From Candidatus Nomurabacteria bacterium (GTDB lineage Bacteria; Patescibacteriota; Minisyncoccia; Phycocordibacterales; JACOZG01): a stretch of 64,000 nucleotides of DNA. The stretch lies in contig JADLCI010000007.1 of NCBI GenBank assembly GCA_020847275.1, forward strand, positions 27,814 through 91,813, in the 5' to 3' direction. Shown here one piece after another: positions 1 through 64,000 of the stretch. A model generated the notes under the pieces. It saw only the letters and a list, made by a program, of their open reading frames with translations. It did no database searches and was not told where the DNA came from. The position numbers and the translations under genes were made by a program. Positions within the stretch are counted from its first letter, which is position 1. Every line of letters begins with the position of its first letter.

Positions 1-1159
1 TGGTGTTCCTGATCAAGCAAATCAGGGTTCTCCGCGGACTTATACTTTCTCTTGGGATACTGGGCAGCCGCCACTTCGTGGGGGAAATTATACTATTTAC
101 GTTTCAGCCACTGACCACTTCGGTAACACCGTTAATTCAGAGCCTTACTCCGTTACGGTAAAGATTACGGAAAACTCCATTAAATCGCTCAATTTTCTAA
201 CTCCACTGGAGGGCAACAATGTTCGGGGGACCGTGCCGGTTGTGGCGGCTTTGGTTGGTGCCGCCAATACGATTTCTATTAGGCTTGGTGATTTTACGGG
301 GCCAATCATAGGGGCCTTTACCGATGCCAATGGCTCGAATACGCCACCAAACGGAGTTGGATTGCCTAAGACGGGCTCTTCCGAGCGTTCGAAACAGCGT
401 TACTTCTCACTCAATTGGGATACCAAAAATGGGCCATTTGCTGTTCCAAATGGTCAGCGTTACTTGTCGCTAGAAGGGGTTCACACTTCAGGTCAGAGGT
501 TTTTGAGTCAGAGTATCTGGGTAAGAGTTGATAACCCTTCGGAGGGGACACCGCCGGTTAGTGGCTCTTCGGATGATCGTTTTGGTCCGGCCGTGAGAAT
601 TTGGGCTGAACCGTCAAGTTGGAATCCCGGTAGTCAGCAACTTATTTCTTTCAAAACATCGGTCCGCGATCCCGATGGGATCTCCCAGGTTAGTATCAAG
701 GTTGGCAATCTTCCTGCTGCTAATTGTCAGGGTTTCGGCCAGACGGAGTCTTCTTGTCAGGTTTCATCGGTTCGAGCCACGTCTGTGCCCGTTGGCACCA
801 CGGTGACCGTCACCGCTTGGGATAACTCGTCCGCCCGTCGACAAACAGTGTTCTCTACCGAGGTAAAGAATGGGTCGCTTGGTAGTCAATCCAGTGGTCG
901 CCAATCTTCCTCTTGCCAGTCTCAAACTTCTCAGGGACAGAGCTTGCTCCCCAAGAGTTTGTCTGGCGTTGATCGTTCAACCTTGGCAGAGATTTCAGAT
1001 CAAGGAAACTGTCTAGCTATTCTTAGTCCGGCCGAATCTCCCTCAAACATTTCTTTTCCCACCCTTGCGGCGCCAGCGTCTGCACCATCTTCTGTTCTCG
1101 ACATTGGTGGAATTATTTTCCAATTGATACTGAAGATATTAGGTCGGGGGTTGATTTAG
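1..1159 (+). CDS. Large secreted protein with Ig-like (bacterial Ig / cadherin-like) folds; 3' part only, its start lies upstream of the window
   Basis: The frame that holds ORF 233..1159 is open back to nt 2 with no stop. The translation shows repeated beta-sandwich motifs such as YTIYVSATDHFGNTVNSEPYSVTVKI. It is Ser/Thr/Gly-rich and has a C-terminal hydrophobic tail. Confidence 0.6.
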   Translation, partial: GVPDQANQGSPRTYTFSWDTGQPPLRGGNYTIYVSATDHFGNTVNSEPYSVTVKITENSIKSLNFLTPLEGNNVRGTVPVVAALVGAANTISIRLGDFTGPIIGAFTDANGSNTPPNGVGLPKTGSSERSKQRYFSLNWDTKNGPFAVPNGQRYLSLEGVHTSGQRFLSQSIWVRVDNPSEGTPPVSGSSDDRFGPAVRIWAEPSSWNPGSQQLISFKTSVRDPDGISQVSIKVGNLPAANCQGFGQTESSCQVSSVRATSVPVGTTVTVTAWDNSSARRQTVFSTEVKNGSLGSQSSGRQSSSCQSQTSQGQSLLPKSLSGVDRSTLAEISDQGNCLAILSPAESPSNISFPTLAAPASAPSSVLDIGGIIFQLILKILGRGLI

Positions 1160-1165
1160 AGCGGT

Positions 1166-1936
1166 TCATTGTGGAAATTCCATGGCCAGCTCATTGGAGT
1201 GGAAAAACTCATAGGCCAGACGCCCGAAGCTGTAATTATGACCACCAAGTTCTATCTCTGAACCACCAACTTGAGGGTTAATCTTTGGTTGAGAATTAGC
1301 GAAACCAATGTTAAAGAGGGTTGCTAGGATTTCTGGTTGATTTGAAATATCAAAGCCAGCCACTTGCCATTGAGCAATTATTTCCTTGACGTAAATGGCT
1401 GTGTAAAGGTAGGCAAAATAATGATTTTTCTCATCGGCAATTCTCGAGAAACGCTCTTGTCCATAATTTTCAGTGGCAAAGTCCAGCAGATGAGCATATT
1501 TTTCTCCGGGGAAAAAGGGCGAGCTTTTGTCTTGTAAATTTTTTTCAATTTGTTCAGCTGTTTCCGGTTTTAATCCAGCCACTCCCCAAGAAAATTGGGT
1601 TTGGTTGCCCAGAATTTTTAAGGGTAGAAAAACTTGTTTGAAGATTTCTCGCTCGTCGTTGAAGAGGCGCAATTGTTCCGGTATCACCATTGCCACGATT
1701 AGCCGTGGTGAGATGTCTGTTGCCATGGAAGCCTGTTCAATTGCCGATTTGTCTTTAATTAGAGCCACTTTTAGGGTTTGCCATTCTTCGGTATTTATCC
1801 AAATCGGCGATGGTCTGATCTCTAGCTCCACTTCGTCCACCAGGCCAGCTACATTTGTCCAGCCGAATTTCACCGCGAAGAAAACGGAAGCATAGAGAGC
1901 GATAATTGTTGTCACGATACTTATCCCCAGTTTCAT
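1166..1936 (-). CDS. Hypothetical protein with an N-terminal signal-anchor
   Basis: Long ORF 1166..2137. The likely start is the internal Met (MKLGISIVTTIIALYASVFF, nt 1936) that lies just before a TM helix. The ORF-track start at 2137 would overlap the divergent gene at 1988. I do not recognise the family. Confidence 0.5.
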   Translation of the reverse strand: MKLGISIVTTIIALYASVFFAVKFGWTNVAGLVDEVELEIRPSPIWINTEEWQTLKVALIKDKSAIEQASMATDISPRLIVAMVIPEQLRLFNDEREIFKQVFLPLKILGNQTQFSWGVAGLKPETAEQIEKNLQDKSSPFFPGEKYAHLLDFATENYGQERFSRIADEKNHYFAYLYTAIYVKEIIAQWQVAGFDISNQPEILATLFNIGFANSQPKINPQVGGSEIELGGHNYSFGRLAYEFFHSNELAMEFPQ

Positions 1937-1963
1937 GGTGGGTAGCATAACACAGACGCGCGT

Positions 1964-1973
1964 GGGGGGGGGG
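1964..1973. repeat. G10 homopolymeric tract in the divergent promoter region, directly abutting a TATAAT box
   Basis: Ten consecutive G at 1964-1973 are followed by TATAAT at 1974-1979, and the ATG of the PKD protein gene is at 1988. Confidence 0.8.
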
Positions 1974-1979
1974 TATAAT
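1974..1979 (+). promoter_or_regulatory. Candidate -10 box (TATAAT) 8 nt upstream of the start codon; implies a leaderless or near-leaderless transcript
   Basis: Perfect TATAAT at 1974-1979, ATG at 1988. No Shine-Dalgarno sequence would fit between them. Confidence 0.45.
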
Positions 1980-1987
1980 AGTGGTAT

Positions 1988-3646
1988 ATGAAAAAATATA
2001 AATTTCTGGCCAGCCTTGTATTGGCCACGGTCCTTCTTTTCAGTGGTACCCTGGCTCAAGCTCAAGCGATTCCAGCCAATAATATCTGTAGCATTATCGT
2101 TCTTCTCGGCCAGCTGAATGTCATCACACCGCAACAAATCATCACGCTCAATAATGCGCTTGGTTGCGGTAACACTCCTCAGCCACCTGGTCTTCCTCCC
2201 GGCTGTACCAGCACTAGTGGCTTCAGTCCCACGACGGGTCAGTCTTGTGGAGGTGGGTCTACTCCTGATTTAGCCTCTTTTAGTATTGTTTCACCAAATC
2301 GTGACACCATCTGGCGGAATGATACTGCCGGAGAATGGCTAACAATTAAGTGGAAATATGCTCCTGGAAGCATTGACGGATCTGCTCGAGTTCGTGTTGA
2401 TTTAGTGGGAACACGATACGGTCTCGCAAGTGGTCAGAGGGTAGATGAGGGGCAAGTGAGAATTAATATTTCTCCCGATATCCAGCCAGGCAGGTATCAG
2501 ATCAAAATCTCTGACTTCGATAACGGAAAGATTTTTGCTTACAGTGACTACTTTACTGTCACCTCTGGCGGAACGACGGGTAACCGGCCACCAGTAGTCT
2601 CTGGTGTTTCTGGGCCGACAGTCTTGCGGGTGGGGGAGACGGGCACTTGGAGTGTCCGTGCTAGCGATCCGGAGAATCAGTCCTTGAGCTACAGTGTTTT
2701 ATGGGGTGATGAGAATCTGCTTGCCTATAGCGTGGCTGGACCAAGAACAGTTTCGCAGTCAGCTACCTTCACTCACAGTTATGCAACTCCGGGTAACTAC
2801 TCCCCAAATTTCACTGTCACCGACTCTTTCGGCCAATCAGCCAGAACGAGTTTGAGTGTCCAGGTGGGTGGTGGTAATACCCCAATTCCAGCTCCGACGG
2901 TTCTCCTAAATGTAAATGGTCATGTCGCCACTGGCTACGATAGTCCGAGTGTGAATATTGGTAGCATTTCAACCGCCGTGATTAACTGGTCGAGTACTCC
3001 AAATGCCACCAGGTGCAATACTTACGGACAGGGTTCTCTTCGTCTTACTGATGGAACGATGTGGGATTTTTACAACCTGCCAGTCTCTGGTTCACGAACA
3101 TTCCAAACTTCTGGTCAGATTGATGGCTTGGGCAATACGATAACCGCCGCAACTATAGGTATACAGTGCTGGAGTAACGACTTTGCCAGCAGCGACAGTA
3201 AAGGACTCGTGGTCTCTTGGTCTGGCGGCTCGACCCCACCACCTCCGCCACTACCAACCCCACAATCTTCTACCATTTCTGTTGAGAGACCTCGTTCGGG
3301 CGATAATTGGCGCTTGGGTGAGAATAGGGAGATTACTTGGGAAGATAGCGGTTCAACCGGATTCAACTACAAAGTTTATGTTCGTGGAGACAGTCCCGCC
3401 TCCGCTTACCAACTGATTGGTCAAACAGCAACGAATAAATTACGCTGGACAGTTGGTCCTGGCGGACAATTTCCGGTTGGATCTTATAGGGTGGAGGTTA
3501 TAAAAGATGATGGTTTGGGTTACAACAAGAATCTCAGTGGCCAATTCACCATCTCTTCTGGCGGTCATGCTTCAATCTACAATGAAGGCCAGATGGCAAA
3601 CATTTCTTCATCCATTCGTTCGTTACTTCAACTTTTTGGACGGTAG
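1988..3646 (+). CDS. Secreted protein with PKD domain(s) and Ig-like domains
   Basis: Signal peptide MKKYKFLASLVLATVLLFSGTLAQAQA. PKD signature WGDEN...FTHSYATPGNYSPNFTVTDSFGQSA. Ig-like repeats and a proline-rich linker PPPPLPTP. Confidence 0.75.
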   Translation: MKKYKFLASLVLATVLLFSGTLAQAQAIPANNICSIIVLLGQLNVITPQQIITLNNALGCGNTPQPPGLPPGCTSTSGFSPTTGQSCGGGSTPDLASFSIVSPNRDTIWRNDTAGEWLTIKWKYAPGSIDGSARVRVDLVGTRYGLASGQRVDEGQVRINISPDIQPGRYQIKISDFDNGKIFAYSDYFTVTSGGTTGNRPPVVSGVSGPTVLRVGETGTWSVRASDPENQSLSYSVLWGDENLLAYSVAGPRTVSQSATFTHSYATPGNYSPNFTVTDSFGQSARTSLSVQVGGGNTPIPAPTVLLNVNGHVATGYDSPSVNIGSISTAVINWSSTPNATRCNTYGQGSLRLTDGTMWDFYNLPVSGSRTFQTSGQIDGLGNTITAATIGIQCWSNDFASSDSKGLVVSWSGGSTPPPPPLPTPQSSTISVERPRSGDNWRLGENREITWEDSGSTGFNYKVYVRGDSPASAYQLIGQTATNKLRWTVGPGGQFPVGSYRVEVIKDDGLGYNKNLSGQFTISSGGHASIYNEGQMANISSSIRSLLQLFGR

Positions 3647-3652
3647 AATCTG

Positions 3653-3661
3653 TGTTATAAT
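3653..3661 (+). promoter_or_regulatory. Extended -10 promoter (TGnTATAAT) 8 nt upstream of the ATG of the TraD-like gene; leaderless architecture
   Basis: TGTTATAAT spans 3653-3661 and the ATG is at 3670. The spacing is identical to the 1974/1988 case. Confidence 0.45.
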
Positions 3662-3669
3662 CTGGCAAT

Positions 3670-5307
3670 ATGGCGGAAATGCCGATTGTCAAAGATAGAA
3701 CTTACTTTGCCGAAACTGATTTCCGAGGCAAGCGAACGAAGTTTGGCATTAAGTTTGAAGACCGTGCTCGGCATGTCTATGTGATTGGAAAGACAGGCAT
3801 GGGAAAAAGTACCATGCTGGAGAATATGGCCGTCCAAGATATCGCCGATGGGCACGGTATGGCTTTCATCGACCCGCACGGTAGTACGGCCGAGAAGTTA
3901 TTGGAATATGTGCCAGAGCATCGCATTAAGGATGTGATCTATTTTGCACCGTTCGATTTAGAGAATCCGATTTCTTTCAATGTTATGGAGGACGTGGGGG
4001 CCGACCAACGACACTTGGTGGTGAATGGTTTGATGAGCGCGTTTAAGAAACTCTGGGTAGATGCCTGGAGTGCGCGCATGGAATATATTCTAACCAACAC
4101 CTTGCTTGCCTTACTTGAGTATCCCAACTCCACCCTGCTTGGAGTGAATCGGATGCTTGCCGACAAGGTTTATCGCCAGAAAGTGGTGGATAATATCAAG
4201 GATCCCACCGTCCGTTCTTTCTGGGTTGATGAATTTGCCAAGTACACAGAGCGTTTCGCGGCCGAAGCCACGCCGGCGATTCAGAATAAAATCGGGCAAT
4301 TTACGGGGAATCCGCTGATTCGCAATATCATTGGGCAAACAAAATCGTCTTTCAGTTTTCGTCAAGCAATGGACGAACGAAAAATTTTAATCATCAATCT
4401 ATCCAAAGGCAGAATGGGCGAGGGGAATGCCAATCTACTTGGCTCAATGATTATCACTAAGATTTATCTAGCGGCGATGAGCCGAGCCAACTTGTCGCCA
4501 GCCGAGATGCGCTTGGTGCCCCCGTTCTATTTCTATGTCGATGAATTTCAATCCTTTGCCAACGAATCCTTTGCCAACATTCTTTCTGAGGCAAGGAAAT
4601 ATAAATTATCTCTGACAATCGCCCATCAGTATGTAGAGCAGATGTCGGAAGAGGTACAGGCGGCCGTTTTTGGTAACGTTGGGACGACGGTGGCTTTCCG
4701 GGTTGGTCCGCTTGATGCCGAAATTTTCGAGAAGATTTTTGCTCCCACTTTTAGTATGGAGGATATGGTTAATCTCGGCTTCGCTCAGATCTATTTAACG
4801 ATGATGATCGACGGGGTGGGCTCCCAACCATTTTCGGCGATTACTTTACCACCGATCACACCTCTAGCACGTTCCTATCACGATGAAATTATTTCTTGGA
4901 CACGAAAAACCTATGCGCGGCCTCGGGACATGGTTGAGAAGGACATCGGTAATTGGCATGCGACGCCATCTACGCCAAAGACGTTTGTTCCACCTCTTCC
5001 GCCGAGAACGGCTCAAGTTTCACGACCAAATCCACCAGTTTCTCGAGTGGACGCAGTGACGCCAAAAAAATTTATTGAACCGGAGAAGGTTGTTTCCCTC
5101 AAATCGCTTGAGCAGAAGGTGGAGACAAGAGAGAAGAGTACTGGGCGACACAGTGCTGATTTACGTGATGTGATTGCATCGGTTCAGAAGGAAGTTGCCG
5201 GGGGTCAAGCAAAAACCTTAGAAGAAAAAGCGCCAGAGAAGACAGCTGAAAAAAGACCAAGAAACGAAATTCCCGAAAATGAACTGAAGAAGATGTTGGA
5301 AGTATGA
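3670..5307 (+). CDS. P-loop ATPase of the type IV secretion coupling-protein superfamily (TraD/TraG/VirD4-like, DUF87/HerA-like), stand-alone
   Basis: Walker A motif VIGKTGMGKST. The overall layout matches the T4SS DNA-transfer family proteins that are common as orphans in CPR genomes. The C-terminal tail is charged and low-complexity. Confidence 0.6.
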   Translation: MAEMPIVKDRTYFAETDFRGKRTKFGIKFEDRARHVYVIGKTGMGKSTMLENMAVQDIADGHGMAFIDPHGSTAEKLLEYVPEHRIKDVIYFAPFDLENPISFNVMEDVGADQRHLVVNGLMSAFKKLWVDAWSARMEYILTNTLLALLEYPNSTLLGVNRMLADKVYRQKVVDNIKDPTVRSFWVDEFAKYTERFAAEATPAIQNKIGQFTGNPLIRNIIGQTKSSFSFRQAMDERKILIINLSKGRMGEGNANLLGSMIITKIYLAAMSRANLSPAEMRLVPPFYFYVDEFQSFANESFANILSEARKYKLSLTIAHQYVEQMSEEVQAAVFGNVGTTVAFRVGPLDAEIFEKIFAPTFSMEDMVNLGFAQIYLTMMIDGVGSQPFSAITLPPITPLARSYHDEIISWTRKTYARPRDMVEKDIGNWHATPSTPKTFVPPLPPRTAQVSRPNPPVSRVDAVTPKKFIEPEKVVSLKSLEQKVETREKSTGRHSADLRDVIASVQKEVAGGQAKTLEEKAPEKTAEKRPRNEIPENELKKMLEV

Positions 5308-6350
5308 ATCGTCCACGAGTCCTCATTTTTTCACTAGCTTATTTCCCCTTTGTCGGTGGGGCGGAGGTTGCGGTCAAGGAATTAACTGATCGTTTGGGTG
5401 GATATTTTGAATTCGAGATAATTTCAGCTGATATCAAAAACTTCTGGTCAAAATATTTTTTCCCTTTCTGGGCTTCTCGGCAGGCTAAGCGGCAACACAG
5501 GCTAAGAAAATACGATTTAGTCTGGTCGATCATGGCGAATCAGGCAGGGATGGCCGGTGCTTTGTTCAAAAAGTATCATCCGGGGATCCCTTTTCTGCTT
5601 ACCCTCCAAGAGGGGGATGATTTGGACAGTTTTTTTTACCGTCTGCGTTTGCTTGCCCCTAGGTTGTTTGGGGTTTTTGCTCGCCCAGACCAGATTCAGG
5701 TGATTTCAAACTATCTAGCAGGTTGGGCAAAGAAAATGGGTGCCCGTTGTCCCATTGTGGTTATTCCAAATGGAGTTGATCTGAGCAAGTTTGGAAATCG
5801 AGAGGGTAATCTTGAGAAAGTGATTATTACAACATCACGGTTGGTGAAGAAAAACGGAATAGATTCTTTGGTCCGCTCACTCGCTTTTTTACCAGACGAT
5901 GTTAAACTGCAAATCCTTGGCCTTGGGCCAGAGGAGAAAGCGTTGAGGCGCCTGGTTACCAGTCTTCAACTGTCCGCCAGAGTCTCATTTTTGGGCCAGA
6001 TTGAGAGTAAGAACGTGGGTCAATACTTATCTCATGCCACTGTTTTTGCGCGTCCTTCGCGCTCGGAGGGGCTGGGGAACTCCTTTCTTGAGGCGATGGC
6101 GGCTGGATTGCCTGTTATTGCCACACCGGTTGGTGGAATCACTGATTTTTTGAGAGAAGGGGAGACAGGCTGGTTTTGCGAGGTCAACAACCCAAGATCC
6201 ATTTCTGAAAAGGTGAAATTCATTTTAGCGCCAGAGAATCAAGAACAAGTTACTCGGATAGTTAGCAATGCGCGGAAAATGGTTTATGAAAATTACGATT
6301 GGAATAAATTAGCGGAGAGATTTACTGGCTTATTGAAACAAATGTTATGA
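5304..6350 (+). CDS. Glycosyltransferase family 4 (GT-B)
   Basis: C-terminal GT4 signature EGLGNSFLEAMAAGLPVIATPVGGITDFL...GETGWF. The ATGA overlaps the upstream stop. Confidence 0.8.
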   Translation: MNRPRVLIFSLAYFPFVGGAEVAVKELTDRLGGYFEFEIISADIKNFWSKYFFPFWASRQAKRQHRLRKYDLVWSIMANQAGMAGALFKKYHPGIPFLLTLQEGDDLDSFFYRLRLLAPRLFGVFARPDQIQVISNYLAGWAKKMGARCPIVVIPNGVDLSKFGNREGNLEKVIITTSRLVKKNGIDSLVRSLAFLPDDVKLQILGLGPEEKALRRLVTSLQLSARVSFLGQIESKNVGQYLSHATVFARPSRSEGLGNSFLEAMAAGLPVIATPVGGITDFLREGETGWFCEVNNPRSISEKVKFILAPENQEQVTRIVSNARKMVYENYDWNKLAERFTGLLKQML

Positions 6351-6889
6351 GAATAGTAATCGCTACGGGAATTTATCCGCCCCAGATTGGAGGACCAGCG
6401 CAATATGCGAAAAATTTGGCCGAAGAGTTCATCAAAAAGGGACACAGGGTTAAAATTTTGACTTACCGGCTGGAGAAGCACTTACCTTCTGGAGTTAGAC
6501 ATTTTTATTTTTTTGCCAAGTTGATATTTGCCCTCTGGCGAGTTGATTTTATTTTAGCGCTAGATACTTTTTCCGTTGGGTTGCCAGCCGTTTTGGCGGC
6601 TAGATTGGTTGGTAAAAAGATAATGATTAGGACAGGCGGGGATTTTCTTTGGGAAGGTTACGTGGAACGGACTGGTCATTTGGTTTTATTGCGGGAGTTT
6701 TATGAGAATGTTCGGGGAGGGTCAGTCAGGCTAAATTTCAAAGAGAAGGCTATTTTTGGTTTGACAAAATGGGTAATACATAAAGCTCAAATGATAGTGT
6801 TTAGTACCGAATGGCAAAGGGATATTTGGTCTAAACCGTATCAGTTGAGCCGACAGAAGACGAAAATTATTGAAAATTATTATGGCTAA
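6347..6889 (+). CDS. GT4 glycosyltransferase, N-terminal (acceptor) Rossmann half only; split gene
   Basis: MRIVIATGIYPPQIGGPAQYAKNLAEEF is a typical GT4 N-terminus. The ORF ends after 180 aa, where the next ORF continues the same protein family. Confidence 0.55.
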   Translation: MRIVIATGIYPPQIGGPAQYAKNLAEEFIKKGHRVKILTYRLEKHLPSGVRHFYFFAKLIFALWRVDFILALDTFSVGLPAVLAARLVGKKIMIRTGGDFLWEGYVERTGHLVLLREFYENVRGGSVRLNFKEKAIFGLTKWVIHKAQMIVFSTEWQRDIWSKPYQLSRQKTKIIENYYG

Positions 6890-7331
6890 AATATTCATTG
6901 CTGGTACTAGGAAATTAAAATGGAAAAATTTATCTCTACTTGAGCGCGCTTTCGCTTTGGCCCAGAAGGCTCAACCAGAGCTTGTTCTTGATCTTAATAA
7001 CTGGCCTTACGAAGAATTTTTACAGAAAATAGCAGAGGCCTATGCCGTGATTCTTGTCTCACTCGGAGATATTAGTCCTAATTTGGTTTTGGATGCATTA
7101 CGTTTAGGGAAACCGGTTATTTTGACCACAGAAACAGGATTACGGCAGAGGTTGGGGGAGTCAGTAATTTGGGTGAATCCAGAAGACGAGAAAGATATTT
7201 CACAAAAGATCATCTGGTTGTCCGATCCCGAGAATTATCAACACTCTTGCCAACGCGCAAAGATGTTTGATTTGAAGCATTCGTGGTCGGACATTGCCGA
7301 TGAATTTTTAGACCTAGCTAAAGGTTTATGA
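6882..7331 (+). CDS. GT4 glycosyltransferase, C-terminal (donor) half only; split gene, possibly an authentic frameshift or pseudogene
   Basis: KPVILTTETGLRQRLGESVIWVNP is a GT4 C-terminal motif. The ATG at 6882 overlaps the upstream TAA (6887-6889) by 8 nt. The track start is a TTG at 6870. Confidence 0.5.
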   Translation: MAKIFIAGTRKLKWKNLSLLERAFALAQKAQPELVLDLNNWPYEEFLQKIAEAYAVILVSLGDISPNLVLDALRLGKPVILTTETGLRQRLGESVIWVNPEDEKDISQKIIWLSDPENYQHSCQRAKMFDLKHSWSDIADEFLDLAKGL

Positions 7332-8281
7332 AGGTTTTAATGATTTCCACTGATTCAAAAATTTTCGAACCCCTGAGCGAGGTTCGGTTACGGATGATTA
7401 GTCAGGCCGAAAGTTTTGGCAAGCTCACAATTGCGATTATCGGCAAGAAAAGTTTTTTACCACAAGTAATTAACGACAAGCTGACGGTGTTTTCTCTCGG
7501 ACGTCTGGAGTCTTTTTTCTGGTGCCCGATGAGGGATTATGAACTAGTTACGAGTCAAAACCCCTTCGAGCACGGCTTAATTGGCTGGCTGTGGGCCGGG
7601 AAAATAAATGCCAAATTACAGCTTCAGATTCATACAGATTTTCTCAATCCTTATTTTGCCCAGGAGTCTCTTCTGAACAAAATACGGTTGCGACTAGCAA
7701 AGTTTTTATTGCCACGGGCTGACAGCGTTCGAGTTGTTAGCCAGCGAATTGCTGATTCGCTTGTTGGCGCAGGAATCAGATTAAGACAGAAACCGGTGGT
7801 TCAGCCAGTCAAGATTGATCTCGAAAAAATCAAAAATGAACCGATAAAAATAGATTTACATGACAGATATTCGCAGTTTAAGAAAATAGTTTTAATGGCA
7901 TCTCGTCTGACACGAGAAAAAAATATTGACCTAGCCATTCGGGCGATGAATTCGATTATTAAATCAAGGCCTGGCACCGGTCTGGTCATTGTTGGTTCTG
8001 GACCGGAAGAGGGGAGACTAAAACAACTGGTGAAACAACTGAAGCTAGAAAAAAATGTTTTTTTTGAGTCGTGGACCAACAATCTATCGTCTTTTTATAA
8101 AACAGCCGACCTGTTTCTTTTGACTTCATTTTATGAGGGATATGGAAGGACAATTGTGGAAGCAATGGCTTGTGGTTGTGTTGTTGTTTCGACCGACGTT
8201 GGAGTGGCGAGGGAAGTGGGGGCGATTATCTCTGGGGACAACATTACTGACTTGGTGGAGACACTGGAAAAAATATTATGA
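7328..8281 (+). CDS. Glycosyltransferase family 4
   Basis: LTSFYEGYGRTIVEAMACGCVVVSTDVGVAREV is an E-x7-E-type GT4 motif. Confidence 0.8.
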   Translation: MKVLMISTDSKIFEPLSEVRLRMISQAESFGKLTIAIIGKKSFLPQVINDKLTVFSLGRLESFFWCPMRDYELVTSQNPFEHGLIGWLWAGKINAKLQLQIHTDFLNPYFAQESLLNKIRLRLAKFLLPRADSVRVVSQRIADSLVGAGIRLRQKPVVQPVKIDLEKIKNEPIKIDLHDRYSQFKKIVLMASRLTREKNIDLAIRAMNSIIKSRPGTGLVIVGSGPEEGRLKQLVKQLKLEKNVFFESWTNNLSSFYKTADLFLLTSFYEGYGRTIVEAMACGCVVVSTDVGVAREVGAIISGDNITDLVETLEKIL

Positions 8282-10257
8282 AATTACTAATTGTCACGCA
8301 GGTGGTGGATGAGTCGGATTCGATTTTGGGGTTTTTCCACCGTTGGATTGAAGAGTTTTCTAAACATTACGAAAAGGTTACCGTAATTTGTTTGAAAAAA
8401 GGCGAGTACCATCTACCGGTCAATGTCGAGGTGCTAACTCTTGGTAAAGAGGATGGGGCTTCAAGATCCAAGTATCTCTGGCGTTTTTATAAATATATTT
8501 GGAGTGAGCGGAATAATTACGACACGGTATTTGTGCACATGAATCAAGAGTATGTCCTATTGGGTGGTCTTTTCTGGCGTTTTTGGGGTAAACGCGTTCA
8601 TTTGTGGTACACGCACAAGATGGTTAGCGTAAAATTACGTCTGGCCACTCTTCTATCAGACAAGGTCTTCACTGCGTCCGAAGAAAGTTTCAGATTCGAT
8701 ACACCAAAACTACGTATCGCAGGGCATGGCATAGACACAGACTTTTTTTCTCCTGATTCGAGCGTGGTGCGTTCTGATCACGTTCTCTCCGTTGGACGTT
8801 TGATGAAAAGTAAACGCCATGATCTCATCATTCGTGCTGTGGCATTTGCAGGTAAAGAGCTTCGGATCATTGGCGACGGGCCGGAGCGTAAAAATCTTGA
8901 GGCACTCGCCCATATGATTGGGGCAAGGGTTTATTTTCTGGGTGGGCTTAATCAGTCGCAGGTGCGGGATCAATATCAGAAAGCTGCTTTTTTTGTACAC
9001 ACCAGTGAGACCGGAAGCTTGGATAAGGTGACACTTGAAGCCCTTGCGTGTGGCTTATCTGTAGTTACAACAAGTGATGCGTATAGAAATTTTCCAGTAC
9101 GTAAAGTACAGGCAACACCGGAGGCTATTGCCGCGGGGCTGGAAACAACACAAGACGGAAGCGAAAATGCAAAGTTTGTTCGAGAGCACCATAATCTTCG
9201 TCGTTTGATCGTCTATCTATCACGGGAGATGAGTGTATTGGGACCACGTGTCGCTTTTATTTTTACACGATCTCGGAAGGAAATTATACGTGGCGTACAG
9301 ACCGGTCAGTGTGCGGATACGCCCCTTTATGGCATGAATCATATACCCCATGCTGACTATTTTACCTTGGCGTCTAAATCGATGCGCGCCGTGTTTATCA
9401 TTCTGCATCTTTTCCGGTATGACTTTGTTATTGCGCAGGACAATCTCTTACTTGGTTACATTGTTTCTATTTGTTCTCGGACGTTTAATCTTAAGACTCG
9501 GTGGTTGTATGTGGCGATAAATTCTTCCACTCTCATGCGACGACACGCCAAGCATCCGATACGGCTTTTTATCCTTAAAAAGTTTTGGTCGAGTTACTCG
9601 CATATCATCTGCCTTTCTTTCGATCAGCTTAATGATTTTATCCAAATCGGTCTCCCTCAAGCACAACTTTCATTTATTCCATTTGGTGTGGACGCCACTT
9701 TTTTTCAACCTACCGACATTCATCATGATGAAAATTTAATTGTAAGTGTCGGGCGTGACGGTGGCCGTGATTACCGTACACTTTTTTATGTCGCTGGACT
9801 GGTCGGACATCGATTCGTTGTTGTCGCTGGACAGAAAAATATTCCGCATGATGTTTCGATTCCTCCAAATATGTCGATAGTTTATGACCGGAGCATTGTT
9901 GAAGTTCGAGATTTATATACTCGGGCTCGACTCATTGTCGTTGTTTCAAAGGATGCTAGAATTCCGGATGGTTCGGACTGCTCGGGACAGACGGTAATAC
10001 TTGACGCTCTTGCTGCTGGCAAAACCGTAGTTGCAACGCATCGTTCTTGGATTGCGGACTATTTTGTTCCTGGGCGGGATCTTATTGTGGTTGAGCCTGG
10101 TAATTCCGAAGCTGTTGCGACCGCGATTACCACTCTTTGGAACGACGCTGAAAGACGGGGGGAATTATCCGCCTCCGGACGTAACAAGGTGTCTATGTGC
10201 TACACGACAAAAATTTTTGCCACAGCCCTCCTTAAGCTTATGGAATCTATAAAATGA
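8278..10257 (+). CDS. Two-module glycosyltransferase, a fusion of two complete GT4 units
   Basis: N-module motif GSLDKVTLEALACGLSVVTT. C-module motif GQTVILDALAAGKTVVATHRSWIADYF...GRDLIVVEPGN. The ORF is continuous over 659 aa. Confidence 0.7.
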   Translation: MKLLIVTQVVDESDSILGFFHRWIEEFSKHYEKVTVICLKKGEYHLPVNVEVLTLGKEDGASRSKYLWRFYKYIWSERNNYDTVFVHMNQEYVLLGGLFWRFWGKRVHLWYTHKMVSVKLRLATLLSDKVFTASEESFRFDTPKLRIAGHGIDTDFFSPDSSVVRSDHVLSVGRLMKSKRHDLIIRAVAFAGKELRIIGDGPERKNLEALAHMIGARVYFLGGLNQSQVRDQYQKAAFFVHTSETGSLDKVTLEALACGLSVVTTSDAYRNFPVRKVQATPEAIAAGLETTQDGSENAKFVREHHNLRRLIVYLSREMSVLGPRVAFIFTRSRKEIIRGVQTGQCADTPLYGMNHIPHADYFTLASKSMRAVFIILHLFRYDFVIAQDNLLLGYIVSICSRTFNLKTRWLYVAINSSTLMRRHAKHPIRLFILKKFWSSYSHIICLSFDQLNDFIQIGLPQAQLSFIPFGVDATFFQPTDIHHDENLIVSVGRDGGRDYRTLFYVAGLVGHRFVVVAGQKNIPHDVSIPPNMSIVYDRSIVEVRDLYTRARLIVVVSKDARIPDGSDCSGQTVILDALAAGKTVVATHRSWIADYFVPGRDLIVVEPGNSEAVATAITTLWNDAERRGELSASGRNKVSMCYTTKIFATALLKLMESIK

Positions 10258-11372
10258 CGGCGATAAATCAACTTAGACTTTATGTTAACCCTAAGTGGCG
10301 GCGCAAGGGCATTCACACACCCCTTCTTAATCCTTGGTGGGGAAATCCACACGAGGAAGCTTCAATTTTTTCTAAGTTGATGTTCGACAGCTATTCATTT
10401 GACACTAGCCTCTATGTGGTAACTGACGATGTTTCAACAGCAGAGATGGTTTTACCGCCGTATCCGCATCAATGGTTTTTGCGCCACGATACGGAGCTAT
10501 TTGATGAGTGTGTAAAAATTGCTAGCGAATGTAACCTTCCCATTCTAATTGATGGATTGGGGGATATTGAGCACCCAATTGAAGTCAAAAATGCCTATAT
10601 CTTACGTTACGGAGGGTATCATTTTCTTCCTGAGCGCGGTCGTATTGTTGTACCACTCCATGTCGATGATTTACTTGAACGGTGTTGTGGTGGAAGGTTT
10701 GATGTTAGAAAGAAAAAAGTAGGGAAACCAATTATTGGATTTGCGGGGTGGACAGAGCTTTCCTTTTCTCAGTATTTACGTACGATAATAAAAGAGCTTC
10801 CGGTGCGGCTGCTTGGAGTTTTTGATACCCGTTATCGCGCGTGCACTAAGGGAATATTGTGGCGACAGAAGACGATTAAAATTCTTCAAAAATCAGGACA
10901 GGTAAGACTCAATCTTCGTACGCGGCGTTCTTTCTCTGCAAGTCCGAAAACAGCGGAGGGGGATATGAAAAAACTTAGAGAGGAGATGGTAGATGTAATA
11001 TTACAAAGTGATTATGCCCTTGACGTGCGCGGTGACGCAAACAATTCAGCTAGGCTTTTTGAAATACTGTCCCTTGGGCGTATACCGATTATTGTCGATA
11101 CCGAGCGCAATTTTCCCTTTAGTGATAAAATTGATTACGCGTCTTTTGCGGTCATGATTGACTTTCGTGAACTCAATAACTTACCGAGTCGGATAGCTGA
11201 GTTTCACGATAATATTTCTCCAGAACACTTTGAACAAATGCAAAAAAATGCTCGGGAAGTTTTTGTTCGTTATTTTCGTATTGATGCAATCATGCGGTCA
11301 CTCGTGGAAGATCTGCACACAAGGATTTCATCAGGGGCTGGTTCTCTCCAAGGTGAAACAAATAGACCATAA
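10254..11372 (+). CDS. Exostosin-like glycosyltransferase (GT47 family-like)
   Basis: ARLFEILSLGRIPIIVDTERNFPFSDKIDYASFAVMI resembles the exostosin C-terminal motif. Confidence 0.5.
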   Translation: MTAINQLRLYVNPKWRRKGIHTPLLNPWWGNPHEEASIFSKLMFDSYSFDTSLYVVTDDVSTAEMVLPPYPHQWFLRHDTELFDECVKIASECNLPILIDGLGDIEHPIEVKNAYILRYGGYHFLPERGRIVVPLHVDDLLERCCGGRFDVRKKKVGKPIIGFAGWTELSFSQYLRTIIKELPVRLLGVFDTRYRACTKGILWRQKTIKILQKSGQVRLNLRTRRSFSASPKTAEGDMKKLREEMVDVILQSDYALDVRGDANNSARLFEILSLGRIPIIVDTERNFPFSDKIDYASFAVMIDFRELNNLPSRIAEFHDNISPEHFEQMQKNAREVFVRYFRIDAIMRSLVEDLHTRISSGAGSLQGETNRP

Positions 11373-11381
11373 TATTGCATT

Positions 11382-11753
11382 ATGCGTGGGCTGAAATTTT
11401 TTCTCACTGGCTTAGTTGGCCTTAGTGTCAATCTCGGCGTGTTTAATTTGCTGTATCTTTTAGGGTTGCCGTATCTCTATGGGTCGGTTATGAGTTTTCT
11501 TGTTGCAATGGTCGTTGGTTTCCTACTTCAAAAGTATTGGACCTTTGAGGATTGCTCTCGTGAACGCGCATATGTTCAGTTCGCATCATATGCCGCATTG
11601 ACGTCGTGTAATCTTTTATTAAACACATTCATCGTGTACGCGCTTGTTGATTACGCCGATGTTTACTATCTTGTCGCTCAAGCCACAGGGGCAGGGCTGC
11701 TATCTCTCCTTAGTTATTTTGTCTACCGTTTCTACATTTTTAGGGGGTCTTAG
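11382..11753 (+). CDS. GtrA-family small membrane protein (polyprenol-phosphate-sugar flippase-like)
   Basis: The protein is 123 aa with four predicted TM helices. N-terminus FFLTGLVGLSVNLGVFNLL and the WTFE motif are typical of GtrA. Confidence 0.75.
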   Translation: MRGLKFFLTGLVGLSVNLGVFNLLYLLGLPYLYGSVMSFLVAMVVGFLLQKYWTFEDCSRERAYVQFASYAALTSCNLLLNTFIVYALVDYADVYYLVAQATGAGLLSLLSYFVYRFYIFRGS

Positions 11754-12467
11754 TGACATCAGGCGATAACGAAGTATTTGGAGCACCATCTTAAGGCCAA
11801 TTTTTGCTGCCTTTGCCACACTCTCCCCGGTGTACATTGAGGTACCGATGCGCTCTTTATAGATAACGGGGATCTCTATGGGTTTCCATCCGCGACGTAT
11901 TACCCAGATCATGATCTCAATGGAAAAAGCGTCTTTGCCATCAGATAAGTAAAATAAGTCAAAAATACTGTTGAGAACTCCGCGCGAGAAAAGTTTGTAT
12001 GAGCAACTCACGTCAGTCATACTGGGCCCATTATGTAAAACCTCTAGGAATTTTGCCACGGCCCAGTTACCAAGTCGAACTGGAAATGGCATGAATGCTC
12101 CTGACCAAATAGCGGCACGAGATGTCCGTGTTCCAAAAATAACCTCGAAGTCGTCTGTATACGATAGGAATTTGTGAACGTCTTGTGGTAAAAATGTACC
12201 GTCTCCCTCCACTGTTATAACAAGATCACCAGTGGCTTCGTGTAGCCCGCGCATCATGGCGTTTCCGTATCCTTGATGCTCCCTTTCCTCTACTAACCGT
12301 GCTCTTGTTTGTGCTACTTCCATTTTTGTATTGCCAAGTGCGTTGTTGTCAATTACCACAACCTCATCAACCACACCGGTGTCAAAAAGTCCATTTATGA
12401 CGGCACGGATGCTACCCTCCTCATTGTAAGTCGGGATTATAACACTTACGGTCTTACCTCTGTGCAT
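11700..12467 (-). CDS. GT2 polyprenol-phosphate glycosyltransferase (GtrB/DPM1-like)
   Basis: VSVIIPTYNEEGSI...DEVVVIDNNALGNT...GDLVITVEGDG contains DxD-type GT-A motifs. The gene converges on gtrA-like and the two 3' ends overlap by 54 nt. Confidence 0.8.
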   Translation of the reverse strand: MHRGKTVSVIIPTYNEEGSIRAVINGLFDTGVVDEVVVIDNNALGNTKMEVAQTRARLVEEREHQGYGNAMMRGLHEATGDLVITVEGDGTFLPQDVHKFLSYTDDFEVIFGTRTSRAAIWSGAFMPFPVRLGNWAVAKFLEVLHNGPSMTDVSCSYKLFSRGVLNSIFDLFYLSDGKDAFSIEIMIWVIRRGWKPIEIPVIYKERIGTSMYTGESVAKAAKIGLKMVLQILRYRLMSLRPPKNVETVDKITKER

Positions 12468-12596
12468 ACTGGTAAATTATAAGAAAACTTCCGTTTATGA
12501 TTCTTACAAAGAATAGCATGAAAGGCTGTTTTTTGATAAGATGGTTGGCTGTAGATAACAGTGAATTTTGTGACAAGGTATACTATCTTAATTGTG

Positions 12597-14375
12597 ATGA
12601 ATAGATTAAAGGGATTTCTGTTGAGATATCGCTTTTTGGTTGTTCTCGTTGTTGTCACGCTCGCTCTCACTCTTATACCAATAATCGATATTTATATTGT
12701 ACTTGGAGATAAGTGGCAAGGGGTCCCACCGACCTTCACCGATGAAACATTTTATTACGCACGGGTTCAGTCAATAGTGGAGGGGGGATTTGTTGGTGGT
12801 CATCCGTATTTTTTTGAACATCGTCATGATCCACCGCTCGTGGTTTTTGCTGGAGCGTGGGTAAATGCGATTCCTCAGTTACTTGGTCTACCACTCAATT
12901 CTGCATTGTTGGTAAACTTTATTCTGTGGAGTTTATTGTTTGTTTTGTCACTCTATTATTTGTTTAGGGAATTGCTAGTGCCACCCTCTTTATCCGTTTT
13001 TTTCACCCTTCTTATCTATGTTCAGTCGTATGCGCATGTGTGGCGTCCGGTTAATCTTCAGCCGGTGTACCCCCTTTATTTTTTGTTTTATGTCGCCCTC
13101 TTACATCTAATTTGTAAACAGAATCTCCGAAATATTATTTGTCTTGGTTTTGCCGTTGGCGCAACGTTTTATTTTTTTGCTTATCTTTGGCAAGTTGCTG
13201 TAGTGACGCTTGGGCTACTACTTTTTTATACACTTGCTCGTAGGAAGTGGCAATTATTGAAATCCACACTCCTTTCTTTAATTATCGGTGTTGTTATTGG
13301 CCTTCCAGTACTACTCTATGCACTCTGGCTTTCACACGGATCACCATATTTTTGGGAAAGTGTCGGTCGTCTCGGTCTTGTAAATACTCATCTACCTATG
13401 GCTGAAGTAATATATTCGGGCGGGTGGATCGGTCTGGTCTTCGTTTTATTGGTGGTTTTTTATTTAAACGCCCGTGAATTACGAAATGACAAAAACCTTA
13501 TAACGATAAATACGTTTATTGTTATAAGTGGAATGGGGCTTTGGTTAATGCAGGGAAGTAATCTTGTTACTGGTAAGCTACTGGAGACAGGGGAACATAT
13601 TCGCACGTTAATTCTACCGTGGCTCGTATTTTCCACCGTCAGTTTCGGTGTATTGTTCTGGAGACGACGGACACTCGTTTCAATAAGAACACGGGCGCTT
13701 CTGACCATTTCAATTGCGATATTATTTAGTGTTAGTCTGTATTATACCCACTACTATTTCCGTCCCTTTCTTCCTGGAAATGTCGACCACGGGGCATGGC
13801 AAATTGAACAGCTCTACGCCGGGCCATTTTCGTGGTTGCAAAACGAAGAGAAAAATTCTGTGGTTGTGTGGAGTGAGCCACGCGATTATTTAACGACTAA
13901 TTTGCCTATATTTACTAGACATTTCACCCTTTATAATTATTTTGGCATGTTGGAGTTGATTCCTGAGAGCGAAATACGTGAAAGGTATCTTATCTCGCAG
14001 TATTTTAATAGTCCTGCACTCACAGATTTTAAATCTGAACGAGAAATGGAGCTTTACCTTGGCCGTCATGATTTTCCTCATGCGGCGAAAACCATTGAGC
14101 GTGGAATTAAGATTTGTCGTTTACTGTCTTTTTGGAATAAGGGTAAAGATTGTGGCATACCTCCTACACCACAGAGTCTTCTTGGTGATAGGTTTTTTGT
14201 CGATCTTGAGAGTCAGTTTAAAAACGATATCGTGCCAAACATCAGGTCGTATCTTAAAAAATACAATGTTTCTTATATTCTTAAAGATAAGATACTTAAC
14301 CCAAGCTATAGACCAGAAAGCTTGGGGGCGGTACTTGTTTACAGCGACTCTCGCTATGAGATCTACCGTCTTTAG
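12597..14375 (+). CDS. Polytopic membrane protein with a C-terminal soluble domain; putative GT-C type glycosyltransferase or polymerase
   Basis: More than 10 hydrophobic helices are followed by a roughly 200-aa hydrophilic domain. The gene sits with GtrA and GT2. The track start at 12561 is an alternative upstream start. Confidence 0.5.
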   Translation: MNRLKGFLLRYRFLVVLVVVTLALTLIPIIDIYIVLGDKWQGVPPTFTDETFYYARVQSIVEGGFVGGHPYFFEHRHDPPLVVFAGAWVNAIPQLLGLPLNSALLVNFILWSLLFVLSLYYLFRELLVPPSLSVFFTLLIYVQSYAHVWRPVNLQPVYPLYFLFYVALLHLICKQNLRNIICLGFAVGATFYFFAYLWQVAVVTLGLLLFYTLARRKWQLLKSTLLSLIIGVVIGLPVLLYALWLSHGSPYFWESVGRLGLVNTHLPMAEVIYSGGWIGLVFVLLVVFYLNARELRNDKNLITINTFIVISGMGLWLMQGSNLVTGKLLETGEHIRTLILPWLVFSTVSFGVLFWRRRTLVSIRTRALLTISIAILFSVSLYYTHYYFRPFLPGNVDHGAWQIEQLYAGPFSWLQNEEKNSVVVWSEPRDYLTTNLPIFTRHFTLYNYFGMLELIPESEIRERYLISQYFNSPALTDFKSEREMELYLGRHDFPHAAKTIERGIKICRLLSFWNKGKDCGIPPTPQSLLGDRFFVDLESQFKNDIVPNIRSYLKKYNVSYILKDKILNPSYRPESLGAVLVYSDSRYEIYRL

Positions 14376-14384
14376 TCCTACGAC

Positions 14385-15095
14385 ATGAGATACTTACCCG
14401 ACATCCAACGAGATGAAATATTCAATGCTGATAAACTGCAAAGACTATATCAGTCTCGTTTTGGTGGTCGCCTTGAGTACAGAGATAAGGTATGGCGCAT
14501 TCTAGTTAAGGAATATTTTCAGCAGTGGGTTGGTGGCGGTGTCGTGTTGGACTTGGGGGCGGGGTATGGGGAGTTTCTGAATAATATTAAGTGTACAAAG
14601 AAATACGCGATGGATCTGAATCCAGAGACTTCTCTCAGGGTTAATAAAGATGTTGAGGTGTTGGTTCAAAACTGTGCCGATGCGTGGCCTCTTCTGGACG
14701 ACAGTCTCGATGTTGTCTTTACTAGTAATTTTCTGGAACATCTTCCTGACAAACAAACGCTATCAAGAGCACTTAATGAGGCAATACGTTGTTTAAAGCC
14801 AGGTGGGCGAATCGTGGCCATTGGACCTAACATCAAGTATGCCCCCGGTGCTTATTGGGATTACTGGGATCACCATGTCCCATTAACCGAGCAATCTCTT
14901 GCGGAGGCGATGAATCTTGAGGGGTTTGATATAGAAAGATGTATAGACAAATTCTTGCCGTTTACTATGGCAACGGGACCACGCTACCCGACCTTTCTTG
15001 TTGCCGTATACTTGAGATTTCCAATTGTGTGGCGTATTTTCGGGAGACAGTTTTTTGTTGTGGGAAGAAAAAAATTTGCAAGCCATAACACATAA
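14385..15095 (+). CDS. Class I SAM-dependent methyltransferase
   Basis: Motif I VVLDLGAGYGEF and post-I motif LKPGGRIVAIGPN. Confidence 0.75.
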   Translation: MRYLPDIQRDEIFNADKLQRLYQSRFGGRLEYRDKVWRILVKEYFQQWVGGGVVLDLGAGYGEFLNNIKCTKKYAMDLNPETSLRVNKDVEVLVQNCADAWPLLDDSLDVVFTSNFLEHLPDKQTLSRALNEAIRCLKPGGRIVAIGPNIKYAPGAYWDYWDHHVPLTEQSLAEAMNLEGFDIERCIDKFLPFTMATGPRYPTFLVAVYLRFPIVWRIFGRQFFVVGRKKFASHNT

Positions 15096-15099
15096 CAAT

Positions 15100-16215
15100 A
15101 TGAAAATCTATTATGTTGCAAACGCTCGTATGCCGAATGAAAAAGCGCATGGTATACAGATGGCAAAAATGTGTGAAGCGCTGGTTGAATCTGGTGTTGA
15201 CCTAACGCTACTGGTGTCAAACAGGGGATCTGGAAGCCTGAAACAGTTTTATGGTCTCACGTGTGAGATACCGACACGACGATTGCCTGTGGTGGACTTA
15301 CAATTTTTTGGTCCAATCGGTTACCGGGTTACGGCGCTACAATTTATTATCAGGGTGTTACTCTATTTATTTGTGAGATTGTTCAAAGATAAAATGTTTG
15401 TTGTCTACACAATCGACATGGATTCATTTTCTTTTGCTCCGCTAATTTGTATACCGCGCCCAGTTTTTGCAGAGATGCACAGTGTTAAGAAGGTCAACTT
15501 TCTGACAAGGACTTTTTTTAAGCGTGCAAAAATCATTGCAACAAATCAGCCAATTGCCGATGATTTATCGAAAGAATTTAACATTTCCCCACATGGTATT
15601 TCTGTTGAACCAAACGGTGTGGATGAAGCAGCCTTACGAGATTTTATTTCACAACAAGATGCTCGTAGAAAACTTAATTTGCCGTTAGATAAGTCATTTG
15701 CTCTATATGTTGGACGCTTTTACAAGTGGAAAGGCATGGAAATACTCGCAGATGCGGCCACAGATTCTATCCTTCCCATTTATGTTGTTGGTGGTGGGCG
15801 TGATGAGTATGAAAGTGTGACAGGTAGAAGTGGCGAGCGGTTACATTTTGTTGGAGGAAGACCAACTTATGAAATAGTATCGTGGCTTGCCGCGGCGGAC
15901 GTACTAATCGTACTTGGGACCGCAAATAATAAGGAGTCTTACTCTTATACATCCCCCATGAAAATATTTGAGTATCTTGCTGCTGGTAGGCCTACAGTGT
16001 CTTCACGGACGCCCGCTGTAATGAGTATCCTTAGAGAAGGCGTGACTTTTTGGTATGAACCGGACAACGCACAGTCACTGGGAAAAACCATAAGCTTGGC
16101 ATATACCAGTCCAGAATCGAAGGCTAAGGTACAGAAGGGTCGTGAATTGACAGAAAGGCATACCTGGCGTAAGCGTACGGAGCGGATTCTAAATTTTATC
16201 AAGTATGGAAATTAA
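15100..16215 (+). CDS. Glycosyltransferase family 4
   Basis: MKIYYVANARMPNEKAHGIQ is a GT4 N-terminus and GT4 motifs follow C-terminally. The track ORF starts earlier at 15025. Confidence 0.8.
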   Translation: MKIYYVANARMPNEKAHGIQMAKMCEALVESGVDLTLLVSNRGSGSLKQFYGLTCEIPTRRLPVVDLQFFGPIGYRVTALQFIIRVLLYLFVRLFKDKMFVVYTIDMDSFSFAPLICIPRPVFAEMHSVKKVNFLTRTFFKRAKIIATNQPIADDLSKEFNISPHGISVEPNGVDEAALRDFISQQDARRKLNLPLDKSFALYVGRFYKWKGMEILADAATDSILPIYVVGGGRDEYESVTGRSGERLHFVGGRPTYEIVSWLAAADVLIVLGTANNKESYSYTSPMKIFEYLAAGRPTVSSRTPAVMSILREGVTFWYEPDNAQSLGKTISLAYTSPESKAKVQKGRELTERHTWRKRTERILNFIKYGN

Positions 16216-17203
16216 AAAAGCGTTAACGTTCCGGGCATCGTCGATCGGTGATTGTCTGATGGCAAAGTATTTATTGGAAAACATTCATGCGAAGTTTCCT
16301 GGGGCACGTTGTGGGATTGTGATTGCAGGTAGGGGGGCGATGATCCGGGATTTGTTTGCCGCTTATCCGTGGATAGAAATAATTGAGGCCAACCGTCGTG
16401 ATGTGGGTGCAATAGTTCGCTTGTGGCTTAAATATCGTGGTAGTGATTTGGTCGTAACACAATATGCTGGTAAGCCTGGCGGTAGGTTCAGTCTCGCAAG
16501 CAAGCTAATGGGTAGATTGTTAGCACGCCGTGGTGGACTAGTTGGGTTTAGTGATTCTTCCACCTGGAACAAGTTTTTGTTTTCTAAAACCATTTTAGTC
16601 AGGCAAGATCAATCTGTGGTCTGGCATGAACGTGAGATCTTGCGCCTGTTTGACATACCCGTAGTGTTTTCGTTTCCCGTTCTGGTCCCGTTTAAAAATA
16701 CCAATATTCTTAAACGGTTCAACCTTGAAACAGGGCGATTTATAGTTGCACATCTTTTTTCTGGTAACACTATTCGGGGAATGTGTCCGGAGAAGAAGGG
16801 GAAATTACTTGCTACTGTATCTAAAAAATTTCCCGATTTCCAGCTCGTGATTAGTGGTGGAACACAAGACAGGGAAGAGGCATTGTCTGTTGTAGAAAAT
16901 ATCCCGGCCGTTGTTGTCGCTGGCGAGGTGACAATCCAGGAGATGATAAGCCTTATCAGCACAAGTCACGGAGTGGTGAGTCTGGATACTGGTATGGCAC
17001 ATATCGCGGCACAGCTCGGTGTTTCTCTGGTCGTCATGTGCTCGTGTTTTGGACGGAATTGGTGGTTTAGTGACCAATATGGGGTGGGGGCTAAAATTAA
17101 TGTGTTCTCTTGTGAAGAGATGTGCATTGGCGGACACGTAACTAAAAATTATCCCGACTGTATCAATGAAATTTCGATTGAACAAGTCGTGAATGTTATT
17201 TAA
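16205..17203 (+). CDS. Glycosyltransferase family 9 (heptosyltransferase-like)
   Basis: N-terminal SIGDCLMAKYLLENI and C-terminal VVSLDTGMAHIAAQLGVSLVVM match the GT9 donor-binding motif. Confidence 0.7.
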   Translation: MEIKKALTFRASSIGDCLMAKYLLENIHAKFPGARCGIVIAGRGAMIRDLFAAYPWIEIIEANRRDVGAIVRLWLKYRGSDLVVTQYAGKPGGRFSLASKLMGRLLARRGGLVGFSDSSTWNKFLFSKTILVRQDQSVVWHEREILRLFDIPVVFSFPVLVPFKNTNILKRFNLETGRFIVAHLFSGNTIRGMCPEKKGKLLATVSKKFPDFQLVISGGTQDREEALSVVENIPAVVVAGEVTIQEMISLISTSHGVVSLDTGMAHIAAQLGVSLVVMCSCFGRNWWFSDQYGVGAKINVFSCEEMCIGGHVTKNYPDCINEISIEQVVNVI

Positions 17204-17205
17204 CT

Positions 17206-19131
17206 ATGCAAAATCAGTTTAGGCAAGAGGAAAAAGATAACGCCTGCACACTGGCCCTACTCTCTGAGTTGGGACAGGTTGGGGAGTTGGAACGTTTCCT
17301 GTTGGAACAACCAGGGACGGTTACCGACTACTTGATTGTGGCGCTTTCTTTAGAAATTGAGACAAAGTTAGAAGAACGTGGGATTTCTTTTGTTTCGGTG
17401 GGTCGCTATAAAAAGATATTCCCAGATCAATTGATTGATGAAGACGTGATGATGGCGGAATTTTTCTCCGATCAACGGTGGAAAAAATTTAGTTATCGCG
17501 GGATCCCATTACTGATCACGTTCAGATTTATGTTTCGTGCCTATCTTCAGCGAGCGCGCTACTATAGTAATTTGCTTATTTCGATACTGGAAACTCATCA
17601 GGGGGTGAGTCGTCTGGTCCTGTTTTCTCCAAGCGAAAAAATATCTAATACATTTGGCAACCTCGCCAAACGTGAGATTAATGTCGTTGTAGATTGTGCA
17701 AAAACAATAGCGTCTATTCGCGGTATTTCTGTTACGGTTATACAACCCAAATCATTCGCCACACTTCGTGATTCCCTAAGGCCGGTACTTTTCTCGGCCC
17801 AACGGGCGATTTTTGGTTTTTTGTTGATTTTATGGAATGCGGTAGTTGTTACTTCACGACGGTCACGACACCCACGTTTGCTGATAAGTGATCATTGGGG
17901 AAACGTTGGTTCGTCTATAAGGTTGCTTAAATATGGCGAATGTATTTTTTTTGATCGTTCAGAGATCAAATGTATCAACTGGCGGCTACTTCTTCGTTAT
18001 CGGATGCGGTTTGTGCACTTTGAAAATTTTCTAACACATAAGATGTGTGTGCGTGCTAAGGAATGTGGACGAGAGTTTATTGATATATGGAATAAGATGC
18101 GAGGAGGTGTCCCTTCGGTTTTCTCGTTCCAGGGCCATTCCCTCGACCCTCTATTCCTTGGTGTGGTCGATGATGTGGTATATAACCTTGAAAAAACACT
18201 TTATCAGATCGAGGGCGCATATGCGATGTATGAAAAATTACAACCCGATCTGGTTATGTTACGTGCGAGTGTGAGCGGGCAGACACATTTTTCTGTTTTA
18301 CCACTGGTGGCGAAGATGTGTGGTATCCCGTCTCTTGAATTACAGCATGGACTAGAATATCTCGGACCTGGTTCTTGGTCGCGAGAGCATGTTGCTGAAT
18401 ATATTGCAGTTTATGGTTCTCTTGTGAAGAAGGAACTGGTCTCAATTGGTTGTGTGGCAGATAAAATCTGGGAAGTTGGTTCACCTCGTATGGATAATTA
18501 TCCGGTATTCAAAGAGAAAAAGATCAAGGATATTTCACGCGGAAAGTTAACATTACTTTGTATTGCGCCTGATATTCGCCCCTTTGAAATATATGATTCG
18601 TATAGTGCCGAAGAATATTTTAAGGTGATTGCGAGGGCGGTTGAGAAACTGAAGGAGAAACACATTATTGTCAAATTGCGTCCTGGTCCCGCTAATGACG
18701 GGTTGCTTCGTGCAATTATTGCTCGTGCATTTTCTCATATACCTTACACAATAGCGCAGAATGAATCTATCGCCGATTTATGTGTTCGAGCTGATGTTGT
18801 AATTTCATGTTACTCAACCACAATTCTAGAAGTGCTTAGAATTGGTTTGCCTACCATCATTCCAGTGTTGAATCGGGTTGACGCGATGGTGACAGAATTT
18901 CATTTTTCTCGGTACCATGACGCTGGTGCTTTACACATAGTGTCTAACCATCAGGGACTTACGGATATCCTCTTGAGGCTTGTTTCTCACCCGGAATTAC
19001 GTGATGAGTTACGAAAAAATGCTTATTCCTTTATTAGAAACAACTTTTGTTTTGATGGAGACTCTTCTCGTCGACTTACGACACTTGTCCTTGAATTGGC
19101 AGCCAAAAAAGCTTCTCGTAAATTAAGCTAA
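17206..19131 (+). CDS. TagB/TagF-like GT-B transferase (CDP-glycerol glycerophosphotransferase / capsule-synthesis fold)
   Basis: LLCIAPDIRP resembles the TagF AP-T-R motif. DVVISCYSTTILEVLRIGLPTI resembles the TagF ITDYSS...KP motif. The VELQH / GSPRMD motifs are shared with the downstream paralog. Confidence 0.5.
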   Translation: MQNQFRQEEKDNACTLALLSELGQVGELERFLLEQPGTVTDYLIVALSLEIETKLEERGISFVSVGRYKKIFPDQLIDEDVMMAEFFSDQRWKKFSYRGIPLLITFRFMFRAYLQRARYYSNLLISILETHQGVSRLVLFSPSEKISNTFGNLAKREINVVVDCAKTIASIRGISVTVIQPKSFATLRDSLRPVLFSAQRAIFGFLLILWNAVVVTSRRSRHPRLLISDHWGNVGSSIRLLKYGECIFFDRSEIKCINWRLLLRYRMRFVHFENFLTHKMCVRAKECGREFIDIWNKMRGGVPSVFSFQGHSLDPLFLGVVDDVVYNLEKTLYQIEGAYAMYEKLQPDLVMLRASVSGQTHFSVLPLVAKMCGIPSLELQHGLEYLGPGSWSREHVAEYIAVYGSLVKKELVSIGCVADKIWEVGSPRMDNYPVFKEKKIKDISRGKLTLLCIAPDIRPFEIYDSYSAEEYFKVIARAVEKLKEKHIIVKLRPGPANDGLLRAIIARAFSHIPYTIAQNESIADLCVRADVVISCYSTTILEVLRIGLPTIIPVLNRVDAMVTEFHFSRYHDAGALHIVSNHQGLTDILLRLVSHPELRDELRKNAYSFIRNNFCFDGDSSRRLTTLVLELAAKKASRKLS

Positions 19132-19140
19132 CATAGAATC

Positions 19141-20982
19141 ATGTCAATTTTTTCTAAAGAAATATTTGTTGTCTCGGAATTAAGACATATTGACGAAGCT
19201 TGTTTGCAATCTGGACGAGGAAAGACAATCCTCTGTTTTGACTATTTAGTTGAACAGGAACTGATAAAAAAGAATGTCCCACATCTTTCGGCGACAGATT
19301 TCGCAGACCGAGAAGGAGGCGAGGAAGAGTGGTGGAAACTTTCTCACCAGATTGCGGGTGACTGGTATCGTTTACCGACCATGAAGTTTTTCGAGTACCA
19401 GAGTATCCGAATTGCCGAAGCGCCAGAACCACTAATGCAGGCCTATCTGGCAAGGATATTTTATTATGTAAGATTATATTCTGTTCTTAAAAAAGATCGT
19501 CCAGATTCTCAATTGATTATTCCTGTCCCCACCGTCAGTGTATCATCATCACCAGACTGTTTGGCGGCGTTTCACCCGTGGGCAATTATAGACGCAGCAC
19601 GGATGGTGGGTTTGTCGGTTACAACAACAGATAATCGCACAAAAATTCGGTCATATGTATTTCCTAAAACCACGTGGAAGATTTTTATTCTGTGGCTATT
19701 CAATGTTTTTATTGGTTTCGCGCCCCCGCGACGTTTTAAGGTTTATTCCAGTGAATATTGGGCACACCTGTCCTCGGTTGTACCTTATTTAGACGACGCG
19801 GAACTTATACTTTTCGAGAGCAAGGAATTTTATAGGATACCATGGAAAAAAATTCTGAAACATCGTATTCGCGTTCGATATTCGGATGGGATAGTTAGTC
19901 GGTCGGACGAAAACAGAATTAGGAAAATCGCAGAGAAATTTGAAAGTGGTTGGAAGGATGCAAAAAAAGATATCGCACACTATCTTTCTGGTATATGTGA
20001 GAATTTAGAATGGGACCCAATACTCGAGGCCTGCGAACATATTATAACGTATGCGCCACGGGTTGTTGCCGATATAGACTCTCTGCGTAGCATTATGCTA
20101 GAAGAGAAACCAGACATCGTGCTTCAAATGGCATCGGTCGGTGGACCACAGCACTATTTCTTCCTCATGGCCTGTGTTGCGCGACAACTTGGAATAACCT
20201 CTGTTGAATTGCAACATGCGACGGCGACCATTGACCCCCGTTCCGTATTTAGCCGTCTTGAGACGGACTATTTGTTGACTTATGGCCCCGATATTAATTT
20301 GTGGCATGAACGCTTGGGACACGCCCATAATCGACTCGTTGCTGTTGGTTCACCGCGTTTTGATAAATATATTAATGAGCGTGCCCAAGGTCTTGAAAGG
20401 GGGAAAAAATTATTTAGGCAACTCGGTCTTGATGTTCGTAGGCCAGTTCTCTTCGTGGCTGTTCCTTTTTCTGACAACTTTGCGTCGGCGGTTGACTCCT
20501 ATCAGCTTGCCAGCTTTTTTAAGTCGGTCCGTGAAATACAGGACAGAATAAGCGGTCTGCAGATAATTTTTAAATGTCGTGCTCGTAGAGATGTTGCTGT
20601 TACCCAGAAATATCTATACGAATTGTTTCGAGGCGATTGGGTCGTATCTGCTAGCGAAGATATCTTTGCGCTTCTATCTGCGAGCGACGCGGTTGTTTGT
20701 AATAACTCAACGGTGATCTATCAGGCCGTCTTAACGAGAAGGCCGCTCGTTCTCTATCCTTGGAAATTTTTTGATTCATATCATGCACATGTCTACGCAC
20801 CGTTAATCCCTATTTTTTATAACCCAGAAGAGGCTGTCCTTGCGGTCTCGCGTATTTTCACAGACAAGGCATATCGTGACGATCTTCTGTTGCGTCAGGA
20901 ACAGTTTCTCGGGGGGTATTCTTTTGACGGAAAGTCTTCTCAGCGAGTAGCGAAAACTGTTAAGTTGCTTGCGAAAAGATAG
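19141..20982 (+). CDS. TagB/TagF-like GT-B transferase, paralog of the upstream gene
   Basis: VELQHATATIDP, VGSPRFDKY, VLFVAVPFSDN and DAVVCNNSTVIYQAVLTRRPLV share motifs with 17206..19131. Confidence 0.5.
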   Translation: MSIFSKEIFVVSELRHIDEACLQSGRGKTILCFDYLVEQELIKKNVPHLSATDFADREGGEEEWWKLSHQIAGDWYRLPTMKFFEYQSIRIAEAPEPLMQAYLARIFYYVRLYSVLKKDRPDSQLIIPVPTVSVSSSPDCLAAFHPWAIIDAARMVGLSVTTTDNRTKIRSYVFPKTTWKIFILWLFNVFIGFAPPRRFKVYSSEYWAHLSSVVPYLDDAELILFESKEFYRIPWKKILKHRIRVRYSDGIVSRSDENRIRKIAEKFESGWKDAKKDIAHYLSGICENLEWDPILEACEHIITYAPRVVADIDSLRSIMLEEKPDIVLQMASVGGPQHYFFLMACVARQLGITSVELQHATATIDPRSVFSRLETDYLLTYGPDINLWHERLGHAHNRLVAVGSPRFDKYINERAQGLERGKKLFRQLGLDVRRPVLFVAVPFSDNFASAVDSYQLASFFKSVREIQDRISGLQIIFKCRARRDVAVTQKYLYELFRGDWVVSASEDIFALLSASDAVVCNNSTVIYQAVLTRRPLVLYPWKFFDSYHAHVYAPLIPIFYNPEEAVLAVSRIFTDKAYRDDLLLRQEQFLGGYSFDGKSSQRVAKTVKLLAKR

Positions 20983-21034
20983 GGGCTCTCGTTCCCTTGT
21001 TGAGGTGGTATTTTTGTGTATACTTAATTCTGTG

Positions 21035-22054
21035 ATGAGTACCCAACAACTTAACGGTAAAACCGTCCTCATTACCGGAGGGACTGGTTCTTTTGGCAGG
21101 AATTTTTCTGAATATATTCTTGCGAATTCGAAGCTAAAGAAGCTTATTATTTTCTCTCGTGATGAGTTGAAACAATCAGAAATGGCCGCAGAAATGAAGG
21201 ATGAACGTTTGCGGTTTTTTATTGGTTGTGTCCGTGATCTATCTAGGCTTAGACGTGCTTTCACGGGGGTTGATATTGTTGTGCATGCGGCTGCCTTGAA
21301 ACAGGTGCCAGCACTTGAGTACAACCCCTTTGAGGCGGTGAAGACCAATATTCTCGGCAGTCAAAATGTAATTGAGGCGGCGATTGATCAGGGTGTAAAG
21401 AAAGTTCTTTTGGTTTCGACCGACAAAGCAGCAATGCCAGTTAATCTCTATGGTTCCACGAAGTTGTGCGCGGAGAAGCTTTTTATTGCTGGTAACTCCT
21501 ACAGTGCTAATGGAGATACACGTTTCAGTGCTGTTCGTTACGGAAATATTGTTGGTAGCCGGGGAAGTATCGTTGAAAAATTAGTTCTAGAGAAGGGGGC
21601 TCATACCGTTCATATTACTCACGAGAACATGACTCGTTTCTGGATGGATTTAGAACAGGCATTCCAGATTGTCCTAGCTGCGATTGATGCGATGGAAGGA
21701 GGAGAGATTTTTATACCTAAGGCTCCAGCAATGAAGTTAACTGATGTTTTTAATCTCCTGGCGCCTGGTGCTAAGCGTAACATTGTTGGCGTTCGGCCGG
21801 GAGAGAAAATGCACGAAGTTTTATTGACGAAGGAGGAAGCGCGTCACGCGGTTGAACTCAAAGAACATTTTGTTGTCTTGCCCGAAAATGTCAGTTCGTT
21901 GAGACAGAAGAAAGGACTTCAGAAATTTTTGAAACAAGGTAAGCCGCTAGCGACAGACTTTCACTTTTCAAGCAATGAGGGTGCTAGGCAGATGTCTTCA
22001 AAAGCGCTTCTCCAAATGGTGTCTCGTCTAGAAAAAACGATAAGAGACAAATGA
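21035..22054 (+). CDS. pseB: UDP-N-acetylglucosamine 4,6-dehydratase (inverting), PseB/FlaA1 family
   Basis: KTVLITGGTGSFGRNF, IIFSRDELKQSEMAAEM, DIVVHAAALKQVP...YNP, NLYGSTKLCAEKLF and RPGEKMHEVL are collinear with H. pylori FlaA1/PseB as I remember it. Confidence 0.88.
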   Translation: MSTQQLNGKTVLITGGTGSFGRNFSEYILANSKLKKLIIFSRDELKQSEMAAEMKDERLRFFIGCVRDLSRLRRAFTGVDIVVHAAALKQVPALEYNPFEAVKTNILGSQNVIEAAIDQGVKKVLLVSTDKAAMPVNLYGSTKLCAEKLFIAGNSYSANGDTRFSAVRYGNIVGSRGSIVEKLVLEKGAHTVHITHENMTRFWMDLEQAFQIVLAAIDAMEGGEIFIPKAPAMKLTDVFNLLAPGAKRNIVGVRPGEKMHEVLLTKEEARHAVELKEHFVVLPENVSSLRQKKGLQKFLKQGKPLATDFHFSSNEGARQMSSKALLQMVSRLEKTIRDK

Positions 22055-23193
22055 TCCCCTATTCCACCCAAGATATTAATGGGTCTGATATTCGGGCGGT
22101 TGTGAGGGTGTTACGCTCGGGATGGTTGACCCAGGGTCCAGCGGTGGTTAAATTTGAGAAAGCTATTGCAGAGAAGGTTGGTGTGCGCTTTGCTGTAGCG
22201 TTCAATTCTGGTACTGCCGCACTTCACGCAGCATATTTTGCTGCTGGTGTAGGTGGTGGTGATGAGGTTATTGTGTCCGCTCTTTCGTTTGCTGCCACGG
22301 CCAACGCGGCCCTGTATCTTAATGCGAAGCCAATTTTTGTTGATTCTGATATCGTGACTGGCAATATGAGTGTCGCTGATGCTATCAAAAAAATAACAAA
22401 TAAAACTAAGGCAATTGTCCCCGTTGACTATGCTGGTCGACCGGTTGATTTACGGGCATTTCGATTATTGGCAAGGAAACATGGGATAACTTTGATAGAA
22501 GATGCCGCGCAGGCGCTTGGATCAAAGTACGGTGGAAAATTGGTGGGGGTTCAAGCCGACATGACCATGTTCAGTTTCCATCCAGTGAAGTCAATTACCA
22601 CGGGCGAAGGGGGAGTAATTGTCACCGATAATCAGAAATTTGACAAGGCAATGCGCCTGTTCCGTAGTCACGGTATTAGCAGAGATGTAAAAACATTTTC
22701 ACGAAAAAACAACGGGGAATGGTACCAGGAGATGAAAGAACTTGGGTTTAATTATCGCATGCCAGAGATGTCGGCGGCGCTTGGTTGGAGTCAGTTGAAA
22801 CGTCTAGATTCTTTTATTTTAAAACGCCAGCTTGCGGCGGATCGATATCGTAAGTTGTTTGCCGGAGTAAGTAACATCATCATTCCACCAGTTGAGGGTA
22901 TTTATGAAAAGTCGGCATGGCATCTGTATCCTGTTAGACTGTCTCCATCTATTGCAAATAGGCGCGATGAAGTTTTTGCTAAGATGCGCAAGGCCGGAAT
23001 TGGTGTGCAGGTTCATCACCTTCCGATTTATCGCCACCTCTATTACGAGAGATTGGGTTATAAAAAAGGGTCTTGCCCAAATGCGGAAGAGTTTGTTGCT
23101 TCAGAAATATCCATCCCGCTATTTCCAAAGATAACTTTTCAACAGCAGAAATTCATTTCAGTTACACTAAAGAACATAATTGCTTCATTATGA
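22051..23193 (+). CDS. pseC: DegT/DnrJ/EryC1 family PLP-dependent sugar aminotransferase (PseC-like)
   Basis: LTQGPAVVKFEKAIAE...FNSGTAALH. A PLP lysine lies in the SFHPVKSITTGEGG context. The gene follows pseB with an ATGA overlap. Confidence 0.82.
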   Translation: MIPYSTQDINGSDIRAVVRVLRSGWLTQGPAVVKFEKAIAEKVGVRFAVAFNSGTAALHAAYFAAGVGGGDEVIVSALSFAATANAALYLNAKPIFVDSDIVTGNMSVADAIKKITNKTKAIVPVDYAGRPVDLRAFRLLARKHGITLIEDAAQALGSKYGGKLVGVQADMTMFSFHPVKSITTGEGGVIVTDNQKFDKAMRLFRSHGISRDVKTFSRKNNGEWYQEMKELGFNYRMPEMSAALGWSQLKRLDSFILKRQLAADRYRKLFAGVSNIIIPPVEGIYEKSAWHLYPVRLSPSIANRRDEVFAKMRKAGIGVQVHHLPIYRHLYYERLGYKKGSCPNAEEFVASEISIPLFPKITFQQQKFISVTLKNIIASL

Positions 23194-24521
23194 AGAGAGA
23201 TTTCAGAAAAGGCGGGGGACAAAAGCTTTGGCGGAAAGCGAAAGGTCTTATACCTGGTGGAAATCAACTTTTATCAAAAAGAAGTGAAATGTTTTTACCT
23301 GAACAATGGCCTTCCTATTACTCAAAAGCAAAAGGCATTGAGGTCTGGGATTTAGATGGTAACCGCTTTGTTGACATGTCTATTATGGGTGTTGGGGCGT
23401 GTCTTCTTGGCTACGGTGATCCTGATGTTGATCGCGCCGTAAAGAGGGCCGTAGAAACTGGTGTCGCGTCTACTCTCAATGCGCCAGAAGAAGTTGAACT
23501 TGCCGAACTGTTGTGTAAAATCCATCCTTGGGCTGATATGGTTCGTTATGCACGTTCTGGAGGAGAGGCGATGGCAATTGCCATCCGAATTGCGAGGGCG
23601 TCAACGGGCAGGGATGTGATTGCTTTTTGTGGTTATCATGGTTGGTCGGACTGGTATTTATCAGCAAATTTATCTGATGATGACAAGCTCGACGGCCACC
23701 TGCTTCCCGGTCTTGAGCCGAAGGGTGTGCCGCGTGGTCTTAAGGGAACACTCTTTCCATTTCACTATAATTCGATTGAGGAATTGGAAAAAATCGTAGC
23801 AGAACAGGGGCGTAGACTTGCGGCAATTGTGATGGAGCCAATGAAGGGAGAGGAGCCCAAGAATCATTTTTTGCATCAAGTGCGAGATTTGGCAGACAAG
23901 GTGGGCGCTGTCCTTATTTTCGATGAGATTACAATTGGCTTTAAAATGACATATGGTGGCGCTCACTTGCTCTGTGGTGTGAATCCAGATATTGCCGTGT
24001 TTGCTAAGGCGATTAGTAATGGTTATGCCATGGCGGCAATTATCGGGAATAAGAAAGTTATGCAGGCAACACAGACCACCTTTATTTCAAGTACTAATTG
24101 GACGGAACGTATTGGGCCTGTCGCGGCTCTGGCGACTCTTAAAAAAATGAAAAAATTAAATGTTTCTCGACGACTTAAGGAGGTGGGGGAACGTGTTCTG
24201 GAGATTTGGATTAATGCGGCAACACGACACAACCTTGCCATCGCAACCGGTGGCCTCCCGCCCCTGAGAAGTTTTTCTTTTAAATACGGTGAGGATAGTC
24301 AGGCACTGAAGACACTTTTTGTGCAGGAAATGTTACAGAGGGGATTTTTAGCAACCAACATGCTCTTTGCTTCGTATGCCCACACCGACATTTTTTTGGA
24401 TAAGTATGAAAAAGCGATAGACAGAGTTTTTGCTTACATTAAGGATACCCTTGATACTGGAACATTGAAAAAGAGACTCAGGAGCCCTGTAGCCCATACC
24501 GGGTTTTCTCGGCTCAATTAA
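23190..24521 (+). CDS. Class III aminotransferase (glutamate-1-semialdehyde 2,1-aminomutase-like)
   Basis: GSRLWDLDGNRFVDMS-type N-terminus, ARSGGEAMAIAIRIARASTGRD and IFDEITIGFKMTYGGA. The ATGA overlaps the pseC stop. The track start is at 23073. Confidence 0.75.
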   Translation: MKRDFRKGGGQKLWRKAKGLIPGGNQLLSKRSEMFLPEQWPSYYSKAKGIEVWDLDGNRFVDMSIMGVGACLLGYGDPDVDRAVKRAVETGVASTLNAPEEVELAELLCKIHPWADMVRYARSGGEAMAIAIRIARASTGRDVIAFCGYHGWSDWYLSANLSDDDKLDGHLLPGLEPKGVPRGLKGTLFPFHYNSIEELEKIVAEQGRRLAAIVMEPMKGEEPKNHFLHQVRDLADKVGAVLIFDEITIGFKMTYGGAHLLCGVNPDIAVFAKAISNGYAMAAIIGNKKVMQATQTTFISSTNWTERIGPVAALATLKKMKKLNVSRRLKEVGERVLEIWINAATRHNLAIATGGLPPLRSFSFKYGEDSQALKTLFVQEMLQRGFLATNMLFASYAHTDIFLDKYEKAIDRVFAYIKDTLDTGTLKKRLRSPVAHTGFSRLN

Positions 24522-24525
24522 CATC

Positions 24526-25302
24526 ATGATCGCTTCAATCATCCAAGCACGAGTGGGTTCAACAAGATTGCCTGGCAAGATATTAAAGCCAATCTTGGGT
24601 GTGTCGATGCTTGGGCGAATGATTGAGCGAGTAAAGCGTGCGAAAAGGCCTGATGTGATAATCGTTGCGACAACCGAAAAACCAGAGGATGATGTAACGG
24701 TCCGATTGGCGAAGAAATGTGGCGTCATGGTTTTTCGTGGTAGCGAACGGGACGTATTAGATAGGTTTTATGGGGCGGCCAAGGAAGTGGGTGCGGACAT
24801 GGTAGTGCGCCTTACGGGGGATTGCCCCCTTATGGATCCAGCGGTGATTGATTTGGTCATTGATAGTTTTCAAGAATCGAGAAAAATATTCGACTATTGC
24901 AGTACACCAAGCAATTATCCCGAAGGTCTTGATGTGGAGATCTTTACTTTTTCCACGCTTGAAGAAATGGCTCACGAAGCTAGACTACCTTCGGAGCGTG
25001 AACACGTTTCCCTTTTTATTAAGAATCATTCGGACCGCTTCACGAGTAAATCATTGCGCGATGGTGATTCTGATAATTCTTCTATGCACTGGTCGGTTGA
25101 CACTCAAGCGGACTTTGACTTTGTAACGAAAATTTTTGAACGACTTTACCCAACCAATCCTTTTTTCGACAGAGAGGATATTCTTGCATTACTTACAAAA
25201 CATCAGGAAATTTTGGAGATAAATAAAGGCGGGACTGGTTATGAGGGTTTAGCAAAGTCTTTAAGGGAGGATGAAGAAGCCGAGAATAAATTGAAAGTAT
25301 GA
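24526..25302 (+). CDS. Acylneuraminate-type cytidylyltransferase (CMP-nonulosonate synthetase, PseF/SpsF-like)
   Basis: IIQARVGSTRLPGKILKPI is the CTP_transf_3 signature. LTGDCPLMDP is the second family motif. Confidence 0.75.
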   Translation: MIASIIQARVGSTRLPGKILKPILGVSMLGRMIERVKRAKRPDVIIVATTEKPEDDVTVRLAKKCGVMVFRGSERDVLDRFYGAAKEVGADMVVRLTGDCPLMDPAVIDLVIDSFQESRKIFDYCSTPSNYPEGLDVEIFTFSTLEEMAHEARLPSEREHVSLFIKNHSDRFTSKSLRDGDSDNSSMHWSVDTQADFDFVTKIFERLYPTNPFFDREDILALLTKHQEILEINKGGTGYEGLAKSLREDEEAENKLKV

Positions 25303-26225
25303 CCTTGGGGAAAAATAAATTGGTACTTGGTACAGCACAGCTTGGCATGAATTATGGACTTCATAATTCTCATGGGCAACCCTCAAAGGAAGAGTCTTTT
25401 TCTATTTTGGATAGAGCTTTTTCTGTCCATATAAACACTTTTGATACTGCGCATTCTTATGGCGCATCCGAAGATGTAATCGGTGCTTGGGTGCAGGACC
25501 GATCTATGGCTAACAGGGTTAAGTTAATTTCTAAGATGAAACCAGACGCTATAAATGATTACCCTGATGGAATAAAATTCGTAGACGTTGTGCGACGGGA
25601 ATTGGATAAATCTCTCGCACGACTTCAGGTGGAAACTCTCGATGGTTATTTGTTCCATTCGCCACACTATATATATTTTGATCACATGATGGATGGACTA
25701 CAAAAGGTTCAAGATGCTGGGCTAGTGAAAAATATCGGGGTTTCTGTCTATAACGAATTAGACGCATTGCGGGCTGTTGAGCTGGGTGTAAATTATGTGC
25801 AGGTTCCCTACAATGTATTTGATCAACGGCTCCACCGTACCGATTTTTTTGATATTGCAAAAAATAATAAGATCACCATCTTCGCTCGCAGCCCGTTCCT
25901 ACAGGGTCTTTTGCTAATGCAACCCAGTGAATTACCAGGCCATCTTTCTTATTTCTCTTCCCACCTCGAACAGTTCATTGCTCTCACTAAACGCTATAAT
26001 TTGACACAGGTTGAGTGTGCGCTCCGATTCGTCGATGTTATGTGTCCCGCTGAGCACATTGTATTTGGTGTTGATACATTAACACAACTTGACGAGGGTG
26101 TTCGCGTTATGGGGGCGACTACTTCAGGTGCGGACGATGAATGGGTGATTGAAGCGCGGGATATTTTTAAAGACCTTAATTCCGGAATGATTAACCCAAG
26201 TTTGTGGGGTAAAATAAAGCGATAA
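25299..26225 (+). CDS. Aldo/keto reductase
   Basis: LVLGTAQLGMNYG...FDTAHSYGASE is the AKR N-terminal consensus. Confidence 0.8.
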   Translation: MTLGKNKLVLGTAQLGMNYGLHNSHGQPSKEESFSILDRAFSVHINTFDTAHSYGASEDVIGAWVQDRSMANRVKLISKMKPDAINDYPDGIKFVDVVRRELDKSLARLQVETLDGYLFHSPHYIYFDHMMDGLQKVQDAGLVKNIGVSVYNELDALRAVELGVNYVQVPYNVFDQRLHRTDFFDIAKNNKITIFARSPFLQGLLLMQPSELPGHLSYFSSHLEQFIALTKRYNLTQVECALRFVDVMCPAEHIVFGVDTLTQLDEGVRVMGATTSGADDEWVIEARDIFKDLNSGMINPSLWGKIKR

Positions 26226-26296
26226 TTAATTGAAATAGGATGAGACGGTGTAGCCGAAGACAAAAGACGGCTATCGGTGTAAAATGAAACAACGTT

Positions 26297-27331
26297 ATGA
26301 ACAACAAGACTGTCAACATTGGAGGTCGCTGTGTAGGAGAAGGTCAACCTGTTTTTATTATCGCAGAGGTTAGCGCAAACCATCGCGGGAAGATTGAAAC
26401 CGCACTATCTGCTATTGACATAGCGGCAGATGCTGGTGCGGATGCAGTGAAGTTTCAACACCTAACCCATAATAAAATTGCCGCTGAACCGCTTTCTGAT
26501 TTTTATAAGTCTGCAGAATTGCCAGACGGTTGGACAGAAAAACTTGTTGAACGGTCAAAGAAAAAAAATATTTTTTTTCTATCAACGCCATTTGACCTAG
26601 AAGCCGTGGATCTTCTCGATGAAATTGGGGTCCCAGCTTTTAAGGTCGCGTCTTATGAGATGACCGACGATGTTTTGTTGCGACATATTTCTAGAAAGGG
26701 GAAACCGATTATACTTTCTACTGGTATGGCTTATCTTGAAGAAGTTAAACACGCGATTAACGTTATTAAGCAAGAAGATAATGAACAGGTAATTGCGCTC
26801 CATTGCGTTTCTCTCTACCCCCCTGAGTTTAGAGACCTGAATCTCCGAGTAATAGAAACAATGCGTCGAGAATTGGGCTGTCCAATCGGGTATTCTGATC
26901 ATGCGAATCCGTCATCGAATGTGGCAACTCTTGGCGCAATTGCTCTTGGTGCTTGCGTGATTGAACGTCACATAACCGACTCACAAGAAGGTGGCAGTAA
27001 TGATGATAAAAATTCAATGACGCCAGAGCAACTGAAACAAATGGTCATAGAGATTCGTGATCTTTCGGCGGCTCTCTCTGGTGCGGGAGTTAAGGCACCA
27101 GTGTCTGATCCTGGTCGTGGCGTGGACGAGATAAGAGAGCGTAGTACACGTCGTTCACTCTATGCTGTACGCGATATTGTTGAAGGGGAAGCTATGTCTG
27201 CAGACATGATTGTCACATTGAGGCCCATGAAAGGCATTGAACCAAAGGATTTTCAGCAAGTCATGGGTCGAAAGACGCTTCGTGCTATTTCAGCACGTTC
27301 GCCGATTACCTGGCAAGATATAGAGAGATGA
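26297..27331 (+). CDS. Nonulosonic acid synthase (NeuB/PseI/LegI family) with C-terminal SAF domain
   Basis: PVFIIAEVSANHRGKIETAL, AGADAVKFQ, GYSDH and a C-terminal SAF-like domain. Confidence 0.9.
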   Translation: MNNKTVNIGGRCVGEGQPVFIIAEVSANHRGKIETALSAIDIAADAGADAVKFQHLTHNKIAAEPLSDFYKSAELPDGWTEKLVERSKKKNIFFLSTPFDLEAVDLLDEIGVPAFKVASYEMTDDVLLRHISRKGKPIILSTGMAYLEEVKHAINVIKQEDNEQVIALHCVSLYPPEFRDLNLRVIETMRRELGCPIGYSDHANPSSNVATLGAIALGACVIERHITDSQEGGSNDDKNSMTPEQLKQMVIEIRDLSAALSGAGVKAPVSDPGRGVDEIRERSTRRSLYAVRDIVEGEAMSADMIVTLRPMKGIEPKDFQQVMGRKTLRAISARSPITWQDIER

Positions 27332-28215
27332 AAAAACATTCTGGAGAAATTTTAGACAAAAAGGACGGGGCGAAAGTGATTGATTGCGGTCTGTGTGGTT
27401 TTGCTCACGTTTTACCAATTCCCAGTGATGAGAAGCTTAAACATTTTTACGAAAAAGAATTTTATCAACACGAGAGGCCAAATTATTTCAAGGAAACTAA
27501 GGAAGATTTATCTTGGTGGATGTCCACTTATAATAACTATTACCAGCTTTTTGAGCTTAGGACCAAGGGCCGTAAACTTCTTGACATTGGATCTGGACCA
27601 GGACATTTCTTGATGTGTGGCAAAAAACGCGGCTGGGAGACAACCGGGATAGAGCCATCTACTTCGGCAGCCCGCTACAGTCAGAAGCGTGGCCTCGTTA
27701 CATACAATGATTTTTTTAATTATGATCATGTAAAAAACCTGGGATTCTTTGATGTTGTGCATGCGGCGATGGTCCTTGAACACGTGCCACATCCTACGGG
27801 ATTTATTAATGACATGAAAAAAATGTTGAAACATAATGGTCTCATTGCTATTTTTTCTCCCAACGACTATAATCCTCTCCAGACTGTTTTACGTACAGAG
27901 CATAAATTCAAGCCATGGTGGGTTGTACCGAGACATCACCTTAACTACTTTACCGTGAAGAGTATGGCTCATCTGTTGCAACGGCTTGGATTTGTAATTG
28001 AGGATGTCCTTGGAACCTATCCCCTTGAAACTTTTTTACTGGCTGGAAAGAACTACGTTGGTAATCACGGGGTAGGGCGTGCTTGTCACGCGAAGCGTAA
28101 AATTTTTGAGATGGGACTTTATAAAAAAGATCCCACGCTGATTAATGATCTCTATAGAGGGCTGGCCACTGTTGGTCTCGGACGAGAGTTTCTGATTATT
28201 GCCAGAAAGAAATAA
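27328..28215 (+). CDS. Class I SAM-dependent methyltransferase with N-terminal Cys-rich region
   Basis: Motif I LLDIGSGPGHF. An acidic region DVVHAAMVLEHVPHP follows. N-terminal CGLCGF Zn-ribbon-like segment. Confidence 0.7.
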   Translation: MKKHSGEILDKKDGAKVIDCGLCGFAHVLPIPSDEKLKHFYEKEFYQHERPNYFKETKEDLSWWMSTYNNYYQLFELRTKGRKLLDIGSGPGHFLMCGKKRGWETTGIEPSTSAARYSQKRGLVTYNDFFNYDHVKNLGFFDVVHAAMVLEHVPHPTGFINDMKKMLKHNGLIAIFSPNDYNPLQTVLRTEHKFKPWWVVPRHHLNYFTVKSMAHLLQRLGFVIEDVLGTYPLETFLLAGKNYVGNHGVGRACHAKRKIFEMGLYKKDPTLINDLYRGLATVGLGREFLIIARKK

Positions 28216-28221
28216 TAAAAA

Positions 28222-29427
28222 ATGAAAATTTCGACAGACAATAAACCGCCCGCGATATGGTTGATTACTGGAGGGACAATGCAAAGGCCAGTGGTTGAGA
28301 GGGTAAAAAATCGTGGCTATAAACTTATAGTAAGCGACGGTTCTTCGGAGTGCGCACTCCGTTCTTTTGCGGATGAATTTTTGCACCTCGATATTTTTGC
28401 AATCAAAGAGAATGTCGCCGCATCAGATGAACTGAAGAAACGTTACGACATTTGTGCGGTCTTTACATCAGCGTCAGATTGTCACGAAACTGTCGCTACT
28501 GTGGCTCGACACCTGGGACTTCCTGGCATTGATCCCAGTATTTCGCGCGTATGCAGATATAAATATGAGACACGTAGTATTTTTACGAAAGCAGGGATTC
28601 CTCAGCCGAAGTTTAGAATTGTTGGAACATATGATGACGCGCTGAAAGCTCTAGACGATATCGGTATTCCTGCGGCGCTAAAGGCGACAAACAATGCCGG
28701 TAGTCGCGGTTTTGCTCAGATTATGTCGGAATCGGACTTAACCCCAGAAGCGTTTGCGCATTCCGTTAAGAATGGAACAACTGGCTCAGCTATCATCGAG
28801 GAGCTTCTTATCCCCGTGAAAGACGAGATTGCAGAACAATCGGTCGAAACACTTTGGTTTGGTGGGCGAATGTATTGGCTAAATTGGGTTGATAGGATGT
28901 TCCGTCAGGATATGGGGTTTTTTCCAGAGTTTGACGCAGGTGTGTACGGTAATCTTCCTTGGGCGGTGGAAATAGGGCATCTAAATCCAGCGGTACACGG
29001 CTTCGAAACAACAGCAGCCGTGCAGGATATGGTAGAAAAAGCCGGTAAAGCGCTCGGTTTAGATAAACAAAAAGGGGGACACATATTAAAGCACGACATT
29101 ATGCTTACTGAAAAAGGGCCATATATTATTGAGTCTACACCACGTTTATCTGGTGGATGGGATTCTAGTGGCTCGACTCTAATGCGCGGTGCAGACTTTA
29201 TTGATGGTGCAATAGAGATGGCACTAGGTGGTCAGCTGACAGCAGAAATCTTCTACAAATATTTCGTGTACAAGTACCCACAGACATATGTGGCGATGCT
29301 TTCTGAAATACCCAAAGACCCAAAAGATTGTATTGGTAGACGTTTTGCTTTTGATGGTGGTCTCGATCCAGATGAAGCAGTGGCGAAAGCATATGAAAAA
29401 ATAAAAAAAGGAGAATTTATTACATGA
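28222..29427 (+). CDS. ATP-grasp domain ligase
   Basis: The pre-ATP-grasp N-terminus is followed by GIPQPKF...ALKATNNAGSRG, consistent with the ATP-grasp fold. Confidence 0.65.
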   Translation: MKISTDNKPPAIWLITGGTMQRPVVERVKNRGYKLIVSDGSSECALRSFADEFLHLDIFAIKENVAASDELKKRYDICAVFTSASDCHETVATVARHLGLPGIDPSISRVCRYKYETRSIFTKAGIPQPKFRIVGTYDDALKALDDIGIPAALKATNNAGSRGFAQIMSESDLTPEAFAHSVKNGTTGSAIIEELLIPVKDEIAEQSVETLWFGGRMYWLNWVDRMFRQDMGFFPEFDAGVYGNLPWAVEIGHLNPAVHGFETTAAVQDMVEKAGKALGLDKQKGGHILKHDIMLTEKGPYIIESTPRLSGGWDSSGSTLMRGADFIDGAIEMALGGQLTAEIFYKYFVYKYPQTYVAMLSEIPKDPKDCIGRRFAFDGGLDPDEAVAKAYEKIKKGEFIT

Positions 29428-30278
29428 TGAATTTTATGAAATGTGTTTGGTGTGGTAAAACTGGAAAAAAGAACTATCACGCACGTGTCCGGTGGAAAGA
29501 CCTTGATTCTAAATGGTATCGGTGTTCCAGTTGCAGTAGTTTAATGATTTTACCACTCCCGTCCAAGAAGTTAATAAAAAAAGTTTACGAGAACGACTAT
29601 TTGTGTAAAAAATTACAACCACACATTGGCGTAGATAGCAGGGTTAGATATTCGAAAGAATATCGTCCTACGGTTTTTGCTGAGTATGCCATGTCTCTCG
29701 AGGATTTAGGGGTCAAACCCTCAGAGGTAAAATCAATATTAGATTTTGGGTGTGCTGATGGTATTTTTCTTGAATTTTGTGAGAAATACTTTAGCCCAAA
29801 AACCGTGCTTTATGGCGCAGATATCTCGAAAGACATGCTCGAACAGGCAAAAAGAAAGGCTTGGAATGTGGTGCATATCGATGATATTAAAAAACTTAAA
29901 AAGAAATTTGATCTCATTACTCTTTGGGATGTTATAGAGCACGTCGAGGCCCCCGCTGTGGTAATATCTAGCCTGAAGAAGTTTCTTAACCCCAAGGGGA
30001 AAATCTTATTAGAAACACCACGTTTCGGTGTTTTGGCTGAGTTTTCAGGGGAAAATTGGCCGCATCTTTTACCCGTTCAACACCTGAGTGTCGCATCGAA
30101 AGAGGGTATGCAAAAACTTGCTCGGAGAACCGGTTTTAAAATAGATAGACATTGTAGCTTTGGCGCAAATGCGCCAAGTGCCGTCATACCCCAACCATAC
30201 AAAAAAATCTTTGATCAGATGGCCAAAAAACTAGATTTTGGAGATGTGCAAATTTTAACACTAAAACTGGAGAAATAA
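29424..30278 (+). CDS. Class I SAM-dependent methyltransferase with N-terminal CxxC...CxxC zinc ribbon
   Basis: CVWCGK...CSSCSS Zn-ribbon. Motif I ILDFGCADGIF. LITLWDVIEHVEAP. Confidence 0.72.
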   Translation: MMNFMKCVWCGKTGKKNYHARVRWKDLDSKWYRCSSCSSLMILPLPSKKLIKKVYENDYLCKKLQPHIGVDSRVRYSKEYRPTVFAEYAMSLEDLGVKPSEVKSILDFGCADGIFLEFCEKYFSPKTVLYGADISKDMLEQAKRKAWNVVHIDDIKKLKKKFDLITLWDVIEHVEAPAVVISSLKKFLNPKGKILLETPRFGVLAEFSGENWPHLLPVQHLSVASKEGMQKLARRTGFKIDRHCSFGANAPSAVIPQPYKKIFDQMAKKLDFGDVQILTLKLEK

Positions 30279-30280
30279 TT

Positions 30281-31045
30281 ATGAGTTTTTACAAACCAGG
30301 AAACCAAGAGCTTTCTCTCCTAGATTTTGAGTTGTTACAGTTGACGAAGGGGGAGAGTTTAGAGTGGGTGTCGAATGATTTTGAGGTTGTTGCTGTCATA
30401 ATTGAGGGTGAGTGTTCCGTCTCGTCGGAGATGCAGACCTGGAAGTTATCTCGGCAAACGGTGTTTAAGGATGCGGCTTCTGCTGTTTTTGCTTCACCCG
30501 GAGTTAAACTATCCATTATTGCTAACGAGAAAACTACTCTTGCGATGTGTAAGGCGCGCGCAGAGAAAAGATTTCAGACAACTTTTATTCCACCAGAGAA
30601 TGTTAATAGCGAATGGCGAGGTAGGGAAGGTTACAGAAGAAGAGTCTCGAATATTTTAAATACGGAGACGCAAACACAAAGGATTGCGGTGGGTGAGACG
30701 ATCAATGAGCCTGGACAGTGGTCATCTTTTCCCTCACATAAGCACGATACTTACGAAAAGAGTGGAGACAGGACGGTGGAGGTTCCACTTGAAGAAATTT
30801 ATTATTTTAGGTTGGAACCAAAAACTGGTTTTGGTCTCCAGCGTCTATATACCAAGGACGGTTCCTTTGACGAGGCACGCGTGATAAAAGATGGCGATGT
30901 AGTTCAAATTCCCAAGGGCTACCACCCGGTCGCTAGCATTCCTGGCCATAGCTTATATTATCTTTGGATGCTTGGAGGAGAAAATAGAGTCTATATATGG
31001 AACACTGATCCAGGATTACGTTGGTTGGAAAGAAATGGTAATTAA
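30281..31045 (+). CDS. Cupin-fold sugar isomerase of the KduI/IolB family (5-dehydro-4-deoxyglucuronate / 5-deoxyglucuronate isomerase-like)
   Basis: DGDVVQIPKGYHPVASIPGHSLYYLWMLGGEN is the KduI/IolB C-terminal cupin motif. Confidence 0.55.
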   Translation: MSFYKPGNQELSLLDFELLQLTKGESLEWVSNDFEVVAVIIEGECSVSSEMQTWKLSRQTVFKDAASAVFASPGVKLSIIANEKTTLAMCKARAEKRFQTTFIPPENVNSEWRGREGYRRRVSNILNTETQTQRIAVGETINEPGQWSSFPSHKHDTYEKSGDRTVEVPLEEIYYFRLEPKTGFGLQRLYTKDGSFDEARVIKDGDVVQIPKGYHPVASIPGHSLYYLWMLGGENRVYIWNTDPGLRWLERNGN

Positions 31046-31094
31046 AGTTCAGCGTGCTAGTATTTAATCTTATTAATGCGTAATTAATGACCAC

Positions 31095-31673
31095 ATGGCG
31101 TATTCTTGGGTGAATGAAATAAGGTTAGATAATCTTTGTGCCAGCGGTAACGACGAAGTGCTGGTATTTGAGTCATTGGGAGAATGTGCCAAGGTGTATC
31201 TTAAGGGCAACACGATTGAACGGGTTGTTTTTACTCTAGGTGGTGAGGCGCCAGTTACCATTGAGTCTGATAGTGCGCAAGCGATAGTGGTGGGAAATGG
31301 CAATACACAGCGGGATGTTTTTCACTACATAAGACCTGGTGGCCCAGCTCCCACACTACGTCTTGGTATCACGGTTCATCGTGGAGAAGGTTCGTGGTCT
31401 AGTCTGCCACATAATTTTGAACTAAACACGGAGTCTGGATTTGAGGAGGTTTTCTTTTACCTTCTCGAAAACTCAAGTAGACGTGGCATTCAGGTCGGAA
31501 AGGGTGTCTGGTTTGATAACACTCCCGTGGATACGGTTTGGCCAATTAAGGATCGCGCATTTGGCACTGTGCCCATGGGATATCATCCGGTTGTTGGTGA
31601 GCCGGGTGTTAAGGTTTCGTATGTTTGGGCCTATCTTGCAAAGAAGAAGGAATGGGAAAAGGTAAGACAATAG
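31095..31673 (+). CDS. Second cupin-fold protein, related to the upstream KduI/IolB-like gene
   Basis: TVPMGYHPVVGEPGVKVSYVWAY parallels the upstream IPKGYHPVASIPGHSLYYLWML motif. Confidence 0.45.
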   Translation: MAYSWVNEIRLDNLCASGNDEVLVFESLGECAKVYLKGNTIERVVFTLGGEAPVTIESDSAQAIVVGNGNTQRDVFHYIRPGGPAPTLRLGITVHRGEGSWSSLPHNFELNTESGFEEVFFYLLENSSRRGIQVGKGVWFDNTPVDTVWPIKDRAFGTVPMGYHPVVGEPGVKVSYVWAYLAKKKEWEKVRQ

Positions 31674-31687
31674 AACTAAGATAAAAT

Positions 31688-32368
31688 ATGAAAATAAAAA
31701 AAACAGCTGTTGTGGTTGGTGCTACTGGAAACATTGGCACGGCGCTCGTTCAGGCACTTTCAGAAGATGGTTATTTTGTCGATCCAACTTGGCTCGGGGC
31801 CGACCGTCCAGATGTTCGGAATTCGTCGTCATATGATCATTTGCCACCCAAGATTGATCTCGCGGTTTATCTCGCGGGAATAACTCATAACGATGTTGCG
31901 GATGAACTGGACGAAGAAAAATGGGATGAAGTCCTAGACATAAATCTCAAAGGAGCTTTTCTTTTCGCCAAGGCTGCCTTTCCCTCAATGAAAGAGGCGG
32001 GGCAGGCGACGTTTGTTGCAATGTCATCGATAAATGCAACTCATCCCTATCCGCGTCGTGTTGCTTATTCGGCATCAAAAGCTGGTATTGAGGGACTGAT
32101 CCGTCAACTGGCGATAGAGTGGGGAAAATATAATATAGCATCTCATGCTATCCGACTCGGACATCTTTCTGGGGTCATGAAGTCTTCGGTTATGAATATG
32201 GCTGTTCTTGACGCGGTTAAAGCAAAAATTCCCTCTGGCCGATTGATTCCACCCAAGGCGGTTGCCGACTACATCGTTTGGTTGGGGAAGGGAAACGCAC
32301 AATATGTTTCAGGAGGTGTTATTGATTTTGACCCCGCCTATATGATTAACCGTAACCCGTTGATCTGA
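31688..32368 (+). CDS. Short-chain dehydrogenase/reductase (SDR), KduD-like
   Basis: TGATGNIGTAL glycine motif. Catalytic YSASKAG (YxxxK). Confidence 0.8.
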   Translation: MKIKKTAVVVGATGNIGTALVQALSEDGYFVDPTWLGADRPDVRNSSSYDHLPPKIDLAVYLAGITHNDVADELDEEKWDEVLDINLKGAFLFAKAAFPSMKEAGQATFVAMSSINATHPYPRRVAYSASKAGIEGLIRQLAIEWGKYNIASHAIRLGHLSGVMKSSVMNMAVLDAVKAKIPSGRLIPPKAVADYIVWLGKGNAQYVSGGVIDFDPAYMINRNPLI

Positions 32369-32386
32369 TTCATTCTTTCATCCAAC

Positions 32387-33151
32387 ATGCAACAGAGATT
32401 TGGTATCGCGACTCGTTTCTATGGCCTCTCAGAAAAAGATGTGCAACGTCTTGGGGCTTGGGTTGACGCTGCTCTAGGGGTTGTATCTCCAGAAAATGTG
32501 TATGTGGCTATACGTTCAGAATTAGATCTCTCTGGAAGTCAGGACTTTATGCGTCGGAGTTATCCAGGAGTCAATATGTTTCCGGTGACACCTTGGGGCA
32601 AGGTCGTTCAGGCACCAAACGCCCTTCTTCTCAAGTGTGCAGAGCAAAGAATGAGCCATATCCTTTTCGCAAGCACAGAATATACGGTAACAAAGTCCCT
32701 TACCGCACTTCTCATGTCACACCTTGATGAGCAAACGCTGGTCGTTGGCGCGCGTCTGCCCTCACATGACTTTAAGGCTTCATCGGGGGAGAGAATTTTG
32801 GTGAAAAACGCTAGCGGACTCCAGATTCCCTGGAATACCTGTGCCTTGTGGTCTCTTGAACATCTTGTTCACACTGGTTTCGTACTTGCCGCTGACTCAC
32901 TTCATGATCCTGACAATGCGGGAATGGAGGAAATGGGAACCATCGCCGCGCAACAGATTCTGTGGCCAGGTTCGGCCTTGGCCAAACTAGTTTCTCCTCT
33001 CAGTGGAGATATTGTAATGAACACGTACGGATGGGACGTCAAACGACAAGAACGTTATGTTCATAATCTGGAATCAAAGAATTCCCGTTCTACGACCCAA
33101 CTCGAACGTTTAGCCATGTCAGCTCCAGATGTTTATCATATCGACGTGTGA
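32387..33151 (+). CDS. Hypothetical protein; GC is noticeably higher than its neighbours
   Basis: Clean 254-aa ORF with no motif I can assign. The run of 4-nt overlaps ends here. Confidence 0.45.
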   Translation: MQQRFGIATRFYGLSEKDVQRLGAWVDAALGVVSPENVYVAIRSELDLSGSQDFMRRSYPGVNMFPVTPWGKVVQAPNALLLKCAEQRMSHILFASTEYTVTKSLTALLMSHLDEQTLVVGARLPSHDFKASSGERILVKNASGLQIPWNTCALWSLEHLVHTGFVLAADSLHDPDNAGMEEMGTIAAQQILWPGSALAKLVSPLSGDIVMNTYGWDVKRQERYVHNLESKNSRSTTQLERLAMSAPDVYHIDV

Positions 33152-33184
33152 GCACGGGAGATTCCAAGGCCGAAGAGCCCACTA

Positions 33185-33214
33185 TTGACAAGATAGACAT
33201 AATATGCATATACT
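33185..33214 (+). promoter_or_regulatory. Sigma70-like promoter TTGACA-18-TATACT
   Basis: TTGACA at 33185-33190 and TATACT at 33209-33214. Downstream are an AAGGAGA RBS and the ATG at 33288. Confidence 0.5.
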
Positions 33215-33287
33215 TAAGCGGGTGTTTGGGTGAAATGTGAGTAGCCTTGCTTCTGGTCTTTGGAATTGAAAAAAAGGAGATAGTCTT

Positions 33288-33989
33288 ATGGCTGATGACC
33301 AACTTTTCGTGTTGGCCAAGAAACTTCAAGCGGTGTGCATTTTCACGGGTGATATTGTCCCCACAGACGAACCGAGGTACAAAGAGGTCGGTGGTTTTCG
33401 CTCATCGTATGGACTTGAGTCCGATGCAACCGGACCAGTGTTTAGCTACCAACGTGTTCTTGCTGCCGCTAACCTCTGGGATCTAAATCGTCTTCTCAAG
33501 ATTGTTCCTTCAGGAGGGCCCACCAATATTGCGGGTAAGGAGAATGTGACCATCAGTGACGTGGTCTCGTTCGAGCTTACACGGATGCTGGGTGTATCGC
33601 GGGATTCAATCGTAGAAGAGCCGCGGGCTTCCAATACCATGGAGCAAGTGATGTATTGCGGGGACAAGGTTCTAGAACAAGGTTGGTCTTCGCCACGAGT
33701 GGCTATCCTTGCTCCTTGCTGGCAGTTTCCTCGGATCAGTGCGATGCTCACACTGACGAGACACCACCGTTCGCCCCTTCTCCCTGGTGTGACTCAGTTC
33801 GTTTCGATGGAAAGAGTGCTTGCGGCCTTTGATCCAAAGTGGAACGACATTTTCGTCGAATGGTACTCTGATTCGAAAGCAAGAGAAATGTTTGCTAAGG
33901 AGGCGTTGGGTACCGGTCAGCTTTGGACTGGACACCAACCCCAGTATCCGGGGCCATTTCGTGGTTTCGACGATCCGTTGACCATTTAG
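33288..33989 (+). CDS. Hypothetical protein, possibly DUF218/YdcF-ElyC-like
   Basis: EEPRASNTMEQ and VAILAPCWQFPRIS loosely match DUF218 motifs. It has its own promoter and RBS. GC is higher than the flanks. Confidence 0.4.
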   Translation: MADDQLFVLAKKLQAVCIFTGDIVPTDEPRYKEVGGFRSSYGLESDATGPVFSYQRVLAAANLWDLNRLLKIVPSGGPTNIAGKENVTISDVVSFELTRMLGVSRDSIVEEPRASNTMEQVMYCGDKVLEQGWSSPRVAILAPCWQFPRISAMLTLTRHHRSPLLPGVTQFVSMERVLAAFDPKWNDIFVEWYSDSKAREMFAKEALGTGQLWTGHQPQYPGPFRGFDDPLTI

Positions 33990-34069
33990 AGACTGTTCGC
34001 TCACTGGCTCCCAGAAATGGGGGCCAGTTTTTTTAATACCTTATCCAGGTTATAATCAGAATCACCGCC

Positions 34070-35830
34070 ATGAATGGTACGATAAGGACGCTTTGGGGTA
34101 CATTTAGTAGATATCGCTGGCATGTTATCGCGCTGGTTCTTTTTGCTGTGCTAAGCCCCCTTCTTGAGGGTATTGGCATCAACGCTGTTATTCCACTCAT
34201 GTCTTTTTTTATGGGTGGTGGCGTGGCGTCCAACTTCATTACAGAGATGATTCAGGGGTTTTTTGTTTTTTTACACATACCGTTCAGCTTTCGTTATCTG
34301 CTCGGCTTCATTTTTGGTCTCTTCATACTTCGAGCAGTTTCTGTTGTCGTGTTCGGATATATTAGGGGTTGGATAAATGCCGACTTTCTTGGCAAGGAAA
34401 GCGAAGATATTATGCAACGAGCACTCCGGTCTTCTTGGTCTTTTTCGCGAAAGCAAGAAATGGGCACGATGCACAATACACTTGTGCGCGATGTTCAGCA
34501 AACCGGTGGCCTCTTGGGGGCAATAGTTCAGGTTATCCAGTCTTTTAGCGGTTTTCTCATGTATTTTCTTGTGGCAATAAATATTTCAGCCGTAATGACC
34601 TTATATGCTGTTGGCGGTGGAATCATTTTACTCCTTGTTTTGTGGCCACTCATCCGTCGCACAGAGCATATCGGGCAGCAAACCTCTGGAGTAGAGAAAC
34701 AGTTCGCTCAATTTTTGAGTGAACATATGGTTGGTATGAAGTCCATTAAAGCCGCGGGTGTTGAGAGTAGCGCCATTAGAAACGGTGCAATGCACATTAG
34801 ACTTCTTCGTCACCTCTCAATTCGACAATCTCTTGTGGGGACGGTGAGTACAAGCTTTTTCCAGCCATTTGCAATCGTTCTTGTTGTTTTGCTTTTCTTT
34901 CTGACATATCATACGCCTGGATTCAATATAATTTCCTTTACCGCTTCTTTGTATTTGATACAAAAAATTTTTACTTATATTGAGTCTGGGCAAAACGCCA
35001 TGCAATCGGTGAGCGGACTACTACCATATGCTAAAAATTTAGCAAGACTTAAACACAGTCTTCAGACTCATCGTGAGCCATCTGGGGGGACAATGCCATT
35101 TGTTTTCAATAAAGAACTTTCATTTAAAGAAGTTTCATTTGGATATGATGATGGCAGACCAGTTATTGATGGAATCGATTTCTCAATTCGTGTCGGAGAA
35201 ACAGTTGGACTTATCGGTCCATCCGGTGCGGGGAAGACATCGATTGCCGATCTTCTTTTGCGTCTCTTTAGACCAGATCGTGGCGCCGTACTCTTAGATG
35301 GTGTATCTAGTGATTTAATTAGTCTTGAGGAGTGGCGAGCACGCATTGGTTACGTATCTCAAGATGTCTTTCTTCTGAATGGTACGATTGAAGAAAATAT
35401 TAGGTTTTATAACAAAACATTGACGACAGAAGATATCGAGCTTGCCTCCAAACAAGCAAATATCTACGACTTCATAATGGGTTTACCTGAAGGTTTCCAA
35501 ACAAAGACTGGTGACAGGGGAGTGATGCTCTCTGGCGGACAACGCCAACGTATTGCGCTCGCCCGCGCGCTCGCTAGCAAACCATCACTTATCATTCTTG
35601 ATGAAGCCACGAGCGCTCTTGATTCAGTCTCAGAGAAACTAGTACGGGAGTCTATCCGAGATCTACACGGTTCTGCGACGGTACTAATTATTACGCACAG
35701 ATTGAATACCGTAGAACATGCAGACCGTCTGTTGGTACTCAGTGATGGGAAGATTATTGAACGTGGCACACCACAAGAGCTCTTGGCGCGGTCTGACTCC
35801 TATTTCTCGAGACACTTTGGGAACCGATGA
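34070..35830 (+). CDS. ABC transporter, fused permease-ATPase exporter (MsbA/type I exporter-like)
   Basis: Six N-terminal TM helices. Walker A GPSGAGKTS, signature LSGGQRQRIALARAL, Walker B IILDEATSALD. Confidence 0.9.
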   Translation: MNGTIRTLWGTFSRYRWHVIALVLFAVLSPLLEGIGINAVIPLMSFFMGGGVASNFITEMIQGFFVFLHIPFSFRYLLGFIFGLFILRAVSVVVFGYIRGWINADFLGKESEDIMQRALRSSWSFSRKQEMGTMHNTLVRDVQQTGGLLGAIVQVIQSFSGFLMYFLVAINISAVMTLYAVGGGIILLLVLWPLIRRTEHIGQQTSGVEKQFAQFLSEHMVGMKSIKAAGVESSAIRNGAMHIRLLRHLSIRQSLVGTVSTSFFQPFAIVLVVLLFFLTYHTPGFNIISFTASLYLIQKIFTYIESGQNAMQSVSGLLPYAKNLARLKHSLQTHREPSGGTMPFVFNKELSFKEVSFGYDDGRPVIDGIDFSIRVGETVGLIGPSGAGKTSIADLLLRLFRPDRGAVLLDGVSSDLISLEEWRARIGYVSQDVFLLNGTIEENIRFYNKTLTTEDIELASKQANIYDFIMGLPEGFQTKTGDRGVMLSGGQRQRIALARALASKPSLIILDEATSALDSVSEKLVRESIRDLHGSATVLIITHRLNTVEHADRLLVLSDGKIIERGTPQELLARSDSYFSRHFGNR

Positions 35831-35905
35831 TTGTTTGTGTAGCATTTACTGGCGGTTATTTTTTTCGGACAAATCTTGTTCTGGTCTTGCTAAATCATCC
35901 AGATC

Positions 35906-38029
35906 TTGCTTGAATTATCTATTATTGATATGGCACTAAATAAAATCTTTTCTTTGGCCGTCATTTCTGGTCTCTTCTTGCTTCTGCTAACGCCGTTGCT
36001 AATCTCTCGCTCGCTCCTCTTTCCATTCATCACAGGGAAGGCTTTCTTTTTTAGGATATTGATTGAGGTTGTTTTTTTTCTCTGGATCGTGCTTCTGTGG
36101 CGTGAGCCAACCTATCGCCCAAGAAAGTCTTGGTTGCTTTTGAGTGTTGTCGGGTTGGTCGCGGTAAGTGCTCTAGCGACAATTTTTGGTCAGAATCCTT
36201 ATCACAGCTTCTGGTCCAATTTTGAACGGATGGACGGGCTGATCAGTTATCTTCATTTGTCTGCTTACTTTTTGGTTATCGCAAGCACATTTAGAACAGA
36301 AAAGATCTGGCAGTGGTTTTTTCATTCATCAATTGGCGTTAGTTTGGTCGTTGCGTTTTATTCGCTCGCTCAAATTGCCGGTGCCATACCGATTAGTCAG
36401 GGGCGTTTGGACTCAACGCTTGGTAATGCGATTTATCTGGCTGTCTATATGCTTTTTCATGTTTTTCTAACGACCTTTCTTCTCGTTAAGCATTGGCGGC
36501 ATTTTTGGTTACGGTTTGTTTATGTCCCTATTATAATTTTACAGACTTTTATTCTTTATAAAACAGCGACAAGGGGGGCCATCATCGGTTTTTTGGTCGG
36601 CATTGGAGTTTCAACCCTGCTTATTATGATCAAGAAATGGTCGGACAGGAGGATTCGTGTGATCACTCTTGGTGTAGTTGGGGCCTTCGTTTTACTGGTT
36701 GGCGGTTTCTGGTTTAGTCGCCATTCCGATTTTGTCGTCAAGAGTCCGGTTCTTTCTCGCTTTGCCAGCATTTCCCTTACTGACGCCACGACGGATTCTC
36801 GTCTGACTATCTGGCAGATGAGCCTACGTGGATTCCGCGAGCATCCAATTCTTGGTTGGGGCCCAGAAAACTATAACTTGGTTTTTAATAAATATTTTGA
36901 ACCAAAGCTCTGGCGACAGGAACAATGGTTTGACCGTTCGCACAATATTTTCTTAGATTGGATGATTGATGCGGGTGTTCTTGGCCTACTTTCATATCTA
37001 TCACTTTTTGTCACGGCAATCTATTATCTCTGGCGGTCTCGTCAAACGGTGATAATTAAGAGTTTGTTTACTGGTCTTCTCGTGGCTTATTTGGTCAATA
37101 ATTTCTTTGCCTTCGACAATCTCACAAGTTATCTAGTTTTCTTTTCTTTTCTGGCGTATTTGCATTATCTGAACTTCTCGGAAGATGCTGTGGCTGTTGG
37201 TAAGTTTTCAAGGTACTTATCATGGAACAATGGTCACACGGCGGGGGTGATTATTTTGGTTTTCCTGCTCTCTGGGTCACTTTATTATTTCAACCTCCGA
37301 CCAATTTCGGCTAGCACGACGCTGATTCAGGCTATTGGTGATAGTGGTTCTGGTCTTCAACCAGAAAATGTGGCGAGTAGAAGACTGGCTTTGTTTAAGA
37401 AGGTTTTTGCTGCGGGGACTTTTGCTAATCGTGAAAGTACAGAACAACTTTTTGGCCAGGTGATGAATATTGTTGGTAACCCCATTGTTTCGGACACAAC
37501 TAAACAAGAGTTTGTTAACCTAACAGTTGATGAGATGAAGAAAGAAATTAAGACGGCCCCGGAAGATGCTCGTGCACATCTCTTGCTTGGCTCGATGTTG
37601 GTAAATATTGGAAAGTTTCCTGATGCTTTACCGGTTCTTGTTCGAGCAAGTGAGTTGTCGCCCAAAAAACAAACAATTCGTTTTCAACTCGCATCGGCCT
37701 ATTTGAACAGTGGCGAAAAAAAGAAAGCATTGGATATTGCCGAAGAAACCTTCCGTTTGGATGAGAATTTTCCAGAAGCAAGAAAATTATATGCGCTTAT
37801 TGCTCTCTACAACAATGATATTAAGTTGGCGAACGCTTTACTCGAGTCGTTTGTGACCTCTTTTCCGTCAGAACTTTTAGACGAGAGACTGGTACAAGCT
37901 TATGGAGTTGTTCGTGATGCAAATTCTTTGGGTCTTTTGTGGCAGAGAGCGGTTCAGCGTGACCCACTGTTCGAGCAAGATGTTAATACTTTTTTAGTGA
38001 GACTCAGGAAAGAGGGTGTTATTGAGTAA
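35906..38029 (+). CDS. O-antigen ligase/polymerase family membrane protein (Wzy_C-like) with C-terminal TPR repeats
   Basis: About 12 TM helices are followed by TPR-like repeats (ASAYLNSGEKKKALDIAEETFRLDENFPEARKLYA). Confidence 0.72.
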   Translation: MLELSIIDMALNKIFSLAVISGLFLLLLTPLLISRSLLFPFITGKAFFFRILIEVVFFLWIVLLWREPTYRPRKSWLLLSVVGLVAVSALATIFGQNPYHSFWSNFERMDGLISYLHLSAYFLVIASTFRTEKIWQWFFHSSIGVSLVVAFYSLAQIAGAIPISQGRLDSTLGNAIYLAVYMLFHVFLTTFLLVKHWRHFWLRFVYVPIIILQTFILYKTATRGAIIGFLVGIGVSTLLIMIKKWSDRRIRVITLGVVGAFVLLVGGFWFSRHSDFVVKSPVLSRFASISLTDATTDSRLTIWQMSLRGFREHPILGWGPENYNLVFNKYFEPKLWRQEQWFDRSHNIFLDWMIDAGVLGLLSYLSLFVTAIYYLWRSRQTVIIKSLFTGLLVAYLVNNFFAFDNLTSYLVFFSFLAYLHYLNFSEDAVAVGKFSRYLSWNNGHTAGVIILVFLLSGSLYYFNLRPISASTTLIQAIGDSGSGLQPENVASRRLALFKKVFAAGTFANRESTEQLFGQVMNIVGNPIVSDTTKQEFVNLTVDEMKKEIKTAPEDARAHLLLGSMLVNIGKFPDALPVLVRASELSPKKQTIRFQLASAYLNSGEKKKALDIAEETFRLDENFPEARKLYALIALYNNDIKLANALLESFVTSFPSELLDERLVQAYGVVRDANSLGLLWQRAVQRDPLFEQDVNTFLVRLRKEGVIE

Positions 38030-38206
38030 GTCATATTTGACTTTTGGGATCAGTTTCGATAAACTACTTTTTGTGGGTGCGATGTTGGCTTCGGTCAGCA
38101 CTGCTCCGCTAAATGTAAATGTCTGCGTAAGTCCCGTCCAGCTTTATTGTTGCGACGGGATTTGCGTGTCCATTGGTTTCATAATAAACTAAAAAAAGTT
38201 TATGCC

Positions 38207-38277
38207 CAGTTGTGGTCAGCGGTCGCACTCACATAGACATTTAGTTTTTTGGAGACAGCACCCGCTGACCACAACTG
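38207..38277. repeat. Perfect 16-bp inverted repeat (stem) with a 39-nt loop in the secA upstream region
   Basis: CAGTTGTGGTCAGCGG at 38207-38222 and its exact reverse complement CCGCTGACCACAACTG at 38262-38277. Confidence 0.8.
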
Positions 38278-38423
38278 AGTGGAAACATTTTTTGAAAAAG
38301 TTATCCACATTTTTCTGAAAAAGTAATTGTATCGCGCACATTTTTGTCCGATAATTATATGGAAGAACAACAACCAGTAGTCGAGGATGTTGTATTAGCT
38401 TTTAAAAATAATTTTTACGGTTC

Positions 38424-38519
38424 ATGAAGAAAAAGAAAAAAGCGGTAGCAAAGAAGCGCAAGACCACGAAGCGCAAGACCACGAAGAAGGCGACGAAGAG
38501 AAAGAAATCTCGCCGATAG
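38424..38519 (+). CDS. Candidate micro-ORF encoding a 31-aa extremely basic Lys/Arg-rich peptide
   Basis: Translates to MKKKKKAVAKKRKTTKRKTTKKATKRKKSRR. It contains a 15-nt tandem repeat (GCGCAAGACCACGAA twice). No obvious SD is present. It is shorter than the ORF-track cutoff. Confidence 0.3.
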   Translation: MKKKKKAVAKKRKTTKRKTTKKATKRKKSRR

Positions 38520-38566
38520 TCTTGTAATTGTTTTTTCGCTTCAAAAAAGGCATAATGCTATGCATT

Positions 38567-40966
38567 ATGCCTTTTTGGTCGAAAATTTTCGGAGATCAGA
38601 GTACTGGTTATATTAAGACACTTGGGCCGATTGTTGCGCGCATTAATGAGTTGGAGGCGGAATTTTCCACGCTTGATTTAGCTGGTTTCCCTTCAAAAAC
38701 TGCCGCTTTTAGGCAGCGCCTCACTGACGGGGAAACTTTAGATGATCTTTTACCAGAAGCGTTTGCGTTGGTGCGGGAAGCGTCTCGTCGTACTCTCAAT
38801 CAGCGTCATTACGATGTTCAGTTGCTTGGAGGGGTAATTCTTCATCAGGGTAAAATTGCTGAAATGAAAACTGGTGAAGGTAAGACTTTGGTTTCTACAC
38901 TGCCAGCTTATCTAAACGCGCTCACCGGACGCGGGGTTCATTTGGTGACAGTTAATGATTATCTCTCTCGGCGTGATGCTGTTTGGATGGGACAGATCTA
39001 TGCTGCCCTGGGGTTATCGGTTGGCGTTATCAATCATGAGACCTCTTTTCTCTACGACCCAGGACATAAGGAGGTAGACGAGAAAAGAGATGCAGAAGGT
39101 TTGTTTCGAGTTTTTTATGAATTCTTAAAACCGTGTTCAAGGCGTGAAGCTTACGCTGCGGATATTACTTACGGGACCAACAATGAGTTTGGTTTTGACT
39201 ATCTGCGTGACAACCTATCTCGTAACCCTGAACAGGTGTCACAGATTAGTTTACCAGAACGATCATATCACAATTTTGCCATTGTTGACGAAGTGGATTC
39301 TATTCTAATTGACGAAGCACGAACGCCACTCATTATATCCGCACCAGTTGCTGACGCGGATTCTCTCTACATGCAATTTGCTCAAATTGCCAAAGGTTTT
39401 ACTCGTGACACTGATTACACCACTGAAGAGAAGAGTAAGACGATCGCTCTCTTGGATGAGGGAATATCGAGGGCCGAAAAATCTTTGGGAGTAGAAAACA
39501 TCTATACGGATAAGGGTATCAAGTACGTTCATCATTTAGAAACGGCTGTTCGTGCTCAAGCATTGTTTGAACGAGACCGCGATTACGTGGTGCGCGGGGG
39601 TGAGGTGGTGATTGTTGATGAATTCACTGGACGCCTTCAACCTGGGCGACGCTGGAGTGAGGGTTTGCACCAAGCAATCGAAGCCAAGGAGGGCGTGATG
39701 GTGAAGCAAGAATCGAGAACACTAGCCAGCGTTACATTCCAAAATTATTTCAAGCTCTATCGGAAAGTGGCGGGGATGACTGGCACGGCGCTAACTTCTG
39801 CCGAGGAGTTTCTCAGGGTATATGGTTTGGACACAATCGCCGTTCCCACCCATCGATCGAATGCGCGACGCGACCTAAACGATCTAATATTTCAAACCGA
39901 GAAAGGTAAAATTCAGGCAGTGGTGCGGAAAATTAAGGCGATTAATGAGACGGGGCAACCAGTTTTGGTGGGGACGATTTCTATCGAAAAAAACGAAATG
40001 CTCGCGGCTTATCTAAAGCGCGAGGGAATTGCTCACAACCTACTTAATGCTAAAAATAATGAGCAAGAGGGAGCGATTATTGCTGAAGCTGGCCGTCGAG
40101 GGAGTGTTGTCATTGCCACCAACATGGCTGGTCGTGGTGTGGATATTAAGCTCGGTGGACCGAGTGCGAGTGAAATGGAACGCGAAGAGATTAAGAAACT
40201 CGGTGGTTTGTATGTTATTGGAACGGAGAGACATGAGGCCAGACGCATTGATAATCAGCTTCGTGGGCGCGCTGGGCGGCAAGGTGATCCTGGGGTAACC
40301 CAATTTTTTATCTCACTTGAGGATGATCTGGCACGCGTTTTTGCTGCCGAGAGAATTAAGGGCATGATGGGACGGTTTGGCATTCCAGAAGATGAACCAA
40401 TTGAGGCACGTTTGGTCTCGCGGGCAATTGAGGGGGCGCAGGGGAAAATTGAGGGTTTAAATTTTGACGTCCGTAAACATTTGCTTGATTACGATAATGT
40501 TCTAAACCATCAACGCACGACCATTTATGAGCGTCGTCGTCGCCTGCTTTTTGGGGATATTGTTTTTCTTGATGAGTGGCTATTGAATAGCCTTCCAGAA
40601 GCACAAGTACTTGATCAGGAGAAAAAGTTACTTCTTTGCCGAGCAATTTTGCAGGTGATCGATCTAAATTGGTTGGAACATCTGGAGGCGATGGAATATA
40701 TGCGCAGTAGTGTTGGTTTGCGGGCTTATGGTCAGCGTGATCCGTTGGTGGAGTACAAACGCGAGGGCTTAAAAATGTTTAAAGAAATGGAGTCGAATAT
40801 CTTGGAAGAAATCAAACGTCTTCTGCCGAACATTGGTGAAGGTTTCAAGGATGAGGTAACGGTGCCACTTGCGACCGTTGCATCGGGTAATCCCACCGAA
40901 GTTGGACGGAATGACCTCTGCCCCTGTGGCTCTGGTAAAAAATATAAAAAATGTCATGGAAAATAA
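38567..40966 (+). CDS. secA: Preprotein translocase ATPase SecA
   Basis: DEAD-like motor motifs MKTGEGKTLV and DEVDSILIDEARTPLIIS. HWD and scaffold domains. C-terminal zinc-binding tail CPCGSGKKYKKCHGK. An alternative in-frame ATG lies at 38555 and the track start at 38528. Confidence 0.95.
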   Translation: MPFWSKIFGDQSTGYIKTLGPIVARINELEAEFSTLDLAGFPSKTAAFRQRLTDGETLDDLLPEAFALVREASRRTLNQRHYDVQLLGGVILHQGKIAEMKTGEGKTLVSTLPAYLNALTGRGVHLVTVNDYLSRRDAVWMGQIYAALGLSVGVINHETSFLYDPGHKEVDEKRDAEGLFRVFYEFLKPCSRREAYAADITYGTNNEFGFDYLRDNLSRNPEQVSQISLPERSYHNFAIVDEVDSILIDEARTPLIISAPVADADSLYMQFAQIAKGFTRDTDYTTEEKSKTIALLDEGISRAEKSLGVENIYTDKGIKYVHHLETAVRAQALFERDRDYVVRGGEVVIVDEFTGRLQPGRRWSEGLHQAIEAKEGVMVKQESRTLASVTFQNYFKLYRKVAGMTGTALTSAEEFLRVYGLDTIAVPTHRSNARRDLNDLIFQTEKGKIQAVVRKIKAINETGQPVLVGTISIEKNEMLAAYLKREGIAHNLLNAKNNEQEGAIIAEAGRRGSVVIATNMAGRGVDIKLGGPSASEMEREEIKKLGGLYVIGTERHEARRIDNQLRGRAGRQGDPGVTQFFISLEDDLARVFAAERIKGMMGRFGIPEDEPIEARLVSRAIEGAQGKIEGLNFDVRKHLLDYDNVLNHQRTTIYERRRRLLFGDIVFLDEWLLNSLPEAQVLDQEKKLLLCRAILQVIDLNWLEHLEAMEYMRSSVGLRAYGQRDPLVEYKREGLKMFKEMESNILEEIKRLLPNIGEGFKDEVTVPLATVASGNPTEVGRNDLCPCGSGKKYKKCHGK

Positions 40967-41429
40967 ATATCTACACGAAGTAGCTATTACCGCGATAATC
41001 TTGAAGGATGGTAAGTATCTAATCACCAGACGTTCGGTAAATAAGAAACGCTGGCCGGGGATGTGGACGGTGCCGGGCGGTAAACTAGAAACAGGAGACT
41101 ATATTAATTCACCGAAGGATACGCACGGATATTGGTACAATGTTTTAGAAAAAGTTTTACGACGAGAAGTAAAGGAAGAGGTTGGTTTGGAGATCTCTAA
41201 TATCGAGTATCTAACTAGTCTCGCCACAATTCACGAAGGGAATAATCCTTCTCTCGTAATATCATGTATTGCCGACTACGCTGGGGGGGAAGTGGTCTTG
41301 CAGGAGGAAGAGGCAGACCTTTTTTCTTGGGTTAATCTCGATGAGGCCAGGGAATATGAATTAATTGATGGCATCTATGATGAGCTTATTCTCGCCGAGA
41401 ATAGGAGATTGGGTATTAAAAACGAGTAG
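40956..41429 (+). CDS. NUDIX hydrolase
   Basis: Nudix box GGKLETGDY...LRREVKEEVGLEI. The ATG overlaps the secA 3' end by 11 nt. Confidence 0.85.
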   Translation: MENKYLHEVAITAIILKDGKYLITRRSVNKKRWPGMWTVPGGKLETGDYINSPKDTHGYWYNVLEKVLRREVKEEVGLEISNIEYLTSLATIHEGNNPSLVISCIADYAGGEVVLQEEEADLFSWVNLDEAREYELIDGIYDELILAENRRLGIKNE

Positions 41430-41441
41430 TCGCCCGGGGTT

Positions 41442-41470
41442 CTAAAGGACAAGCCGTCCTTGTCCTTTAG
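41442..41470. terminator. Perfect 12-bp hairpin (loop 5 nt) after the NUDIX gene; atypical terminator with no T-tract
   Basis: CTAAAGGACAAG-CCGTC-CTTGTCCTTTAG. Confidence 0.4.
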
Positions 41471-41613
41471 AAAGTGGGCCCAAAAACCGACCGTTTGGTC
41501 TAGGCTTTAGTCTCAGTTACTTGCTTTTTTGGGCTCATTGTGATAGTTGTGAGGGTAGTTATTGCACATTGACTGGCTCTTTTGGTTTGTGAATTCTTTA
41601 TTCAGTTAATTCC

Positions 41614-42987
41614 ATGTCCACAAAGAGCTGTCGTCTAGCGACAATTACTCCAATTGTGATTACCCTAGCTTTGCTCGGGTTCTTTTTCGTGGCAGGAACT
41701 CGTTCGGTAGGTGCCGAGGAAATTGTAACGGAAACTGTATCTGAGGTTAAGGAAATTGTGATTGAGGAGGAAAACACAGTGATCGAAACAATACCGGCGC
41801 CGATAATCGAAGAGATAAAGGTCGAGGCAGAAGACGCTACTGCGACTGAAGAAACAGCGACTGACACCGGTGACTCAGACCAGAGTCCGGTGACAGAGGT
41901 TATTCCCGAAACTATTGTCGAGACTGGTTTGCCTGCCGGCCCTGTTTCTGAGGTCACAACAGTAGTGTCGTCACTTGCTATTAGTGACGAGTTCGGTGGT
42001 AATTCGGCGGGTGTTACTAGTTCTAGTTCTGGTGGTGGACTCGCAATCAGTGACGAATTTGGCGGTAGTTCATCCATTCCTGCAGTATCTGAGGGGTCGT
42101 TTACTACCGGTAGTACGAGTGAAGGGACTTTCAGTACAACATCTCTGGGTGAAAATACCTTCACGACGCTATCTAACGGCGGTGAGCCTGGCTGTACTGT
42201 AAATTGCGGCGGTGGTGGAGGAGGAGGAAGTACTGGAGGCAATCGTAGTGGTGGTGGCTTCGTGCCCGCATCTACGATAACGGTTGTGCCATCACCTTGT
42301 CCTCTCTATCTCAAGGAGTTCATTCGTCTTGGACAAACAAATGATTCATTTGAGGTGCGCAAGCTTCAGGCTTTCTTGAATGTTTTCATGGGGGAAAGTT
42401 TACCAATCACCGGATTCTATAGTCAGGCGGACTTTGAGGCGGTGTCACGAATGCAAGCTCGGTATTTGTCAGATGTCCTAACTCCATGGGGGATTGATGA
42501 ATCTACCGGCTACGTCTTTATTACTACTCGTCTGGCGATTAACAATATTTATTGCAACCGTAGCACCGCCAATGATCTTGATTTGCGGAACTATTATCCA
42601 GAAATTGGTGGCGAAATTACTTTGAATCAAACTGACGAGCCGTCTGGTTTGGTGCTTGGTGTCGAGGGGGGAGATTTTGTCGCCACGTCCAGTCTGGCTG
42701 TTGCTACCAGTTCGAATATTTTCCAAACCGCGATGGTTGGTTTACTTAATTTTTTCAAACTTAATCCGGGTAGTGTTCTAGTTAGCTTACTTTCTCTGGC
42801 CATTCTTTTCATGTTTTTCCTTGTTTGGAAGCTTAGCGGTTACGATGATACAAAGGAACCAGAATCTGATGATTTCTGGCCACCGGTCGGTGGTGAGCCG
42901 GAGGAAGAGGTTATTATTGAAGATGATATGAACTCAGAACTTGATACCTCGGACGAAGATCCTACCCAACCGCCATTGACAGTATAG
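41614..42987 (+). CDS. Acidic low-complexity surface protein with N-terminal signal/TM, Gly-rich region and C-terminal TM anchor
   Basis: N-terminal hydrophobic segment ITPIVITLALLGFFFVAG. Glu/Thr/Ser-rich repeats such as AISDEFGG. A GGGGGGSTGG tract. C-terminal helix LLSLAILFMFFLVW and an acidic tail. Confidence 0.55.
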   Translation: MSTKSCRLATITPIVITLALLGFFFVAGTRSVGAEEIVTETVSEVKEIVIEEENTVIETIPAPIIEEIKVEAEDATATEETATDTGDSDQSPVTEVIPETIVETGLPAGPVSEVTTVVSSLAISDEFGGNSAGVTSSSSGGGLAISDEFGGSSSIPAVSEGSFTTGSTSEGTFSTTSLGENTFTTLSNGGEPGCTVNCGGGGGGGSTGGNRSGGGFVPASTITVVPSPCPLYLKEFIRLGQTNDSFEVRKLQAFLNVFMGESLPITGFYSQADFEAVSRMQARYLSDVLTPWGIDESTGYVFITTRLAINNIYCNRSTANDLDLRNYYPEIGGEITLNQTDEPSGLVLGVEGGDFVATSSLAVATSSNIFQTAMVGLLNFFKLNPGSVLVSLLSLAILFMFFLVWKLSGYDDTKEPESDDFWPPVGGEPEEEVIIEDDMNSELDTSDEDPTQPPLTV

Positions 42988-43087
42988 GCTTGTTCTGATA
43001 GATGTTAATTTGATAGGTCTTTGAGTTTGTAAATTGAGTTGTTGAACTAATTAGACCGCTTCGCCGGTCAGAGAGGAGCAGTTTATT

Positions 43088-43867
43088 ATGCTTCAGAGAG
43101 GTTTGTTTGTCTTGGGGGCTGCCGTACTCTGTGGTGGGATGATGGGAACAAGTTGTGGGGTCACTCCTGTTGGCGGCTTCACCAGTGGTCAAGAAGGTTC
43201 TTGCATTGTCAGCCCACTTGGTATTGTCTGTTGGTCTGACGAGGGTCAGACAAATGGGAGCGGGCAACATGGGCCAGTGGTCTCGGGTGGAACAGTTGGT
43301 CCCGATGGTTCAATTACGGTTGTTGCGGATGGGTCGTTGATGTTGGATTGGTCCAGCTTTAACTTCTCTAGTTTCTGGCCAAGCGCAGTTCCACCGTTTC
43401 GTCTCGAGATTGAAGGGCCGAGTGGACTTGTGGTCATCCAACCAGTTTCTGTTGGGAATGGACTTGTATTCATCTGGACACCGAATGTCTCTGGTACATT
43501 TACGATTTGGTTGGTGGATAGAGATGGACGTCGTTTCCAGTTACCACCAATCGTAATTGTGGTACTGGGTGTTGAGCCACCAGCACCCAGTGTTAGTCCT
43601 CTTGCTCTCAGTTTGGTTACTCCGAGCGATGGGGCGACACTGGTTTCTGGGACAACGCAAGTGCCTTTCACCATTGCGGTTTCTGGCGGAACGGGACCCT
43701 ATCAGTTCGTCTTCCATTTTTACGATGGACAGATCATTCCCAGCGTAGGACCAACCGTTTATCGGTCACTGGTTACTACTGGCGGTCAGTTGATGTCTAA
43801 CCTGGTCCGGGTTACCTCTTCGGATGGCCAAGTTCGTGACATCAGTTTCGGTATCCGGGTTAACTGA
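43088..43867 (+). CDS. Secreted hypothetical protein (Ig-like/beta-rich)
   Basis: Signal peptide MLQRGLFVLGAAVLCGGMMG. The protein is Gly/Ser/Thr/Val-rich and beta-strand-like. Confidence 0.5.
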   Translation: MLQRGLFVLGAAVLCGGMMGTSCGVTPVGGFTSGQEGSCIVSPLGIVCWSDEGQTNGSGQHGPVVSGGTVGPDGSITVVADGSLMLDWSSFNFSSFWPSAVPPFRLEIEGPSGLVVIQPVSVGNGLVFIWTPNVSGTFTIWLVDRDGRRFQLPPIVIVVLGVEPPAPSVSPLALSLVTPSDGATLVSGTTQVPFTIAVSGGTGPYQFVFHFYDGQIIPSVGPTVYRSLVTTGGQLMSNLVRVTSSDGQVRDISFGIRVN

Positions 43868-43960
43868 CAAGTATGGGAATCACCAAAGCCGTTCTTTCCA
43901 CCAAGTGTGGGGGAGCGGCTTTTTATAACCCTTGCTTTTTTGCCAGGGATATGATAGTTA

Positions 43961-44863
43961 ATGAGTTATATGAAAAATTATATGATTCGTTTGGTGTTTC
44001 TGGGCCTGGTTTTAGGTGGGCTTGTTAATGTTGGGTATACAGAAGTTTATGCCCAGATGGCCCTAACTTCAGTGATCAATTCTCCAACCGAAGGGCAAAC
44101 TGTTCTTGTCAACCAGCCGTTAACATTTTCTGGTTCGGCGACGGGTGGCAACCCCACTTTCTATGGTTATCTGTGGAATTTTGGGGATGGAACTTTTGCT
44201 GGTGCTACCAATTTTAGTAAAACCTACAACACCGCGGGCCCCAAGACAGTTTCTTTGACGGTCACTGATTTCACTGGCGCTCAAGCGATTACCACACGAC
44301 ACATTATTGTGAACCCCGTTGTTAATCCTGATGCACCGACAGTAGACCTTATGGTGAATGGCGGCAATGGCCCCTTAACTGTTGATACCGGCGCTAGTCC
44401 CACCCTTACCTGGACATCGACGAACGCAACTTCCTGCACTGCCTCCAGTGCTTGGTCTGGGAGTAGGGAATTAAATGGTAGTGAGTCAGTTGGCCCACTT
44501 AGTACCAGCGGTACGTTTGTTTATACGCTTTCTTGTGCTGGCGCAGGAGGGTCAGCTTCCGATAGTGTTACCGTTAATGTTGGTACACCGGGTGGTCCCG
44601 TTACGCCTGTTATCAGTAATATTCAGGTAACGAATGTTACCCAGACGGGAGCCACGATTACCTGGGATACTAATATTTTGGCTGACAGTCGTGTAATCTA
44701 TGATACTGTTTCTCACCCCACACTTGGAACAGCGCCTAACTTTGGTTACGCATTCACTACCGACACTCTCAATGTCAGTCCAAAAGTGACCGCACACTCA
44801 GTGTCTGTCACTGGTCTTACACCCAATACCCAGTATTTTTTCCGAGTACTGTCCCAATCATAA
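43961..44863 (+). CDS. Secreted protein with PKD domain and a fibronectin-III-like C-terminal domain
   Basis: Signal/TM MIRLVFLGLVLGGLVNV. PKD motif GYLWNFGDGTFAGATNFSKTYNTAGPKTVSLTVTD. Fn3-like segment ITWDTNILADSRVIYD...TPNTQYFFRV. Confidence 0.65.
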   Translation: MSYMKNYMIRLVFLGLVLGGLVNVGYTEVYAQMALTSVINSPTEGQTVLVNQPLTFSGSATGGNPTFYGYLWNFGDGTFAGATNFSKTYNTAGPKTVSLTVTDFTGAQAITTRHIIVNPVVNPDAPTVDLMVNGGNGPLTVDTGASPTLTWTSTNATSCTASSAWSGSRELNGSESVGPLSTSGTFVYTLSCAGAGGSASDSVTVNVGTPGGPVTPVISNIQVTNVTQTGATITWDTNILADSRVIYDTVSHPTLGTAPNFGYAFTTDTLNVSPKVTAHSVSVTGLTPNTQYFFRVLSQS

Positions 44864-44890
44864 ACTGTTGTAATTTGTCTGATTTTGGGA

Positions 44891-44945
44891 GAAAATAGCG
44901 CTGATGTTGTTTATTCAAGTCAGCGCTATTTTCTTGTCACTTTTG
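44891..44945 (+). terminator. Rho-independent terminator (14-bp perfect stem, T-rich tail)
   Basis: GAAAATAGCGCTGA at 44891-44904 pairs with TCAGCGCTATTTTC at 44920-44933, followed by TTGTCACTTTTGG. Confidence 0.7.
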
Positions 44946-45015
44946 GTTATTATCGGCCTAATTTACGGTTACGCCCACCATTTTTAATTTTAAAAAAAAT
45001 GTTCCCCTTGGGAAG

Positions 45016-45903
45016 TTGACCACCTTTGGTATTGGTGGTTACGCTGCCTACTATATTCGTGTCGTTGAGCCAGAAGAACTAGCTTTTGTGGTTCGTGAGA
45101 CGCGTAAATTGCGGATTCCATTTCGTCTGATTGCGGGTGGAAGCAATGTTGTTTTCTCGGATGAAACTTTTGTCGGCCTAATAATTCATTTTGTTCAAAA
45201 TAACTCCAAAATTTTTAGTAAAAAAGGAACTTTGGATGTGGCCGCTAATCTTGGTTTGATGAAGTTGATTCAAAGTAGCATCAAGGATGGGTTGGCGGGA
45301 TTGGAATCATTGTCTGGGATTCCTGGTTCCGTGGGCGGTGCGATTGTCGGTAATGCTGGCGCATACGGTCAAAGTATCTCGGATCATCTTACCGAGGTCC
45401 AGATTTTTGACGGAAGGAACGTGCGGTGGTTGAAAAAGAGCGAGTGCCACTTTGCTTATCGTGATAGCGCCTTTAAACGAGAAAAGAGAAAATGGTTGGT
45501 TCTGCGTGCCAGGTTTAAATTGAAGAATGGCGATAGTAAGAAGTTGCTGAAGAAATCGCAACAAATTATCACCACGAGAAATATGAAATATAATCCAAGC
45601 ATGAAGTGTCCTGGGAGTTTCTTTAAGAATGTGCAAGTGAAGAACATTTCTACGTCTGCTTTAAATAAGATAGATAAAAATAAAATTCGGGACGGGAAGA
45701 TTCCTGCCGGGTACTTATTAGAAGTGGTTGGCGCTTGTGGTATGAAAATGGGTAAAATTGAAGTAGCAAGTTTCCACGGCAATTTACTGATAAACAGGGG
45801 CGGAGGTAAATTTGCTGATGTGAAAAAGTTGTCTAGGGCACTTAAAAATAGGGTTTATAAAAAATTTGGCATAAGATTAGAAGAAGAAGTGAGATATCTG
45901 TAA
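45016..45903 (+). CDS. murB: UDP-N-acetylenolpyruvoylglucosamine reductase MurB (short form, apparent TTG start)
   Basis: TTFGIGGYAAY FAD-binding motif and GGSNVVFSD. MurB C-terminal domain. There is no in-frame ATG upstream; the ATG at 44999 is out of frame. Confidence 0.75.
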   Translation: MTTFGIGGYAAYYIRVVEPEELAFVVRETRKLRIPFRLIAGGSNVVFSDETFVGLIIHFVQNNSKIFSKKGTLDVAANLGLMKLIQSSIKDGLAGLESLSGIPGSVGGAIVGNAGAYGQSISDHLTEVQIFDGRNVRWLKKSECHFAYRDSAFKREKRKWLVLRARFKLKNGDSKKLLKKSQQIITTRNMKYNPSMKCPGSFFKNVQVKNISTSALNKIDKNKIRDGKIPAGYLLEVVGACGMKMGKIEVASFHGNLLINRGGGKFADVKKLSRALKNRVYKKFGIRLEEEVRYL

Positions 45904-45944
45904 TCTTTTTTTATCCCAAAAATCGTGGTAGAGTTGGAGGTCAA

Positions 45945-47339
45945 ATGTCCGAATTAATTCCTACAATTGGGCTAGAAATTCATGCCGAGCTGAAGACGCA
46001 AACTAAGATGTTTTGCCGTTCCAGGAATGACCCAGATGAGAATCGGCCGAATGTGAATGTTTGTCCAGTTTGTCTCGCGCATCCTGGGGTTCTTCCGACC
46101 ATTAATAAGAAGGCGGTTGAGCATGTTTTACGCACGGGTGTGGCGCTCGGCGGGACGCTCGCTGATTACACGGAGTTTGATCGCAAGAACTATTTCTATC
46201 CCGACATTCCTAAGGGTTATCAGATTAGTCAGTATCAGTTTCCCCTCATTTCTGGTGGTGCTTTGCAGGGGGTTCAGTTGACTCGGATTCATCTAGAAGA
46301 AGACACAGCTAGTAATCAGCACTCGGATTCCGCTGATGAGAGTTTGGTGGATTTCAACCGTGCGGGTGTTCCACTAATGGAGCTGGTAACCGAGCCGGTG
46401 ATAACTTCCGCAAAACAGGCCGTGGATTTTTCACGGGAGTTACAATTATTATTACGTTATCTCAATGTAAGCGAGGCGAATATGGAGAAAGGTGAGATGC
46501 GGGTGGAGGCGAATATTTCTATCGCCCGAGCTGGAGAGAGGGGGACGAAGGTAGAAGTAAAAAATCTAAACTCATTCCGTGCAGTGGAAAGGGCGATTGA
46601 TTATGAGTTATTGAGACAGAGGAAGATTGTCGAATCTGGCGAAAGGGTGGCTCAAGAGACTCGAGGGTGGGATGAGGTCAAACAAAATACTTTCTCGCAG
46701 AGGAAAAAAGAATCATCTCATGACTATCGTTATTTTCCAGATCCAGATTTACCAAAACTGAGGATTTCTGAAATCCCAGGATTTAGTAAAGATAATTTAC
46801 AAAAGACAATTCCTGAATTACCGTGGCAGAGGAGAGAGAAATTGTTGGGGTTGGGGATCCAGAGACAGGACGCGGAACAGTATGTGGCTGATTTGGGGCT
46901 GGGTAACTATTTTGAGAAAGTGGTTAATGAGCTGGGAGAAGCGAGTTTGCTGAAAATAGCGTCTAATTTTATCTCAAACGACATTGTTGGTTTATTGAAA
47001 AGGGAGAAGAATCTCAAATTGCCGACGGTTTCCAGTTTTGTGAAGATTGTGAGATTGTTTAGTGAAAAGAAATTTAATTCGCGACAGGCGAAAGATGCGA
47101 TCGAAAGTCTGGTGAAAGAGGGGAAGGAAGCGGAAGAGGTGCGCGGCACTGATTTAAGCGAAGTTGTTGCAAAAGTGATTGCCGATAATCCTAACGTGGT
47201 TACTGACTACAAAAGCGGCAAGGAGTCAGCCCTGCAGTTTCTCATTGGTCGGGGGATGAAAGAAAGTAAGGGCAGCGCAAACCCTGAGGCGTTGAAGGAG
47301 TCACTTATCAACTCTTTATCCACTGGTTCTGCACTTTAA
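45945..47339 (+). CDS. gatB: Asp-tRNA(Asn)/Glu-tRNA(Gln) amidotransferase subunit B
   Basis: IGLEIHAELKTQTKMFC...VCPVCLAHPGVLP N-terminus. C-terminal GatB/YqeY domain. Confidence 0.95.
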   Translation: MSELIPTIGLEIHAELKTQTKMFCRSRNDPDENRPNVNVCPVCLAHPGVLPTINKKAVEHVLRTGVALGGTLADYTEFDRKNYFYPDIPKGYQISQYQFPLISGGALQGVQLTRIHLEEDTASNQHSDSADESLVDFNRAGVPLMELVTEPVITSAKQAVDFSRELQLLLRYLNVSEANMEKGEMRVEANISIARAGERGTKVEVKNLNSFRAVERAIDYELLRQRKIVESGERVAQETRGWDEVKQNTFSQRKKESSHDYRYFPDPDLPKLRISEIPGFSKDNLQKTIPELPWQRREKLLGLGIQRQDAEQYVADLGLGNYFEKVVNELGEASLLKIASNFISNDIVGLLKREKNLKLPTVSSFVKIVRLFSEKKFNSRQAKDAIESLVKEGKEAEEVRGTDLSEVVAKVIADNPNVVTDYKSGKESALQFLIGRGMKESKGSANPEALKESLINSLSTGSAL

Positions 47340-47590
47340 GCCAGATTTTGTCTCTTGACGTCTAGAATGGCGGCGCGATAATTGGGACAGTTCACTGGAG
47401 TGGTAGGGGACATTCCTAGCATAGAAAATAAAAAGGTTCCCAAATCGTCACGTTGTAGCTTTGGTTGCAACGCGTCTGCAGGAACCAACTTGTCTAAACG
47501 AGGACATTCCTCCACTTCACTCTGGTGAGCGAGGTAACGCACCAAGATCTGGCCTTTGGGCCGGGTCTTGGTGTCTCTTTGTCTTCGCAC
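47336..47590 (-). CDS. Orphan 84-aa ORF in the gatB-RRM intergenic region; doubtful
   Basis: ORF-track entry only. No recognisable motif. It is antisense to the promoter/5' UTR region of the RRM gene. Confidence 0.2.
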   Translation of the reverse strand: MRRQRDTKTRPKGQILVRYLAHQSEVEECPRLDKLVPADALQPKLQRDDLGTFLFSMLGMSPTTPVNCPNYRAAILDVKRQNLA

Positions 47591-47598
47591 TAATTCGC

Positions 47599-47626
47599 TT
47601 GACTTTTTCTTTCACCTGTGTATACT
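47599..47626 (+). promoter_or_regulatory. Sigma70-like promoter TTGACT-16-TATACT upstream of the RRM protein gene
   Basis: TTGACT at 47599-47604 and TATACT at 47621-47626. The leader to the ATG at 47706 is about 75 nt. Confidence 0.5.
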
Positions 47627-47705
47627 TGATAGCGTAAGTGTTTTCTCTCGCGATCTTCGCGGGGAAGGTCGCCCTTACACAAGCTAGTGAAAGAATAGAA
47701 GATCA

Positions 47706-48008
47706 ATGGCTAAGAAATTGTATGTTGGCGGGTTGCCTTACACAACCACTGAAGATGCGCTGAAGAGTGCATTCGCTCAGGCTGGTGCTGTGGAGACAGC
47801 CAACATCATCATGGATCGTATGACCGGTCGCTCTAAGGGCTTCGGGTTCGTGCAGATGACTGATGATGCTGAAGCTGACAAAGCGATTGAGATGTGGAAT
47901 GGGAAAGAATTTGAGGGTCGTAAACTGACCGTCAATGAAGCTCGTCCGCTGGAGGCTCGTCCTCCTCGCCGAAATGGCGGTTTCGATCGCGGTGGCAACA
48001 ACTGGTAA
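47706..48008 (+). CDS. RRM-type RNA-binding protein (glycine-rich C-terminus)
   Basis: RNP2 KLYVGGL and RNP1 KGFGFVQM. C-terminal RRNGGFDRGGNNW. Confidence 0.85.
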   Translation: MAKKLYVGGLPYTTTEDALKSAFAQAGAVETANIIMDRMTGRSKGFGFVQMTDDAEADKAIEMWNGKEFEGRKLTVNEARPLEARPPRRNGGFDRGGNNW

Positions 48009-48028
48009 TTAATCAGTTTTGCTGAAGA

Positions 48029-48058
48029 AAAGCCCCGCCTTACGGCGGGGCTTTTCTG
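48029..48058 (+). terminator. Rho-independent terminator
   Basis: AGCCCCGCC-TTAC-GGCGGGGCT followed by TTTCT. Confidence 0.75.
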
Positions 48059-48105
48059 TGCTAGAGTTAATTTCGGTTGTTCTTTCTATACAAGGAGAAA
48101 ATGAT

Positions 48106-48972
48106 ATGAGTAAGTCAGCACAGGTTTTCGTTTTTTTTGTCGTCGTCGTCCCGTTCGTTGCACTTGGTCTGGCGGTTTGGCTCTGGTTAAGTCGGGGGTT
48201 AGACTCATTCTATCTCTGGCTGTTTCTTGGGAGGTATCTGGCTACTGGTTTTGGGATTACAGTTGGGTTTCACCGATTGTTTACACACCGTTCTTTCGAG
48301 ACCACCAAGGTAATTAGATTTCTGCTAGCCGTCCTTGGATCAATGTCGGTTCAGGGTCCGATCATTCAGTGGGTGGCTGCGCACCGCAGACATCATGAAC
48401 ACAGCGATAAGGAGGGTGATCCACATTCTCCCAATCTTCACGCGAAAGGTTTATGGGGATTTCTTGGTGGTCTGTGGCACGCCCACACTGGATGGCTTTT
48501 CACTTTTCCAGCCCAGAAGTATCAACGGTACGCCAATGATTTGGTGAAGGATAGGATGATAAATCGGATTAGTCGACTTTTTCCGCTGTGGGTTGTGCTT
48601 GGTCTCGTCATACCGGCAGCAATCGGTGGCTTGGTCAGTAGCACTTGGCAAGGCGTAGGTCTCGGTTTCCTTTGGGGTGGATTGGTGGGGGTTTTCTTCG
48701 TCCATCATGTCACCTGGAGCGTAAACTCGGTCTGCCATTTATGGGGGACACGACCTCATGAAACAACAGATAAGAGTCGCAACAACCCAATCTTTGCGCC
48801 ACTGGCTTGGGGCGAGGGTGCTCATAACACCCATCATGCTTTTCCCCAATCTGCGCGCCACGGCTTTCGTTGGTGGGAGTTTGATTCTAGTTACCTTATA
48901 ATTAAGTTGCTTGCTTATCTCAAGCTTGCCTGGGATATTAAATTACCCCGACAAGCGACCCCGCCCAACTAG
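48106..48972 (+). CDS. Membrane fatty-acid desaturase (acyl-lipid/acyl-CoA delta-9 type)
   Basis: Three His boxes: HRLFTHRSF, HRRHHEHSD and HNTHHAFP. AAGGAG RBS at 48092-48097. The track ORF starts at 48019. Confidence 0.85.
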   Translation: MSKSAQVFVFFVVVVPFVALGLAVWLWLSRGLDSFYLWLFLGRYLATGFGITVGFHRLFTHRSFETTKVIRFLLAVLGSMSVQGPIIQWVAAHRRHHEHSDKEGDPHSPNLHAKGLWGFLGGLWHAHTGWLFTFPAQKYQRYANDLVKDRMINRISRLFPLWVVLGLVIPAAIGGLVSSTWQGVGLGFLWGGLVGVFFVHHVTWSVNSVCHLWGTRPHETTDKSRNNPIFAPLAWGEGAHNTHHAFPQSARHGFRWWEFDSSYLIIKLLAYLKLAWDIKLPRQATPPN

Positions 48973-48990
48973 GGCGGGGTTCTTATTTGC
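48957..48990 (+). terminator. Rho-independent terminator overlapping the desaturase stop codon
   Basis: ACCCCGCCC-AACTAG-GGCGGGGT followed by TCTTATTTG. Confidence 0.65.
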
Positions 48991-49045
48991 CAAAAATATT
49001 TTTATCTGCTATATTTTACGTTCGCCTATTTCTGGCGAAATTTTT

Positions 49046-50863
49046 ATGAAAATTAGGAATGTCGCAATTATCGCCCACGTCGACCACGGCAAGACCACAC
49101 TTGTGGACGCTCTTTTACGCCAGTCAAAAACGAAAATTTCTAAGGAAACCGTGGAGAAGGGTGACCTGATCATGGATTCCAATGATCTAGAGCGGGAGCG
49201 GGGTATTACAATTTTTTCAAAAAACGCGAGTGTTAATTGGGACGGAGTGAAGATAAACATCATTGATACTCCTGGTCACGCGGATTTCGGTGGAGAGGTG
49301 GAACGCGTTTTAAAAATGGCGGATGGAGCACTTCTTCTAGTCGACGCAAAAGAGGGCCCAATGCCCCAAACAAGGTTTGTTCTTAAGAAAGCCCTCAACC
49401 TCGGTTTAAAGGTCATTGTCGTTGTGAATAAGATTGATAAACCCGGAAGTCGTCCAGATTGGGCTCTAGAAGAGACGCTCGGTCTTTTCTTGGATCTGGG
49501 TGCAAACGATGAGCAGGCGGACTTTCCGGTACTTTATGCCTCTGGGCGTGCCGGCGTGGCAGGTGTGACACCAAAACTAGAAGAGATGAAGGATATCGCG
49601 CCTGTTTTTGATACGATCTTGAAGGAAATTAAAGCGCCGGAGGGTGATGTTGACGGGTCGCTCCAAATGCTTGTCACCACCGTCTTTGCTGATGAATGGA
49701 AGGGGCGTATTGCTACGGGTCGTATCTATCGTGGAACGATTCGGGCCGGACAAGAAGTTGCGCATATCAATCGAGAGGGCTTGGTTTCGAAAGAGCGCCT
49801 GGTTTCTCTTATGACATTCGATGGTCTTGGCCGTATTGAAACGGCAGAGGCGCAGGTGGGAGATATTGTCGCGATTGCTGGGTTGCCGGATGTGACGATT
49901 GGTGAAACGATTGCTGATATTGCTAACCCAGAGGCGCTACCATTGTTATCGATTGAAGAGCCAACTGTGAAAGTAACTTTTCTGCCTAACGATTCACCTT
50001 GGGCTGGTCGCGAAGGTCAATTTACCACTTCGCGTGAACTGCGTGAACGACTTTATAAAGAGTTGGAGAATGATATGGCGTTAAGGGTTGACGATATTGC
50101 TGGCGGTAAGGGTTGGATTGTGTCTGGAAGAGGGGAACTACATCTTGCGATTTTAATAGAAAGATTGCGTCGGGAGGGCTATGAGTTGCAGGTTTCCCGA
50201 CCACAAGTAATTACAAAGGTGGAGAATGGTGTAGAGGTTGTACCGTTTGAAGAAGTGTTTGTCGAAACACCGGAGGCCTATTCTGGCGTGGTGATTGAGA
50301 AGATGGGTAAACGGCATGGACAGATGGCAGACTTCCGACTAGAGAACGGAATTGCTCATCTCAAATTTACCATTCCCACCCGCGGACTTTTTGGCTATCG
50401 AAATGAGTTTCTCACCGACACCAAGGGTTTGGGGATTATGAATACTCTTTTTCTCGATTATCGTGAAGATAAGCAAACCTGGAGTGAGAAGGAGCGTGGC
50501 TCTCTGGTGGCGAGCGACGCGGGACAGACGCTTCTCTATTCGCTTGTTAGTCTTCAGGAACGGGGAACCCTTTTCTATGGCCCTGGGGCGCAGGTTTATG
50601 TGGGTCAAGTGGTGGGCGAGCATTCACGGTCGGGGGATTTACGGGTGAATCCATGTAAAGCTAAACAATTATCTAATATGCGGTCCAAAGGTGATGGTGG
50701 GACGGAACACTTTGACAAGCCACATACGATGAATCTGGAAGAAGCTCTAGAGTATATCGGGGGCGATGAATTGGTGGAGGTAACTCCCAAGAATGTTCGT
50801 ATTCGCAAGATAATTCTTGATGAAGCTGAGGCGCGTCGCTTGGCGAGAGGAATTAAGAATTAA
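49046..50863 (+). CDS. typA: Translational GTPase TypA/BipA
   Basis: IRNVAIIAHVDHGKTTLVDALL, DTPGHADFGGEVER, NKIDK. BipA-type C-terminal domain. The track ORF starts at 48911. Confidence 0.93.
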   Translation: MKIRNVAIIAHVDHGKTTLVDALLRQSKTKISKETVEKGDLIMDSNDLERERGITIFSKNASVNWDGVKINIIDTPGHADFGGEVERVLKMADGALLLVDAKEGPMPQTRFVLKKALNLGLKVIVVVNKIDKPGSRPDWALEETLGLFLDLGANDEQADFPVLYASGRAGVAGVTPKLEEMKDIAPVFDTILKEIKAPEGDVDGSLQMLVTTVFADEWKGRIATGRIYRGTIRAGQEVAHINREGLVSKERLVSLMTFDGLGRIETAEAQVGDIVAIAGLPDVTIGETIADIANPEALPLLSIEEPTVKVTFLPNDSPWAGREGQFTTSRELRERLYKELENDMALRVDDIAGGKGWIVSGRGELHLAILIERLRREGYELQVSRPQVITKVENGVEVVPFEEVFVETPEAYSGVVIEKMGKRHGQMADFRLENGIAHLKFTIPTRGLFGYRNEFLTDTKGLGIMNTLFLDYREDKQTWSEKERGSLVASDAGQTLLYSLVSLQERGTLFYGPGAQVYVGQVVGEHSRSGDLRVNPCKAKQLSNMRSKGDGGTEHFDKPHTMNLEEALEYIGGDELVEVTPKNVRIRKIILDEAEARRLARGIKN

Positions 50864-50878
50864 TTTTTTCAAAAAAAG

Positions 50879-50915
50879 AACCGCCACGGTGAAGACCGGG
50901 GCGGTTTTAGTTTGA
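50879..50915 (+). terminator. Probable rho-independent terminator after typA
   Basis: AACCGCC...GGCGGTT stem followed by TTAGTTTG. Confidence 0.5.
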
Positions 50916-50930
50916 TGCCGGGGTTAACTG

Positions 50931-51281
50931 TTAGTCAACACAGACAAGACAATCGACAGGAACGTGAGTTGTTTGGTTCGGGTGTACGCCCTCGATTCTT
51001 GCGTCGTCTCCCAAGAAGCCAATAAGGCAGAAAACGCCACCCGGAGACTTTCCTGGTAAGTTCGCCAGAATTTTTGCTCTGGCCTCAGCTGTCCTGGGGT
51101 GCTTTTGGTCTAATCTAACCACAAATGGACTCGGGGCAAAATCACGAAGTTCTGTTCTCTCTTGTCCAGCAAGCATCAGCATCTGCCTCCATAAAAGAAA
51201 ATAAGGAACTCCCCAATGGGAGATATTATCATATGGTATAATAAAGTCCAATATGGATGAACAAATTAAGGATTTCAGCAA
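50931..51281 (-). CDS. Orphan 116-aa ORF between typA and the PGI/PMI gene; doubtful
   Basis: ORF-track entry only. Its 5' end overlaps the divergent PGI/PMI start by 29 nt. No recognisable family. Confidence 0.25.
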   Translation of the reverse strand: MLKSLICSSILDFIIPYDNISHWGVPYFLLWRQMLMLAGQERTELRDFAPSPFVVRLDQKHPRTAEARAKILANLPGKSPGGVFCLIGFLGDDARIEGVHPNQTTHVPVDCLVCVD

Positions 51282-52188
51282 GCAGTTGGCCTGGCGACCG
51301 GAAATTGTAAATCATGATAGATTGGAGAAGAGAACAAAATTTATTCTTTGTGGTATGGGCGGGTCGACATTGGCCGCTGGCTTATTGAAGGTTGCTGAAC
51401 CCAAGTTGGATCTATTGATCCACCGCGATTATGGCTTGCCACGTGTACCAGATTATTTTCTCCACGAGAGTGTAATCATTTTGAGTTCTTACTCTGGTAA
51501 TACTGTGGAGGTGCTAGATGTTGGACGAGAAGCATTAGAATTCGGCTTACATCTCGCCGTCGTCACTAGCGGTGGAAAGTTATTGGATTGGGCGAAGAAA
51601 AATGATTTGCCCTACATTGTTTTGCCGTCCGGTTCACAACCACGGATGGCGCTGGGGTATTTCTGTAAAGCTTTAGCCATGTTGTTGGGCGACAGTCGTC
51701 TATTGGCGACATTGGGCACGACGACGATTTCTTCTGCGTTGCTTGAGGCGGCCGGGGAGACATTGGCCAATAAATTGAGAAATAAAATTCCCGTTATTTA
51801 TTCTTCGACACTAAACTACCCACTTGCCTATCACTGGAAAATTTCTTTCAACGAGACGGCGAAGGTCTCTGCCTTCGCCAACGCTTTCCCCGAACTCAAC
51901 CATAATGAAATGCAAAGTCAGTTTGACCCGAATCAATTCAGTTTCATTTTCTTACGCGACGGCAGTCATGACCCCAGAATTGAAGACCGGCTGGATAAGC
52001 TCAAGGTGCTTTATGAGCGCGCGGGTCTGGGAGTTGAAGTGATTCAAATCACCGGCACGACGGTCTGGGAAAAAATTTTCCACTCCGTTATTCTTGCCGA
52101 ATGGACGGTGCTTCACCTTGCCCGCGTCCGCCAAGTTGATCCCGAAACCGTGCCGTTGATTGAGGAGTTTAAGAAGTCGCTGGTGTAG
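51253..52188 (+). CDS. Bifunctional phosphoglucose/phosphomannose isomerase (SIS domain, archaeal-type PGI/PMI)
   Basis: FILCGMGGSTLAAGLL and SYSGNTVE SIS motifs. Length about 310 aa, typical of the family. Confidence 0.72.
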   Translation: MDEQIKDFSKQLAWRPEIVNHDRLEKRTKFILCGMGGSTLAAGLLKVAEPKLDLLIHRDYGLPRVPDYFLHESVIILSSYSGNTVEVLDVGREALEFGLHLAVVTSGGKLLDWAKKNDLPYIVLPSGSQPRMALGYFCKALAMLLGDSRLLATLGTTTISSALLEAAGETLANKLRNKIPVIYSSTLNYPLAYHWKISFNETAKVSAFANAFPELNHNEMQSQFDPNQFSFIFLRDGSHDPRIEDRLDKLKVLYERAGLGVEVIQITGTTVWEKIFHSVILAEWTVLHLARVRQVDPETVPLIEEFKKSLV

Positions 52189-52978
52189 AAGTAGCGGTGA
52201 GGCGAAAGGTGGAGAGGATTTTGTTGAATATCTCTTCTTTCTCCTCCAGCTCAGTCTCATTTGTGTAGCCCGCAACTATAATCTGATTCTCGTTTAGATT
52301 AAAGACAGACAAGAATACATAATTGTCATGACCATCTGAGTATTCTGTGCCTTCTGCGTATTTCAAATACTGGATTGACGTTTCGACACCAAACACAACT
52401 ATTTGTTTTCTGGGTTTATAGTCTATCCACCCAGCGAATCCTATCGCAGCTAGATCAATTTCCAAGTTCACCGAGAGGTTGGGTTCTTGACTTTTTATTT
52501 TTAATCCAAATTTCCTAATCATCACAGGAGATGGTTCCATTAACGCAATCTCACCCGGATACTCGAATTCAAATCCGTACTCTTCGTTGCGATAAGTCTG
52601 CCAACCCGCCGTCTCGTCAATAACTGGTTCTGGTAGATAAGTTGTTGGTTCGGTGGTCACAGTTATGTCTTGGAAGGTTTCTGGATTGTTACCTAGCCAC
52701 CTGCTCAATAAATTCGGCTGATAGAACGCGACATAAGCACCCGCACCAGAAGCAAGCAAGAGTAGGACAAGGAAGGTAATCAAAACGGGGTGAGACTTAC
52801 TCGTCCGGATGGTGGGCGAGGGAACATTTTGTTCTTTTTGCCATTCGGCCGCATTGAAGGCAATCGCAATTTCCTTCTCGTTAATATTATTAAGCCGAAG
52901 GATCTGCTCAATTTCCACCCGACTCTTGCCCTGAATAAGTTGCGAGCGGATAAACTCAATTAGTTGTTCGGGGTTCAT
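52169..52978 (-). CDS. Hypothetical membrane-anchored protein
   Basis: Start MNPEQLIEFIRSQL. A single TM helix VLITFLVLLLLASGAGAYVAF. The 3' end overlaps the PGI/PMI 3' end by 20 nt. The track start is at 53014. Confidence 0.5.
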   Translation of the reverse strand: MNPEQLIEFIRSQLIQGKSRVEIEQILRLNNINEKEIAIAFNAAEWQKEQNVPSPTIRTSKSHPVLITFLVLLLLASGAGAYVAFYQPNLLSRWLGNNPETFQDITVTTEPTTYLPEPVIDETAGWQTYRNEEYGFEFEYPGEIALMEPSPVMIRKFGLKIKSQEPNLSVNLEIDLAAIGFAGWIDYKPRKQIVVFGVETSIQYLKYAEGTEYSDGHDNYVFLSVFNLNENQIIVAGYTNETELEEKEEIFNKILSTFRLTATSTPATS

Positions 52979-53027
52979 TTTTTTGGTTTTATTATTTCTA
53001 ATTCTATTATACACTTAAAACAAGTTT

Positions 53028-53798
53028 ATGTATCTAATATTCGATATTGGGGCGACAAAGATGCGCATTGCCGTTTCCGCAGATGGGGCGAGTTTCTCTG
53101 AACCGAAAGTGTTACCGAGTCCTGAGGGGGCAGCAGAATTGGTGTCGACTTTTGCGGATGTGGCGCAAGAATTGCTTGGGGGAAAAAAGCCAAAAGCAAT
53201 TTGTGGTGGCGTGACGCGTAAACACTACGACGCAAGAAAGGGGTTAGCAGAAATTTTTGATTGCCCGACTTATTTTGAGAACGATGCCGCCTTGGCGGCT
53301 TTGGGTGAAGCGCGCGTAGGTGCTGGTAGGGGAAAAAATATTGTTGTGTACCTGACGATCTCAACCGGTGTCGGCGGTGCACGCGTGACGAATGGACGAA
53401 TCGATGAGTCGGCTAATGGTTTTGAGCCTGGTTCGCAGATATTAAATCTAGATAATGAACAGAAAACACTGGAACAACTAGTTTCTGGTCGGAGTCTGGC
53501 AAAGAGATTTGGTAAATCACCCAAAGAGGTTTCGGATCCGGTCATTTGGGATGAGTTGGCCAGATTATTGGCACACGGTTTATACAACACCGCTGTTCAC
53601 TGGTCACCGGAGGTCATTATTTTGGGCGGGAGTATGATTCTCGGTGACCCGCGTATTGATTTGATTACGCTTGAGAAACATTTACGAGGAATTCCAAGTA
53701 TATTTTCAGATTTTCCCACTATTGCCTCGGCAGAGCTCGGTGATTTTAATGGTTTACACGGCGCTCTTCACTTTCTTCAACAAAAGCTTTCTAATTAA
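53028..53798 (+). CDS. ROK-family / BadF-type sugar kinase (glucokinase-like)
   Basis: LIFDIGATKMRIAV is the phosphate-1 motif and ISTGVGGARV is the phosphate-2-like motif. Confidence 0.65.
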   Translation: MYLIFDIGATKMRIAVSADGASFSEPKVLPSPEGAAELVSTFADVAQELLGGKKPKAICGGVTRKHYDARKGLAEIFDCPTYFENDAALAALGEARVGAGRGKNIVVYLTISTGVGGARVTNGRIDESANGFEPGSQILNLDNEQKTLEQLVSGRSLAKRFGKSPKEVSDPVIWDELARLLAHGLYNTAVHWSPEVIILGGSMILGDPRIDLITLEKHLRGIPSIFSDFPTIASAELGDFNGLHGALHFLQQKLSN

Positions 53799-53861
53799 CA
53801 GTTATCCACTGTTTTCTGCTGTTTTATTTTTTGTTGTTTTTGGTCTAAAATAGAGTCTTCT

Positions 53862-56150
53862 ATGACCGCTGCCAAAAATTCACTAAAACAAATTAAGAAA
53901 CGTGATGGCTCGGTTGTCCCTTTCGATCAGTCTCGTATTGTAATTGCCGTACAGAAGGCCATGAGAGCCTCTGGTGAGGGTGACGAGGGGGTTGCGGTTA
54001 AACTGGCCACCGCTGTTACCCGCGATCTTGAAAAACAAATGAAAAAGGCCGGGAGAGAATATGTTCCTGCGGTGGAGGAAGCTCAAGATTTGGTTGAGAA
54101 ACAGTTAATTGCTCACAATCTTGCTGCCGTGGCAAAAGCGTACATCCTCTATCGCCAGCGTCGTACCGAATTGCGTCAGGAGAAAGGAGAAGTTCCTAAG
54201 GAGGTGAGAGAGTTGTCGGCTAAGAGTAAGCAATATTTCCGTAACCAACTTTCGGAGTTTGTTTATCACACTACCTACTCGAAATGGATTCCAGAAAAAA
54301 GACGTCGTGAGACCTGGGTGGAGACGGTTGAGCGTTATATGAGTTTCATGCGGGAGAATCTGGGTAATAAGTTGAAGGAAAGTGAGTACGCTGAAATTCA
54401 ACAATCAATACTAGAGATGAAGGCGCTTGGTTCCATGAGACTTCTTTGGTCAGCTGGTTCTGCGGCACGCAAAACCAATGTGGCCGCCTATAATTGCTCT
54501 TTCACGGCACCATCGAAGTGGCAGGATTTCGCCGAAGTGATGTATATCTTGATGTGTGGCACTGGGGTCGGTTTTTCCGTAGAACATCAAACGGTCGAAA
54601 TGCTACCAATGATCAAGCGACAGACGGGTAAAAAAATATCAACTTTCACCATCCCCGATTCAAAGGAGGGTTGGTGCGATGCCTTTTCTCTTGGTCTGGA
54701 GACTTGGTCCTCGGGGCAGGATATCGAATTTGATTATTCCGCAATTAGACCTCAAGGTTCGCGTTTGGTTACCATGGGTGGGCGTGCTTCGGGGCCAGCG
54801 CCGCTCCGGGCCCTCTTGGATTTCTCACGGGAAAAGATGTTAGCACGCCAAGGTCGCCGACTTTCCACTCTTGATGTCCACGATATTCTTTGTAAGACCG
54901 GTGAAGTTGTGGTGATGGGGGGCGTTCGTCGTTCAGCTCTAATATCCCTCTCGGATGTTGATGATCAAGATATGCGTGAAGCAAAGAATGGACAGTTTTA
55001 TCTTAATCAGCCACAGCGAAGCATGGCCAATAATTCAGCTGTTTATAATGAAAAACCGACGGTGCCACAGTTCTTGGACGAGTGGGTCAATTTGGTTAAA
55101 TCAGGTTCTGGCGAGCGGGGTGTTTTCAATCGCGGTAGCTTGAAGCAGCAGTTGCCAGATAGACGTTGGAAGGTTTTCGAGAAAGATGCTTGGTCTTCAG
55201 GTACTAATCCTTGTGGTGAAATAATTTTGAAATCTAAACAATTTTGTAATCTGTCAGAGGTTGTGGCTCGCGCAGAAGATACGGAGGCGACCCTGGTGAA
55301 GAAGGTTCGTGTGGCTACAATTCTCGGTACTTATCAAGCTACTCTGACTAAGTTTCCTTATTTGTCTAAAGAATGGAAGAAAAATTGCGAGGAGGAGGCC
55401 TTGCTTGGTGTTTCCATCACGGGGCAGTTTGATTCTAAGGTTGTCCGCAATCCAGATGTTTTGCGAAAATTGAAGGAGGTGGCGATTGAAACAAATCGTG
55501 AATATGCCTCTCGCTTTGGTATCAATCCATCCACCTGTATTACCTGTGTTAAGCCATCCGGTAATGGCTCACAACTCTTCGATTCCTCTTCGGGAATGCA
55601 TCCGCGTCATGCGCCCTACTACATTCGCCGTATTCGGATTGAGAATCACAATCCACTTTTCCATATGCTCCGCGATCTTGGAGTGCCGCATCAACCAGAA
55701 GTAGGACAAACTCACGAAACAGCGACAACCTATGTACTGGAGTTCCCGGTGAAAGCGCCAAAAGGGTCTGTCTATAAAGATGAGATTAGCGCCCTTGCTC
55801 AGTTGGAGCACTGGAAGATGCTGAAAGAAAATTTTACCGAACACAATCCATCGACCACGATTTCTGTAGGGGAGGATGAGTGGTTGCAAGTCGGCAACTG
55901 GGTTTATCACCATTGGGATATTGTTGGTGGACTTTCTTTTTTGCCACGGAGCGAGCATGTTTATCGGTTAGCTCCATACGAGGCAATTACCGAGGAACAT
56001 TACACTAAACTAGTAAAAAGTTTTCCGCAGATTGATTTTTCTAAGGTTGTACTTTACGAGTATGATGACGAGACTAGTGGTTCTAAAGAATTGGCCTGCG
56101 TTGCTGGAACCTGCGAGATTGATTTGACTCCAAAAGAGAAGGTTGTATAA
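53862..56150 (+). CDS. nrdJ: Adenosylcobalamin-dependent (class II) ribonucleotide reductase with N-terminal ATP-cone
   Basis: ATP-cone VIKRDGSVVPFDQSRI. The class II core has active-site Cys in NPCGEIIL and FCNLSEV contexts. Confidence 0.88.
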   Translation: MTAAKNSLKQIKKRDGSVVPFDQSRIVIAVQKAMRASGEGDEGVAVKLATAVTRDLEKQMKKAGREYVPAVEEAQDLVEKQLIAHNLAAVAKAYILYRQRRTELRQEKGEVPKEVRELSAKSKQYFRNQLSEFVYHTTYSKWIPEKRRRETWVETVERYMSFMRENLGNKLKESEYAEIQQSILEMKALGSMRLLWSAGSAARKTNVAAYNCSFTAPSKWQDFAEVMYILMCGTGVGFSVEHQTVEMLPMIKRQTGKKISTFTIPDSKEGWCDAFSLGLETWSSGQDIEFDYSAIRPQGSRLVTMGGRASGPAPLRALLDFSREKMLARQGRRLSTLDVHDILCKTGEVVVMGGVRRSALISLSDVDDQDMREAKNGQFYLNQPQRSMANNSAVYNEKPTVPQFLDEWVNLVKSGSGERGVFNRGSLKQQLPDRRWKVFEKDAWSSGTNPCGEIILKSKQFCNLSEVVARAEDTEATLVKKVRVATILGTYQATLTKFPYLSKEWKKNCEEEALLGVSITGQFDSKVVRNPDVLRKLKEVAIETNREYASRFGINPSTCITCVKPSGNGSQLFDSSSGMHPRHAPYYIRRIRIENHNPLFHMLRDLGVPHQPEVGQTHETATTYVLEFPVKAPKGSVYKDEISALAQLEHWKMLKENFTEHNPSTTISVGEDEWLQVGNWVYHHWDIVGGLSFLPRSEHVYRLAPYEAITEEHYTKLVKSFPQIDFSKVVLYEYDDETSGSKELACVAGTCEIDLTPKEKVV

Positions 56151-56158
56151 TCAGAGTA

Positions 56159-56463
56159 GTCTGGTGTCGGGTAGTTGCTCTCGTTTCGGAATTTGAGACG
56201 GGAGAGGAAAGTCCGAACACTTATCCATCAAAAGGTGGATTAAAATGGTAGCGGGTAATGCCCGTCCGGAGCAATCCGTGAGGTGCGAACAGAGACGAGC
56301 TCCTTCAGTGGAGGTGAAACGGCTAAATCCTTACCCAAGTGCAAGGTCGTGCCCCGCTATTTGCGGGGAGTGCCGCTAGAGGCTAATGGTGACATTAGTC
56401 CCAGATAAATAACTATCTCCTTGTCTAAGATAGGGAACAGAATTCGGCTTATAGACACCAGAC
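56159..56463 (+). ncRNA. rnpB: RNase P RNA (bacterial type A-like, reduced)
   Basis: P4 strands GGAAAGTCCGAAC (about 56208) and ACAGAATTCGGCTTATAG (about 56437). Conserved AGTGGAGGTGAAACGGCTAAATCC... region. P1 helix GTCTGGTGTC at 56159-56168 pairs with GACACCAGAC at 56454-56463. Confidence 0.85.
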
Positions 56464-56474
56464 AAAGAGTCAAA

Positions 56475-56502
56475 AATCCTCGCCACAAGCGGGGATTTTT
56501 GC
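56475..56502 (+). terminator. Rho-independent terminator after the RNase P RNA
   Basis: AATCCTCGC-CACAA-GCGGGGATT followed by TTTT, with one G-U pair in the stem. Confidence 0.6.
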
Positions 56503-56524
56503 TACGATTAGAGACTAAATTATA

Positions 56525-58204
56525 ATGGTCAAACACGTTTGGCGATTACTCAATAAGGAATGGTCCGGCCTGCACGAGGCGGCATATCTCCTTGGTTTTT
56601 TTGCCCTTTTTTCGCAAATGCTTGCCCTTGTGCGGGATCGTTTATTTGCCTACACCTTTGGCGCTTCGCACACGCTTGATCTTTATTACGCCGCTTTTCG
56701 GATTCCTGATTTCATCTTTGTTTCACTTGGCTCGTTAGTTTCCCTTTCTGTCCTCATCCCTTTTTTGTTGGAGAAAATTGATCAATCAGACAGCGAGGCG
56801 CGCTCTTTTCTCAGTCAACTTTTTTCGTTCTTTCTTATCCTAATGGTTGTTGTTGGTGTGACTGCCTGGTTTCTCACACCTCGTTTATTGCCATGGCTAT
56901 TCCCAAGCTACGTTGGTGGAGAATTTTATTCGGAATTGGTCGCAATGAGTCGGATTCTACTGCTCTCGCCGATTTTGCTTGGTCTCTCAAACTTTCTTGC
57001 AAGCATTACCCAGATCTATAAGAGGTTTTTCATCTATGCGATTTCGCCACTGCTCTATAACCTTGGAATTATTATCGGTATTCTCTTCCTCTATCCATTT
57101 TTTGGACTTAGTGGTCTTGCTTGGGGTGTTGTGCTTGGGGCATTTTGCCACCTGCTGATTCAAGTTCCTTTTGTGATCCAACAAGGACTATGGCCACGTT
57201 TCCGTTTTCGGGTTGATTTTCGATCCATTAGACGGGTCATGACCGTCTCGCTGCCTCGCACTATCACTCTTTCGGCAAACGAGCTGTCAAAGCTCTTTTT
57301 AATAGCACTTGCTGCCACTCTTGCGACCGGCTCGATATCTGTTTTCAGTTTTGCCTTCAATCTTCAGGCGGTGCCACTATCTATTATTGGTGTTTCTTAT
57401 TCTCTCGCCGCCTTCCCGTCACTTACGCGATTCTTTTTGCGGGGAGAACATGAGCAGTTTATCAAACAGATGATCACTTCGGCCCAACACATTATTTTCT
57501 GGATCCTACCAGCCACGGTGCTTTTCATCGTTCTTCGGGCGCAGATTGTTCGTACCATTCTCGGTTCTGGTCAATTTGATTGGTCTGATACACGTCTCAC
57601 GGCAGCCACACTTGCTCTTTTCGCGGTGTCGCTCGTTCCCCAGGCATTAGCACTTCTTTTTGTCCGGTCCTATTATGCTCGCGGCAAAACTTGGCAACCG
57701 CTTCTTTGGAATAGTGTTGCTTCCGCGGTCGTTATCATTGGGAGTTACATTTTAATTCAAGTCTTTCAACAGGCACCGATTTTTCGTTATTTTATAGAGT
57801 CTCTTTTCAAGGTTGATGATATTTCTGGTGGAGAAGTCTTAATGCTTCCGCTTGCCTTTTCTTTCGGGCTTTTTGTTAATCTGTTTGCGCACTGGCGTTC
57901 TTTCCATTATGACTTCCCGAGCTTTTCTCGTCCGGTTTTGCGTACATTTTGGCACAGTTTTTCTGCTTCTGTTCTTGCGGGCGGTGTGGCTTACCTGGGT
58001 CTAAATCTTTTCAGCACCGTTTTTGACCTCAACACCTTCTGGGGGATTTTCTTGCAAGGACTGCTGTCCGGGATTATGGGTATTATTGCAGCGATTATCG
58101 TTCTTGGTTTAATGAAAAGTCATGAGTTGAAAGAGATTTGGCAAACACTTCACCGTCGGATCTGGGGGGTGCAGATTATTGGTCCCGACCCTGATATGAT
58201 TTAG
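56525..58204 (+). CDS. murJ: Lipid II flippase MurJ (MviN)
   Basis: About 14 TM helices. N-terminal LALVRDRLFAYTFGAS...DLYYAAFRIPDF is the MurJ signature. Confidence 0.9.
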   Translation: MVKHVWRLLNKEWSGLHEAAYLLGFFALFSQMLALVRDRLFAYTFGASHTLDLYYAAFRIPDFIFVSLGSLVSLSVLIPFLLEKIDQSDSEARSFLSQLFSFFLILMVVVGVTAWFLTPRLLPWLFPSYVGGEFYSELVAMSRILLLSPILLGLSNFLASITQIYKRFFIYAISPLLYNLGIIIGILFLYPFFGLSGLAWGVVLGAFCHLLIQVPFVIQQGLWPRFRFRVDFRSIRRVMTVSLPRTITLSANELSKLFLIALAATLATGSISVFSFAFNLQAVPLSIIGVSYSLAAFPSLTRFFLRGEHEQFIKQMITSAQHIIFWILPATVLFIVLRAQIVRTILGSGQFDWSDTRLTAATLALFAVSLVPQALALLFVRSYYARGKTWQPLLWNSVASAVVIIGSYILIQVFQQAPIFRYFIESLFKVDDISGGEVLMLPLAFSFGLFVNLFAHWRSFHYDFPSFSRPVLRTFWHSFSASVLAGGVAYLGLNLFSTVFDLNTFWGIFLQGLLSGIMGIIAAIIVLGLMKSHELKEIWQTLHRRIWGVQIIGPDPDMI

Positions 58205-58272
58205 GCTCCATTCTAGAAAATGCGACCAGGTGTTTTTTTGCGTTTTATCAGATTTACTATAGAGTTTAACAA

Positions 58273-60072
58273 ATGGATTTATCCCACATCAGAAACTTTT
58301 CAATTATTGCCCATATTGATCACGGCAAGTCTACTCTGGCGGATAGGTTGTTGGAGTTAACGAATACGGTTGAGAAACGTAAGATGCGAGCGCAGGTGTT
58401 GGATATGATGGAGCTTGAACGGGAACGGGGAATTACCATCAAGATGCAACCCGTTCGAATGAAGTATCAAACTGGCGGTGGGGATTATTTATTGAATTTA
58501 ATTGATACGCCCGGGCATATCGACTTCTCCTACGAAGTTTCGCGGGCGCTTCAGGCGGTGGAGGGGGTTCTTCTGCTTGTGGACGCCACTCAGGGTGTGC
58601 AGGCGCAGACTTTCACTGTTTTGAACATGGCTCGTGAGTTCAATCTTGTGATTATTCCAGTAATCAACAAAATTGATTCACCAATCGCCCGGCTTCATGA
58701 GACCGAACAAGAAATCATGGAATTGTTAAAGTGCTCATCGGCGGAAATTTTGCGGGTGTCGGGAAAGACGGGTGAGGGGGTGGGCGAGTTGTTGGAAAAA
58801 ATTGTGACGAGAATTCCTGCGCCCAAAACAGAGTTTGTTGGTAACGATCCTCGTGCCCTAGTTTTTGATTATTCTTACTCAAACCACCAGGGTGTTATTA
58901 TTTACGCCAGAGTGTTTGATGGCGAAATTAGGAGGGGGTCGGAGCTAAGCTTTAGTGCTACGGGTGACAAGTTCGTGGTGCTAGAGGTCGGGTCTTTTTT
59001 ACCGGAGAAGCATTCCCTTGCTAGTTTGGTGGCGGGAGAGATTGGTTATATTGTGACGGGTTTGAAGCGGGCTGGACAGGCTAAGGTGGGTGATACGGTT
59101 ACGAGTGTTTCGCGAGCGCTACCCGCTTTTCCCGGATATCGTGAACCAGAGCCGGTTGTTTGGGCCAGCGTTTATCCCGAGAATGCTGATGATTTTACAT
59201 TACTTCGGCAATCATTGGAGCGGTTACGGCTTTCCGATGCCGCTTTGTCGTTCGTCGAAGAGTCCTCTGGTTCGCTGGGGCGTGGTTTTCGAGCGGGATT
59301 CTTGGGTTTACTACATTTGGAAATTATCGTCGAAAGACTGAAGAGAGAATTTAATCTCACTCTAGTTGTTACCACCCCATCTATTGGTTATGAGGTGAAA
59401 GATTTAGCAACCGGGAAGACAACCTTAATCTACGCGCCGCATCTCTTCCCTGCCGACACACGTGGTTATGAGGTGATGGAGCCGTGGGTCAGCGCTTCCA
59501 TCATTTTGCCACCGAGCTATCTTGGGAATGTCATTAAATTATTTAACAGTCACGAAGTTTTATTACTGACAACCAATAATTTTAGCGAGGATCGTTCGGT
59601 CTTGGAGGTAGAGCTTCCTCTCCGAGAACTGATGAGGCACTTTTTTGATGAGTTGAAAAGTGTCTCATCAGGCTTCGCCTCTTTCTCCTATCAATTATGT
59701 GGGTTACGACGCGCTGAGGTGGTGAGGCTCGATGTTTTGGTCGGGGGCGAGACTGTGGCCCCCTTTGCTCGGGTGGTCTCCCGGGCCAAAATGGAAGAAG
59801 AGGCTAAGGCGGTTGTGGAAAAGTTGTTCAAAGTTTTACCACGTCAATTAATTACGATTAAAATTCAAGCTCAGGCACTGGGACGGATAATTTCCTCACG
59901 GACTATCTCTGCTCTCCGTAAGGATGTGACCGACTATCTATACGGTGGGGATATTACTCGGAAGATGAAATTGCGCGAGAAGCAGAAGAAGGGAAAGAAA
60001 AAAATGCAGAACATTGGCTCGGTGAATATTCCACCAGAAGTTTTCCTTCGGATGGTCGGTTCAGACAAATAG
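58273..60072 (+). CDS. lepA: Elongation factor 4 (LepA)
   Basis: IRNFSIIAHIDHGKSTLADRLL, DTPGHIDFSYEVSR, NKID. LepA-specific C-terminal domain. Confidence 0.95.
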   Translation: MDLSHIRNFSIIAHIDHGKSTLADRLLELTNTVEKRKMRAQVLDMMELERERGITIKMQPVRMKYQTGGGDYLLNLIDTPGHIDFSYEVSRALQAVEGVLLLVDATQGVQAQTFTVLNMAREFNLVIIPVINKIDSPIARLHETEQEIMELLKCSSAEILRVSGKTGEGVGELLEKIVTRIPAPKTEFVGNDPRALVFDYSYSNHQGVIIYARVFDGEIRRGSELSFSATGDKFVVLEVGSFLPEKHSLASLVAGEIGYIVTGLKRAGQAKVGDTVTSVSRALPAFPGYREPEPVVWASVYPENADDFTLLRQSLERLRLSDAALSFVEESSGSLGRGFRAGFLGLLHLEIIVERLKREFNLTLVVTTPSIGYEVKDLATGKTTLIYAPHLFPADTRGYEVMEPWVSASIILPPSYLGNVIKLFNSHEVLLLTTNNFSEDRSVLEVELPLRELMRHFFDELKSVSSGFASFSYQLCGLRRAEVVRLDVLVGGETVAPFARVVSRAKMEEEAKAVVEKLFKVLPRQLITIKIQAQALGRIISSRTISALRKDVTDYLYGGDITRKMKLREKQKKGKKKMQNIGSVNIPPEVFLRMVGSDK

Positions 60073-60192
60073 CGGGGAACTATAAAGTAAGACCATTCCC
60101 AAAATAACAATAATGCCCACTATCGTCCAGACTAGTTGCAATCCTTTTCGATGTCTTTTATTTAAAATCATTTCCAGTTAGTATAAAGCAGA

Positions 60193-60552
60193 ATGATTAA
60201 ACGGCCAAGTAATCTCGGTTGGCGGCGCTGGCTCTATACTCGAGTGTCAATCGTCGCTATTGCACTCGTCGCGCTTCTACTTGGACGGGCGGGCTGGCAA
60301 GTTTTCTGGAAACAGCGCCTGGTGATAAATGATCGGGCGCAGGTGGAGAGCGAGCTCTCGGCGCTAATGGCCCGAGAACAGAAATTGCGGGCGGAAATCG
60401 ACCTCTTAAAAAGCGAGTCAGGGTTAGAGGGGAAGATTCGAGAGAAATTCTCGGTTGTTAAAGAAGGAGAGAAGGTGATTGCAATCGTTGCCAGAGATAA
60501 GGCCACAACAAGCACTACGACGGCGGAGAGGAGGTCGTGGTGGCCTTTTTAG
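60193..60552 (+). CDS. FtsB/DivIC-like septum-formation initiator (single TM plus coiled coil)
   Basis: N-terminal TM VSIVAIALVALLL, then a heptad-rich segment ESELSALMAREQKLRAEIDLLKSE. Confidence 0.55.
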   Translation: MIKRPSNLGWRRWLYTRVSIVAIALVALLLGRAGWQVFWKQRLVINDRAQVESELSALMAREQKLRAEIDLLKSESGLEGKIREKFSVVKEGEKVIAIVARDKATTSTTTAERRSWWPF

Positions 60553-60562
60553 ATCTTTATTT

Positions 60563-60633
60563 GCGGGGTTAGTTCAGTGGCAGAATGAGTGCTTCCCAAG
60601 CATTAGACGCGAGTTCGATTCTCGCATCCCGCA
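60563..60633 (+). tRNA. tRNA-Gly (anticodon CCC)
   Basis: Cloverleaf: acceptor GCGGGGT/ATCCCGC, D-arm GTTC-AGTGGCA-GAAT, anticodon arm AGTGC-TTCCCAA-GCATT, T-arm GCGAG-TTCGATT-CTCGC. No CCA is encoded. Confidence 0.9.
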
Positions 60634-60717
60634 CTTGCAAGTTTAGGATAACCATGTTACTTTCTTGGTAGTCGTTTTTTTGGTGTTTTCGGTGCTTTCA
60701 CGAACAGGAGAAAACAA

Positions 60718-60999
60718 ATGGAATTGAATCGGGATTCAGTCAAGGATACCGTGTTAAAGATTGTCGCTGATCATCTGGGTAAGGATAAAAATATCATTAC
60801 CGAAGAGAGCAATTTTGTCGAAGATCTTGATGCTGATTCTCTGGATACGGTTGAAATCGTCATGTCGTTTGAAGACGAGTTTGAGATTTCCGTTCCTGAC
60901 GAGGAGGCCGAAAAATTGACCACCGTTGGTTCGGTGATTGAGTACATTTGTGTCAGTCTGCGCAAGGCAGAAAATTATGAAAAGGCCGACCCGCCATAG
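60718..60999 (+). CDS. acpP: Acyl carrier protein with a roughly 15-aa C-terminal extension
   Basis: Phosphopantetheine-attachment motif DLDADSLDTVEIVM. AGGAG RBS. Confidence 0.85.
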   Translation: MELNRDSVKDTVLKIVADHLGKDKNIITEESNFVEDLDADSLDTVEIVMSFEDEFEISVPDEEAEKLTTVGSVIEYICVSLRKAENYEKADPP

Positions 61000-61012
61000 G
61001 GCGGCCTTTTTT
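60984..61012 (+). terminator. Rho-independent terminator (GC hairpin plus T6) overlapping the ACP stop
   Basis: GGCCGACCCGCC-ATAG-GGCGGCC followed by TTTTTT. Confidence 0.75.
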
Positions 61013-61055
61013 CTTGCAAAATCAAATTTTTCTGTTAGAATTGGTTTCTTAAATT

Positions 61056-62969
61056 ATGCCCCCCCTTTCTACTAAACCAAACCGTTCACCACGCCAGATT
61101 ATGACTCAATTCGGCGGGCAAATTATCCTGACAATTCTAATTCTGTTTGTTCTTATCGGCGCCTATTCTTCTTTGAAAAATAATGAAACCACAATACGAG
61201 AAGTACCCATCTCCGAATTGGCGAAATCAATTACAGAAGGCGTGGTTACGGAGGTCTCTGTTAGTGGCGATACACTGGAGGCGACGCTTCAGTCGGGCGA
61301 GATGGTAAGGTCCAAGAAAGAAACCGAGACCGCTCTCTCCAGCGCCCTCCAGAATTACGGCGTGACTTCAGATAAGTTGGCCGCGGTAACAGTGAACGTG
61401 AAAGAGCCCAGCGGCCTTTCTTTCTGGGTCGCAAATCTATTACCGTTTCTTATTCCTCTGGTTTTTATCCTTTTTTTGTTTTGGTATATTTCGCGTCAGG
61501 TGAAGGGGGCTTCAATGCAGGCACTCTCTTTCGGCCAGTCGAAGGCGAAGATTATTGACCCGAACGATTCTGGGCAGCGCATCACTTTCAAGGATGTCGC
61601 TGGTGTTCGTGAGGCCAAGGAGGAACTTCTAGAGATTGTCGACTTTTTGAAAAATCCAAAGAAGTTTCTAGATATTGGGGCTCGGATTCCAAAAGGGGTC
61701 CTTTTGATGGGTGCCCCCGGTACTGGTAAAACTTTGCTTGCTCGAGCGGTGGCTGGTGAGGCGCAGGTTCCTTTTCTCTATCTTTCTGGCTCCGACTTCG
61801 TGGAGATGTTTGTGGGTGTTGGTGCTTCTCGGGTGCGTGATTTATTTCGTCTGGCGAAGAAGTTGGCCCCGTCAATTATTTTCATTGATGAAATTGATGC
61901 CATTGGTCGACATCGGGGGAGTGGCATGGGTGGAGGCAACGATGAACGAGAGCAAACCCTTAATCAAATTTTGGTCGAGATGGACGGTTTTGAGCCAAAT
62001 GAGAAATTGATTGTAATGGCGGCCACCAACCGACCGGATGTTCTTGACCCAGCTTTGCTTCGTCCGGGGCGCTTTGATCGACGTGTTGTTCTGGATAATC
62101 CAGACATCCGTGACCGAGAGGAAATTCTTCAAATCTACGCGCGACAGAAACCACTTGGGCCAGATGTTAACTTGCGCATTATTGCTGAGCGGACACCGGG
62201 GTTTTCTGGTGCCGATCTTGCGAACCTAATGAATGAGGGAGCAATTCTGGCGGCCCGGGAGAGTCGTTCGGAGATTACCCAGTTTGATTTAATCAGAAGT
62301 GTGGAGAAGGTGATGCTTGGCCCAGAACGCAAGAGCCACATTCTTTCCATTAAGGAAAAGAAAATTACCGCTTATCACGAAATGGGGCATGCTTTGGTTG
62401 CGAGTGTTCTGCCTGACGCTGACCCGGTTCATAAAGTTTCAATTATTTCTCGTGGGCATGCCGCTGGATATACCCTCAAGCTTCCACTAGAAGATCGCAA
62501 ATTACAGTCGCGCCAGGAATTCTTGGATGATATCGCGATGTCGCTTGGTGGTTACGCCGCCGAGCAGCTCATTTTCGGTGATATTACCACTGGAGCCTCT
62601 AACGATATTGCGGTGTCCACATCTCTGGCCAGAAGCATGGTGACGAAATATGGAATGAGCGATAAACTTGGACCAATCGCTTTTGACTCCGGTGGAAGTA
62701 AAATGTGGTGGGGTGGGGCGACGGGGAGTGAGACTTATTCGTCAGAGACTGTCCAGACGGCCATTGATGGTGAGGTGGCCAAGATTATGACCGAAGCCCT
62801 CACGCGGGCGAAAAAAGTTTTAAACGAAAATCGCAAGGCGCTAGATAAGATGTCGGAGGAGTTAATTAAGGTGGAGACGATTGATCGGGAGGATTTCGAC
62901 AAACTCCTTATCCTCAATGGCATCAAGCCGAAAGTCGCCGATCTCGCCGATGGTGCTAAAATAGGTTAG
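61056..62969 (+). CDS. ftsH: ATP-dependent zinc metalloprotease FtsH
   Basis: Walker [22 protein letters not shown] region. HEMGHAL zinc-binding motif. Confidence 0.95.
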
Positions 62970-62979
62970 CCTCGGCCCG

Positions 62980-63053
62980 GCACGCGTAGCTCAGTTGGTT
63001 AGAGCACCGAGCTTATACCTCGGCGGTCCTTGGTTCGAATCCAAGCGCGTGCA
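62980..63053 (+). tRNA. tRNA-Ile with genomically encoded UAU anticodon
   Basis: Acceptor GCACGCG/CGCGTGC, D-arm GCTC-AGTTGGTTA-GAGC, anticodon arm CCGAG-CTTATAC-CTCGG (U33, TAT at 63014-63016, A37), T-arm CTTGG-TTCGAAT-CCAAG. Confidence 0.82.
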
Positions 63054-63072
63054 CAGAGTCTCTTTTCCCCTA

Positions 63073-63101
63073 TTGACAAACAGTTTCCACTATGCTAGAC
63101 T
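63073..63101 (+). promoter_or_regulatory. Strong sigma70-like promoter TTGACA-17-TAGACT downstream of tRNA-Ile
   Basis: TTGACA at 63073-63078 and TAGACT at 63096-63101. Confidence 0.5.
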
Positions 63102-63256
63102 CTAGCCAGTAGTCCTTTTACACCTAACTTGCATTTCGCCATAGCAGAAAGTGGCTCAACCCAGGGCTATTCTCTGCTGTGGCGAAGAACCCAGCGAACA
63201 ATAAACCAGAGCATGCTGCGTAGTCAGCGAGCTCACAACACGAAAGGACATGCTAT

Positions 63257-63979
63257 ATGAATAGCGAGTTCACACTCAGTCAGGGATCAGGACAGAAACT
63301 GGAGTTTGCCGTTCAGCGTAACGGCGGCACCACCGAAGACATCGAATACTTGAGCACCGGCGACAACTTCCGTGCGGTCTCACTGCTGCGGACAGGGAAA
63401 GCCAAACTCGTCGAAGTCTCCGAGAACGGGTCCGAAGGCGCGGTCATTCCGACTGCTCCGACACTCGTCGAATGGACCACCGACAGCGACGGCATCATCC
63501 ACTTCACGCTCATCTCAAATGGCCTTACCCGCAAACAGTGGGAACGTCACCTCGAAAGCCGTGGCTTCCGTCTCTCCGATTGGGCTCGCAATGTGCTCCG
63601 TCGCGCGAGCGAAGCTCCGACCAACGGCGTGGCCTATCACATCGTCGTTCGCCCCGGCAGCAAGATCGCTTCACGCAATCGCGTCACGAAGAAGATTCGT
63701 GCTCACGCTGCCGACAAGGGCTGGAAGACTCCCCATTGGGAAGTCGCTTGCCTCATCCGCGATAGGTTCTCGGATGAACAGCTCGAGAAGATGGGACTGT
63801 GGTGGATCGTCACCATGCACGAACCCATCACTGATTCCGACGGCGATCCGTACTTGCTCTACTCCTGCCGGCTCGCTGGTGGTCGTTGGCTCTTCGCCCA
63901 CTATTTCAGGCCTGACGTCGAGTGGGATGCCCCCGGTGGGTTTGCGTTCGTTGTCTCGCAAGTCAGTCCTCAAACCTAA
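63257..63979 (+). CDS. Hypothetical protein, GC-rich (about 58 to 60 %), likely horizontally acquired
   Basis: 240-aa ORF with codon usage and GC clearly different from the rest of the window. It lies directly downstream of a tRNA gene with its own promoter and a long structured 5' UTR. Confidence 0.55.
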   Translation: MNSEFTLSQGSGQKLEFAVQRNGGTTEDIEYLSTGDNFRAVSLLRTGKAKLVEVSENGSEGAVIPTAPTLVEWTTDSDGIIHFTLISNGLTRKQWERHLESRGFRLSDWARNVLRRASEAPTNGVAYHIVVRPGSKIASRNRVTKKIRAHAADKGWKTPHWEVACLIRDRFSDEQLEKMGLWWIVTMHEPITDSDGDPYLLYSCRLAGGRWLFAHYFRPDVEWDAPGGFAFVVSQVSPQT

Positions 63980-64000
63980 GCAACTTTGGACTCCGGTCCT

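Follow-up and report, generated by a model that had tools for sequence, protein, structure and literature searches.

A pseudaminic-acid-like nonulosonate operon in Candidatus Nomurabacteria with a predicted CMP-activation and tailoring module

The gene cluster and its neighbourhood

The window, i.e. the whole 64-kb stretch of Candidatus Nomurabacteria DNA that was analysed, contains six intact ORFs on the + strand at 21035-27331. Pfam and NCBIfam searches assigned them to PseB, PseC, a class-III PLP aminotransferase (AT3), an SpsF-type cytidylyltransferase (CT), an aldo-keto reductase (AKR) and a NeuB/SAF synthase, which bears out an earlier note that had placed a nonulosonate core here. ATGA overlaps of 4 nt join PseB/PseC, PseC/AT3 and CT/AKR; AT3 and CT are separated by a gap of 4 nt, and AKR and NeuB by one of 71 nt. 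The note's claim that all genes are translationally coupled is thus a slight overstatement in view of this last gap, the other four of the five junctions being tight. Hairpin prediction gave nothing significant in the 71-nt gap, and no internal terminator was convincing. The gene order is also kept in other CPR genomes (Kaiserbacteria retain the synteny PseC-AT3-CT-AKR-(DUF218)-NeuB-methyltransferase-ATP-grasp), which excludes a chance arrangement.

PseB (21035-22054; the ATG start codon was read from the sequence) exceeds the cut-off of the equivalog model for the inverting UDP-GlcNAc 4,6-dehydratase (TIGR03589, 424 bits vs. 407.75) and reaches only 56.7 bits with the LegB model. The same holds for the DegT-family protein PseC, the UDP-4-amino-4,6-dideoxy-beta-L-AltNAc transaminase (22051-23193; TIGR03588, 463.3 vs. 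423.5), which scores 234 with the LegC model, under its cut-off of 420. By family membership, the two enzymes would convert UDP-GlcNAc to UDP-4-amino-4,6-dideoxy-beta-L-AltNAc. The synthase (26297-27331; Pfam NeuB and SAF) is predicted, likewise from its family, to condense the released hexose with PEP. It is PseI-like and divergent, remaining below the cut-offs of both the PseI model (293.5 vs. 340.25) and the NeuB model (279.8 vs. 399.65). Its PDB matches are SpsE (177 bits), PseI (176) and NmNeuB (140), and in a neighbour-joining tree it falls into a small clade with the synthases of related loci L027, L001 and L081 that is sister to the main PseI clade and away from synthases adjoining NeuC/NeuD. 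The nonulosonate core described in the note is therefore supported as pseudaminic-type by PseB, PseC and the position of the synthase on the PseI side of the tree.

Of the remaining three proteins, AT3 (23190-24521, 443 aa) is a GSA-aminomutase-like enzyme (Pfam Aminotran_3, E=1e-41). Its top NCBIfam match is PRK06209 (258 bits, cut-off 486), its nearest PDB entries are GSAMs (about 1e-43), and its PLP lysine, Lys273, is invariant in alignment A1. An assignment as HemL was rejected, since that model yields 190 against a cut-off of 527 and AT3 stays under every HemL/GSAM cut-off. AT3 is 100% identical to a database protein from Candidatus Nomurabacteria, which marks the organism as a CPR bacterium, and orthologues with 55-74% identity are carried by more than 590 species genomes. 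CT (24526-25302, 258 aa; Pfam CTP_transf_3, E=7e-32), the presumed CMP-nonulosonate synthetase, reaches only 26.9 bits with the PseF model TIGR03584 (cut-off 205.7). Its best PDB match is 6oew, a “Cytidylyltransferase” (9e-46), followed by CMP-Kdo synthetases, and its motifs Q7-A8-R9..S12.R14-L15-P16.K18 and T97.D99-C100-P101 are kept in at least 90% of 44 homologues. AKR (25299-26225, 308 aa; Pfam Aldo_ket_red, E=5e-36), the oxidoreductase of the trio, has the catalytic tetrad D49/Y54/K79/H120, kept in at least 90% of 23 homologues.

The flanking genes described here are also on the + strand. Upstream of PseB lie two tandem TagB/TagF-like GT-B paralogues (both Pfam Glyphos_transf), at 17206-19131 (641 aa, a candidate nonulosonate transferase) and 19141-20982 (613 aa). 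The latter has weak BFO_1060 and TarF matches and belongs to cluster c37, together with proteins encoded directly upstream of PseB in the CPR loci L006 and L027. The only specific NCBIfam matches of both are to the family of Tannerella BFO_1060, an orthologue of the Tannerella forsythia Pse/Leg-derivative transferases Tanf_01245 and TFUB4_00887, with which they have the TagB-like GT-B domain in common. With scores of 31.7 and 28.4 bits, far under the cut-off of 200, and lengths well beyond the 365 positions of the model, this is a similarity at the domain level only.

Downstream of NeuB follow two SAM methyltransferases (Pfam Methyltransf_23), a tailoring enzyme at 27328-28215, whose cluster comes after NeuB or PseG in 16 related loci, and a second one at 29424-30278 (E=2e-27). 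Between them lies an ATP-grasp ligase (28222-29427; weak ATP-grasp Pfam match, NCBIfam BacD/RimK/LysX-type) that resembles L-amino-acid ligases and is a candidate for the N-acylating enzyme in the absence of PseH. The ligase and methyltransferase occur together again in L001, L027, L032, L035, L037 and L061. Accessory genes encode a conserved IolB/KduI-type cupin isomerase (30281-31045; TIGR04378, 223.8 vs. cut-off 205), whose homologue in L035 (c55) lies between the methyltransferase and ATP-grasp genes, and a short-chain dehydrogenase/reductase (31688-32368; Pfam adh_short) of a kind found repeatedly at the ends of related clusters. The DUF218 gene (33288-33989; Pfam DUF218) is preceded by a promoter-like site of its own (33185-33214) and followed by a terminator-like hairpin (34003-34028); such genes repeatedly adjoin NeuB in CPR loci, lying between AKR and NeuB in L001-L003, and are also found in L008, L011 and L025. 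An ABC protein with fused membrane and ATPase domains (34070-35830; Pfam ABC_membrane and ABC_tran), which has homologues in nine related loci, probably exports the glycan or a lipid-linked intermediate. It is followed by a Wzy_C protein with TPR repeats (35906-38029; Pfam Wzy_C, E=1e-25) that resembles O-antigen ligases and O-oligosaccharyltransferases. The best explanation for 21035-27331 is that it forms the sugar-nucleotide core of a cell-surface glycan locus of roughly 30 kb (about 5.3-38 kb of the window).

With the canonical CMP-pseudaminic acid pathway of Helicobacter pylori and Campylobacter jejuni (PseB, PseC, PseH, PseG, PseI, PseF), the window shares the PseB/PseC equivalogs, adjacent and overlapping, as well as a PseI-like NeuB/SAF synthase and a CTP_transf_3 cytidylyltransferase. 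It differs in lacking PseH and PseG, in the SpsF type of its cytidylyltransferase and in a synthase below the PseI cut-off, and it adds AKR, the class-III aminotransferase, the ATP-grasp ligase and the methyltransferases. As in the sps legionaminic-acid pathway of Bacillus subtilis (SpsM, C, D, G, E, F), activation is left to a non-PseF cytidylyltransferase, the sole candidate for this role in the window cluster, and among PDB entries SpsE matches the window synthase best. That system is of the Leg type, with the acetyltransferase SpsD and the PseG-like SpsG, and contains neither AKR nor a class-III aminotransferase. That nonulosonates have been little studied in CPR bacteria, as the note remarked, agrees with our literature search, in which no paper linking the two was found.

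PseG, PseH and the oxidoreductase-CT-AT3 module

When 40 ORFs of the window were scanned with Pfam and NCBIfam models, neither PseG nor PseH was found. HMMs made from proteins of related loci, 21 PseG-like and 16 GNAT, likewise recovered neither from the complete set of six-frame ORFs of the window. The reported absence of both is thus upheld within the 64 kb, and two steps of the pathway as drawn have no assigned enzyme there. The HMMs matched a single generic domain (24.6 bits), the C-terminal GT-B domain of the TagF-like protein at 17206-19131; no other window protein shows PseG-like similarity. The PseG HMM covers just residues 484-618 of this protein, with an hhalign probability of 96% for the C-terminal domain.

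For comparison, we used 35 related loci containing both CT and AT3, 24 non-CPR and 11 CPR. PseG is present in 19 of the 24 non-CPR loci and in none of the 11 CPR loci (Fisher P=1e-5); its loss is thus CPR-specific. A PseH-like GNAT occurs in only about a quarter of the PseG-containing module loci, and PseH is often lacking in this type of cluster generally; GNAT or formyl-transferases accompany CT and AT3 in several related loci.

The CT-AT3 pair is accompanied by an AKR or Gfo oxidoreductase in 32 of the 35 loci, and “PseB DegT [AKR|Gfo] CT AT3 PseG NeuB” is a common gene order in many phyla. Oxidoreductase, CT and AT3 were found as a module in over 590 species genomes, archaeal as well as bacterial. 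Within three genes of AT3, AKR was found in 21 loci and Gfo/Idh/MocA in 19; the two never occur together (0 of 82 loci, hypergeometric P=0.0015) and are thus alternatives for one slot of the module. A Gfo representative scored 142.7 with the inositol 2-dehydrogenase model (cut-off 355) and 121.7 bits with the UDP-GlcNAc 3-dehydrogenase model (cut-off 450), both of which represent hydroxyl-oxidising sugar dehydrogenase families. Fusion proteins were found for CT-AT3 (L004) and AKR-CT (L068 and L078). Because of these fusions and the co-occurrence with PseG, we regard AT3 and AKR as forming a three-gene module with CT. Only three of the 35 loci carry a canonical PseF-like gene, which shares a gene run with the SpsF-type CT in L050 and L079 and lies further from it in L031. 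Since these three carry both, CT may not be a simple replacement of PseF. Taken together, the co-occurrence with PseG, the shared slot, the fusions and the near-absence of PseF argue for a module of CMP activation plus additional redox/PLP tailoring, and against a substitute for PseG.

The trio can also be recognised in published clusters. In the group I polar-flagellin islands of Aeromonas (IA-IE), pseC is separated from pseG/pseI by AKR, CT and a class-III aminotransferase. Subgroup IA, a minimal cluster of pseB, pseC, AKR, CT, AT3, pseG and pseI, lacks PseH, and ID and IE lack PseG (PMC7874193); A. hydrophila AH-1 has only the same seven genes. In the O-antigen cluster of L. pneumophila Sg6/Sg12, a GSA-aminomutase-like gene adjoins a cytidylyltransferase and an aryl-alcohol-dehydrogenase-like gene (PMC3694923), and the Pse cluster of Vibrio B9-25K2 encodes a CT/AKR fusion whose CT domain was described as SpsF-like (PMC7371886). 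None of these three papers gives a function for the trio. The clusters share the trio genes with the CPR locus, but most of them retain PseG and modify flagellin by means of a Maf transferase, whereas the CPR locus has no PseG, carries TagB-like transferases and belongs to a large locus for glycan assembly that also encodes an ABC exporter and Wzy_C.

AT3 orthologues of similar identity are also found in loci without nonulosonate genes, which look catabolic (Amidohydro_2, NanA-like DHDPS, HpcH aldolases, glutamate dehydrogenase) and whose AT3s are interspersed in the AT3 tree. AT3 may thus have a substrate without a CMP link, or one that is no nonulosonate at all. In L031, L036, L077 and L056/L064/L083, AT3 is present and a DegT gene is absent within 10 kb; AT3 might use an NDP-4-keto sugar instead.

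Proposed role of the module and alternative readings

Our preferred reading, to which we assign a probability of roughly 0.55, is that the locus makes a CMP-activated, tailored pseudaminic-acid-type nonulosonate, with the trio serving as a module and not as a substitute for PseG. Judging from comparative genomics, CT would be the CMP-nonulosonate synthetase of this cluster type in place of PseF and would function jointly with AT3 and an NAD(P) oxidoreductase, which is AKR in this locus and Gfo/Idh/MocA in others. A role in activation is consistent with the deletion of spsF in B. subtilis, upon which legionaminic acid accumulates and is not transferred (PMC7439481). The UDP-releasing PseG step might be provided in CPR by one of the two TagB-like GT-B paralogues, by DUF218 or by a gene beyond the window; otherwise, the TagB-like proteins would be candidate nonulosonate transferases.

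More tentatively, the likeliest chemistry, though with the odds against this specific step, is that the oxidoreductase and AT3 form a dehydrogenase/transaminase pair that converts a side-chain hydroxyl of the nonulosonate to an amine. WbpB/WbpE (UDP-GlcNAc3NAcA) and KdnB/KdnA (8-amino-Kdo) are pairs that replace a sugar hydroxyl by an amine in this way. As in the trio, an NAD(P) oxidoreductase is obligately combined with a PLP aminotransferase within a sugar pathway, a comparison of mode of action only: the aminotransferase of the trio is class III (GSAM-like), its oxidoreductase can be an AKR, and WbpE- and KdnA-type partners are believed to belong to the DegT family, with KdnA uncertain. C8 would be the best candidate site, because oxidation there yields a methyl ketone of the type accepted by class-III transaminases, with C4 as an alternative. 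The ATP-grasp ligase and the two methyltransferases may then cap the free amine(s), standing in for acetylation by PseH. In deoxysugar pathways, enzymes of the AKR and Gfo types also serve as ketoreductases, so the redox step may run in either direction. A natural 8-amino-3,5,7,8,9-pentadeoxy-nonulosonic acid is found in the LPS of Flexibacter maritimus (PMC3210612). The Pse-like flagellin sugar of A. hydrophila AH-1 has a mass of 403 Da (Pse5Ac7Ac, 316 Da). Being odd, this nominal mass requires an odd number of nitrogens, in contrast to Pse5Ac7Ac; it is a low-resolution mass that allows other readings.

Two alternatives are about equally improbable. AKR and AT3 could make a small amino/hydroxy acid or amino-alcohol unit instead of acting on the nonulosonate; the unit would be attached as an N-acyl group by the ATP-grasp ligase or another enzyme, and CT would be a PseF equivalent. 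Aminoacyl and hydroxyacyl substituents are well known from Pse and Leg. The ligase and two methyltransferases after NeuB, here and in six other loci, and the AT3 orthologues adjoining glutamate dehydrogenase, aldolases and amidohydrolases agree with this, and arithmetically 403 Da corresponds to Pse with one acetyl exchanged for a 129-Da acyl group. However, L021, L033, L045 and Aeromonas IA have the trio without a ligase or acyltransferase for attachment, and the AT3/AKR-CT fusions are hard to reconcile with an unrelated small-molecule substrate.

Alternatively, AT3 and the oxidoreductase could act on an existing amine, either removing it (amine to ketone to alcohol) or shifting it to the neighbouring carbon in the manner of GSA aminomutase, to give a 7-hydroxy or 8-amino-7-hydroxy nonulosonate. 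Since PseH would block this amine, its frequent absence (it is found in about a quarter of PseG-containing module loci, as above) would be explained. Among characterised enzymes, GSA aminomutases are the nearest to AT3, the deaminating direction fits the catabolic-looking contexts, and the DegT-less loci suggest that AT3 handles keto/amino positions produced by the 4,6-dehydratase. On the other hand, AT3 fails every HemL/GSAM cut-off, the Glu of the C-terminal “FEA” motif of GSAM seems, by eye, not to be kept, adding an amine only to remove it would be wasteful, and no such sugar is documented in the literature covered.

Somewhat less probable still is a pathway that is incomplete or relies on outside genes or metabolites, with PseG/PseH beyond the window or an intermediate supplied by a host, and nothing mechanistically unusual at these two steps. 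The contig is at least 296 kb long and the window covers only a part of it, host dependence is typical of CPR bacteria, and Aeromonas ID and IE also lack pseG in their islands. Against this, the distribution of PseG between CPR and non-CPR module loci points to a lineage-wide solution instead of chance placement, and none of the ORFs is disrupted, their catalytic residues being conserved.

Least probable is the proposal of the earlier note that AT3 and AKR stand in place of PseG and PseH on another route to the same 5,7-diamino nonulosonate: although both genes are missing from the window, the trio is found without PseH in minimal clusters, Aeromonas IA among them, and it occupies the position of PseH in the common gene order, the pair accompanies PseG in most non-CPR loci (and GNAT/formyl-transferases in several), L004 has, besides the trio, a canonical PseI and a fusion of PseG with GNAT, the fusion partner is CT and not PseC or PseI, and, by well-established enzymology, an aminotransferase or reductase can perform neither UDP-sugar hydrolysis nor acetyl transfer. 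The replacement idea is thus unsupported for PseG and survives in a weaker form for PseH only, in the minimal clusters.

Judged by its gene content, the Nomurabacteria operon for a pseudaminic-acid-like nine-carbon surface sugar is real. The trio, we infer, would be a very widespread and conserved addition to clusters of the Pse and Leg types in both Bacteria and Archaea.

The six-gene pseudaminic-type core

The core occupies exactly positions 21035-27331 of the plus strand, from the ATG of PseB to the stop codon of NeuB, with the start codons of the six ORFs taken directly from the sequence. The two backbone enzymes named in the earlier note were recovered by their family models. PseB (21035-22054) scored 424 bits with TIGR03589 (cut-off 407.75) and is an inverting UDP-GlcNAc 4,6-dehydratase; PseC (22051-23193) scored 463.3 with TIGR03588 (cut-off 423.5) and is a UDP-4-keto-6-deoxy-AltNAc 4-aminotransferase. 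On the PseB ORF the FnlA and LegB models stayed far below their cut-offs, and on the PseC ORF the LegC model reached 234 against a cut-off of 420. Given these LegB and LegC scores and the lack of NeuC or NeuD, a legionaminic-type cluster was rejected.

The next three genes, again on the plus strand, encode a class-III aminotransferase (AT3, 443 aa, 23190-24521), a cytidylyltransferase (CT, 258 aa, 24526-25302) and an aldo-keto reductase (AKR, 25299-26225). All three have intact catalytic signatures. AT3 is a class-III PLP enzyme of the Pfam family Aminotran_3 in which Lys273 is invariant in the alignment, and it is 100% identical to a Candidatus Nomurabacteria database protein, so the earlier note was right to take the organism for a member of the CPR. 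Its best NCBIfam matches are GSA-aminomutase models, but an identification as HemL was rejected because every HemL/GSAM cut-off is missed by far (TIGR00713, 190 vs 527; PRK00062, 208 vs 398; PRK06209, 258 vs 486). CT matches CTP_transf_3 (E=7e-32) and PDB 6oew (9e-46 over residues 3-231), and its N-terminal nucleotide-binding motif QARxGSxRLPxK and its acidic motif TxDCP are kept in at least 90% of 44 homologues. The PseF model TIGR03584 stayed at 26.9 bits, far short of its cut-off (205.7), and a second HMM, made from the PseF-like proteins of related loci, reached 28.9 bits; judged by its sequence, CT is a member of the SpsF/6oew-type (COG1861-like) branch of CTP_transf_3 and not a PseF. AKR matches the Pfam aldo-keto reductase family (E=5e-36), with its tetrad D49/Y54/K79/H120 kept in at least 90% of 23 homologues.

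The genes had been described as translationally coupled throughout. This holds for four of the five junctions, which are ATGA overlaps or a 4-nt gap, but not for the AKR-NeuB junction, a 71-nt spacer. The spacer has no significant structure, its fold being no better than that of shuffled sequence (z=-0.9). A regulatory hairpin, terminator or promoter within it was rejected since promoter and terminator scans were at background level, and the terminator scan found no convincing internal terminator in the core.

The synthase, a NeuB+SAF protein (26297-27331, plus strand), scored below the cut-offs of both the PseI model TIGR03586 (293.5 vs 340.25) and NeuB_NnaB (279.8 vs 399.65). A neighbour-joining tree, built from the NeuB-family proteins of the compared loci and carrying neither support values nor characterised reference sequences, groups it with the synthases of L027 (Yonathbacteria), L001 (Kaiserbacteria) and L081 (a gammaproteobacterial MAG); PseG is missing from these four loci, the window's included. 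Their group is sister to the main clade of PseG-associated synthases together with the bona fide PseI (504 bits) of L004, a Pseudosulfitobacter plasmid, and synthases adjoining NeuC or NeuD fall apart from the window enzyme. Tree position thus puts the synthase on the PseI-sister side and away from NeuC/NeuD contexts, although its score remains below the PseI cut-off. PseB, PseC and this position support a predicted Pse-type (L-altro-derived) product. Compared with the canonical Pse pathway, the window shares the PseB, PseC backbone, but PseG and PseH are absent and CT is not PseF. Elsewhere in the tree, short NeuB-family synthases of ~290-300 aa form a distinct clade (loci L032, L035, L049, L061 and L068), which goes with a variant of the cluster containing PseG, a methyltransferase and an ATP-grasp gene.

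A widespread module and the loss of PseG

The best 120 database matches of AT3 are all from CPR (63-86% identity). A scan of one genome per species yielded more than 590 relatives among the matches listed, and at 54-74% identity these included Acidobacteria, Chloroflexi, Planctomycetes, Verrucomicrobia, Proteobacteria and Spirochaetes as well as, among archaea, Methanoregula, Methanosarcinales, Bathyarchaeia and Promethearchaeota. For the comparison of gene neighbourhoods, ORFs were called and clustered in 84 loci, and cluster representatives were annotated. The recurrent gene order is PseB, DegT, AKR or Gfo/Idh/MocA, CT, AT3, PseG, NeuB. By our definition the module consists of an AT3 orthologue whose neighbours are an SpsF-type CT and one oxidoreductase (AKR or Gfo), and the cluster around it encodes a 4,6-dehydratase as well as a NeuB-family synthase; the window order, PseB-PseC-AT3-CT-AKR-NeuB, fits this definition.

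The CT+AT3 pair lies beside PseB in 35 loci (34 related loci and the window), 32 of which have an AKR or Gfo gene. Within three genes of AT3, AKR was found in 21 loci and Gfo/Idh/MocA in 19, with both together in 0 of 82 (P=0.0015), and an SpsF-type CT in 45. Three loci contain fusions, namely CT-AT3 in L004 and AKR-CT in L068 and L078. The CT-AT3 fusion on the Pseudosulfitobacter plasmid has 677 aa, and its cluster also encodes pseB, pseC, an AKR, a PseG-GNAT fusion and a canonical pseI. Of the 35 loci, just 3 contain a PseF-like gene in addition to the module; loci L031, L050 and L079 carry both a PseF-like gene and an SpsF-type CT.

That PseG and PseH are not recognisable, as the earlier note had stated, proved correct within the 64-kb window by family scans, custom HMMs and hhalign. 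Pfam and NCBIfam gave no match to PseG, PseH or any other N-acetyltransferase among 40 window ORFs. Custom HMMs of PseG-like proteins (21 sequences) and of the GNATs of related loci were then run with filters off against all six-frame window ORFs. The two GNAT HMMs yielded no match below E=1 among these ORFs of the 64-kb window, and the sole match of the PseG HMM (24.6 bits) was to residues 484-618 of the first of two TagF-like proteins (17206-19131). This segment is a shared C-terminal GT-B nucleotide-binding domain; no match extends to the model's N-terminal half, and profile-profile comparison by hhalign gave 96% probability for the C-terminal half only. As candidates for a hidden PseG, a GT9-like protein (16205-17203), a DUF218 protein and two proteins without family match (254 aa and 604 aa) were rejected, for hhalign detected no PseG similarity in any of them.

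The absence of PseG is CPR-specific: the gene is present in 0 of 11 CPR module loci vs 19 of 24 non-CPR ones (Fisher P=1e-5). Since module and PseG stand together in those 19 loci, AT3 and AKR are not PseG substitutes, and the proposal that they sit in its place is not supported. The lineage-wide absence in CPR implies that some other enzyme would release the hexose from UDP. As for PseH, only about one in four module loci with PseG has a PseH-like GNAT, the remainder having a formyltransferase, ATP-grasp ligases or nothing instead, and the minimal island of Aeromonas subgroup IA has no PseH either (PMC7874193); clusters of this type therefore typically lack it. The module may have a connection with the handling of N7.

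Seventeen loci have an AT3 orthologue but no nonulosonate genes, and Amidohydro_2, Gfo/Idh/MocA and SDR proteins are enriched in them. Such loci look catabolic because they include NanA-like DHDPS and HpcH aldolases, glutamate dehydrogenase and an opp-type ABC transporter. One locus (L023, 3952-12427) combines AT3 with an opp-type ABC ATPase, NanA-like DHDPS, HpcH aldolase, SDR, AKR, Amidohydro_2 and a URO-D-like protein; another (L034, 5962-16080), from a Vermiphilus (Dependentiae) MAG, combines it with two Amidohydro_2 proteins, glutamate dehydrogenase, Gfo/Idh/MocA and SDR. Going by gene content, both clusters may serve the breakdown of amino-deoxy-ulosonic acids. A division of AT3 into nonulosonate and non-nonulosonate subfamilies was rejected, as the tree intersperses the contexts without a clean split.

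Several Leg-/Pse-type loci have AT3 and no DegT gene within 10 kb. Three of them, from Rhodospirillaceae MAGs (L056, L064 and L083, AT3 at 10001-11300), are legionaminic-type clusters with PtmE-like, NeuD, NeuB, NeuA-like and NeuC proteins and a PglF-like dehydratase. The genes just before AT3 there encode a GDP-mannose 4,6-dehydratase and an epimerase/reductase, and AT3 may act as a sugar 4-aminotransferase. A reading of Rhizobiaceae plasmid matches (~31% identity) as AT3 orthologues in rkp-3-type Pse regions was rejected for the one annotated example inspected, the Shinella sumterensis match (H14, locus L086), a different GSAM-like paralogue ~31% identical to AT3. On that plasmid (8965-15801) the paralogue is accompanied by SDR, DUF4910, an RfbC-like epimerase, a methyltransferase and glucose-1-phosphate cytidylyltransferase, so that GSAM-like aminotransferases are also found in a polysaccharide cluster encoding a CDP-glucose-forming enzyme.

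The surrounding glycan locus

The core is the sugar-nucleotide part of a large surface-glycan locus, an unbroken run of plus-strand genes from ~5.3 kb to 38 kb of the window. Its upstream block comprises several GT4 proteins, GT47-like, GtrA and GT2 proteins, a methyltransferase and the GT9-like protein. A TrwB/TraG-like type-IV-secretion coupling protein (3670-5307, plus strand) is encoded directly upstream of the glycosyltransferases. Two overlapping ORFs (6347-6889 and 6870-7331, plus strand) correspond to the Glyco_transf_4 N-terminal and Glycos_transf_1 C-terminal halves of a GT4 and read like one gene with a frameshift, whether a pseudogene, a sequencing error or programmed slippage.

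Directly upstream of PseB lie the two tandem TagB/TagF-like GT-B proteins, each of more than 600 aa and on the plus strand. Their only specific NCBIfam match is BFO_1060 (NF046086), at 31.7 and 28.4 bits vs a cut-off of 200, which is shared TagB-like domain similarity only, below the family cut-off. As BFO_1060 is an orthologue of Tannerella forsythia enzymes that, by genetic evidence, the addition of Pse/Leg derivatives to the O-glycan requires, the match weakly suggests the pair as candidate nonulosonate transferases.

Downstream of NeuB, and likewise on the plus strand, follow two methyltransferases, the first of them a Methyltransf_23 protein, with an ATP-grasp ligase resembling L-amino-acid ligases (28222-29427) between them, and then an IolB/KduI cupin (30281-31045; TIGR04378, the 5-deoxy-glucuronate isomerase equivalog, 223.8 vs cut-off 205), all four overlapping or nearly so. 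A 49-nt spacer separates the cupin from a truncated paralogue of 192 aa (31095-31673), which covers the C-terminal half of the model only; an SDR and a protein without family match come next. A cupin homologue is also found between the methyltransferase and ATP-grasp genes of locus L035. The plus-strand DUF218 gene that follows has its own promoter-like and terminator-like sites: the best promoter-like match of the region (33185-33214, 11/12 positions) precedes it, and the strongest terminator-like hairpin (34003-34028, 11 pairs and a T-run) comes after it, both on the plus strand. These bracketing sites set it apart as a unit of its own; in total, such sites are as numerous as in shuffled sequence. 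An ABC exporter and a 707-aa Wzy_C protein (O-antigen ligase/PglL-like, 35906-38029) with C-terminal TPR repeats, both on the plus strand, end the locus. In an organism without an outer membrane, this last protein could be a protein O-oligosaccharyltransferase.

Possible chemistry and significance of the module

An ordinary pseudaminic-type backbone, a three-enzyme module of very wide distribution and a CPR-specific loss of PseG make up the feature. The observation in the earlier note was thus confirmed, while its interpretation is only partly supported. The system is not new in kind, as the Pse backbone is ordinary and the extra genes had been seen earlier but not understood. The O-antigen cluster of L. 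pneumophila Sg6/Sg12 has the same gene set (PMC3694923), and a Vibrio Pse cluster contains a CT-AKR fusion whose SpsF-like domain was proposed by the authors to replace NeuA (PMC7371886). The Aeromonas, Legionella and Vibrio papers noted the trio without a function, and the literature searched held no characterised function for it. A literature search on nonulosonates in CPR found none, in line with their description as essentially uncharacterised there.

In B. subtilis, legionaminic acid is still made after deletion of spsF but is not transferred (PMC7439481). This phenotype fits an SpsF-type enzyme as the activating cytidylyltransferase; by analogy solely with the genetics of B. subtilis SpsF, CT may form the CMP-nonulosonate.

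An NAD(P) oxidoreductase from either of two unrelated folds pairs with AT3 in 32 of 35 loci, and both are tied to CT by gene order and fusion. From family membership and gene context we infer that the module would perform a redox-plus-transamination tailoring of the nonulosonate around its activation step. In the simplest reading, oxidoreductase and AT3 would convert a hydroxyl of the nonulosonate to an amine, in the manner of WbpB/WbpE and KdnB/KdnA, which turn a sugar hydroxyl into an amine. C8 would be an attractive site because its oxidation would give a methyl ketone, and ketones of this kind are classic substrates of class-III transaminases.

The AT3 loci without nonulosonate genes, the interspersed tree, the DegT-less loci and those with both a PseF-like gene and CT allow for either redox direction, for another position and for a free or a CMP-linked substrate. 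An appreciable probability goes to each of three other roles, in which AT3 and the oxidoreductase would make a side-chain precursor, deaminate the sugar or carry out a 1,2-amino shift. Our main reading remains tailoring, and to a more far-reaching version of it we give a probability of about one in four: the trio would be an unrecognised pan-prokaryotic machine that adds or relocates a C7-C9 side-chain amine on Pse-/Leg-type sugars and supplies the missing route to 5,7,8-triamino nonulosonates (e.g. in Tenacibaculum/Flexibacter maritimum LPS), with a stripped-down CPR version needing neither PseG nor PseH and its amines capped by the ATP-grasp ligase and N-methyltransferases.

An 8-amino-3,5,7,8,9-pentadeoxy-nonulosonic acid has been described from the LPS of Flexibacter maritimus (PMC3210612). 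The 8-amino nonulosonate that Tenacibaculum maritimum makes may be linked to the module, but its O-antigen cluster did not serve to establish the link, as the published account omits the genes in question. The one organism in which a measured product goes with a minimal module island is A. hydrophila AH-1; the product is a Pse-like flagellin sugar of 403 Da known from low-resolution mass data. Its odd nominal mass points to an odd nitrogen count, unlike that of the 316-Da Pse5Ac7Ac; deducing the product from this glycan mass was dropped because of the low resolution of the published data.

Pseudaminic and legionaminic acids coat flagella, S-layers, capsules and O-antigens and affect immune recognition, phage attachment and motility. 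The module rides on their pathways in hundreds of species, with carriers as different as Aeromonas hydrophila, Legionella pneumophila Sg6/Sg12, methanogens, Asgard and Bathyarchaeia archaea and many CPR lineages. It is a well-defined and experimentally tractable gap in nonulosonate biochemistry; its chemistry, once solved, would probably reveal a new class of nonulosonate and would account for glycans like the AH-1 flagellin sugar. In so small a genome, the presence of a conserved surface-sugar locus of ~30 kb suggests a cell-surface glycan of importance for the episymbiotic lifestyle of CPR.

Follow-up and report, generated by a model that had tools for sequence, protein, structure and literature searches.

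Two candidate base-pairing small RNAs and a predicted lysine-rich microprotein gene in the intergenic region upstream of secA in Candidatus Nomurabacteria

Small open reading frames located upstream of sec genes form a known regulatory class, and the defining features of arrest peptides are an N-terminal signal or transmembrane segment together with a C-terminal motif, either FxxxxWIxxxxGIRAGP or one of the RAPP/RGPP-like type (PMC12992588). Small basic proteins of other bacteria provide a second point of reference: Hc2 of Chlamydia varies in length by the gain and loss of lysine-rich pentamers (PMC2848022), and ScvA and Hq1 illustrate that a basic peptide can bind DNA even when it is very small (PMC4766238). 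The CPR/Patescibacteria represent a large uncultured share of bacterial diversity, whose regulation is almost unknown and from which almost no regulators have been described; our literature search found no Patescibacteria study of small RNAs that act by base pairing, or of small proteins rich in lysine. We analyzed a 64,000-nt stretch of contig JADLCI010000007.1 of a Candidatus Nomurabacteria bacterium (hereafter the window) and, within it, the intergenic gap at 38030-38566 on the + strand, which separates a Wzy_C/TPR gene (35906-38029; match to Pfam Wzy_C with E=1e-25) from secA.

The first-pass annotation had described this gap as one structured region containing a 7-bp hairpin, a perfect 16-bp inverted repeat and a lysine-rich micro-ORF, and as the longest gap in the window. 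All of these features are present as described, and the statement on length is about right; the interval of 47340-48018 between two large ORFs is longer, but contains a 100-aa RRM-type gene. The segment 38030-38300 is strongly folded, with a z-score of -8.6 relative to dinucleotide shuffles, of which not one in 200 folded as well. The two stem-loops belong to two separate transcription units, so the idea of one structured region was not sustained, and each unit is preceded by a sigma-70-like promoter that had not been recorded before. We consider it probable that the gap comprises three independent conserved transcription units instead of a single secA regulatory region. These predicted units, all of them unannotated, are two mutually base-pairing small RNAs, termed RNA1 and RNA2, and the gene of a 31-residue lysine-rich microprotein. 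The RNA pair, the microprotein gene, the DnaA-box promoter class and the predicted leaderless secA are conserved in relatives with SecA proteins of 54-76% identity, although one relative (L161, SecA 76% identical) gave no RNA2 match and no RNA1 5' motif at the equivalent position.

Neither RNA belongs to a catalogued family. A scan of the whole window against Rfam 15 at the gathering threshold recovered only RNase P and two tRNAs, all outside the gap, and a permissive scan of 37900-38700 at E<=10 returned only chance microRNA-type matches of at most 17 bits. Eight related loci gave no Rfam match, and no tmRNA was found by ARAGORN. The known RNA families considered (SRP RNA, 6S, tmRNA, the raiA motif and riboswitches) were excluded by the permissive Rfam scan and the ARAGORN search. 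In relatives, both the RNA2 stem (16 relatives) and the micro-ORF (22 loci) are conserved. The earlier suggestion that the region could encode a small RNA or riboregulator is thereby borne out to the extent that it contains two conserved, covarying and mutually complementary RNA modules, neither of which is in Rfam.

The segment 38073-38172 (+ strand) represents RNA1, a putative small RNA roughly 100 nt in length, which was recognized by an nhmmer profile, a conserved 5' motif and a terminator hairpin. Its promoter was located by a consensus scan at 38037-38065 on the + strand and consists of the -35 element TTGACT (38037-38042), a 17-nt spacer and the -10 element TAAACT (38060-38065). In all eight relatives compared, the RNA1 5' motif is preceded by a -10-like TAnnnT hexamer whose end lies 6-8 nt away, with a TTGnnn -35 element at a spacing of 16-17 nt. 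The 5' motif itself, GUGGGUGCGA at 38073-38082 with the consensus GUG(A/G)GUGC, is the predicted 5' end of the RNA; it was found behind a -10 element at 14 loci, and the nhmmer profile matches five of the relatives (L088, L002, L004, L107 and L008). RNA1 further contains a variable hairpin, which carries a UUCG tetraloop in the window and interchanges between UUCG, GCAA and GAAA among relatives, and the segment CUCC...AAAUGUCU (38104-38124) directly before the terminator hairpin at 38125-38167. The latter is the same element as the 7-bp hairpin mentioned above, with arms at 38126-38138 and 38154-38166, and a hairpin with a U-tract is present at the end of RNA1 in all loci compared. RNA1 possesses both a promoter of its own and a Rho-independent terminator, each as a prediction from the sequence. 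RNA1 was rejected as a coding sequence, since its conserved part falls into different reading frames in the window and L088 and no frame is maintained. According to the minimum-free-energy fold of the window's RNA1, its 5' motif is partly paired within the RNA's own hairpin and may therefore not be freely accessible.

The second candidate small RNA, RNA2, likewise comprises about 100 nt (about 38192-38294, + strand) and was identified by a covarying stem, covariance-model (CM) matches and its own -10 element. The latter, CATAAT at 38180-38185 on the + strand, occupies the same position as the -10 elements of the relatives, which read TATAAT (L006, L088, L107), TATACT (L002, L004, L008, L011) or TAGAAT (L009), and several relatives show a TTGnnn -35 element 17 nt away from it. 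The long stem of RNA2 (38203-38222/38262-38281) corresponds to the 16-bp inverted repeat of the first-pass annotation, whose perfect arms (38207-38222 and 38262-38277) enclose 39 nt and which extends to 32 nt at 84% complementarity. In a MAFFT alignment of nine sequences, 92.7% of the cells of this stem are paired and double changes occur in 20 of the 28 pairs; none of 500 shuffles reached these values, and slid controls were at most 45% paired. The corresponding CM alignment of 16 sequences yielded 92.6% paired cells and 19 pairs with double changes, and CM matches were obtained at 18 loci. Because the CM score is strand-specific (82 bits on the + strand vs. 29 bits on the - strand) and the stem contains G-U pairs, we regard it as an RNA structure rather than a DNA palindrome. 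A REP/MITE-like repeat was ruled out, as the 17-mer of the arm occurs only once in the window. The interior motifs GCACUCACA (38225-38233) and UUGGAG (38249-38254) are invariant and show no covariation, the apical loop AGACAUUU (38235-38242) varies between genomes, and a U-run follows at 38288-38293. We also looked for a type I toxin-antitoxin arrangement and found no conserved ORF in RNA1 or RNA2 and nothing at start-codon distance after the GGAG of the RNA2 loop.

An inverted-repeat search revealed that the loop of RNA2 is complementary to the sequence upstream of the RNA1 terminator hairpin, a relation that the first-pass annotation had missed. The two RNAs share two contacts, both of which were found in all loci checked. 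In the first, the 5' motif of RNA1 (GUGGGUGC) pairs with GCACUCAC of RNA2, and in the second, the 15-20 nt before the RNA1 terminator (AAAUGUCU) pair with the apical loop (AGACAUUU) and the adjoining UUGG(AG). The sequence of the second contact differs from genome to genome, always matching that of its own partner. Cognate RNA1/RNA2 pairs were superior to swapped partners (4 of 5040 permutations); for the variable contact alone, none of 50,000 partner permutations matched the cognate pairing, and the cognate partner ranked first at 6 of 10 loci. Each RNA has a conserved pairing region with a co-varying partner. Conservation, covariation and co-evolution of the two RNAs are direct observations, and from these we infer the regulatory outcome of their pairing.

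A possible original function of the pair is suggested by its genomic context, because RNA2 is located 17-100 nt upstream of murB in six loci (L001, L004, L006, L008, L009 and L107). In these other Paceibacteria, RNA2 would represent the 5' leader of murB, and RNA1 would mask the only SD-like element of this leader. With RNA2 as a murB leader, the ancestral role of RNA1 and RNA2 was most likely an antisense control of murB translation or stability. The murB gene of the window is found at 45016-45903, 6.5 kb away from RNA2, which stands alone here. A pseudogene remnant of murB in the gap was rejected, since the only tblastn match of murB was at 45016-45903, with nothing similar inside the gap. 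A search of the window's clade for a conserved site of the RNA1 5' motif close to murB was negative. RNA2 may have begun as a murB leader and become a free-standing RNA in some lineages. Because murB is distant and RNA2 appears as a free RNA ending in a U-run, the pair may act in the window lineage as a small RNA with a decoy, or in trans on other targets. When targets of RNA1 and of the RNA2 loop were predicted among all the window's gene starts, long imperfect duplexes dominated the output.

Instead of two RNAs, RNA1 and RNA2 might constitute one cis leader, a riboswitch or pseudoknotted attenuator that served murB ancestrally and serves the micro-ORF or secA here, which we consider unlikely. 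In 13 of 14 loci, the modules do lie side by side with their order unchanged, but a terminator hairpin with a U-tract lies between them, and at most loci RNA2 is preceded at a fixed distance by a -10 element matching the consensus in 5-6 of 6 positions. Their association is also not strict: the whole RNA2 module of L082 is inverted relative to RNA1 and equipped with its own promoter (TTGTCA-17-TAGGCT), and L006 and L001 contain RNA2 without a recognizable RNA1. The two contacts cross each other instead of running collinearly, which fits poorly with a single continuous duplex and agrees with the expectation for a pseudoknot, the invariant nucleotides of the internal loop are reminiscent of a pocket for a ligand or protein, and RNA2 abuts murB at the six loci named above; in the window's clade, however, RNA2 ends in a U-run that is followed by a separate promoter. 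We prefer to treat RNA1 and RNA2 as two separately transcribed RNAs.

This next promoter, predicted to belong to the microprotein gene, extends over 38301-38355 on the + strand and combines the DnaA box TTATCCACA (38301-38309) with the -35 element TTGTAT (38327-38332), a 17-nt spacer and the -10 element GATAAT (38350-38355). The DnaA box, which was absent from the first-pass annotation, is centred near -57, just upstream of the -35 element, and represents the only perfect DnaA-box 9-mer in the entire window. A perfect TTATCCACA occurs 38-43 nt upstream of GATAAT/CAATAAT in 17 of the 22 loci with a micro-ORF, and a box with one mismatch in three more. Matches with up to one mismatch occur across the window at chance level; one of them lies 36 nt upstream of the -10 element of a class II ribonucleotide reductase (RNR) gene. 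In E. coli, the genes for RNR are well-known targets of DnaA. In relatives, the motif GTTATCCACA also precedes rpoB-like, speH-like and other genes (identified by N-terminal reading only), and because these genes are unrelated, it could mark the site of a general factor rather than a link to replication. The positions of the motifs are observed directly, and the binding of DnaA is predicted from them. We rejected the gap as a candidate for oriC because it contains a single DnaA box and the cumulative GC skew rises monotonically across the window, with no switch.

Transcription from the DnaA-box promoter would produce a 62-nt leader with a small hairpin, followed by the 31-codon ORF and a strong terminator. 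The 5'-UTR hairpin (38367-38393, + strand) is formed by ACAACAACC and GGAUGUUGU, and its loop AGUAGUCGA is a degenerate copy of the GGUCGA motif of the relatives. A GGTCG(A/G)N motif is located 26-92 nt before the ATG of the micro-ORF in 10-12 of 14 loci and also occurs in L165 and L168; covariation of the stem is weak, two of its eight pairs being compensatory among five sequences. A 22-aa acidic ORF at 38359-38427 (MEEQQPVVEDVVLAFKNNFYGS), which overlaps the start of the micro-ORF by ATGA, was discarded because the equivalent leader of close relatives contains no ATG; judged by this comparison, the region is the 5'-UTR hairpin and not a gene.

The microprotein gene (38424-38519, + strand) consists of an ATG-initiated ORF coding for the 31-aa peptide MKKKKKAVAKKRKTTKRKTTKKATKRKKSRR, and the 15-nt tandem duplication reported for it is present as two exact copies (38453-38467 and 38468-38482), which encode the pentamer KRKTT. 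A K-rich ORF on the same strand recurs upstream of secA at 22 loci, and the remainder of the roughly 1.6 Mb of DNA examined contains almost none. The longer homologues are open in the K-rich frame alone, with 2-7 stops in the other frames, a criterion on which the short homologues carry no information. Pairwise comparison of the KKATKRK block showed 11 synonymous vs. 3 nonsynonymous (K/R) codon differences, including AGA/CGC for Arg, and the adjoining Ser codon switches its family from TCT to AGC/AGT. The peptides are 28-31 aa long within the clade of 75% SecA identity, with all indels in frame, and range from 13 to 76 aa across all homologues; the pentamer is present in two copies in the window and in about eight (KRKTT/RRKTT) in L167. 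The frame is kept across indels, and substitutions are biased towards synonymous or conservative ones. Synteny and codon-level constraint are observed as such, and the synonymous changes in the conserved KKATKRK block indicate that the micro-ORF is translated, as predicted here. The first-pass annotation had pointed to a missing SD sequence and to leaderless starts, and SD-independent or leaderless initiation is indeed common in this genome, but the promoter of the micro-ORF predicts a leader of about 62 nt. Among the related loci, the micro-ORF is called as a gene only in L162, with a false N-terminal extension, and a spurious antisense ORF is called in its place in L161.

The proposal of a tiny nucleic-acid-binding protein fits these data well, as the micro-ORF behaves like a real gene for a polycationic protein, whose position, strand, start codon, composition and terminator are conserved in 22 loci. 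Most plausibly, the microprotein binds nucleic acid. It may be a polycationic, disordered microprotein of the histone-H1/protamine type which most likely binds DNA, with rRNA as a possible ligand, and whose length would drift via gain or loss of lysine-rich pentamers. The ligand is predicted from a polycationic composition that, taken alone, fits binding to DNA, to rRNA or the ribosome, or to polyphosphate equally well. Pfam and NCBIfam profiles gave nothing significant with the K-rich peptides. In particular, the window peptide did not match PF07382, NF038052 or NF038053, and the 76-aa homologue reached 11.7 bits vs. a cut-off of 40 and 10-11 bits vs. cut-offs of 80-135 with these models. A word-indexed search of 5.8 billion proteins with the 76-aa homologue returned nothing at E<=0.001, which we attribute to its low complexity.

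It is also conceivable, if rather improbable, that the microprotein is a lineage-specific ribosomal or ribosome-associated peptide and not a nucleoid protein. In size and charge it resembles the tiny polybasic ribosomal peptides bS22, bTHX, bL37 and eL41, and it is conserved in reduced genomes, but a tenfold variation in length and a drifting pentamer copy number would be unusual for a peptide accommodated in a fixed rRNA pocket. The micro-ORF adjoins hpf, the gene for a ribosome hibernation factor, in L009 and L087; yet its promoter carries a DnaA box, as does that of the RNR gene in the same window, and the NCBIfam and Pfam models of ribosomal proteins did not match. A polycationic nucleic-acid-binding microprotein is therefore the reading we retain.

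Downstream of the micro-ORF, an intrinsic terminator is predicted at 38544-38576 on the + strand (AAAAAGGCATAATGC-TAT-GCATTATGCCTTTTT), which forms a perfect 15-nt inverted repeat with arms at 38544-38558 and 38562-38576 and a 3-nt loop. It is absent from the first-pass annotation and consists of a 10-bp GGCATAATGC stem lengthened by A5/T5 pairing; a simple scanner missed it because the T-run was counted as part of the stem. The hairpin and its U-tract lie just after the stop codon, and the wider downstream segment holding them folds at -20.9 kcal/mol. All 14 micro-ORFs tested are followed by such an element, with a hairpin of -14 to -28 kcal/mol and a T-rich tail 3-30 nt after the stop codon.

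The secA gene (38567-40966, + strand) encodes a protein of 799 aa which matches an NCBI SecA of equal length from Candidatus Nomurabacteria (P0001) with 100% identity and agrees with it in its start; its N-terminus (M-x-F-(L/W)-x-x-(I/L/F)-F-G) aligns with those of relatives. No record was returned when the micro-ORF, and SecA with either of two alternative starts, were looked up by exact sequence. The 5' arm of the terminator carries the secA -10 element CATAAT (38551-38556), and the 3' arm carries the secA ATG (38567). The same hairpin, likewise containing the secA ATG, is present in L163 and L164, CATAAT precedes the secA ATG by 7-10 nt in the window and in L161-L164, and more distant relatives contain TGnTAnnnT 6-9 nt before this ATG. 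At several other genes of the window, TATAAT/TAAAAT is placed 8-10 nt ahead of the ATG, and few genes carry an SD sequence. Because the conserved CATAAT and the ATG both lie inside the terminator, secA is probably transcribed separately as a leaderless or near-leaderless mRNA, which would start from the CATAAT within the 5' arm. With the -10 element inside that arm, the terminator hairpin would not form on the secA mRNA. Transcription start sites and termination, here as for the two RNAs, are deduced from promoter and terminator motifs.

These findings bear on the suggestion of a regulatory leader peptide for secA, in which translation of the micro-ORF would govern attenuation via Lys-tRNA supply or polybasic stalling, or a SecM-like arrest would open the hairpin over the secA start. 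We regard it as very unlikely. The micro-ORF does precede secA on the same strand in 22 loci with a terminator in between, but this terminator follows every micro-ORF examined, a separate, conserved -10 element of secA is located 6-10 nt ahead of the secA ATG, and hpf sits between the micro-ORF and secA in two relatives (L009 and L087). Although the secA ATG falls within the hairpin in the window, L163 and L164, the terminator of most relatives is situated about 40-200 nt upstream of secA without touching its start. The length spread of 13-76 aa is incompatible with a position-dependent attenuator. Folding of 38360-38585 showed no antiterminator pairing with the terminator arms; the terminator stands alone, and the only pairing between the ORF and downstream sequence, GAAGCG/CGCUUC, does not involve its arms. 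The peptide contains no signal sequence, transmembrane segment or hydrophobic stretch, nor any known arrest motif (FxxxxWIxxxxGIRAGP, RAPP-like or Pro-Pro).

Scarcely credible is the reading of the 16-bp repeat as a DNA-level element (operator, REP/MITE remnant or recombination site) and of the micro-ORF as a chance ORF in a purine-rich tract, since, even though the repeat is perfect, unlike many functional RNA stems, and purine-rich DNA has few stops in any frame, it is largely refuted by the covariation and codon data: the stem changes in sequence while pairing is kept, with G-U pairs and the strand asymmetry of 82 vs. 29 bits, the repeat is single-copy in the window, the other frames of the long homologues hold 2-7 stops, Arg switches codon family within the conserved block and Ser just beyond it, and ATG starts and terminators are conserved.

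Returning to the three transcription units, we tentatively propose, with more doubt than confidence, that CPR bacteria carry a lineage-wide riboregulatory module in which two adjacent, co-evolving small RNAs are placed beside a DnaA-box-controlled, protamine-like microprotein subject to pentamer slippage. Within this module, RNA1 would clamp the RNA2 loop at two sites. If true, it would represent a compact control point at which ultra-small cells connect the synthesis of cell-wall precursors, the state of the chromosome and the export of proteins. The individual elements are of interest as well: RNA1 and RNA2 form a candidate sRNA/target pair with unusually clear intermolecular co-variation, the microprotein gene is unannotated and usually missed or mis-called by gene callers, its promoter belongs to a putative class marked by a perfect DnaA box, and the region adds evidence that leaderless mRNAs serve for the expression of secA and of many further genes. 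With regard to annotation, the locus indicates that long intergenic regions of reduced genomes can be densely functional.

Compared to the known DnaA-box-regulated promoters (dnaA and nrdAB in E. coli, the DnaA regulon of B. subtilis), the microprotein promoter is alike in its perfect 9-mer at a fixed position upstream of the -35 element and in the related box before the ribonucleotide reductase gene of the same window. It differs in having a single putative box instead of a cluster, and its extended motif precedes unrelated genes in relatives and may mark a broader regulon or a different factor. The raiA motif RNA, which occurs upstream of raiA/hpf, itself preceding secA in Bacillota, is similarly a structured non-coding RNA of about 200 nt near hpf and secA, but belongs to another phylum, and the gap contains two single-hairpin units without an Rfam match even at E up to 10. 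With SecM and other arrest peptides encoded upstream of sec genes, the locus shares a small ORF directly upstream of secA and, in the window, a hairpin over the secA start; unlike these systems, it has a micro-ORF without signal or transmembrane segment or arrest motif, a terminator and a separate secA promoter intervene, and the overlap of the hairpin with secA is confined to the window, L163 and L164.

The RNA pair is comparable to the antisense systems IstR-1/tisB, OhsC/shoB and CopA/CopT, in which a short RNA with its own promoter and intrinsic terminator (both predicted in our case) is encoded beside its partner, a structured RNA, and pairs over 8-20 nt with a loop exposed in it or with a region upstream. 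As in standby-site masking, the region paired with RNA1 includes the only SD-like sequence of the leader. In contrast to IstR-1/tisB-type RNAs, the partner is a murB leader in some lineages or a free terminated RNA here, rather than a toxin mRNA, the contacts are two separate and non-collinear ones, and there is no sequence or Rfam relationship. The microprotein can be compared to histone-H1-like and protamine-like proteins such as Hc1 and Hc2 of Chlamydia, AlgP of Pseudomonas, and Hq1 and the 30-aa ScvA of Coxiella. ScvA is rich in Arg and Gln rather than Lys. At 13-76 aa, the microprotein is far shorter than Hc1, Hc2 and AlgP, its homologues score at most 11.7 bits against the cut-offs of 40-135 of PF07382, NF038052 and NF038053, and we know of no fixed secA synteny or DnaA-box promoter for Hc1/Hc2, AlgP, Hq1 or ScvA. 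It nevertheless shares with this group a low-complexity, presumably disordered sequence rich in Lys, Arg, Ala and Thr and, with Hc2, a length that varies by lysine-rich pentamers.

The observation made in the first-pass annotation is real, and the gap at 38030-38566 between the Wzy-like gene and secA is densely functional. The small hairpin (arms 38126-38138 and 38154-38166), the perfect 16-bp inverted repeat with its 39-nt loop (38207-38222 and 38262-38277), the 31-codon lysine-rich ORF (38424-38519, + strand) and the exact 15-nt tandem duplication within it (38453-38482) were all retrieved. To these we add four features, namely a perfect 15-nt inverted repeat enclosing the secA ATG (38544-38576), the only perfect DnaA-box 9-mer within the window (38301-38309), promoter-like hexamer pairs preceding each of three units, and complementarity of the long-hairpin "loop" to two segments farther upstream in the gap. 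The units are two candidate small RNAs, RNA1 (38073-38172) and RNA2 (about 38192-38294), and the gene of a microprotein. All elements of the gap would represent new families of known kinds, with functions predicted from sequence.

The gap is flanked on the left by a gene for a membrane protein with Wzy_C and TPR domains (35906-38029) and on the right by secA. Window SecA and an NCBI protein of "Candidatus Nomurabacteria bacterium" are 100% identical across 799/799 residues, and the window belongs to a Patescibacteria (CPR) genome, with nearly all genes on the + strand and positive GC skew throughout. Because the SecA N-terminus MPFWSKIFG fits the pattern common to relatives, M-x-F-(L/W)-x-x-(I/L/F)-F-G, the secA start was placed at ATG 38567. 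Related loci (L001-L168) were obtained by SecA-anchored scans of GTDB genomes and JGI metagenomes, yielding 160 loci with at best about 60% SecA identity, and by contig look-ups after a protein search, which added eight closer ones (75-76% identity for L161-L164, 67-69% for L165-L168). In the closest relatives, L163 (2985-3380) and L164 (2985-3371), the Wzy-like gene and RNA1 are separated by an additional gene that the window lacks; its product of about 128 aa has a hydrophobic segment at the N-terminus.

Folding of the 5' half of the gap is far more stable than that of shuffled sequence (z = -8.6), and nhmmer found 38040-38300 conserved in L088 (E = 9e-10), L002 and L006. Using profiles and a covariance model, the long hairpin was recovered at 18 loci and the upstream module at 14. 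Covariation in the long stem of RNA2 is strong: across a nine-sequence MAFFT alignment 92.7% of the cells were paired and 20 of 28 pairs showed double changes, values reached by none of 500 shuffles, with slid controls at no more than 45% paired; a model-based alignment of 16 sequences gave 92.6% paired and double changes at 19 pairs. The + strand scored 82 bits vs. 29 for the - strand. The stem encloses invariant GCACUCACA and UUGGAG (UAGGAG in L163/L164) and a variable apical loop. RNA1 starts with GUG(A/G)GUGC in every locus, 6-8 nt 3' of a -10 hexamer, contains a variable hairpin capped by a UUCG, GCAA or GAAA tetraloop and ends in a hairpin with a U-tract. RNA2 is regarded as a separate unit because it has its own -10 element, frequently a perfect TATAAT, and because in L082 (3455-3545) the module including this promoter is oriented oppositely to RNA1 and the flanking genes; the long stem arms are inverted repeats, so the flip is put down to recombination or a rearrangement. 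In L161, neither an RNA2 match nor the RNA1 5' motif was found at the gap site.

Two contacts connect the RNAs. The RNA1 5' motif pairs with GCACUCAC of RNA2, and a second RNA1 segment, the 15-20 nt leading up to its terminator, pairs with the apical loop plus UUGG(AG) of RNA2. Both duplexes are possible in every locus, with the sequence of the second contact varying by genome (AAAUGUCU:AGACAUUU in the window, GAAAAACU:AGUUUUUC in L008, UGAAAGUC:GACUUUCA in L082). Cognate partners outperformed swapped ones over the whole interaction (4/5040 permutations) and for the variable contact alone (0/50,000 permutations). The small RNA or riboregulator suggested by the first-pass annotation thus gains support from two conserved RNAs, a covarying stem and a co-evolving pairing.

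The ancestral gene order is Wzy-like, RNA1, RNA2, murB, micro-ORF, (hpf), secA. At six loci (L001, L004, L006, L008, L009, L107), RNA2 lies 17-100 nt upstream of murB without a U-run and is predicted to be the murB leader. The window's clade has murB about 6 kb beyond secA and an RNA2 that terminates in a U-run, with both RNAs still well conserved. From the leader position elsewhere and the free, U-run-terminated RNA2 here, we infer an ancestral antisense control of murB, and for the window an sRNA/decoy pair or a function in trans. An RNA1 target near murB was searched in the window but not found. Membership of the pair in a known Rfam family was ruled out, as was a type I toxin-antitoxin system, because there is no toxin ORF.

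Other non-coding elements of the window include a class A bacterial RNase P RNA (56159-56467, 128.7 bits) between the genes at 53862-56150 and 56525-58204, and a tRNA-Ile with anticodon TAT (UAU) at 62980-63054, a type uncommon in bacteria, where AUA is normally read by a lysidine-modified CAU tRNA. A 366-nt non-coding stretch (47340-47705) without an Rfam match precedes the gene for a 100-aa RRM-type RNA-binding protein (47706-48008), and a good promoter match within it (TTGACG-17-GATAAT, 47356-47384) points to a 5' UTR some 320 nt long.

K/R-rich ORFs were sought across all fetched DNA (about 1.6 Mb) and occurred almost exclusively on the secA strand, 100-750 nt ahead of that gene, at 22 loci including the window. 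The shortest peptide has 13 aa (MAKRKKAAKKKKR) and the longest 76 aa, and nearly all begin with M-(A/P/K)-(A/K)-K-K; the K-rich frame is the only open one in the longer homologues. In 14 of 14 tested cases the ORF has, within 3-30 nt of its end, a strong hairpin of -14 to -28 kcal/mol followed by a T-rich tail. Within the clade the peptides align (window ...KKATKRKKSRR, L162 ...KKATKRKSRR, L161 ...RKATKRKTSKRR, L163/L164 ...KKATKRKRSR), and pairwise codon differences in the shared block comprise 11 synonymous vs. 3 K/R changes, AGA to CGC (Arg) among the former; a neighbouring Ser codon also changes family (TCT to AGC/AGT). This synonymous excess, together with clade indels that are all in frame, we read as the signature of a translated gene. 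The 15-nt unit drifts in copy number, with the pentamer KRKTT duplicated once in the window and a 62-aa homologue of about eight tandem KRKTT/RRKTT pentamers in L167 (837-1026); the length of chlamydial Hc2 varies in the same fashion (PMC2848022).

Public annotation at the microprotein locus is poor, with a spurious 86-aa antisense ORF in L161 (3747-4007, - strand), a 61-aa call wrongly extended at its N-terminus in L162 (3742-3927, + strand) and no call in L163 and L164. L008 holds a second, longer ORF of 157 aa (10161-10634) about 2.6 kb past the secA end, with a KKVAKK-type lysine-rich region within its N-terminal 60 residues, from MPAKK on; the microprotein may therefore not be the sole H1-like basic protein of the related genomes.

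In the promoter of the microprotein gene, 17 of 22 loci have a perfect TTATCCACA 38-43 nt upstream of the -10 (GATAAT or CAATAAT), and three more have it with one mismatch; AAAG usually precedes it, and a TTGTnn -35 is spaced 16-17 nt from the -10. This distance places the motif, a candidate DnaA box for transcription control, near -57. A one-mismatch version, GTTATCCACT, occurs in the 53802-53851 region 36 nt upstream of a TAAAAT -10, itself 10 nt before the ATG of the class II (B12-dependent, ATP-cone) ribonucleotide reductase gene (53862-56150). The shared layout of both promoters suggests a small DnaA-box regulon, and a broader one is possible. An extended motif, (A)AAGTTATCCACA, was also observed just upstream of the -35 of other genes in related CPR genomes (L017 7840, L086 379, L011 2809, L013 429), which by N-terminal reading only are rpoB-like in L017, speH-like/SAM-decarboxylase-like in L086 and ATP-grasp/purD-like in L011; the lineage may use this motif generally as a promoter-proximal site. 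The predicted 62-nt leader of the microprotein gene holds a small hairpin (38367-38393) whose loop, AGUAGUCGA, is the counterpart of a GGUCGA motif found in most relatives. This conserved 5'-UTR element, GGTCG(A/G)N (AGTCGAG at 38376-38384 in the window), is found 26-92 nt ahead of the ATG, often inside a hairpin loop, recurs in the leaders of L002, L007, L008, L082, L083, L085, L087, L165 and L168, and could be a binding or processing site.

The terminator of the microprotein gene (AAAAAGGCATAATGC-TAT-GCATTATGCCTTTTT) carries CATAAT (38551-38556) in its 5' arm, 10 nt before the secA ATG, which itself lies within the 3' arm. In L161-L164 a conserved CATAAT stands 7-10 nt ahead of this ATG, the hairpin enclosing the ATG is common to the window, L163 and L164, and in more distant relatives TGnTAnnnT occupies a place 6-9 nt ahead of it. 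In the simplest reading, the secA mRNA would be leaderless, starting inside the terminator and hence lacking its 5' arm. Leaderless or near-leaderless mRNAs, already suspected in the first-pass annotation, appear common in this genome: an SD (GGAG/GAGG-type) was found at only 11 of 47 large ORFs, allowing any start within the first 30 codons, and several genes without one have TATAAT or TAAAAT 8-10 nt before the ATG (e.g., 1988, 3670, 51253, 53862). The regulatory leader peptide proposed earlier is not supported for secA, and either such a mechanism or a SecM-like one is unlikely, because secA has its own -10, hpf intervenes in L009 and L087, most micro-ORF terminators are well apart from secA, peptide length is not conserved, no antiterminator is present, and the peptide has neither a signal sequence nor an arrest motif (criteria: PMC12992588).

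The microprotein gave no match in Pfam, NCBIfam or large databases, and a role in the ribosome comparable to bS22, bTHX or eL41 is possible. A tiny nucleic-acid-binding protein, the other option named earlier, is supported. The peptide is similar to H1-like or protamine-like bacterial proteins; every profile test for it was negative. The literature searched contained no Patescibacteria paper on lysine-rich small proteins or on base-pairing small RNAs. The microprotein also resembles the tiny DNA-binding proteins ScvA/Hq1 of Coxiella (PMC4766238), and the RNA1-RNA2 pair would work like adjacent trans-antisense systems.

Follow-up and report, generated by a model that had tools for sequence, protein, structure and literature searches.

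A tRNA-Ile gene with an encoded UAU anticodon next to ftsH in a Nomurabacteria genome, and its bearing on AUA decoding in Patescibacteria

In the canonical bacterial system the codon AUA is read as isoleucine by tRNA-Ile2(CAU), in which C34 is made into lysidine by TilS. TilS is regarded as an essential enzyme that nearly all bacteria possess, and it has been found in 98% of genomes (PMC6063277). Nine species have been recorded without tilS (PMC3575796), and the bacterial genomes with a TAT tRNA that have been counted in the literature number 17–19 (PMC4013482, PMC8450103). A 2026 preprint still writes of "rare cases" of tRNA-Ile(UAU).

In Mycoplasma mobile, a bacterium with a reduced genome, an encoded UAU anticodon reads AUA and stands in for tRNA-Ile2(CAU) and TilS (Taniguchi et al. 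2013, PMC3575796). In this organism it is known by experiment that U34 is unmodified, that IleRS carries a Trp-to-Arg change and that the ribosome rejects AUG. Bifidobacterium and Neorickettsia also have a bacterial UAU tRNA and no tilS, and their IleRS is of the eukaryote type (PMC3575796). Among ultra-small or deep-branching prokaryotes, Nanoarchaeum equitans and Korarchaeum cryptofilum possess a tRNA-Ile3(UAU) that replaces the CAU-type tRNA-Ile2 (PMC8450103). In these two archaea the UAU tRNA takes over from TiaS (agmatidine) and not from TilS.

Here we describe a tRNA-Ile gene with a UAU anticodon in a window of Patescibacteria DNA (the window is the whole stretch that was analysed, 64 kb in length). 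Like the M. mobile gene it has an encoded UAU anticodon, lies in a reduced genome and is predicted to read AUA in place of the tRNA-Ile2(CAU)/TilS pair. It differs in being known from sequence alone, and the Mycoplasma lineage is unrelated to Patescibacteria. Bifidobacterium and Neorickettsia belong to separate phyla and represent small clades, whereas the occurrence in Patescibacteria covers many classes. With the canonical tRNA-Ile2(CAU) the gene shares the predicted reading of AUA as isoleucine, the elements A73, C4-G69 and U12-A23, and a place near ftsH, to which tilS is often linked. In contrast to that tRNA it encodes U34, which would need no modifying enzyme for a switch of amino-acid and codon identity. 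The features discussed below are collected in Table 1.

Table 1. Positions of the features discussed, numbered from the first letter of the window.
Feature	Coordinates	Strand	Evidence or remark
tRNA-Ile(UAU) gene	62980..63053	+	74 nt through discriminator A73; ARAGORN call tRNA-Ile(tat), 62980-63054 (+); Rfam RF00005 match 62980-63053
Anticodon TAT (U34 A35 U36)	63014..63016	+	Sequence reading; ARAGORN puts the anticodon at position 35
ftsH (AAA + M41 protease)	61056..62969	+	Pfam PF00004, PF01434, PF06480
Promoter-like site TTGCAA-16-TAGAAT	61014..61041	+	Upstream of ftsH; consensus match only
Strong promoter-like site TTGACA-17-TAGACT, TG before the -10 hexamer	63073..63101	+	Directly after the tRNA
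Slot between tRNA-Ile(UAU) and recG	63055-64000		Variable among relatives
tRNA-Gly(CCC)	60563-60634	+	Between divIC and ftsH
Class-A bacterial RNase P RNA	56159-56467	+	309 nt; 128.7 bits
Surface-glycan cluster	5304-33151		~28 kb, first half of the window
ORF, N-terminal half of a GT4 (Glyco_transf_4)	6347-6889	+	Overlaps the next ORF
ORF, C-terminal half of the same GT4 (Glycos_transf_1)	6870-7331	+	Different frame from the preceding ORF
TrwB/TraG-like type IV coupling protein	3670-5307	+	Adjoins the PKD-domain surface proteins
PKD-domain surface proteins	1988-3646		

ARAGORN calls only two tRNA genes in the 64 kb, tRNA-Gly(CCC) and tRNA-Ile(UAU). The latter matches the Rfam tRNA family over its full length, with 73.6 bits against a gathering score of 29 (E = 3.2e-14), and zero non-canonical pairs are flagged in the alignment, all pairs being canonical. 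The full gene reads GCACGCG-TA-GCTC-AGTTGGTTA-GAGC-A-CCGAG-CTTATAC-CTCGG-CGGTC-CTTGG-TTCGAAT-CCAAG-CGCGTGC-A. This comprises the acceptor stem (GCACGCG/CGCGTGC), the D arm (GCTC-AGTTGGTTA-GAGC), the anticodon arm (CCGAG-CTTATAC-CTCGG), the variable loop (CGGTC), the T arm (CTTGG-TTCGAAT-CCAAG) and the discriminator A. Read from the sequence, the anticodon loop is CTTATAC (C32 U33 ... A37 C38), and a 3' CCA is not encoded in the gene.

The original prediction had described a canonical cloverleaf with a genomically encoded UAU anticodon and had proposed an ARAGORN run as a check. The run returned a tRNA-Ile(tat), the cloverleaf is borne out by both ARAGORN and Rfam, and the coordinates proved exact. 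The anticodon also held up, TAT being present in independent assemblies in which the stems carry compensatory changes. The observation of a UAU-anticodon tRNA-Ile gene is confirmed, and by every testable feature the gene is a tRNA and a tRNA-Ile of the UAU type. Taken as a single gene it is a further case of an encoded bacterial tRNA-Ile(UAU), a type already known.

The isoleucine identity elements for E. coli IleRS, reportedly worked out by Nureki in 1994, are said to be A73, A37, A38, C4-G69, U12-A23 and C29-G41. The window tRNA has A73, A37, C4-G69 and U12-A23 of this reference set, which is that of E. coli and may not be the set of the host. It departs from the set in two places, with C38 for A38 and G29-C41 for C29-G41.

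The gene starts 10 nt past the stop codon of ftsH. This FtsH is 100% identical to an NCBI protein of Candidatus Nomurabacteria bacterium encoded on a 296-kb contig, and its close homologues are all from Patescibacteria. The source is accordingly placed among the CPR bacteria, in the class Paceibacteria. Upstream of ftsH lie divIC, tRNA-Gly, lepA and murJ, followed by the RNase P RNA, a class II ribonucleotide reductase and other genes. The tRNA-Gly(CCC) gene is found in the same place in three related loci (L001-L003). The RNase P RNA is short and lacks several regions of the 367-position consensus model, in keeping with a reduced CPR genome.

The promoter-like site upstream of ftsH is a candidate for driving a joint transcript of ftsH and tRNA-Ile. 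The interval from the ftsH stop codon to the tRNA yielded no such site, so co-transcription of ftsH and tRNA-Ile(UAU) is the simplest reading, and the two are probably co-transcribed. The strong promoter-like site after the tRNA has a recognisable counterpart in L001, with the sequences diverging beyond it, and on this comparison it would mark the start of the next, lineage-variable unit.

The arrangement with ftsH recurs in relatives of the source genome. In L001, from a Logan run (FtsH 96% identical), the tRNA follows ftsH and is identical to the window copy. In L002/L003, from a Hainich groundwater MAG (FtsH 82% identical), it also follows ftsH and has five base differences from the window copy. 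These change A3-U70 to G-C and C6-G67 to U-A, plus one base of the D loop, and so two acceptor-stem pairs are fully compensated. In L248 and L249 (FtsH 69-70% identical) the gene order is ftsH, tRNA-Ile(tat), recG. In about 30 GTDB Patescibacteria loci the UAU tRNA lies 13-750 nt downstream of ftsH. There is no tRNA after ftsH in L247 (10001-12500; FtsH 74% identical), and no PF01171 gene was found there inside 10 kb; in this locus the tRNA has moved or been lost from the ftsH-adjacent site.

UAU tRNAs were searched for in GTDB, with one genome per species and the D arm plus CTTATA as the pattern. At least 120 UAU tRNAs were found. Of those listed, 73 come from named Patescibacteria lineages, as given by submitter labels, some of which look imprecise. 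The Patescibacteria among the matches listed are Saccharibacteria, Nomura-, Taylor-, Uhr-, Magasanik-, Falkow-, Dojka-, Collier-, Doudna-, Moran-, Peri- and Peregrinibacteria. Other matches listed include Ignavibacteria, Dormibacterota, Limnocylindria, Planctomycetota and three uncultured archaeal genomes. It had been claimed at the outset that a UAU anticodon is limited to a few bacterial lineages such as Mycoplasma, Bifidobacterium and Neorickettsia. The literature agrees with this claim, but the matches in Patescibacteria, at least 73 in number, do not. The UAU tRNA is widespread in Patescibacteria and is therefore the normal state for this lineage.

Counts of tRNA genes are available for 95 complete Patescibacteria genomes in Table S2 of a 2026 tRNA-intron paper (PMC13011429), the main text of which mentions neither UAU nor TilS. 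The table gives counts per amino acid, without anticodons. The tRNAscan-SE "Ile" count leaves out the CAU-type Ile2, and the ARAGORN "Met" count takes in all CAU tRNAs. At least two tRNAscan-SE Ile tRNAs are present in 45 genomes, 40 of which have at most two CAU tRNAs and five at least three. A single Ile tRNA is present in the other 50 genomes, none of which has at most two CAU tRNAs and all of which have at least three. Genomes with more than one Ile tRNA thus tend to lack a third CAU tRNA, and the two are anticorrelated across the 95 genomes (Fisher p = 1.2e-21). With at most two CAU tRNAs, the 40 genomes are taken to be without tRNA-Ile2(CAU).

The counts of Ile and CAU tRNAs differ between classes. 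Among Paceibacteria they are (2,2) in 14 genomes, (1,3) in five and (2,3) in one. All seven Dojkabacteria genomes have (2,2) and all 12 Microgenomatia genomes have at least two Ile and at most two CAU tRNAs, while 33 of the 36 Saccharimonadia genomes have (1,3). The pattern expected for replacement of TilS by a UAU tRNA is seen in two of the four ABY1 genomes. We infer from the class-level agreement with the GTDB scan that the second Ile tRNA is UAU, an identity that rests on this class match because the table gives no anticodons. A Patescibacteria genome that has a UAU tRNA is very probably without tRNA-Ile2(CAU). Where tRNA-Ile2(CAU) is absent TilS is left without a role, as its substrate is missing.

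TilS was searched for using phmmer with the E. coli protein and using the SGGxDS motif, together with Pfam scans of the window. The original prediction had proposed a search of the genome for tilS and for a CAU-type tRNA-Ile2. This was carried out within the 64-kb window and related loci, and neither was found in the window: it contains no TilS-like or PP-loop ORF (SGGxDS), and ARAGORN finds no CAU tRNA in it, including any CAU-type tRNA-Ile2. No TilS was found in 933 kb around UAU tRNAs. This total takes in 21 related loci that reach 1.2 kb or more beyond the start of ftsH, and tilS is beside ftsH in none of them. Nor does it occur within ±10 kb of ftsH in L001-L003 and L247-L249. As a positive control, the same method recovered 16 TilS ORFs from 685 kb of metagenome DNA around CAU tRNAs, and the order tRNA(CAU)-tilS-ftsH was present in all five of the control loci that hold ftsH.

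Several control loci (L145, L164, L168, L185, L244 and others), which come from unrelated metagenomic bacteria, have a CAU tRNA with C38 directly upstream of tilS-ftsH. These tRNAs are of Met or Ile2 type, so that the gene for the enzyme and that for a possible substrate would be adjacent. In the cultured Saccharibacterium Southlakia epibionticum the gene immediately upstream of ftsH is tilS (294 aa, PF01171), and the annotation has only one tRNA-Ile (PMC10633639). A C34 twin of the tRNA family, with a pattern ending in CTCATAC, was absent from the matches listed for the metagenome collection, which are unrelated tRNA-Met/Ile2 genes. In a Paceibacteria MAG, Prokka wrongly labels an N-acetyl sugar amidotransferase as "tRNA(Ile)-lysidine synthase".

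We consider it likely that AUA is decoded independently of TilS in the source genome, with tRNA-Ile(UAU) replacing tRNA-Ile2(CAU) and TilS as in M. mobile. TilS-independent decoding had been part of the original prediction, and it is made likely, by indirect support, by the empty tilS slot upstream of ftsH and by the 40 of 45 genomes without a third CAU tRNA. For the source genome, of which 64 kb are visible, tilS and tRNA-Ile2(CAU) are presumed to be absent beyond the window as well. Membership of the source genome in the TilS-independent system, predicted from these 64 kb, is probable.

The strongest alternative is that the UAU tRNA is a redundant second decoder of AUA, auxiliary or transitional, in a genome that keeps tilS and tRNA-Ile2(CAU) somewhere outside the visible 64 kb. 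Both systems are reported together in Lactobacillus casei, Cyanothece and Ferrimonas (Taniguchi 2013, PMC3575796). Three CAU tRNAs are kept by five of the 45 complete genomes that have more than one Ile tRNA, among them one of the 15 such Paceibacteria, but the other 40 are without the third. The ftsH-adjacent position of tilS is also empty, both in the window and in 21 of 21 informative related loci. Redundancy is in our view unlikely.

In the TilS-independent reading, which we prefer, the tRNA would share a transcript with ftsH. RNase P, the RNA of which is encoded in the same window, would process the 5' end of the tRNA, and an enzyme would supply the 3' CCA. Charging with isoleucine would fall to an IleRS that accepts U34, and the charged tRNA would read AUA through U34-A pairing. 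Misreading of AUG would be curbed by competition with tRNA-Met, possibly also by properties of the ribosome.

No IleRS was found in the window or in related loci. With E. coli IleRS as the query there is one clear match in the fetched loci (352 bits), in the uncultured archaeon L031 (a 788-kb contig). In this locus the IleRS gene (863-3775, minus strand) adjoins a tRNA-Ile(UAU) at ~3821-3851. Weaker matches to the same query (~880 aa, ~165 bits) are probably ValRS, judged by length and score. We take the DUF5915 domain to mark an IleRS of the eukaryote/archaeal-like type. A Paceibacteria MAG has an IleRS with a DUF5915 C-terminal domain (PMC10936435), which is apparently of a different type from the IleRS of M. 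mobile. The eukaryote-type IleRS of Bifidobacterium and Neorickettsia may also hold in Paceibacteria.

For the phylum as a whole, we favour on balance the reading that a large share of Patescibacteria, ~42% of the complete genomes, has swapped TilS and tRNA-Ile2(CAU) for an encoded tRNA-Ile(UAU). This would apply to 14/20 Paceibacteria, 7/7 Dojkabacteria, 12/12 Microgenomatia and 2/4 ABY1. The same reading, held with the same modest leaning, has most Saccharimonadia keeping TilS. No statement of a phylum-wide replacement of TilS was found in open-access papers and preprints; it may be noted elsewhere, and the pattern appears to be unreported. Taniguchi et al. proposed a pre-TilS UAU stage for LUCA. 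The UAU tRNA also occurs in Dormibacterota, Limnocylindria and small archaea, which suggests that the UAU state could be ancestral and represent such a stage, an idea that we hold to be improbable.

If the phylum-wide replacement is true, no other bacterial radiation that decodes AUA without lysidine would come near Patescibacteria in size. A sizeable share of bacterial diversity would then tell AUA (Ile) and AUG (Met) apart with no modified cytidine, and it would become a question how the unusual ribosomes and the IleRS of Patescibacteria avoid reading AUG as isoleucine. Cultured Patescibacteria would be a natural system for the handling of an encoded U34 by IleRS and ribosome. TilS would be unreliable as a universal marker or drug target for Patescibacteria, and the annotation of CPR tRNAs should expect Ile(UAU) in place of Ile2(CAU). 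The window gene alone has modest value, as a clean and well-supported example that is ordinary for its lineage.

Right after the tRNA the G+C climbs from 0.46 to 0.53, and a GC-rich ORFan begins just downstream. The slot between the tRNA and recG (12000-12600 in L001, 12004-12850 in L002) contains a different ORFan in each relative, of 240 aa and GC-rich in the window, and of 146 aa and 277 aa elsewhere. The ORFs of the slot have no convincing match in Pfam, PHROGs or PADLOC; the L002 ORF has a weak match to DUF3644 (E = 2.8e-4).

The shift in G+C and the GC-rich ORFan could point to a foreign tRNA brought in by a phage or genomic island, and tRNA genes are frequent integration sites. However, the position of the tRNA directly behind ftsH is kept by some 30 Patescibacteria species and by the close relatives, L247 excepted, while the DNA that follows it varies. 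Its constant place argues that the tRNA is core, and at most forms the edge of a variable slot. The tRNA family has no matches (0) in 2.9 million viral contigs, and the neighbouring ORFs match no phage or defence family. The synteny with ftsH and the absence from viral contigs largely rule out carriage by a phage or island, which we regard as very unlikely.

The tRNA family was compared across 105 unique UAU homologues, for which the search pattern itself dictated the D stem. In the other three stems (acceptor, anticodon and T), pairing is kept in 96-105 of the 105 sequences, and each position shows 3-6 pair types. All but one of the homologues (104) have A73, and every one has CTTATAA, CTTATAC or CTTATAT as its anticodon loop. 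The compensatory changes in the stems indicate that the fold is under selection, and tRNA-Ile(UAU) is most likely a functional, vertically inherited gene. An artefact or dead gene had been considered in the original prediction itself: a pseudogene, or a tRNA-Ile2(CAU) in which an error of sequencing or assembly turned C into T at position 34. This reading found no support and is ruled out by the conservation data with almost no probability left to it: the same TAT is seen in assemblies from separate samples (Logan SRR22077680, ENA ERZ1292624 / GCA_964356885.1, a JGI metagenome and ENA ERZ27249449) and in at least 117 GTDB species genomes among the matches listed, the stem changes are compensatory and the Rfam score is high.

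A C1-G72 pair is unusual among bacterial elongator tRNAs. It starts 19 of the 105 unique UAU tRNAs, many of them from Paceibacteria (loci L010, L011, L013, L015, L020, L030 and others). A G1-U72 pair is present in 15 of the 105.

The frequency of AUA was determined, as had been proposed with the original prediction, and the codon is freely used. ATA occurs 210 times in 50 ORFs (19,232 codons), a rate of 10.9 per 1000 codons, and supplies 16.5% of the Ile codons. Muraski et al. place usage of >10 per 1000 in a "high" AUA class (PMC12514573), and the window falls in this class. The share of ATA among Ile codons is lower in housekeeping genes, with 3-9% in ftsH, lepA and secA, against up to 30-38% in some genes of the glycan cluster.

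A UAU anticodon could in principle pair with both AUA and AUG, and the tRNA might then read AUA, perhaps also AUG, as an amino acid other than isoleucine, for example methionine as in some mitochondria. Codon alignments of seven orthologous genes, comparing the window with L001 and L002, speak against such a reassignment. Of 56 orthologue codons that face ATA, 41 encode Ile, eight Val or Leu and two Met, and ATG is aligned with Met in 109 of 137 cases. Because ATA faces Ile codons and rarely Met, AUA is, judged by these alignments, read as isoleucine and has not been reassigned. Reassignment is ruled out at the level of codon substitution patterns, and its probability is negligible.

The glycan cluster occupies a region of lower G+C. 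It contains many GT4, GT2 and GT9 glycosyltransferases, NeuB, a CMP-sugar cytidylyltransferase, DegT and class-III aminotransferases, and methyltransferases. One GT4 is divided between two overlapping ORFs, which may reflect a frameshift, a pseudogene or a sequencing error. The TrwB/TraG-like protein listed in Table 1 fits the type IV secretion machinery of Patescibacteria known from the literature.
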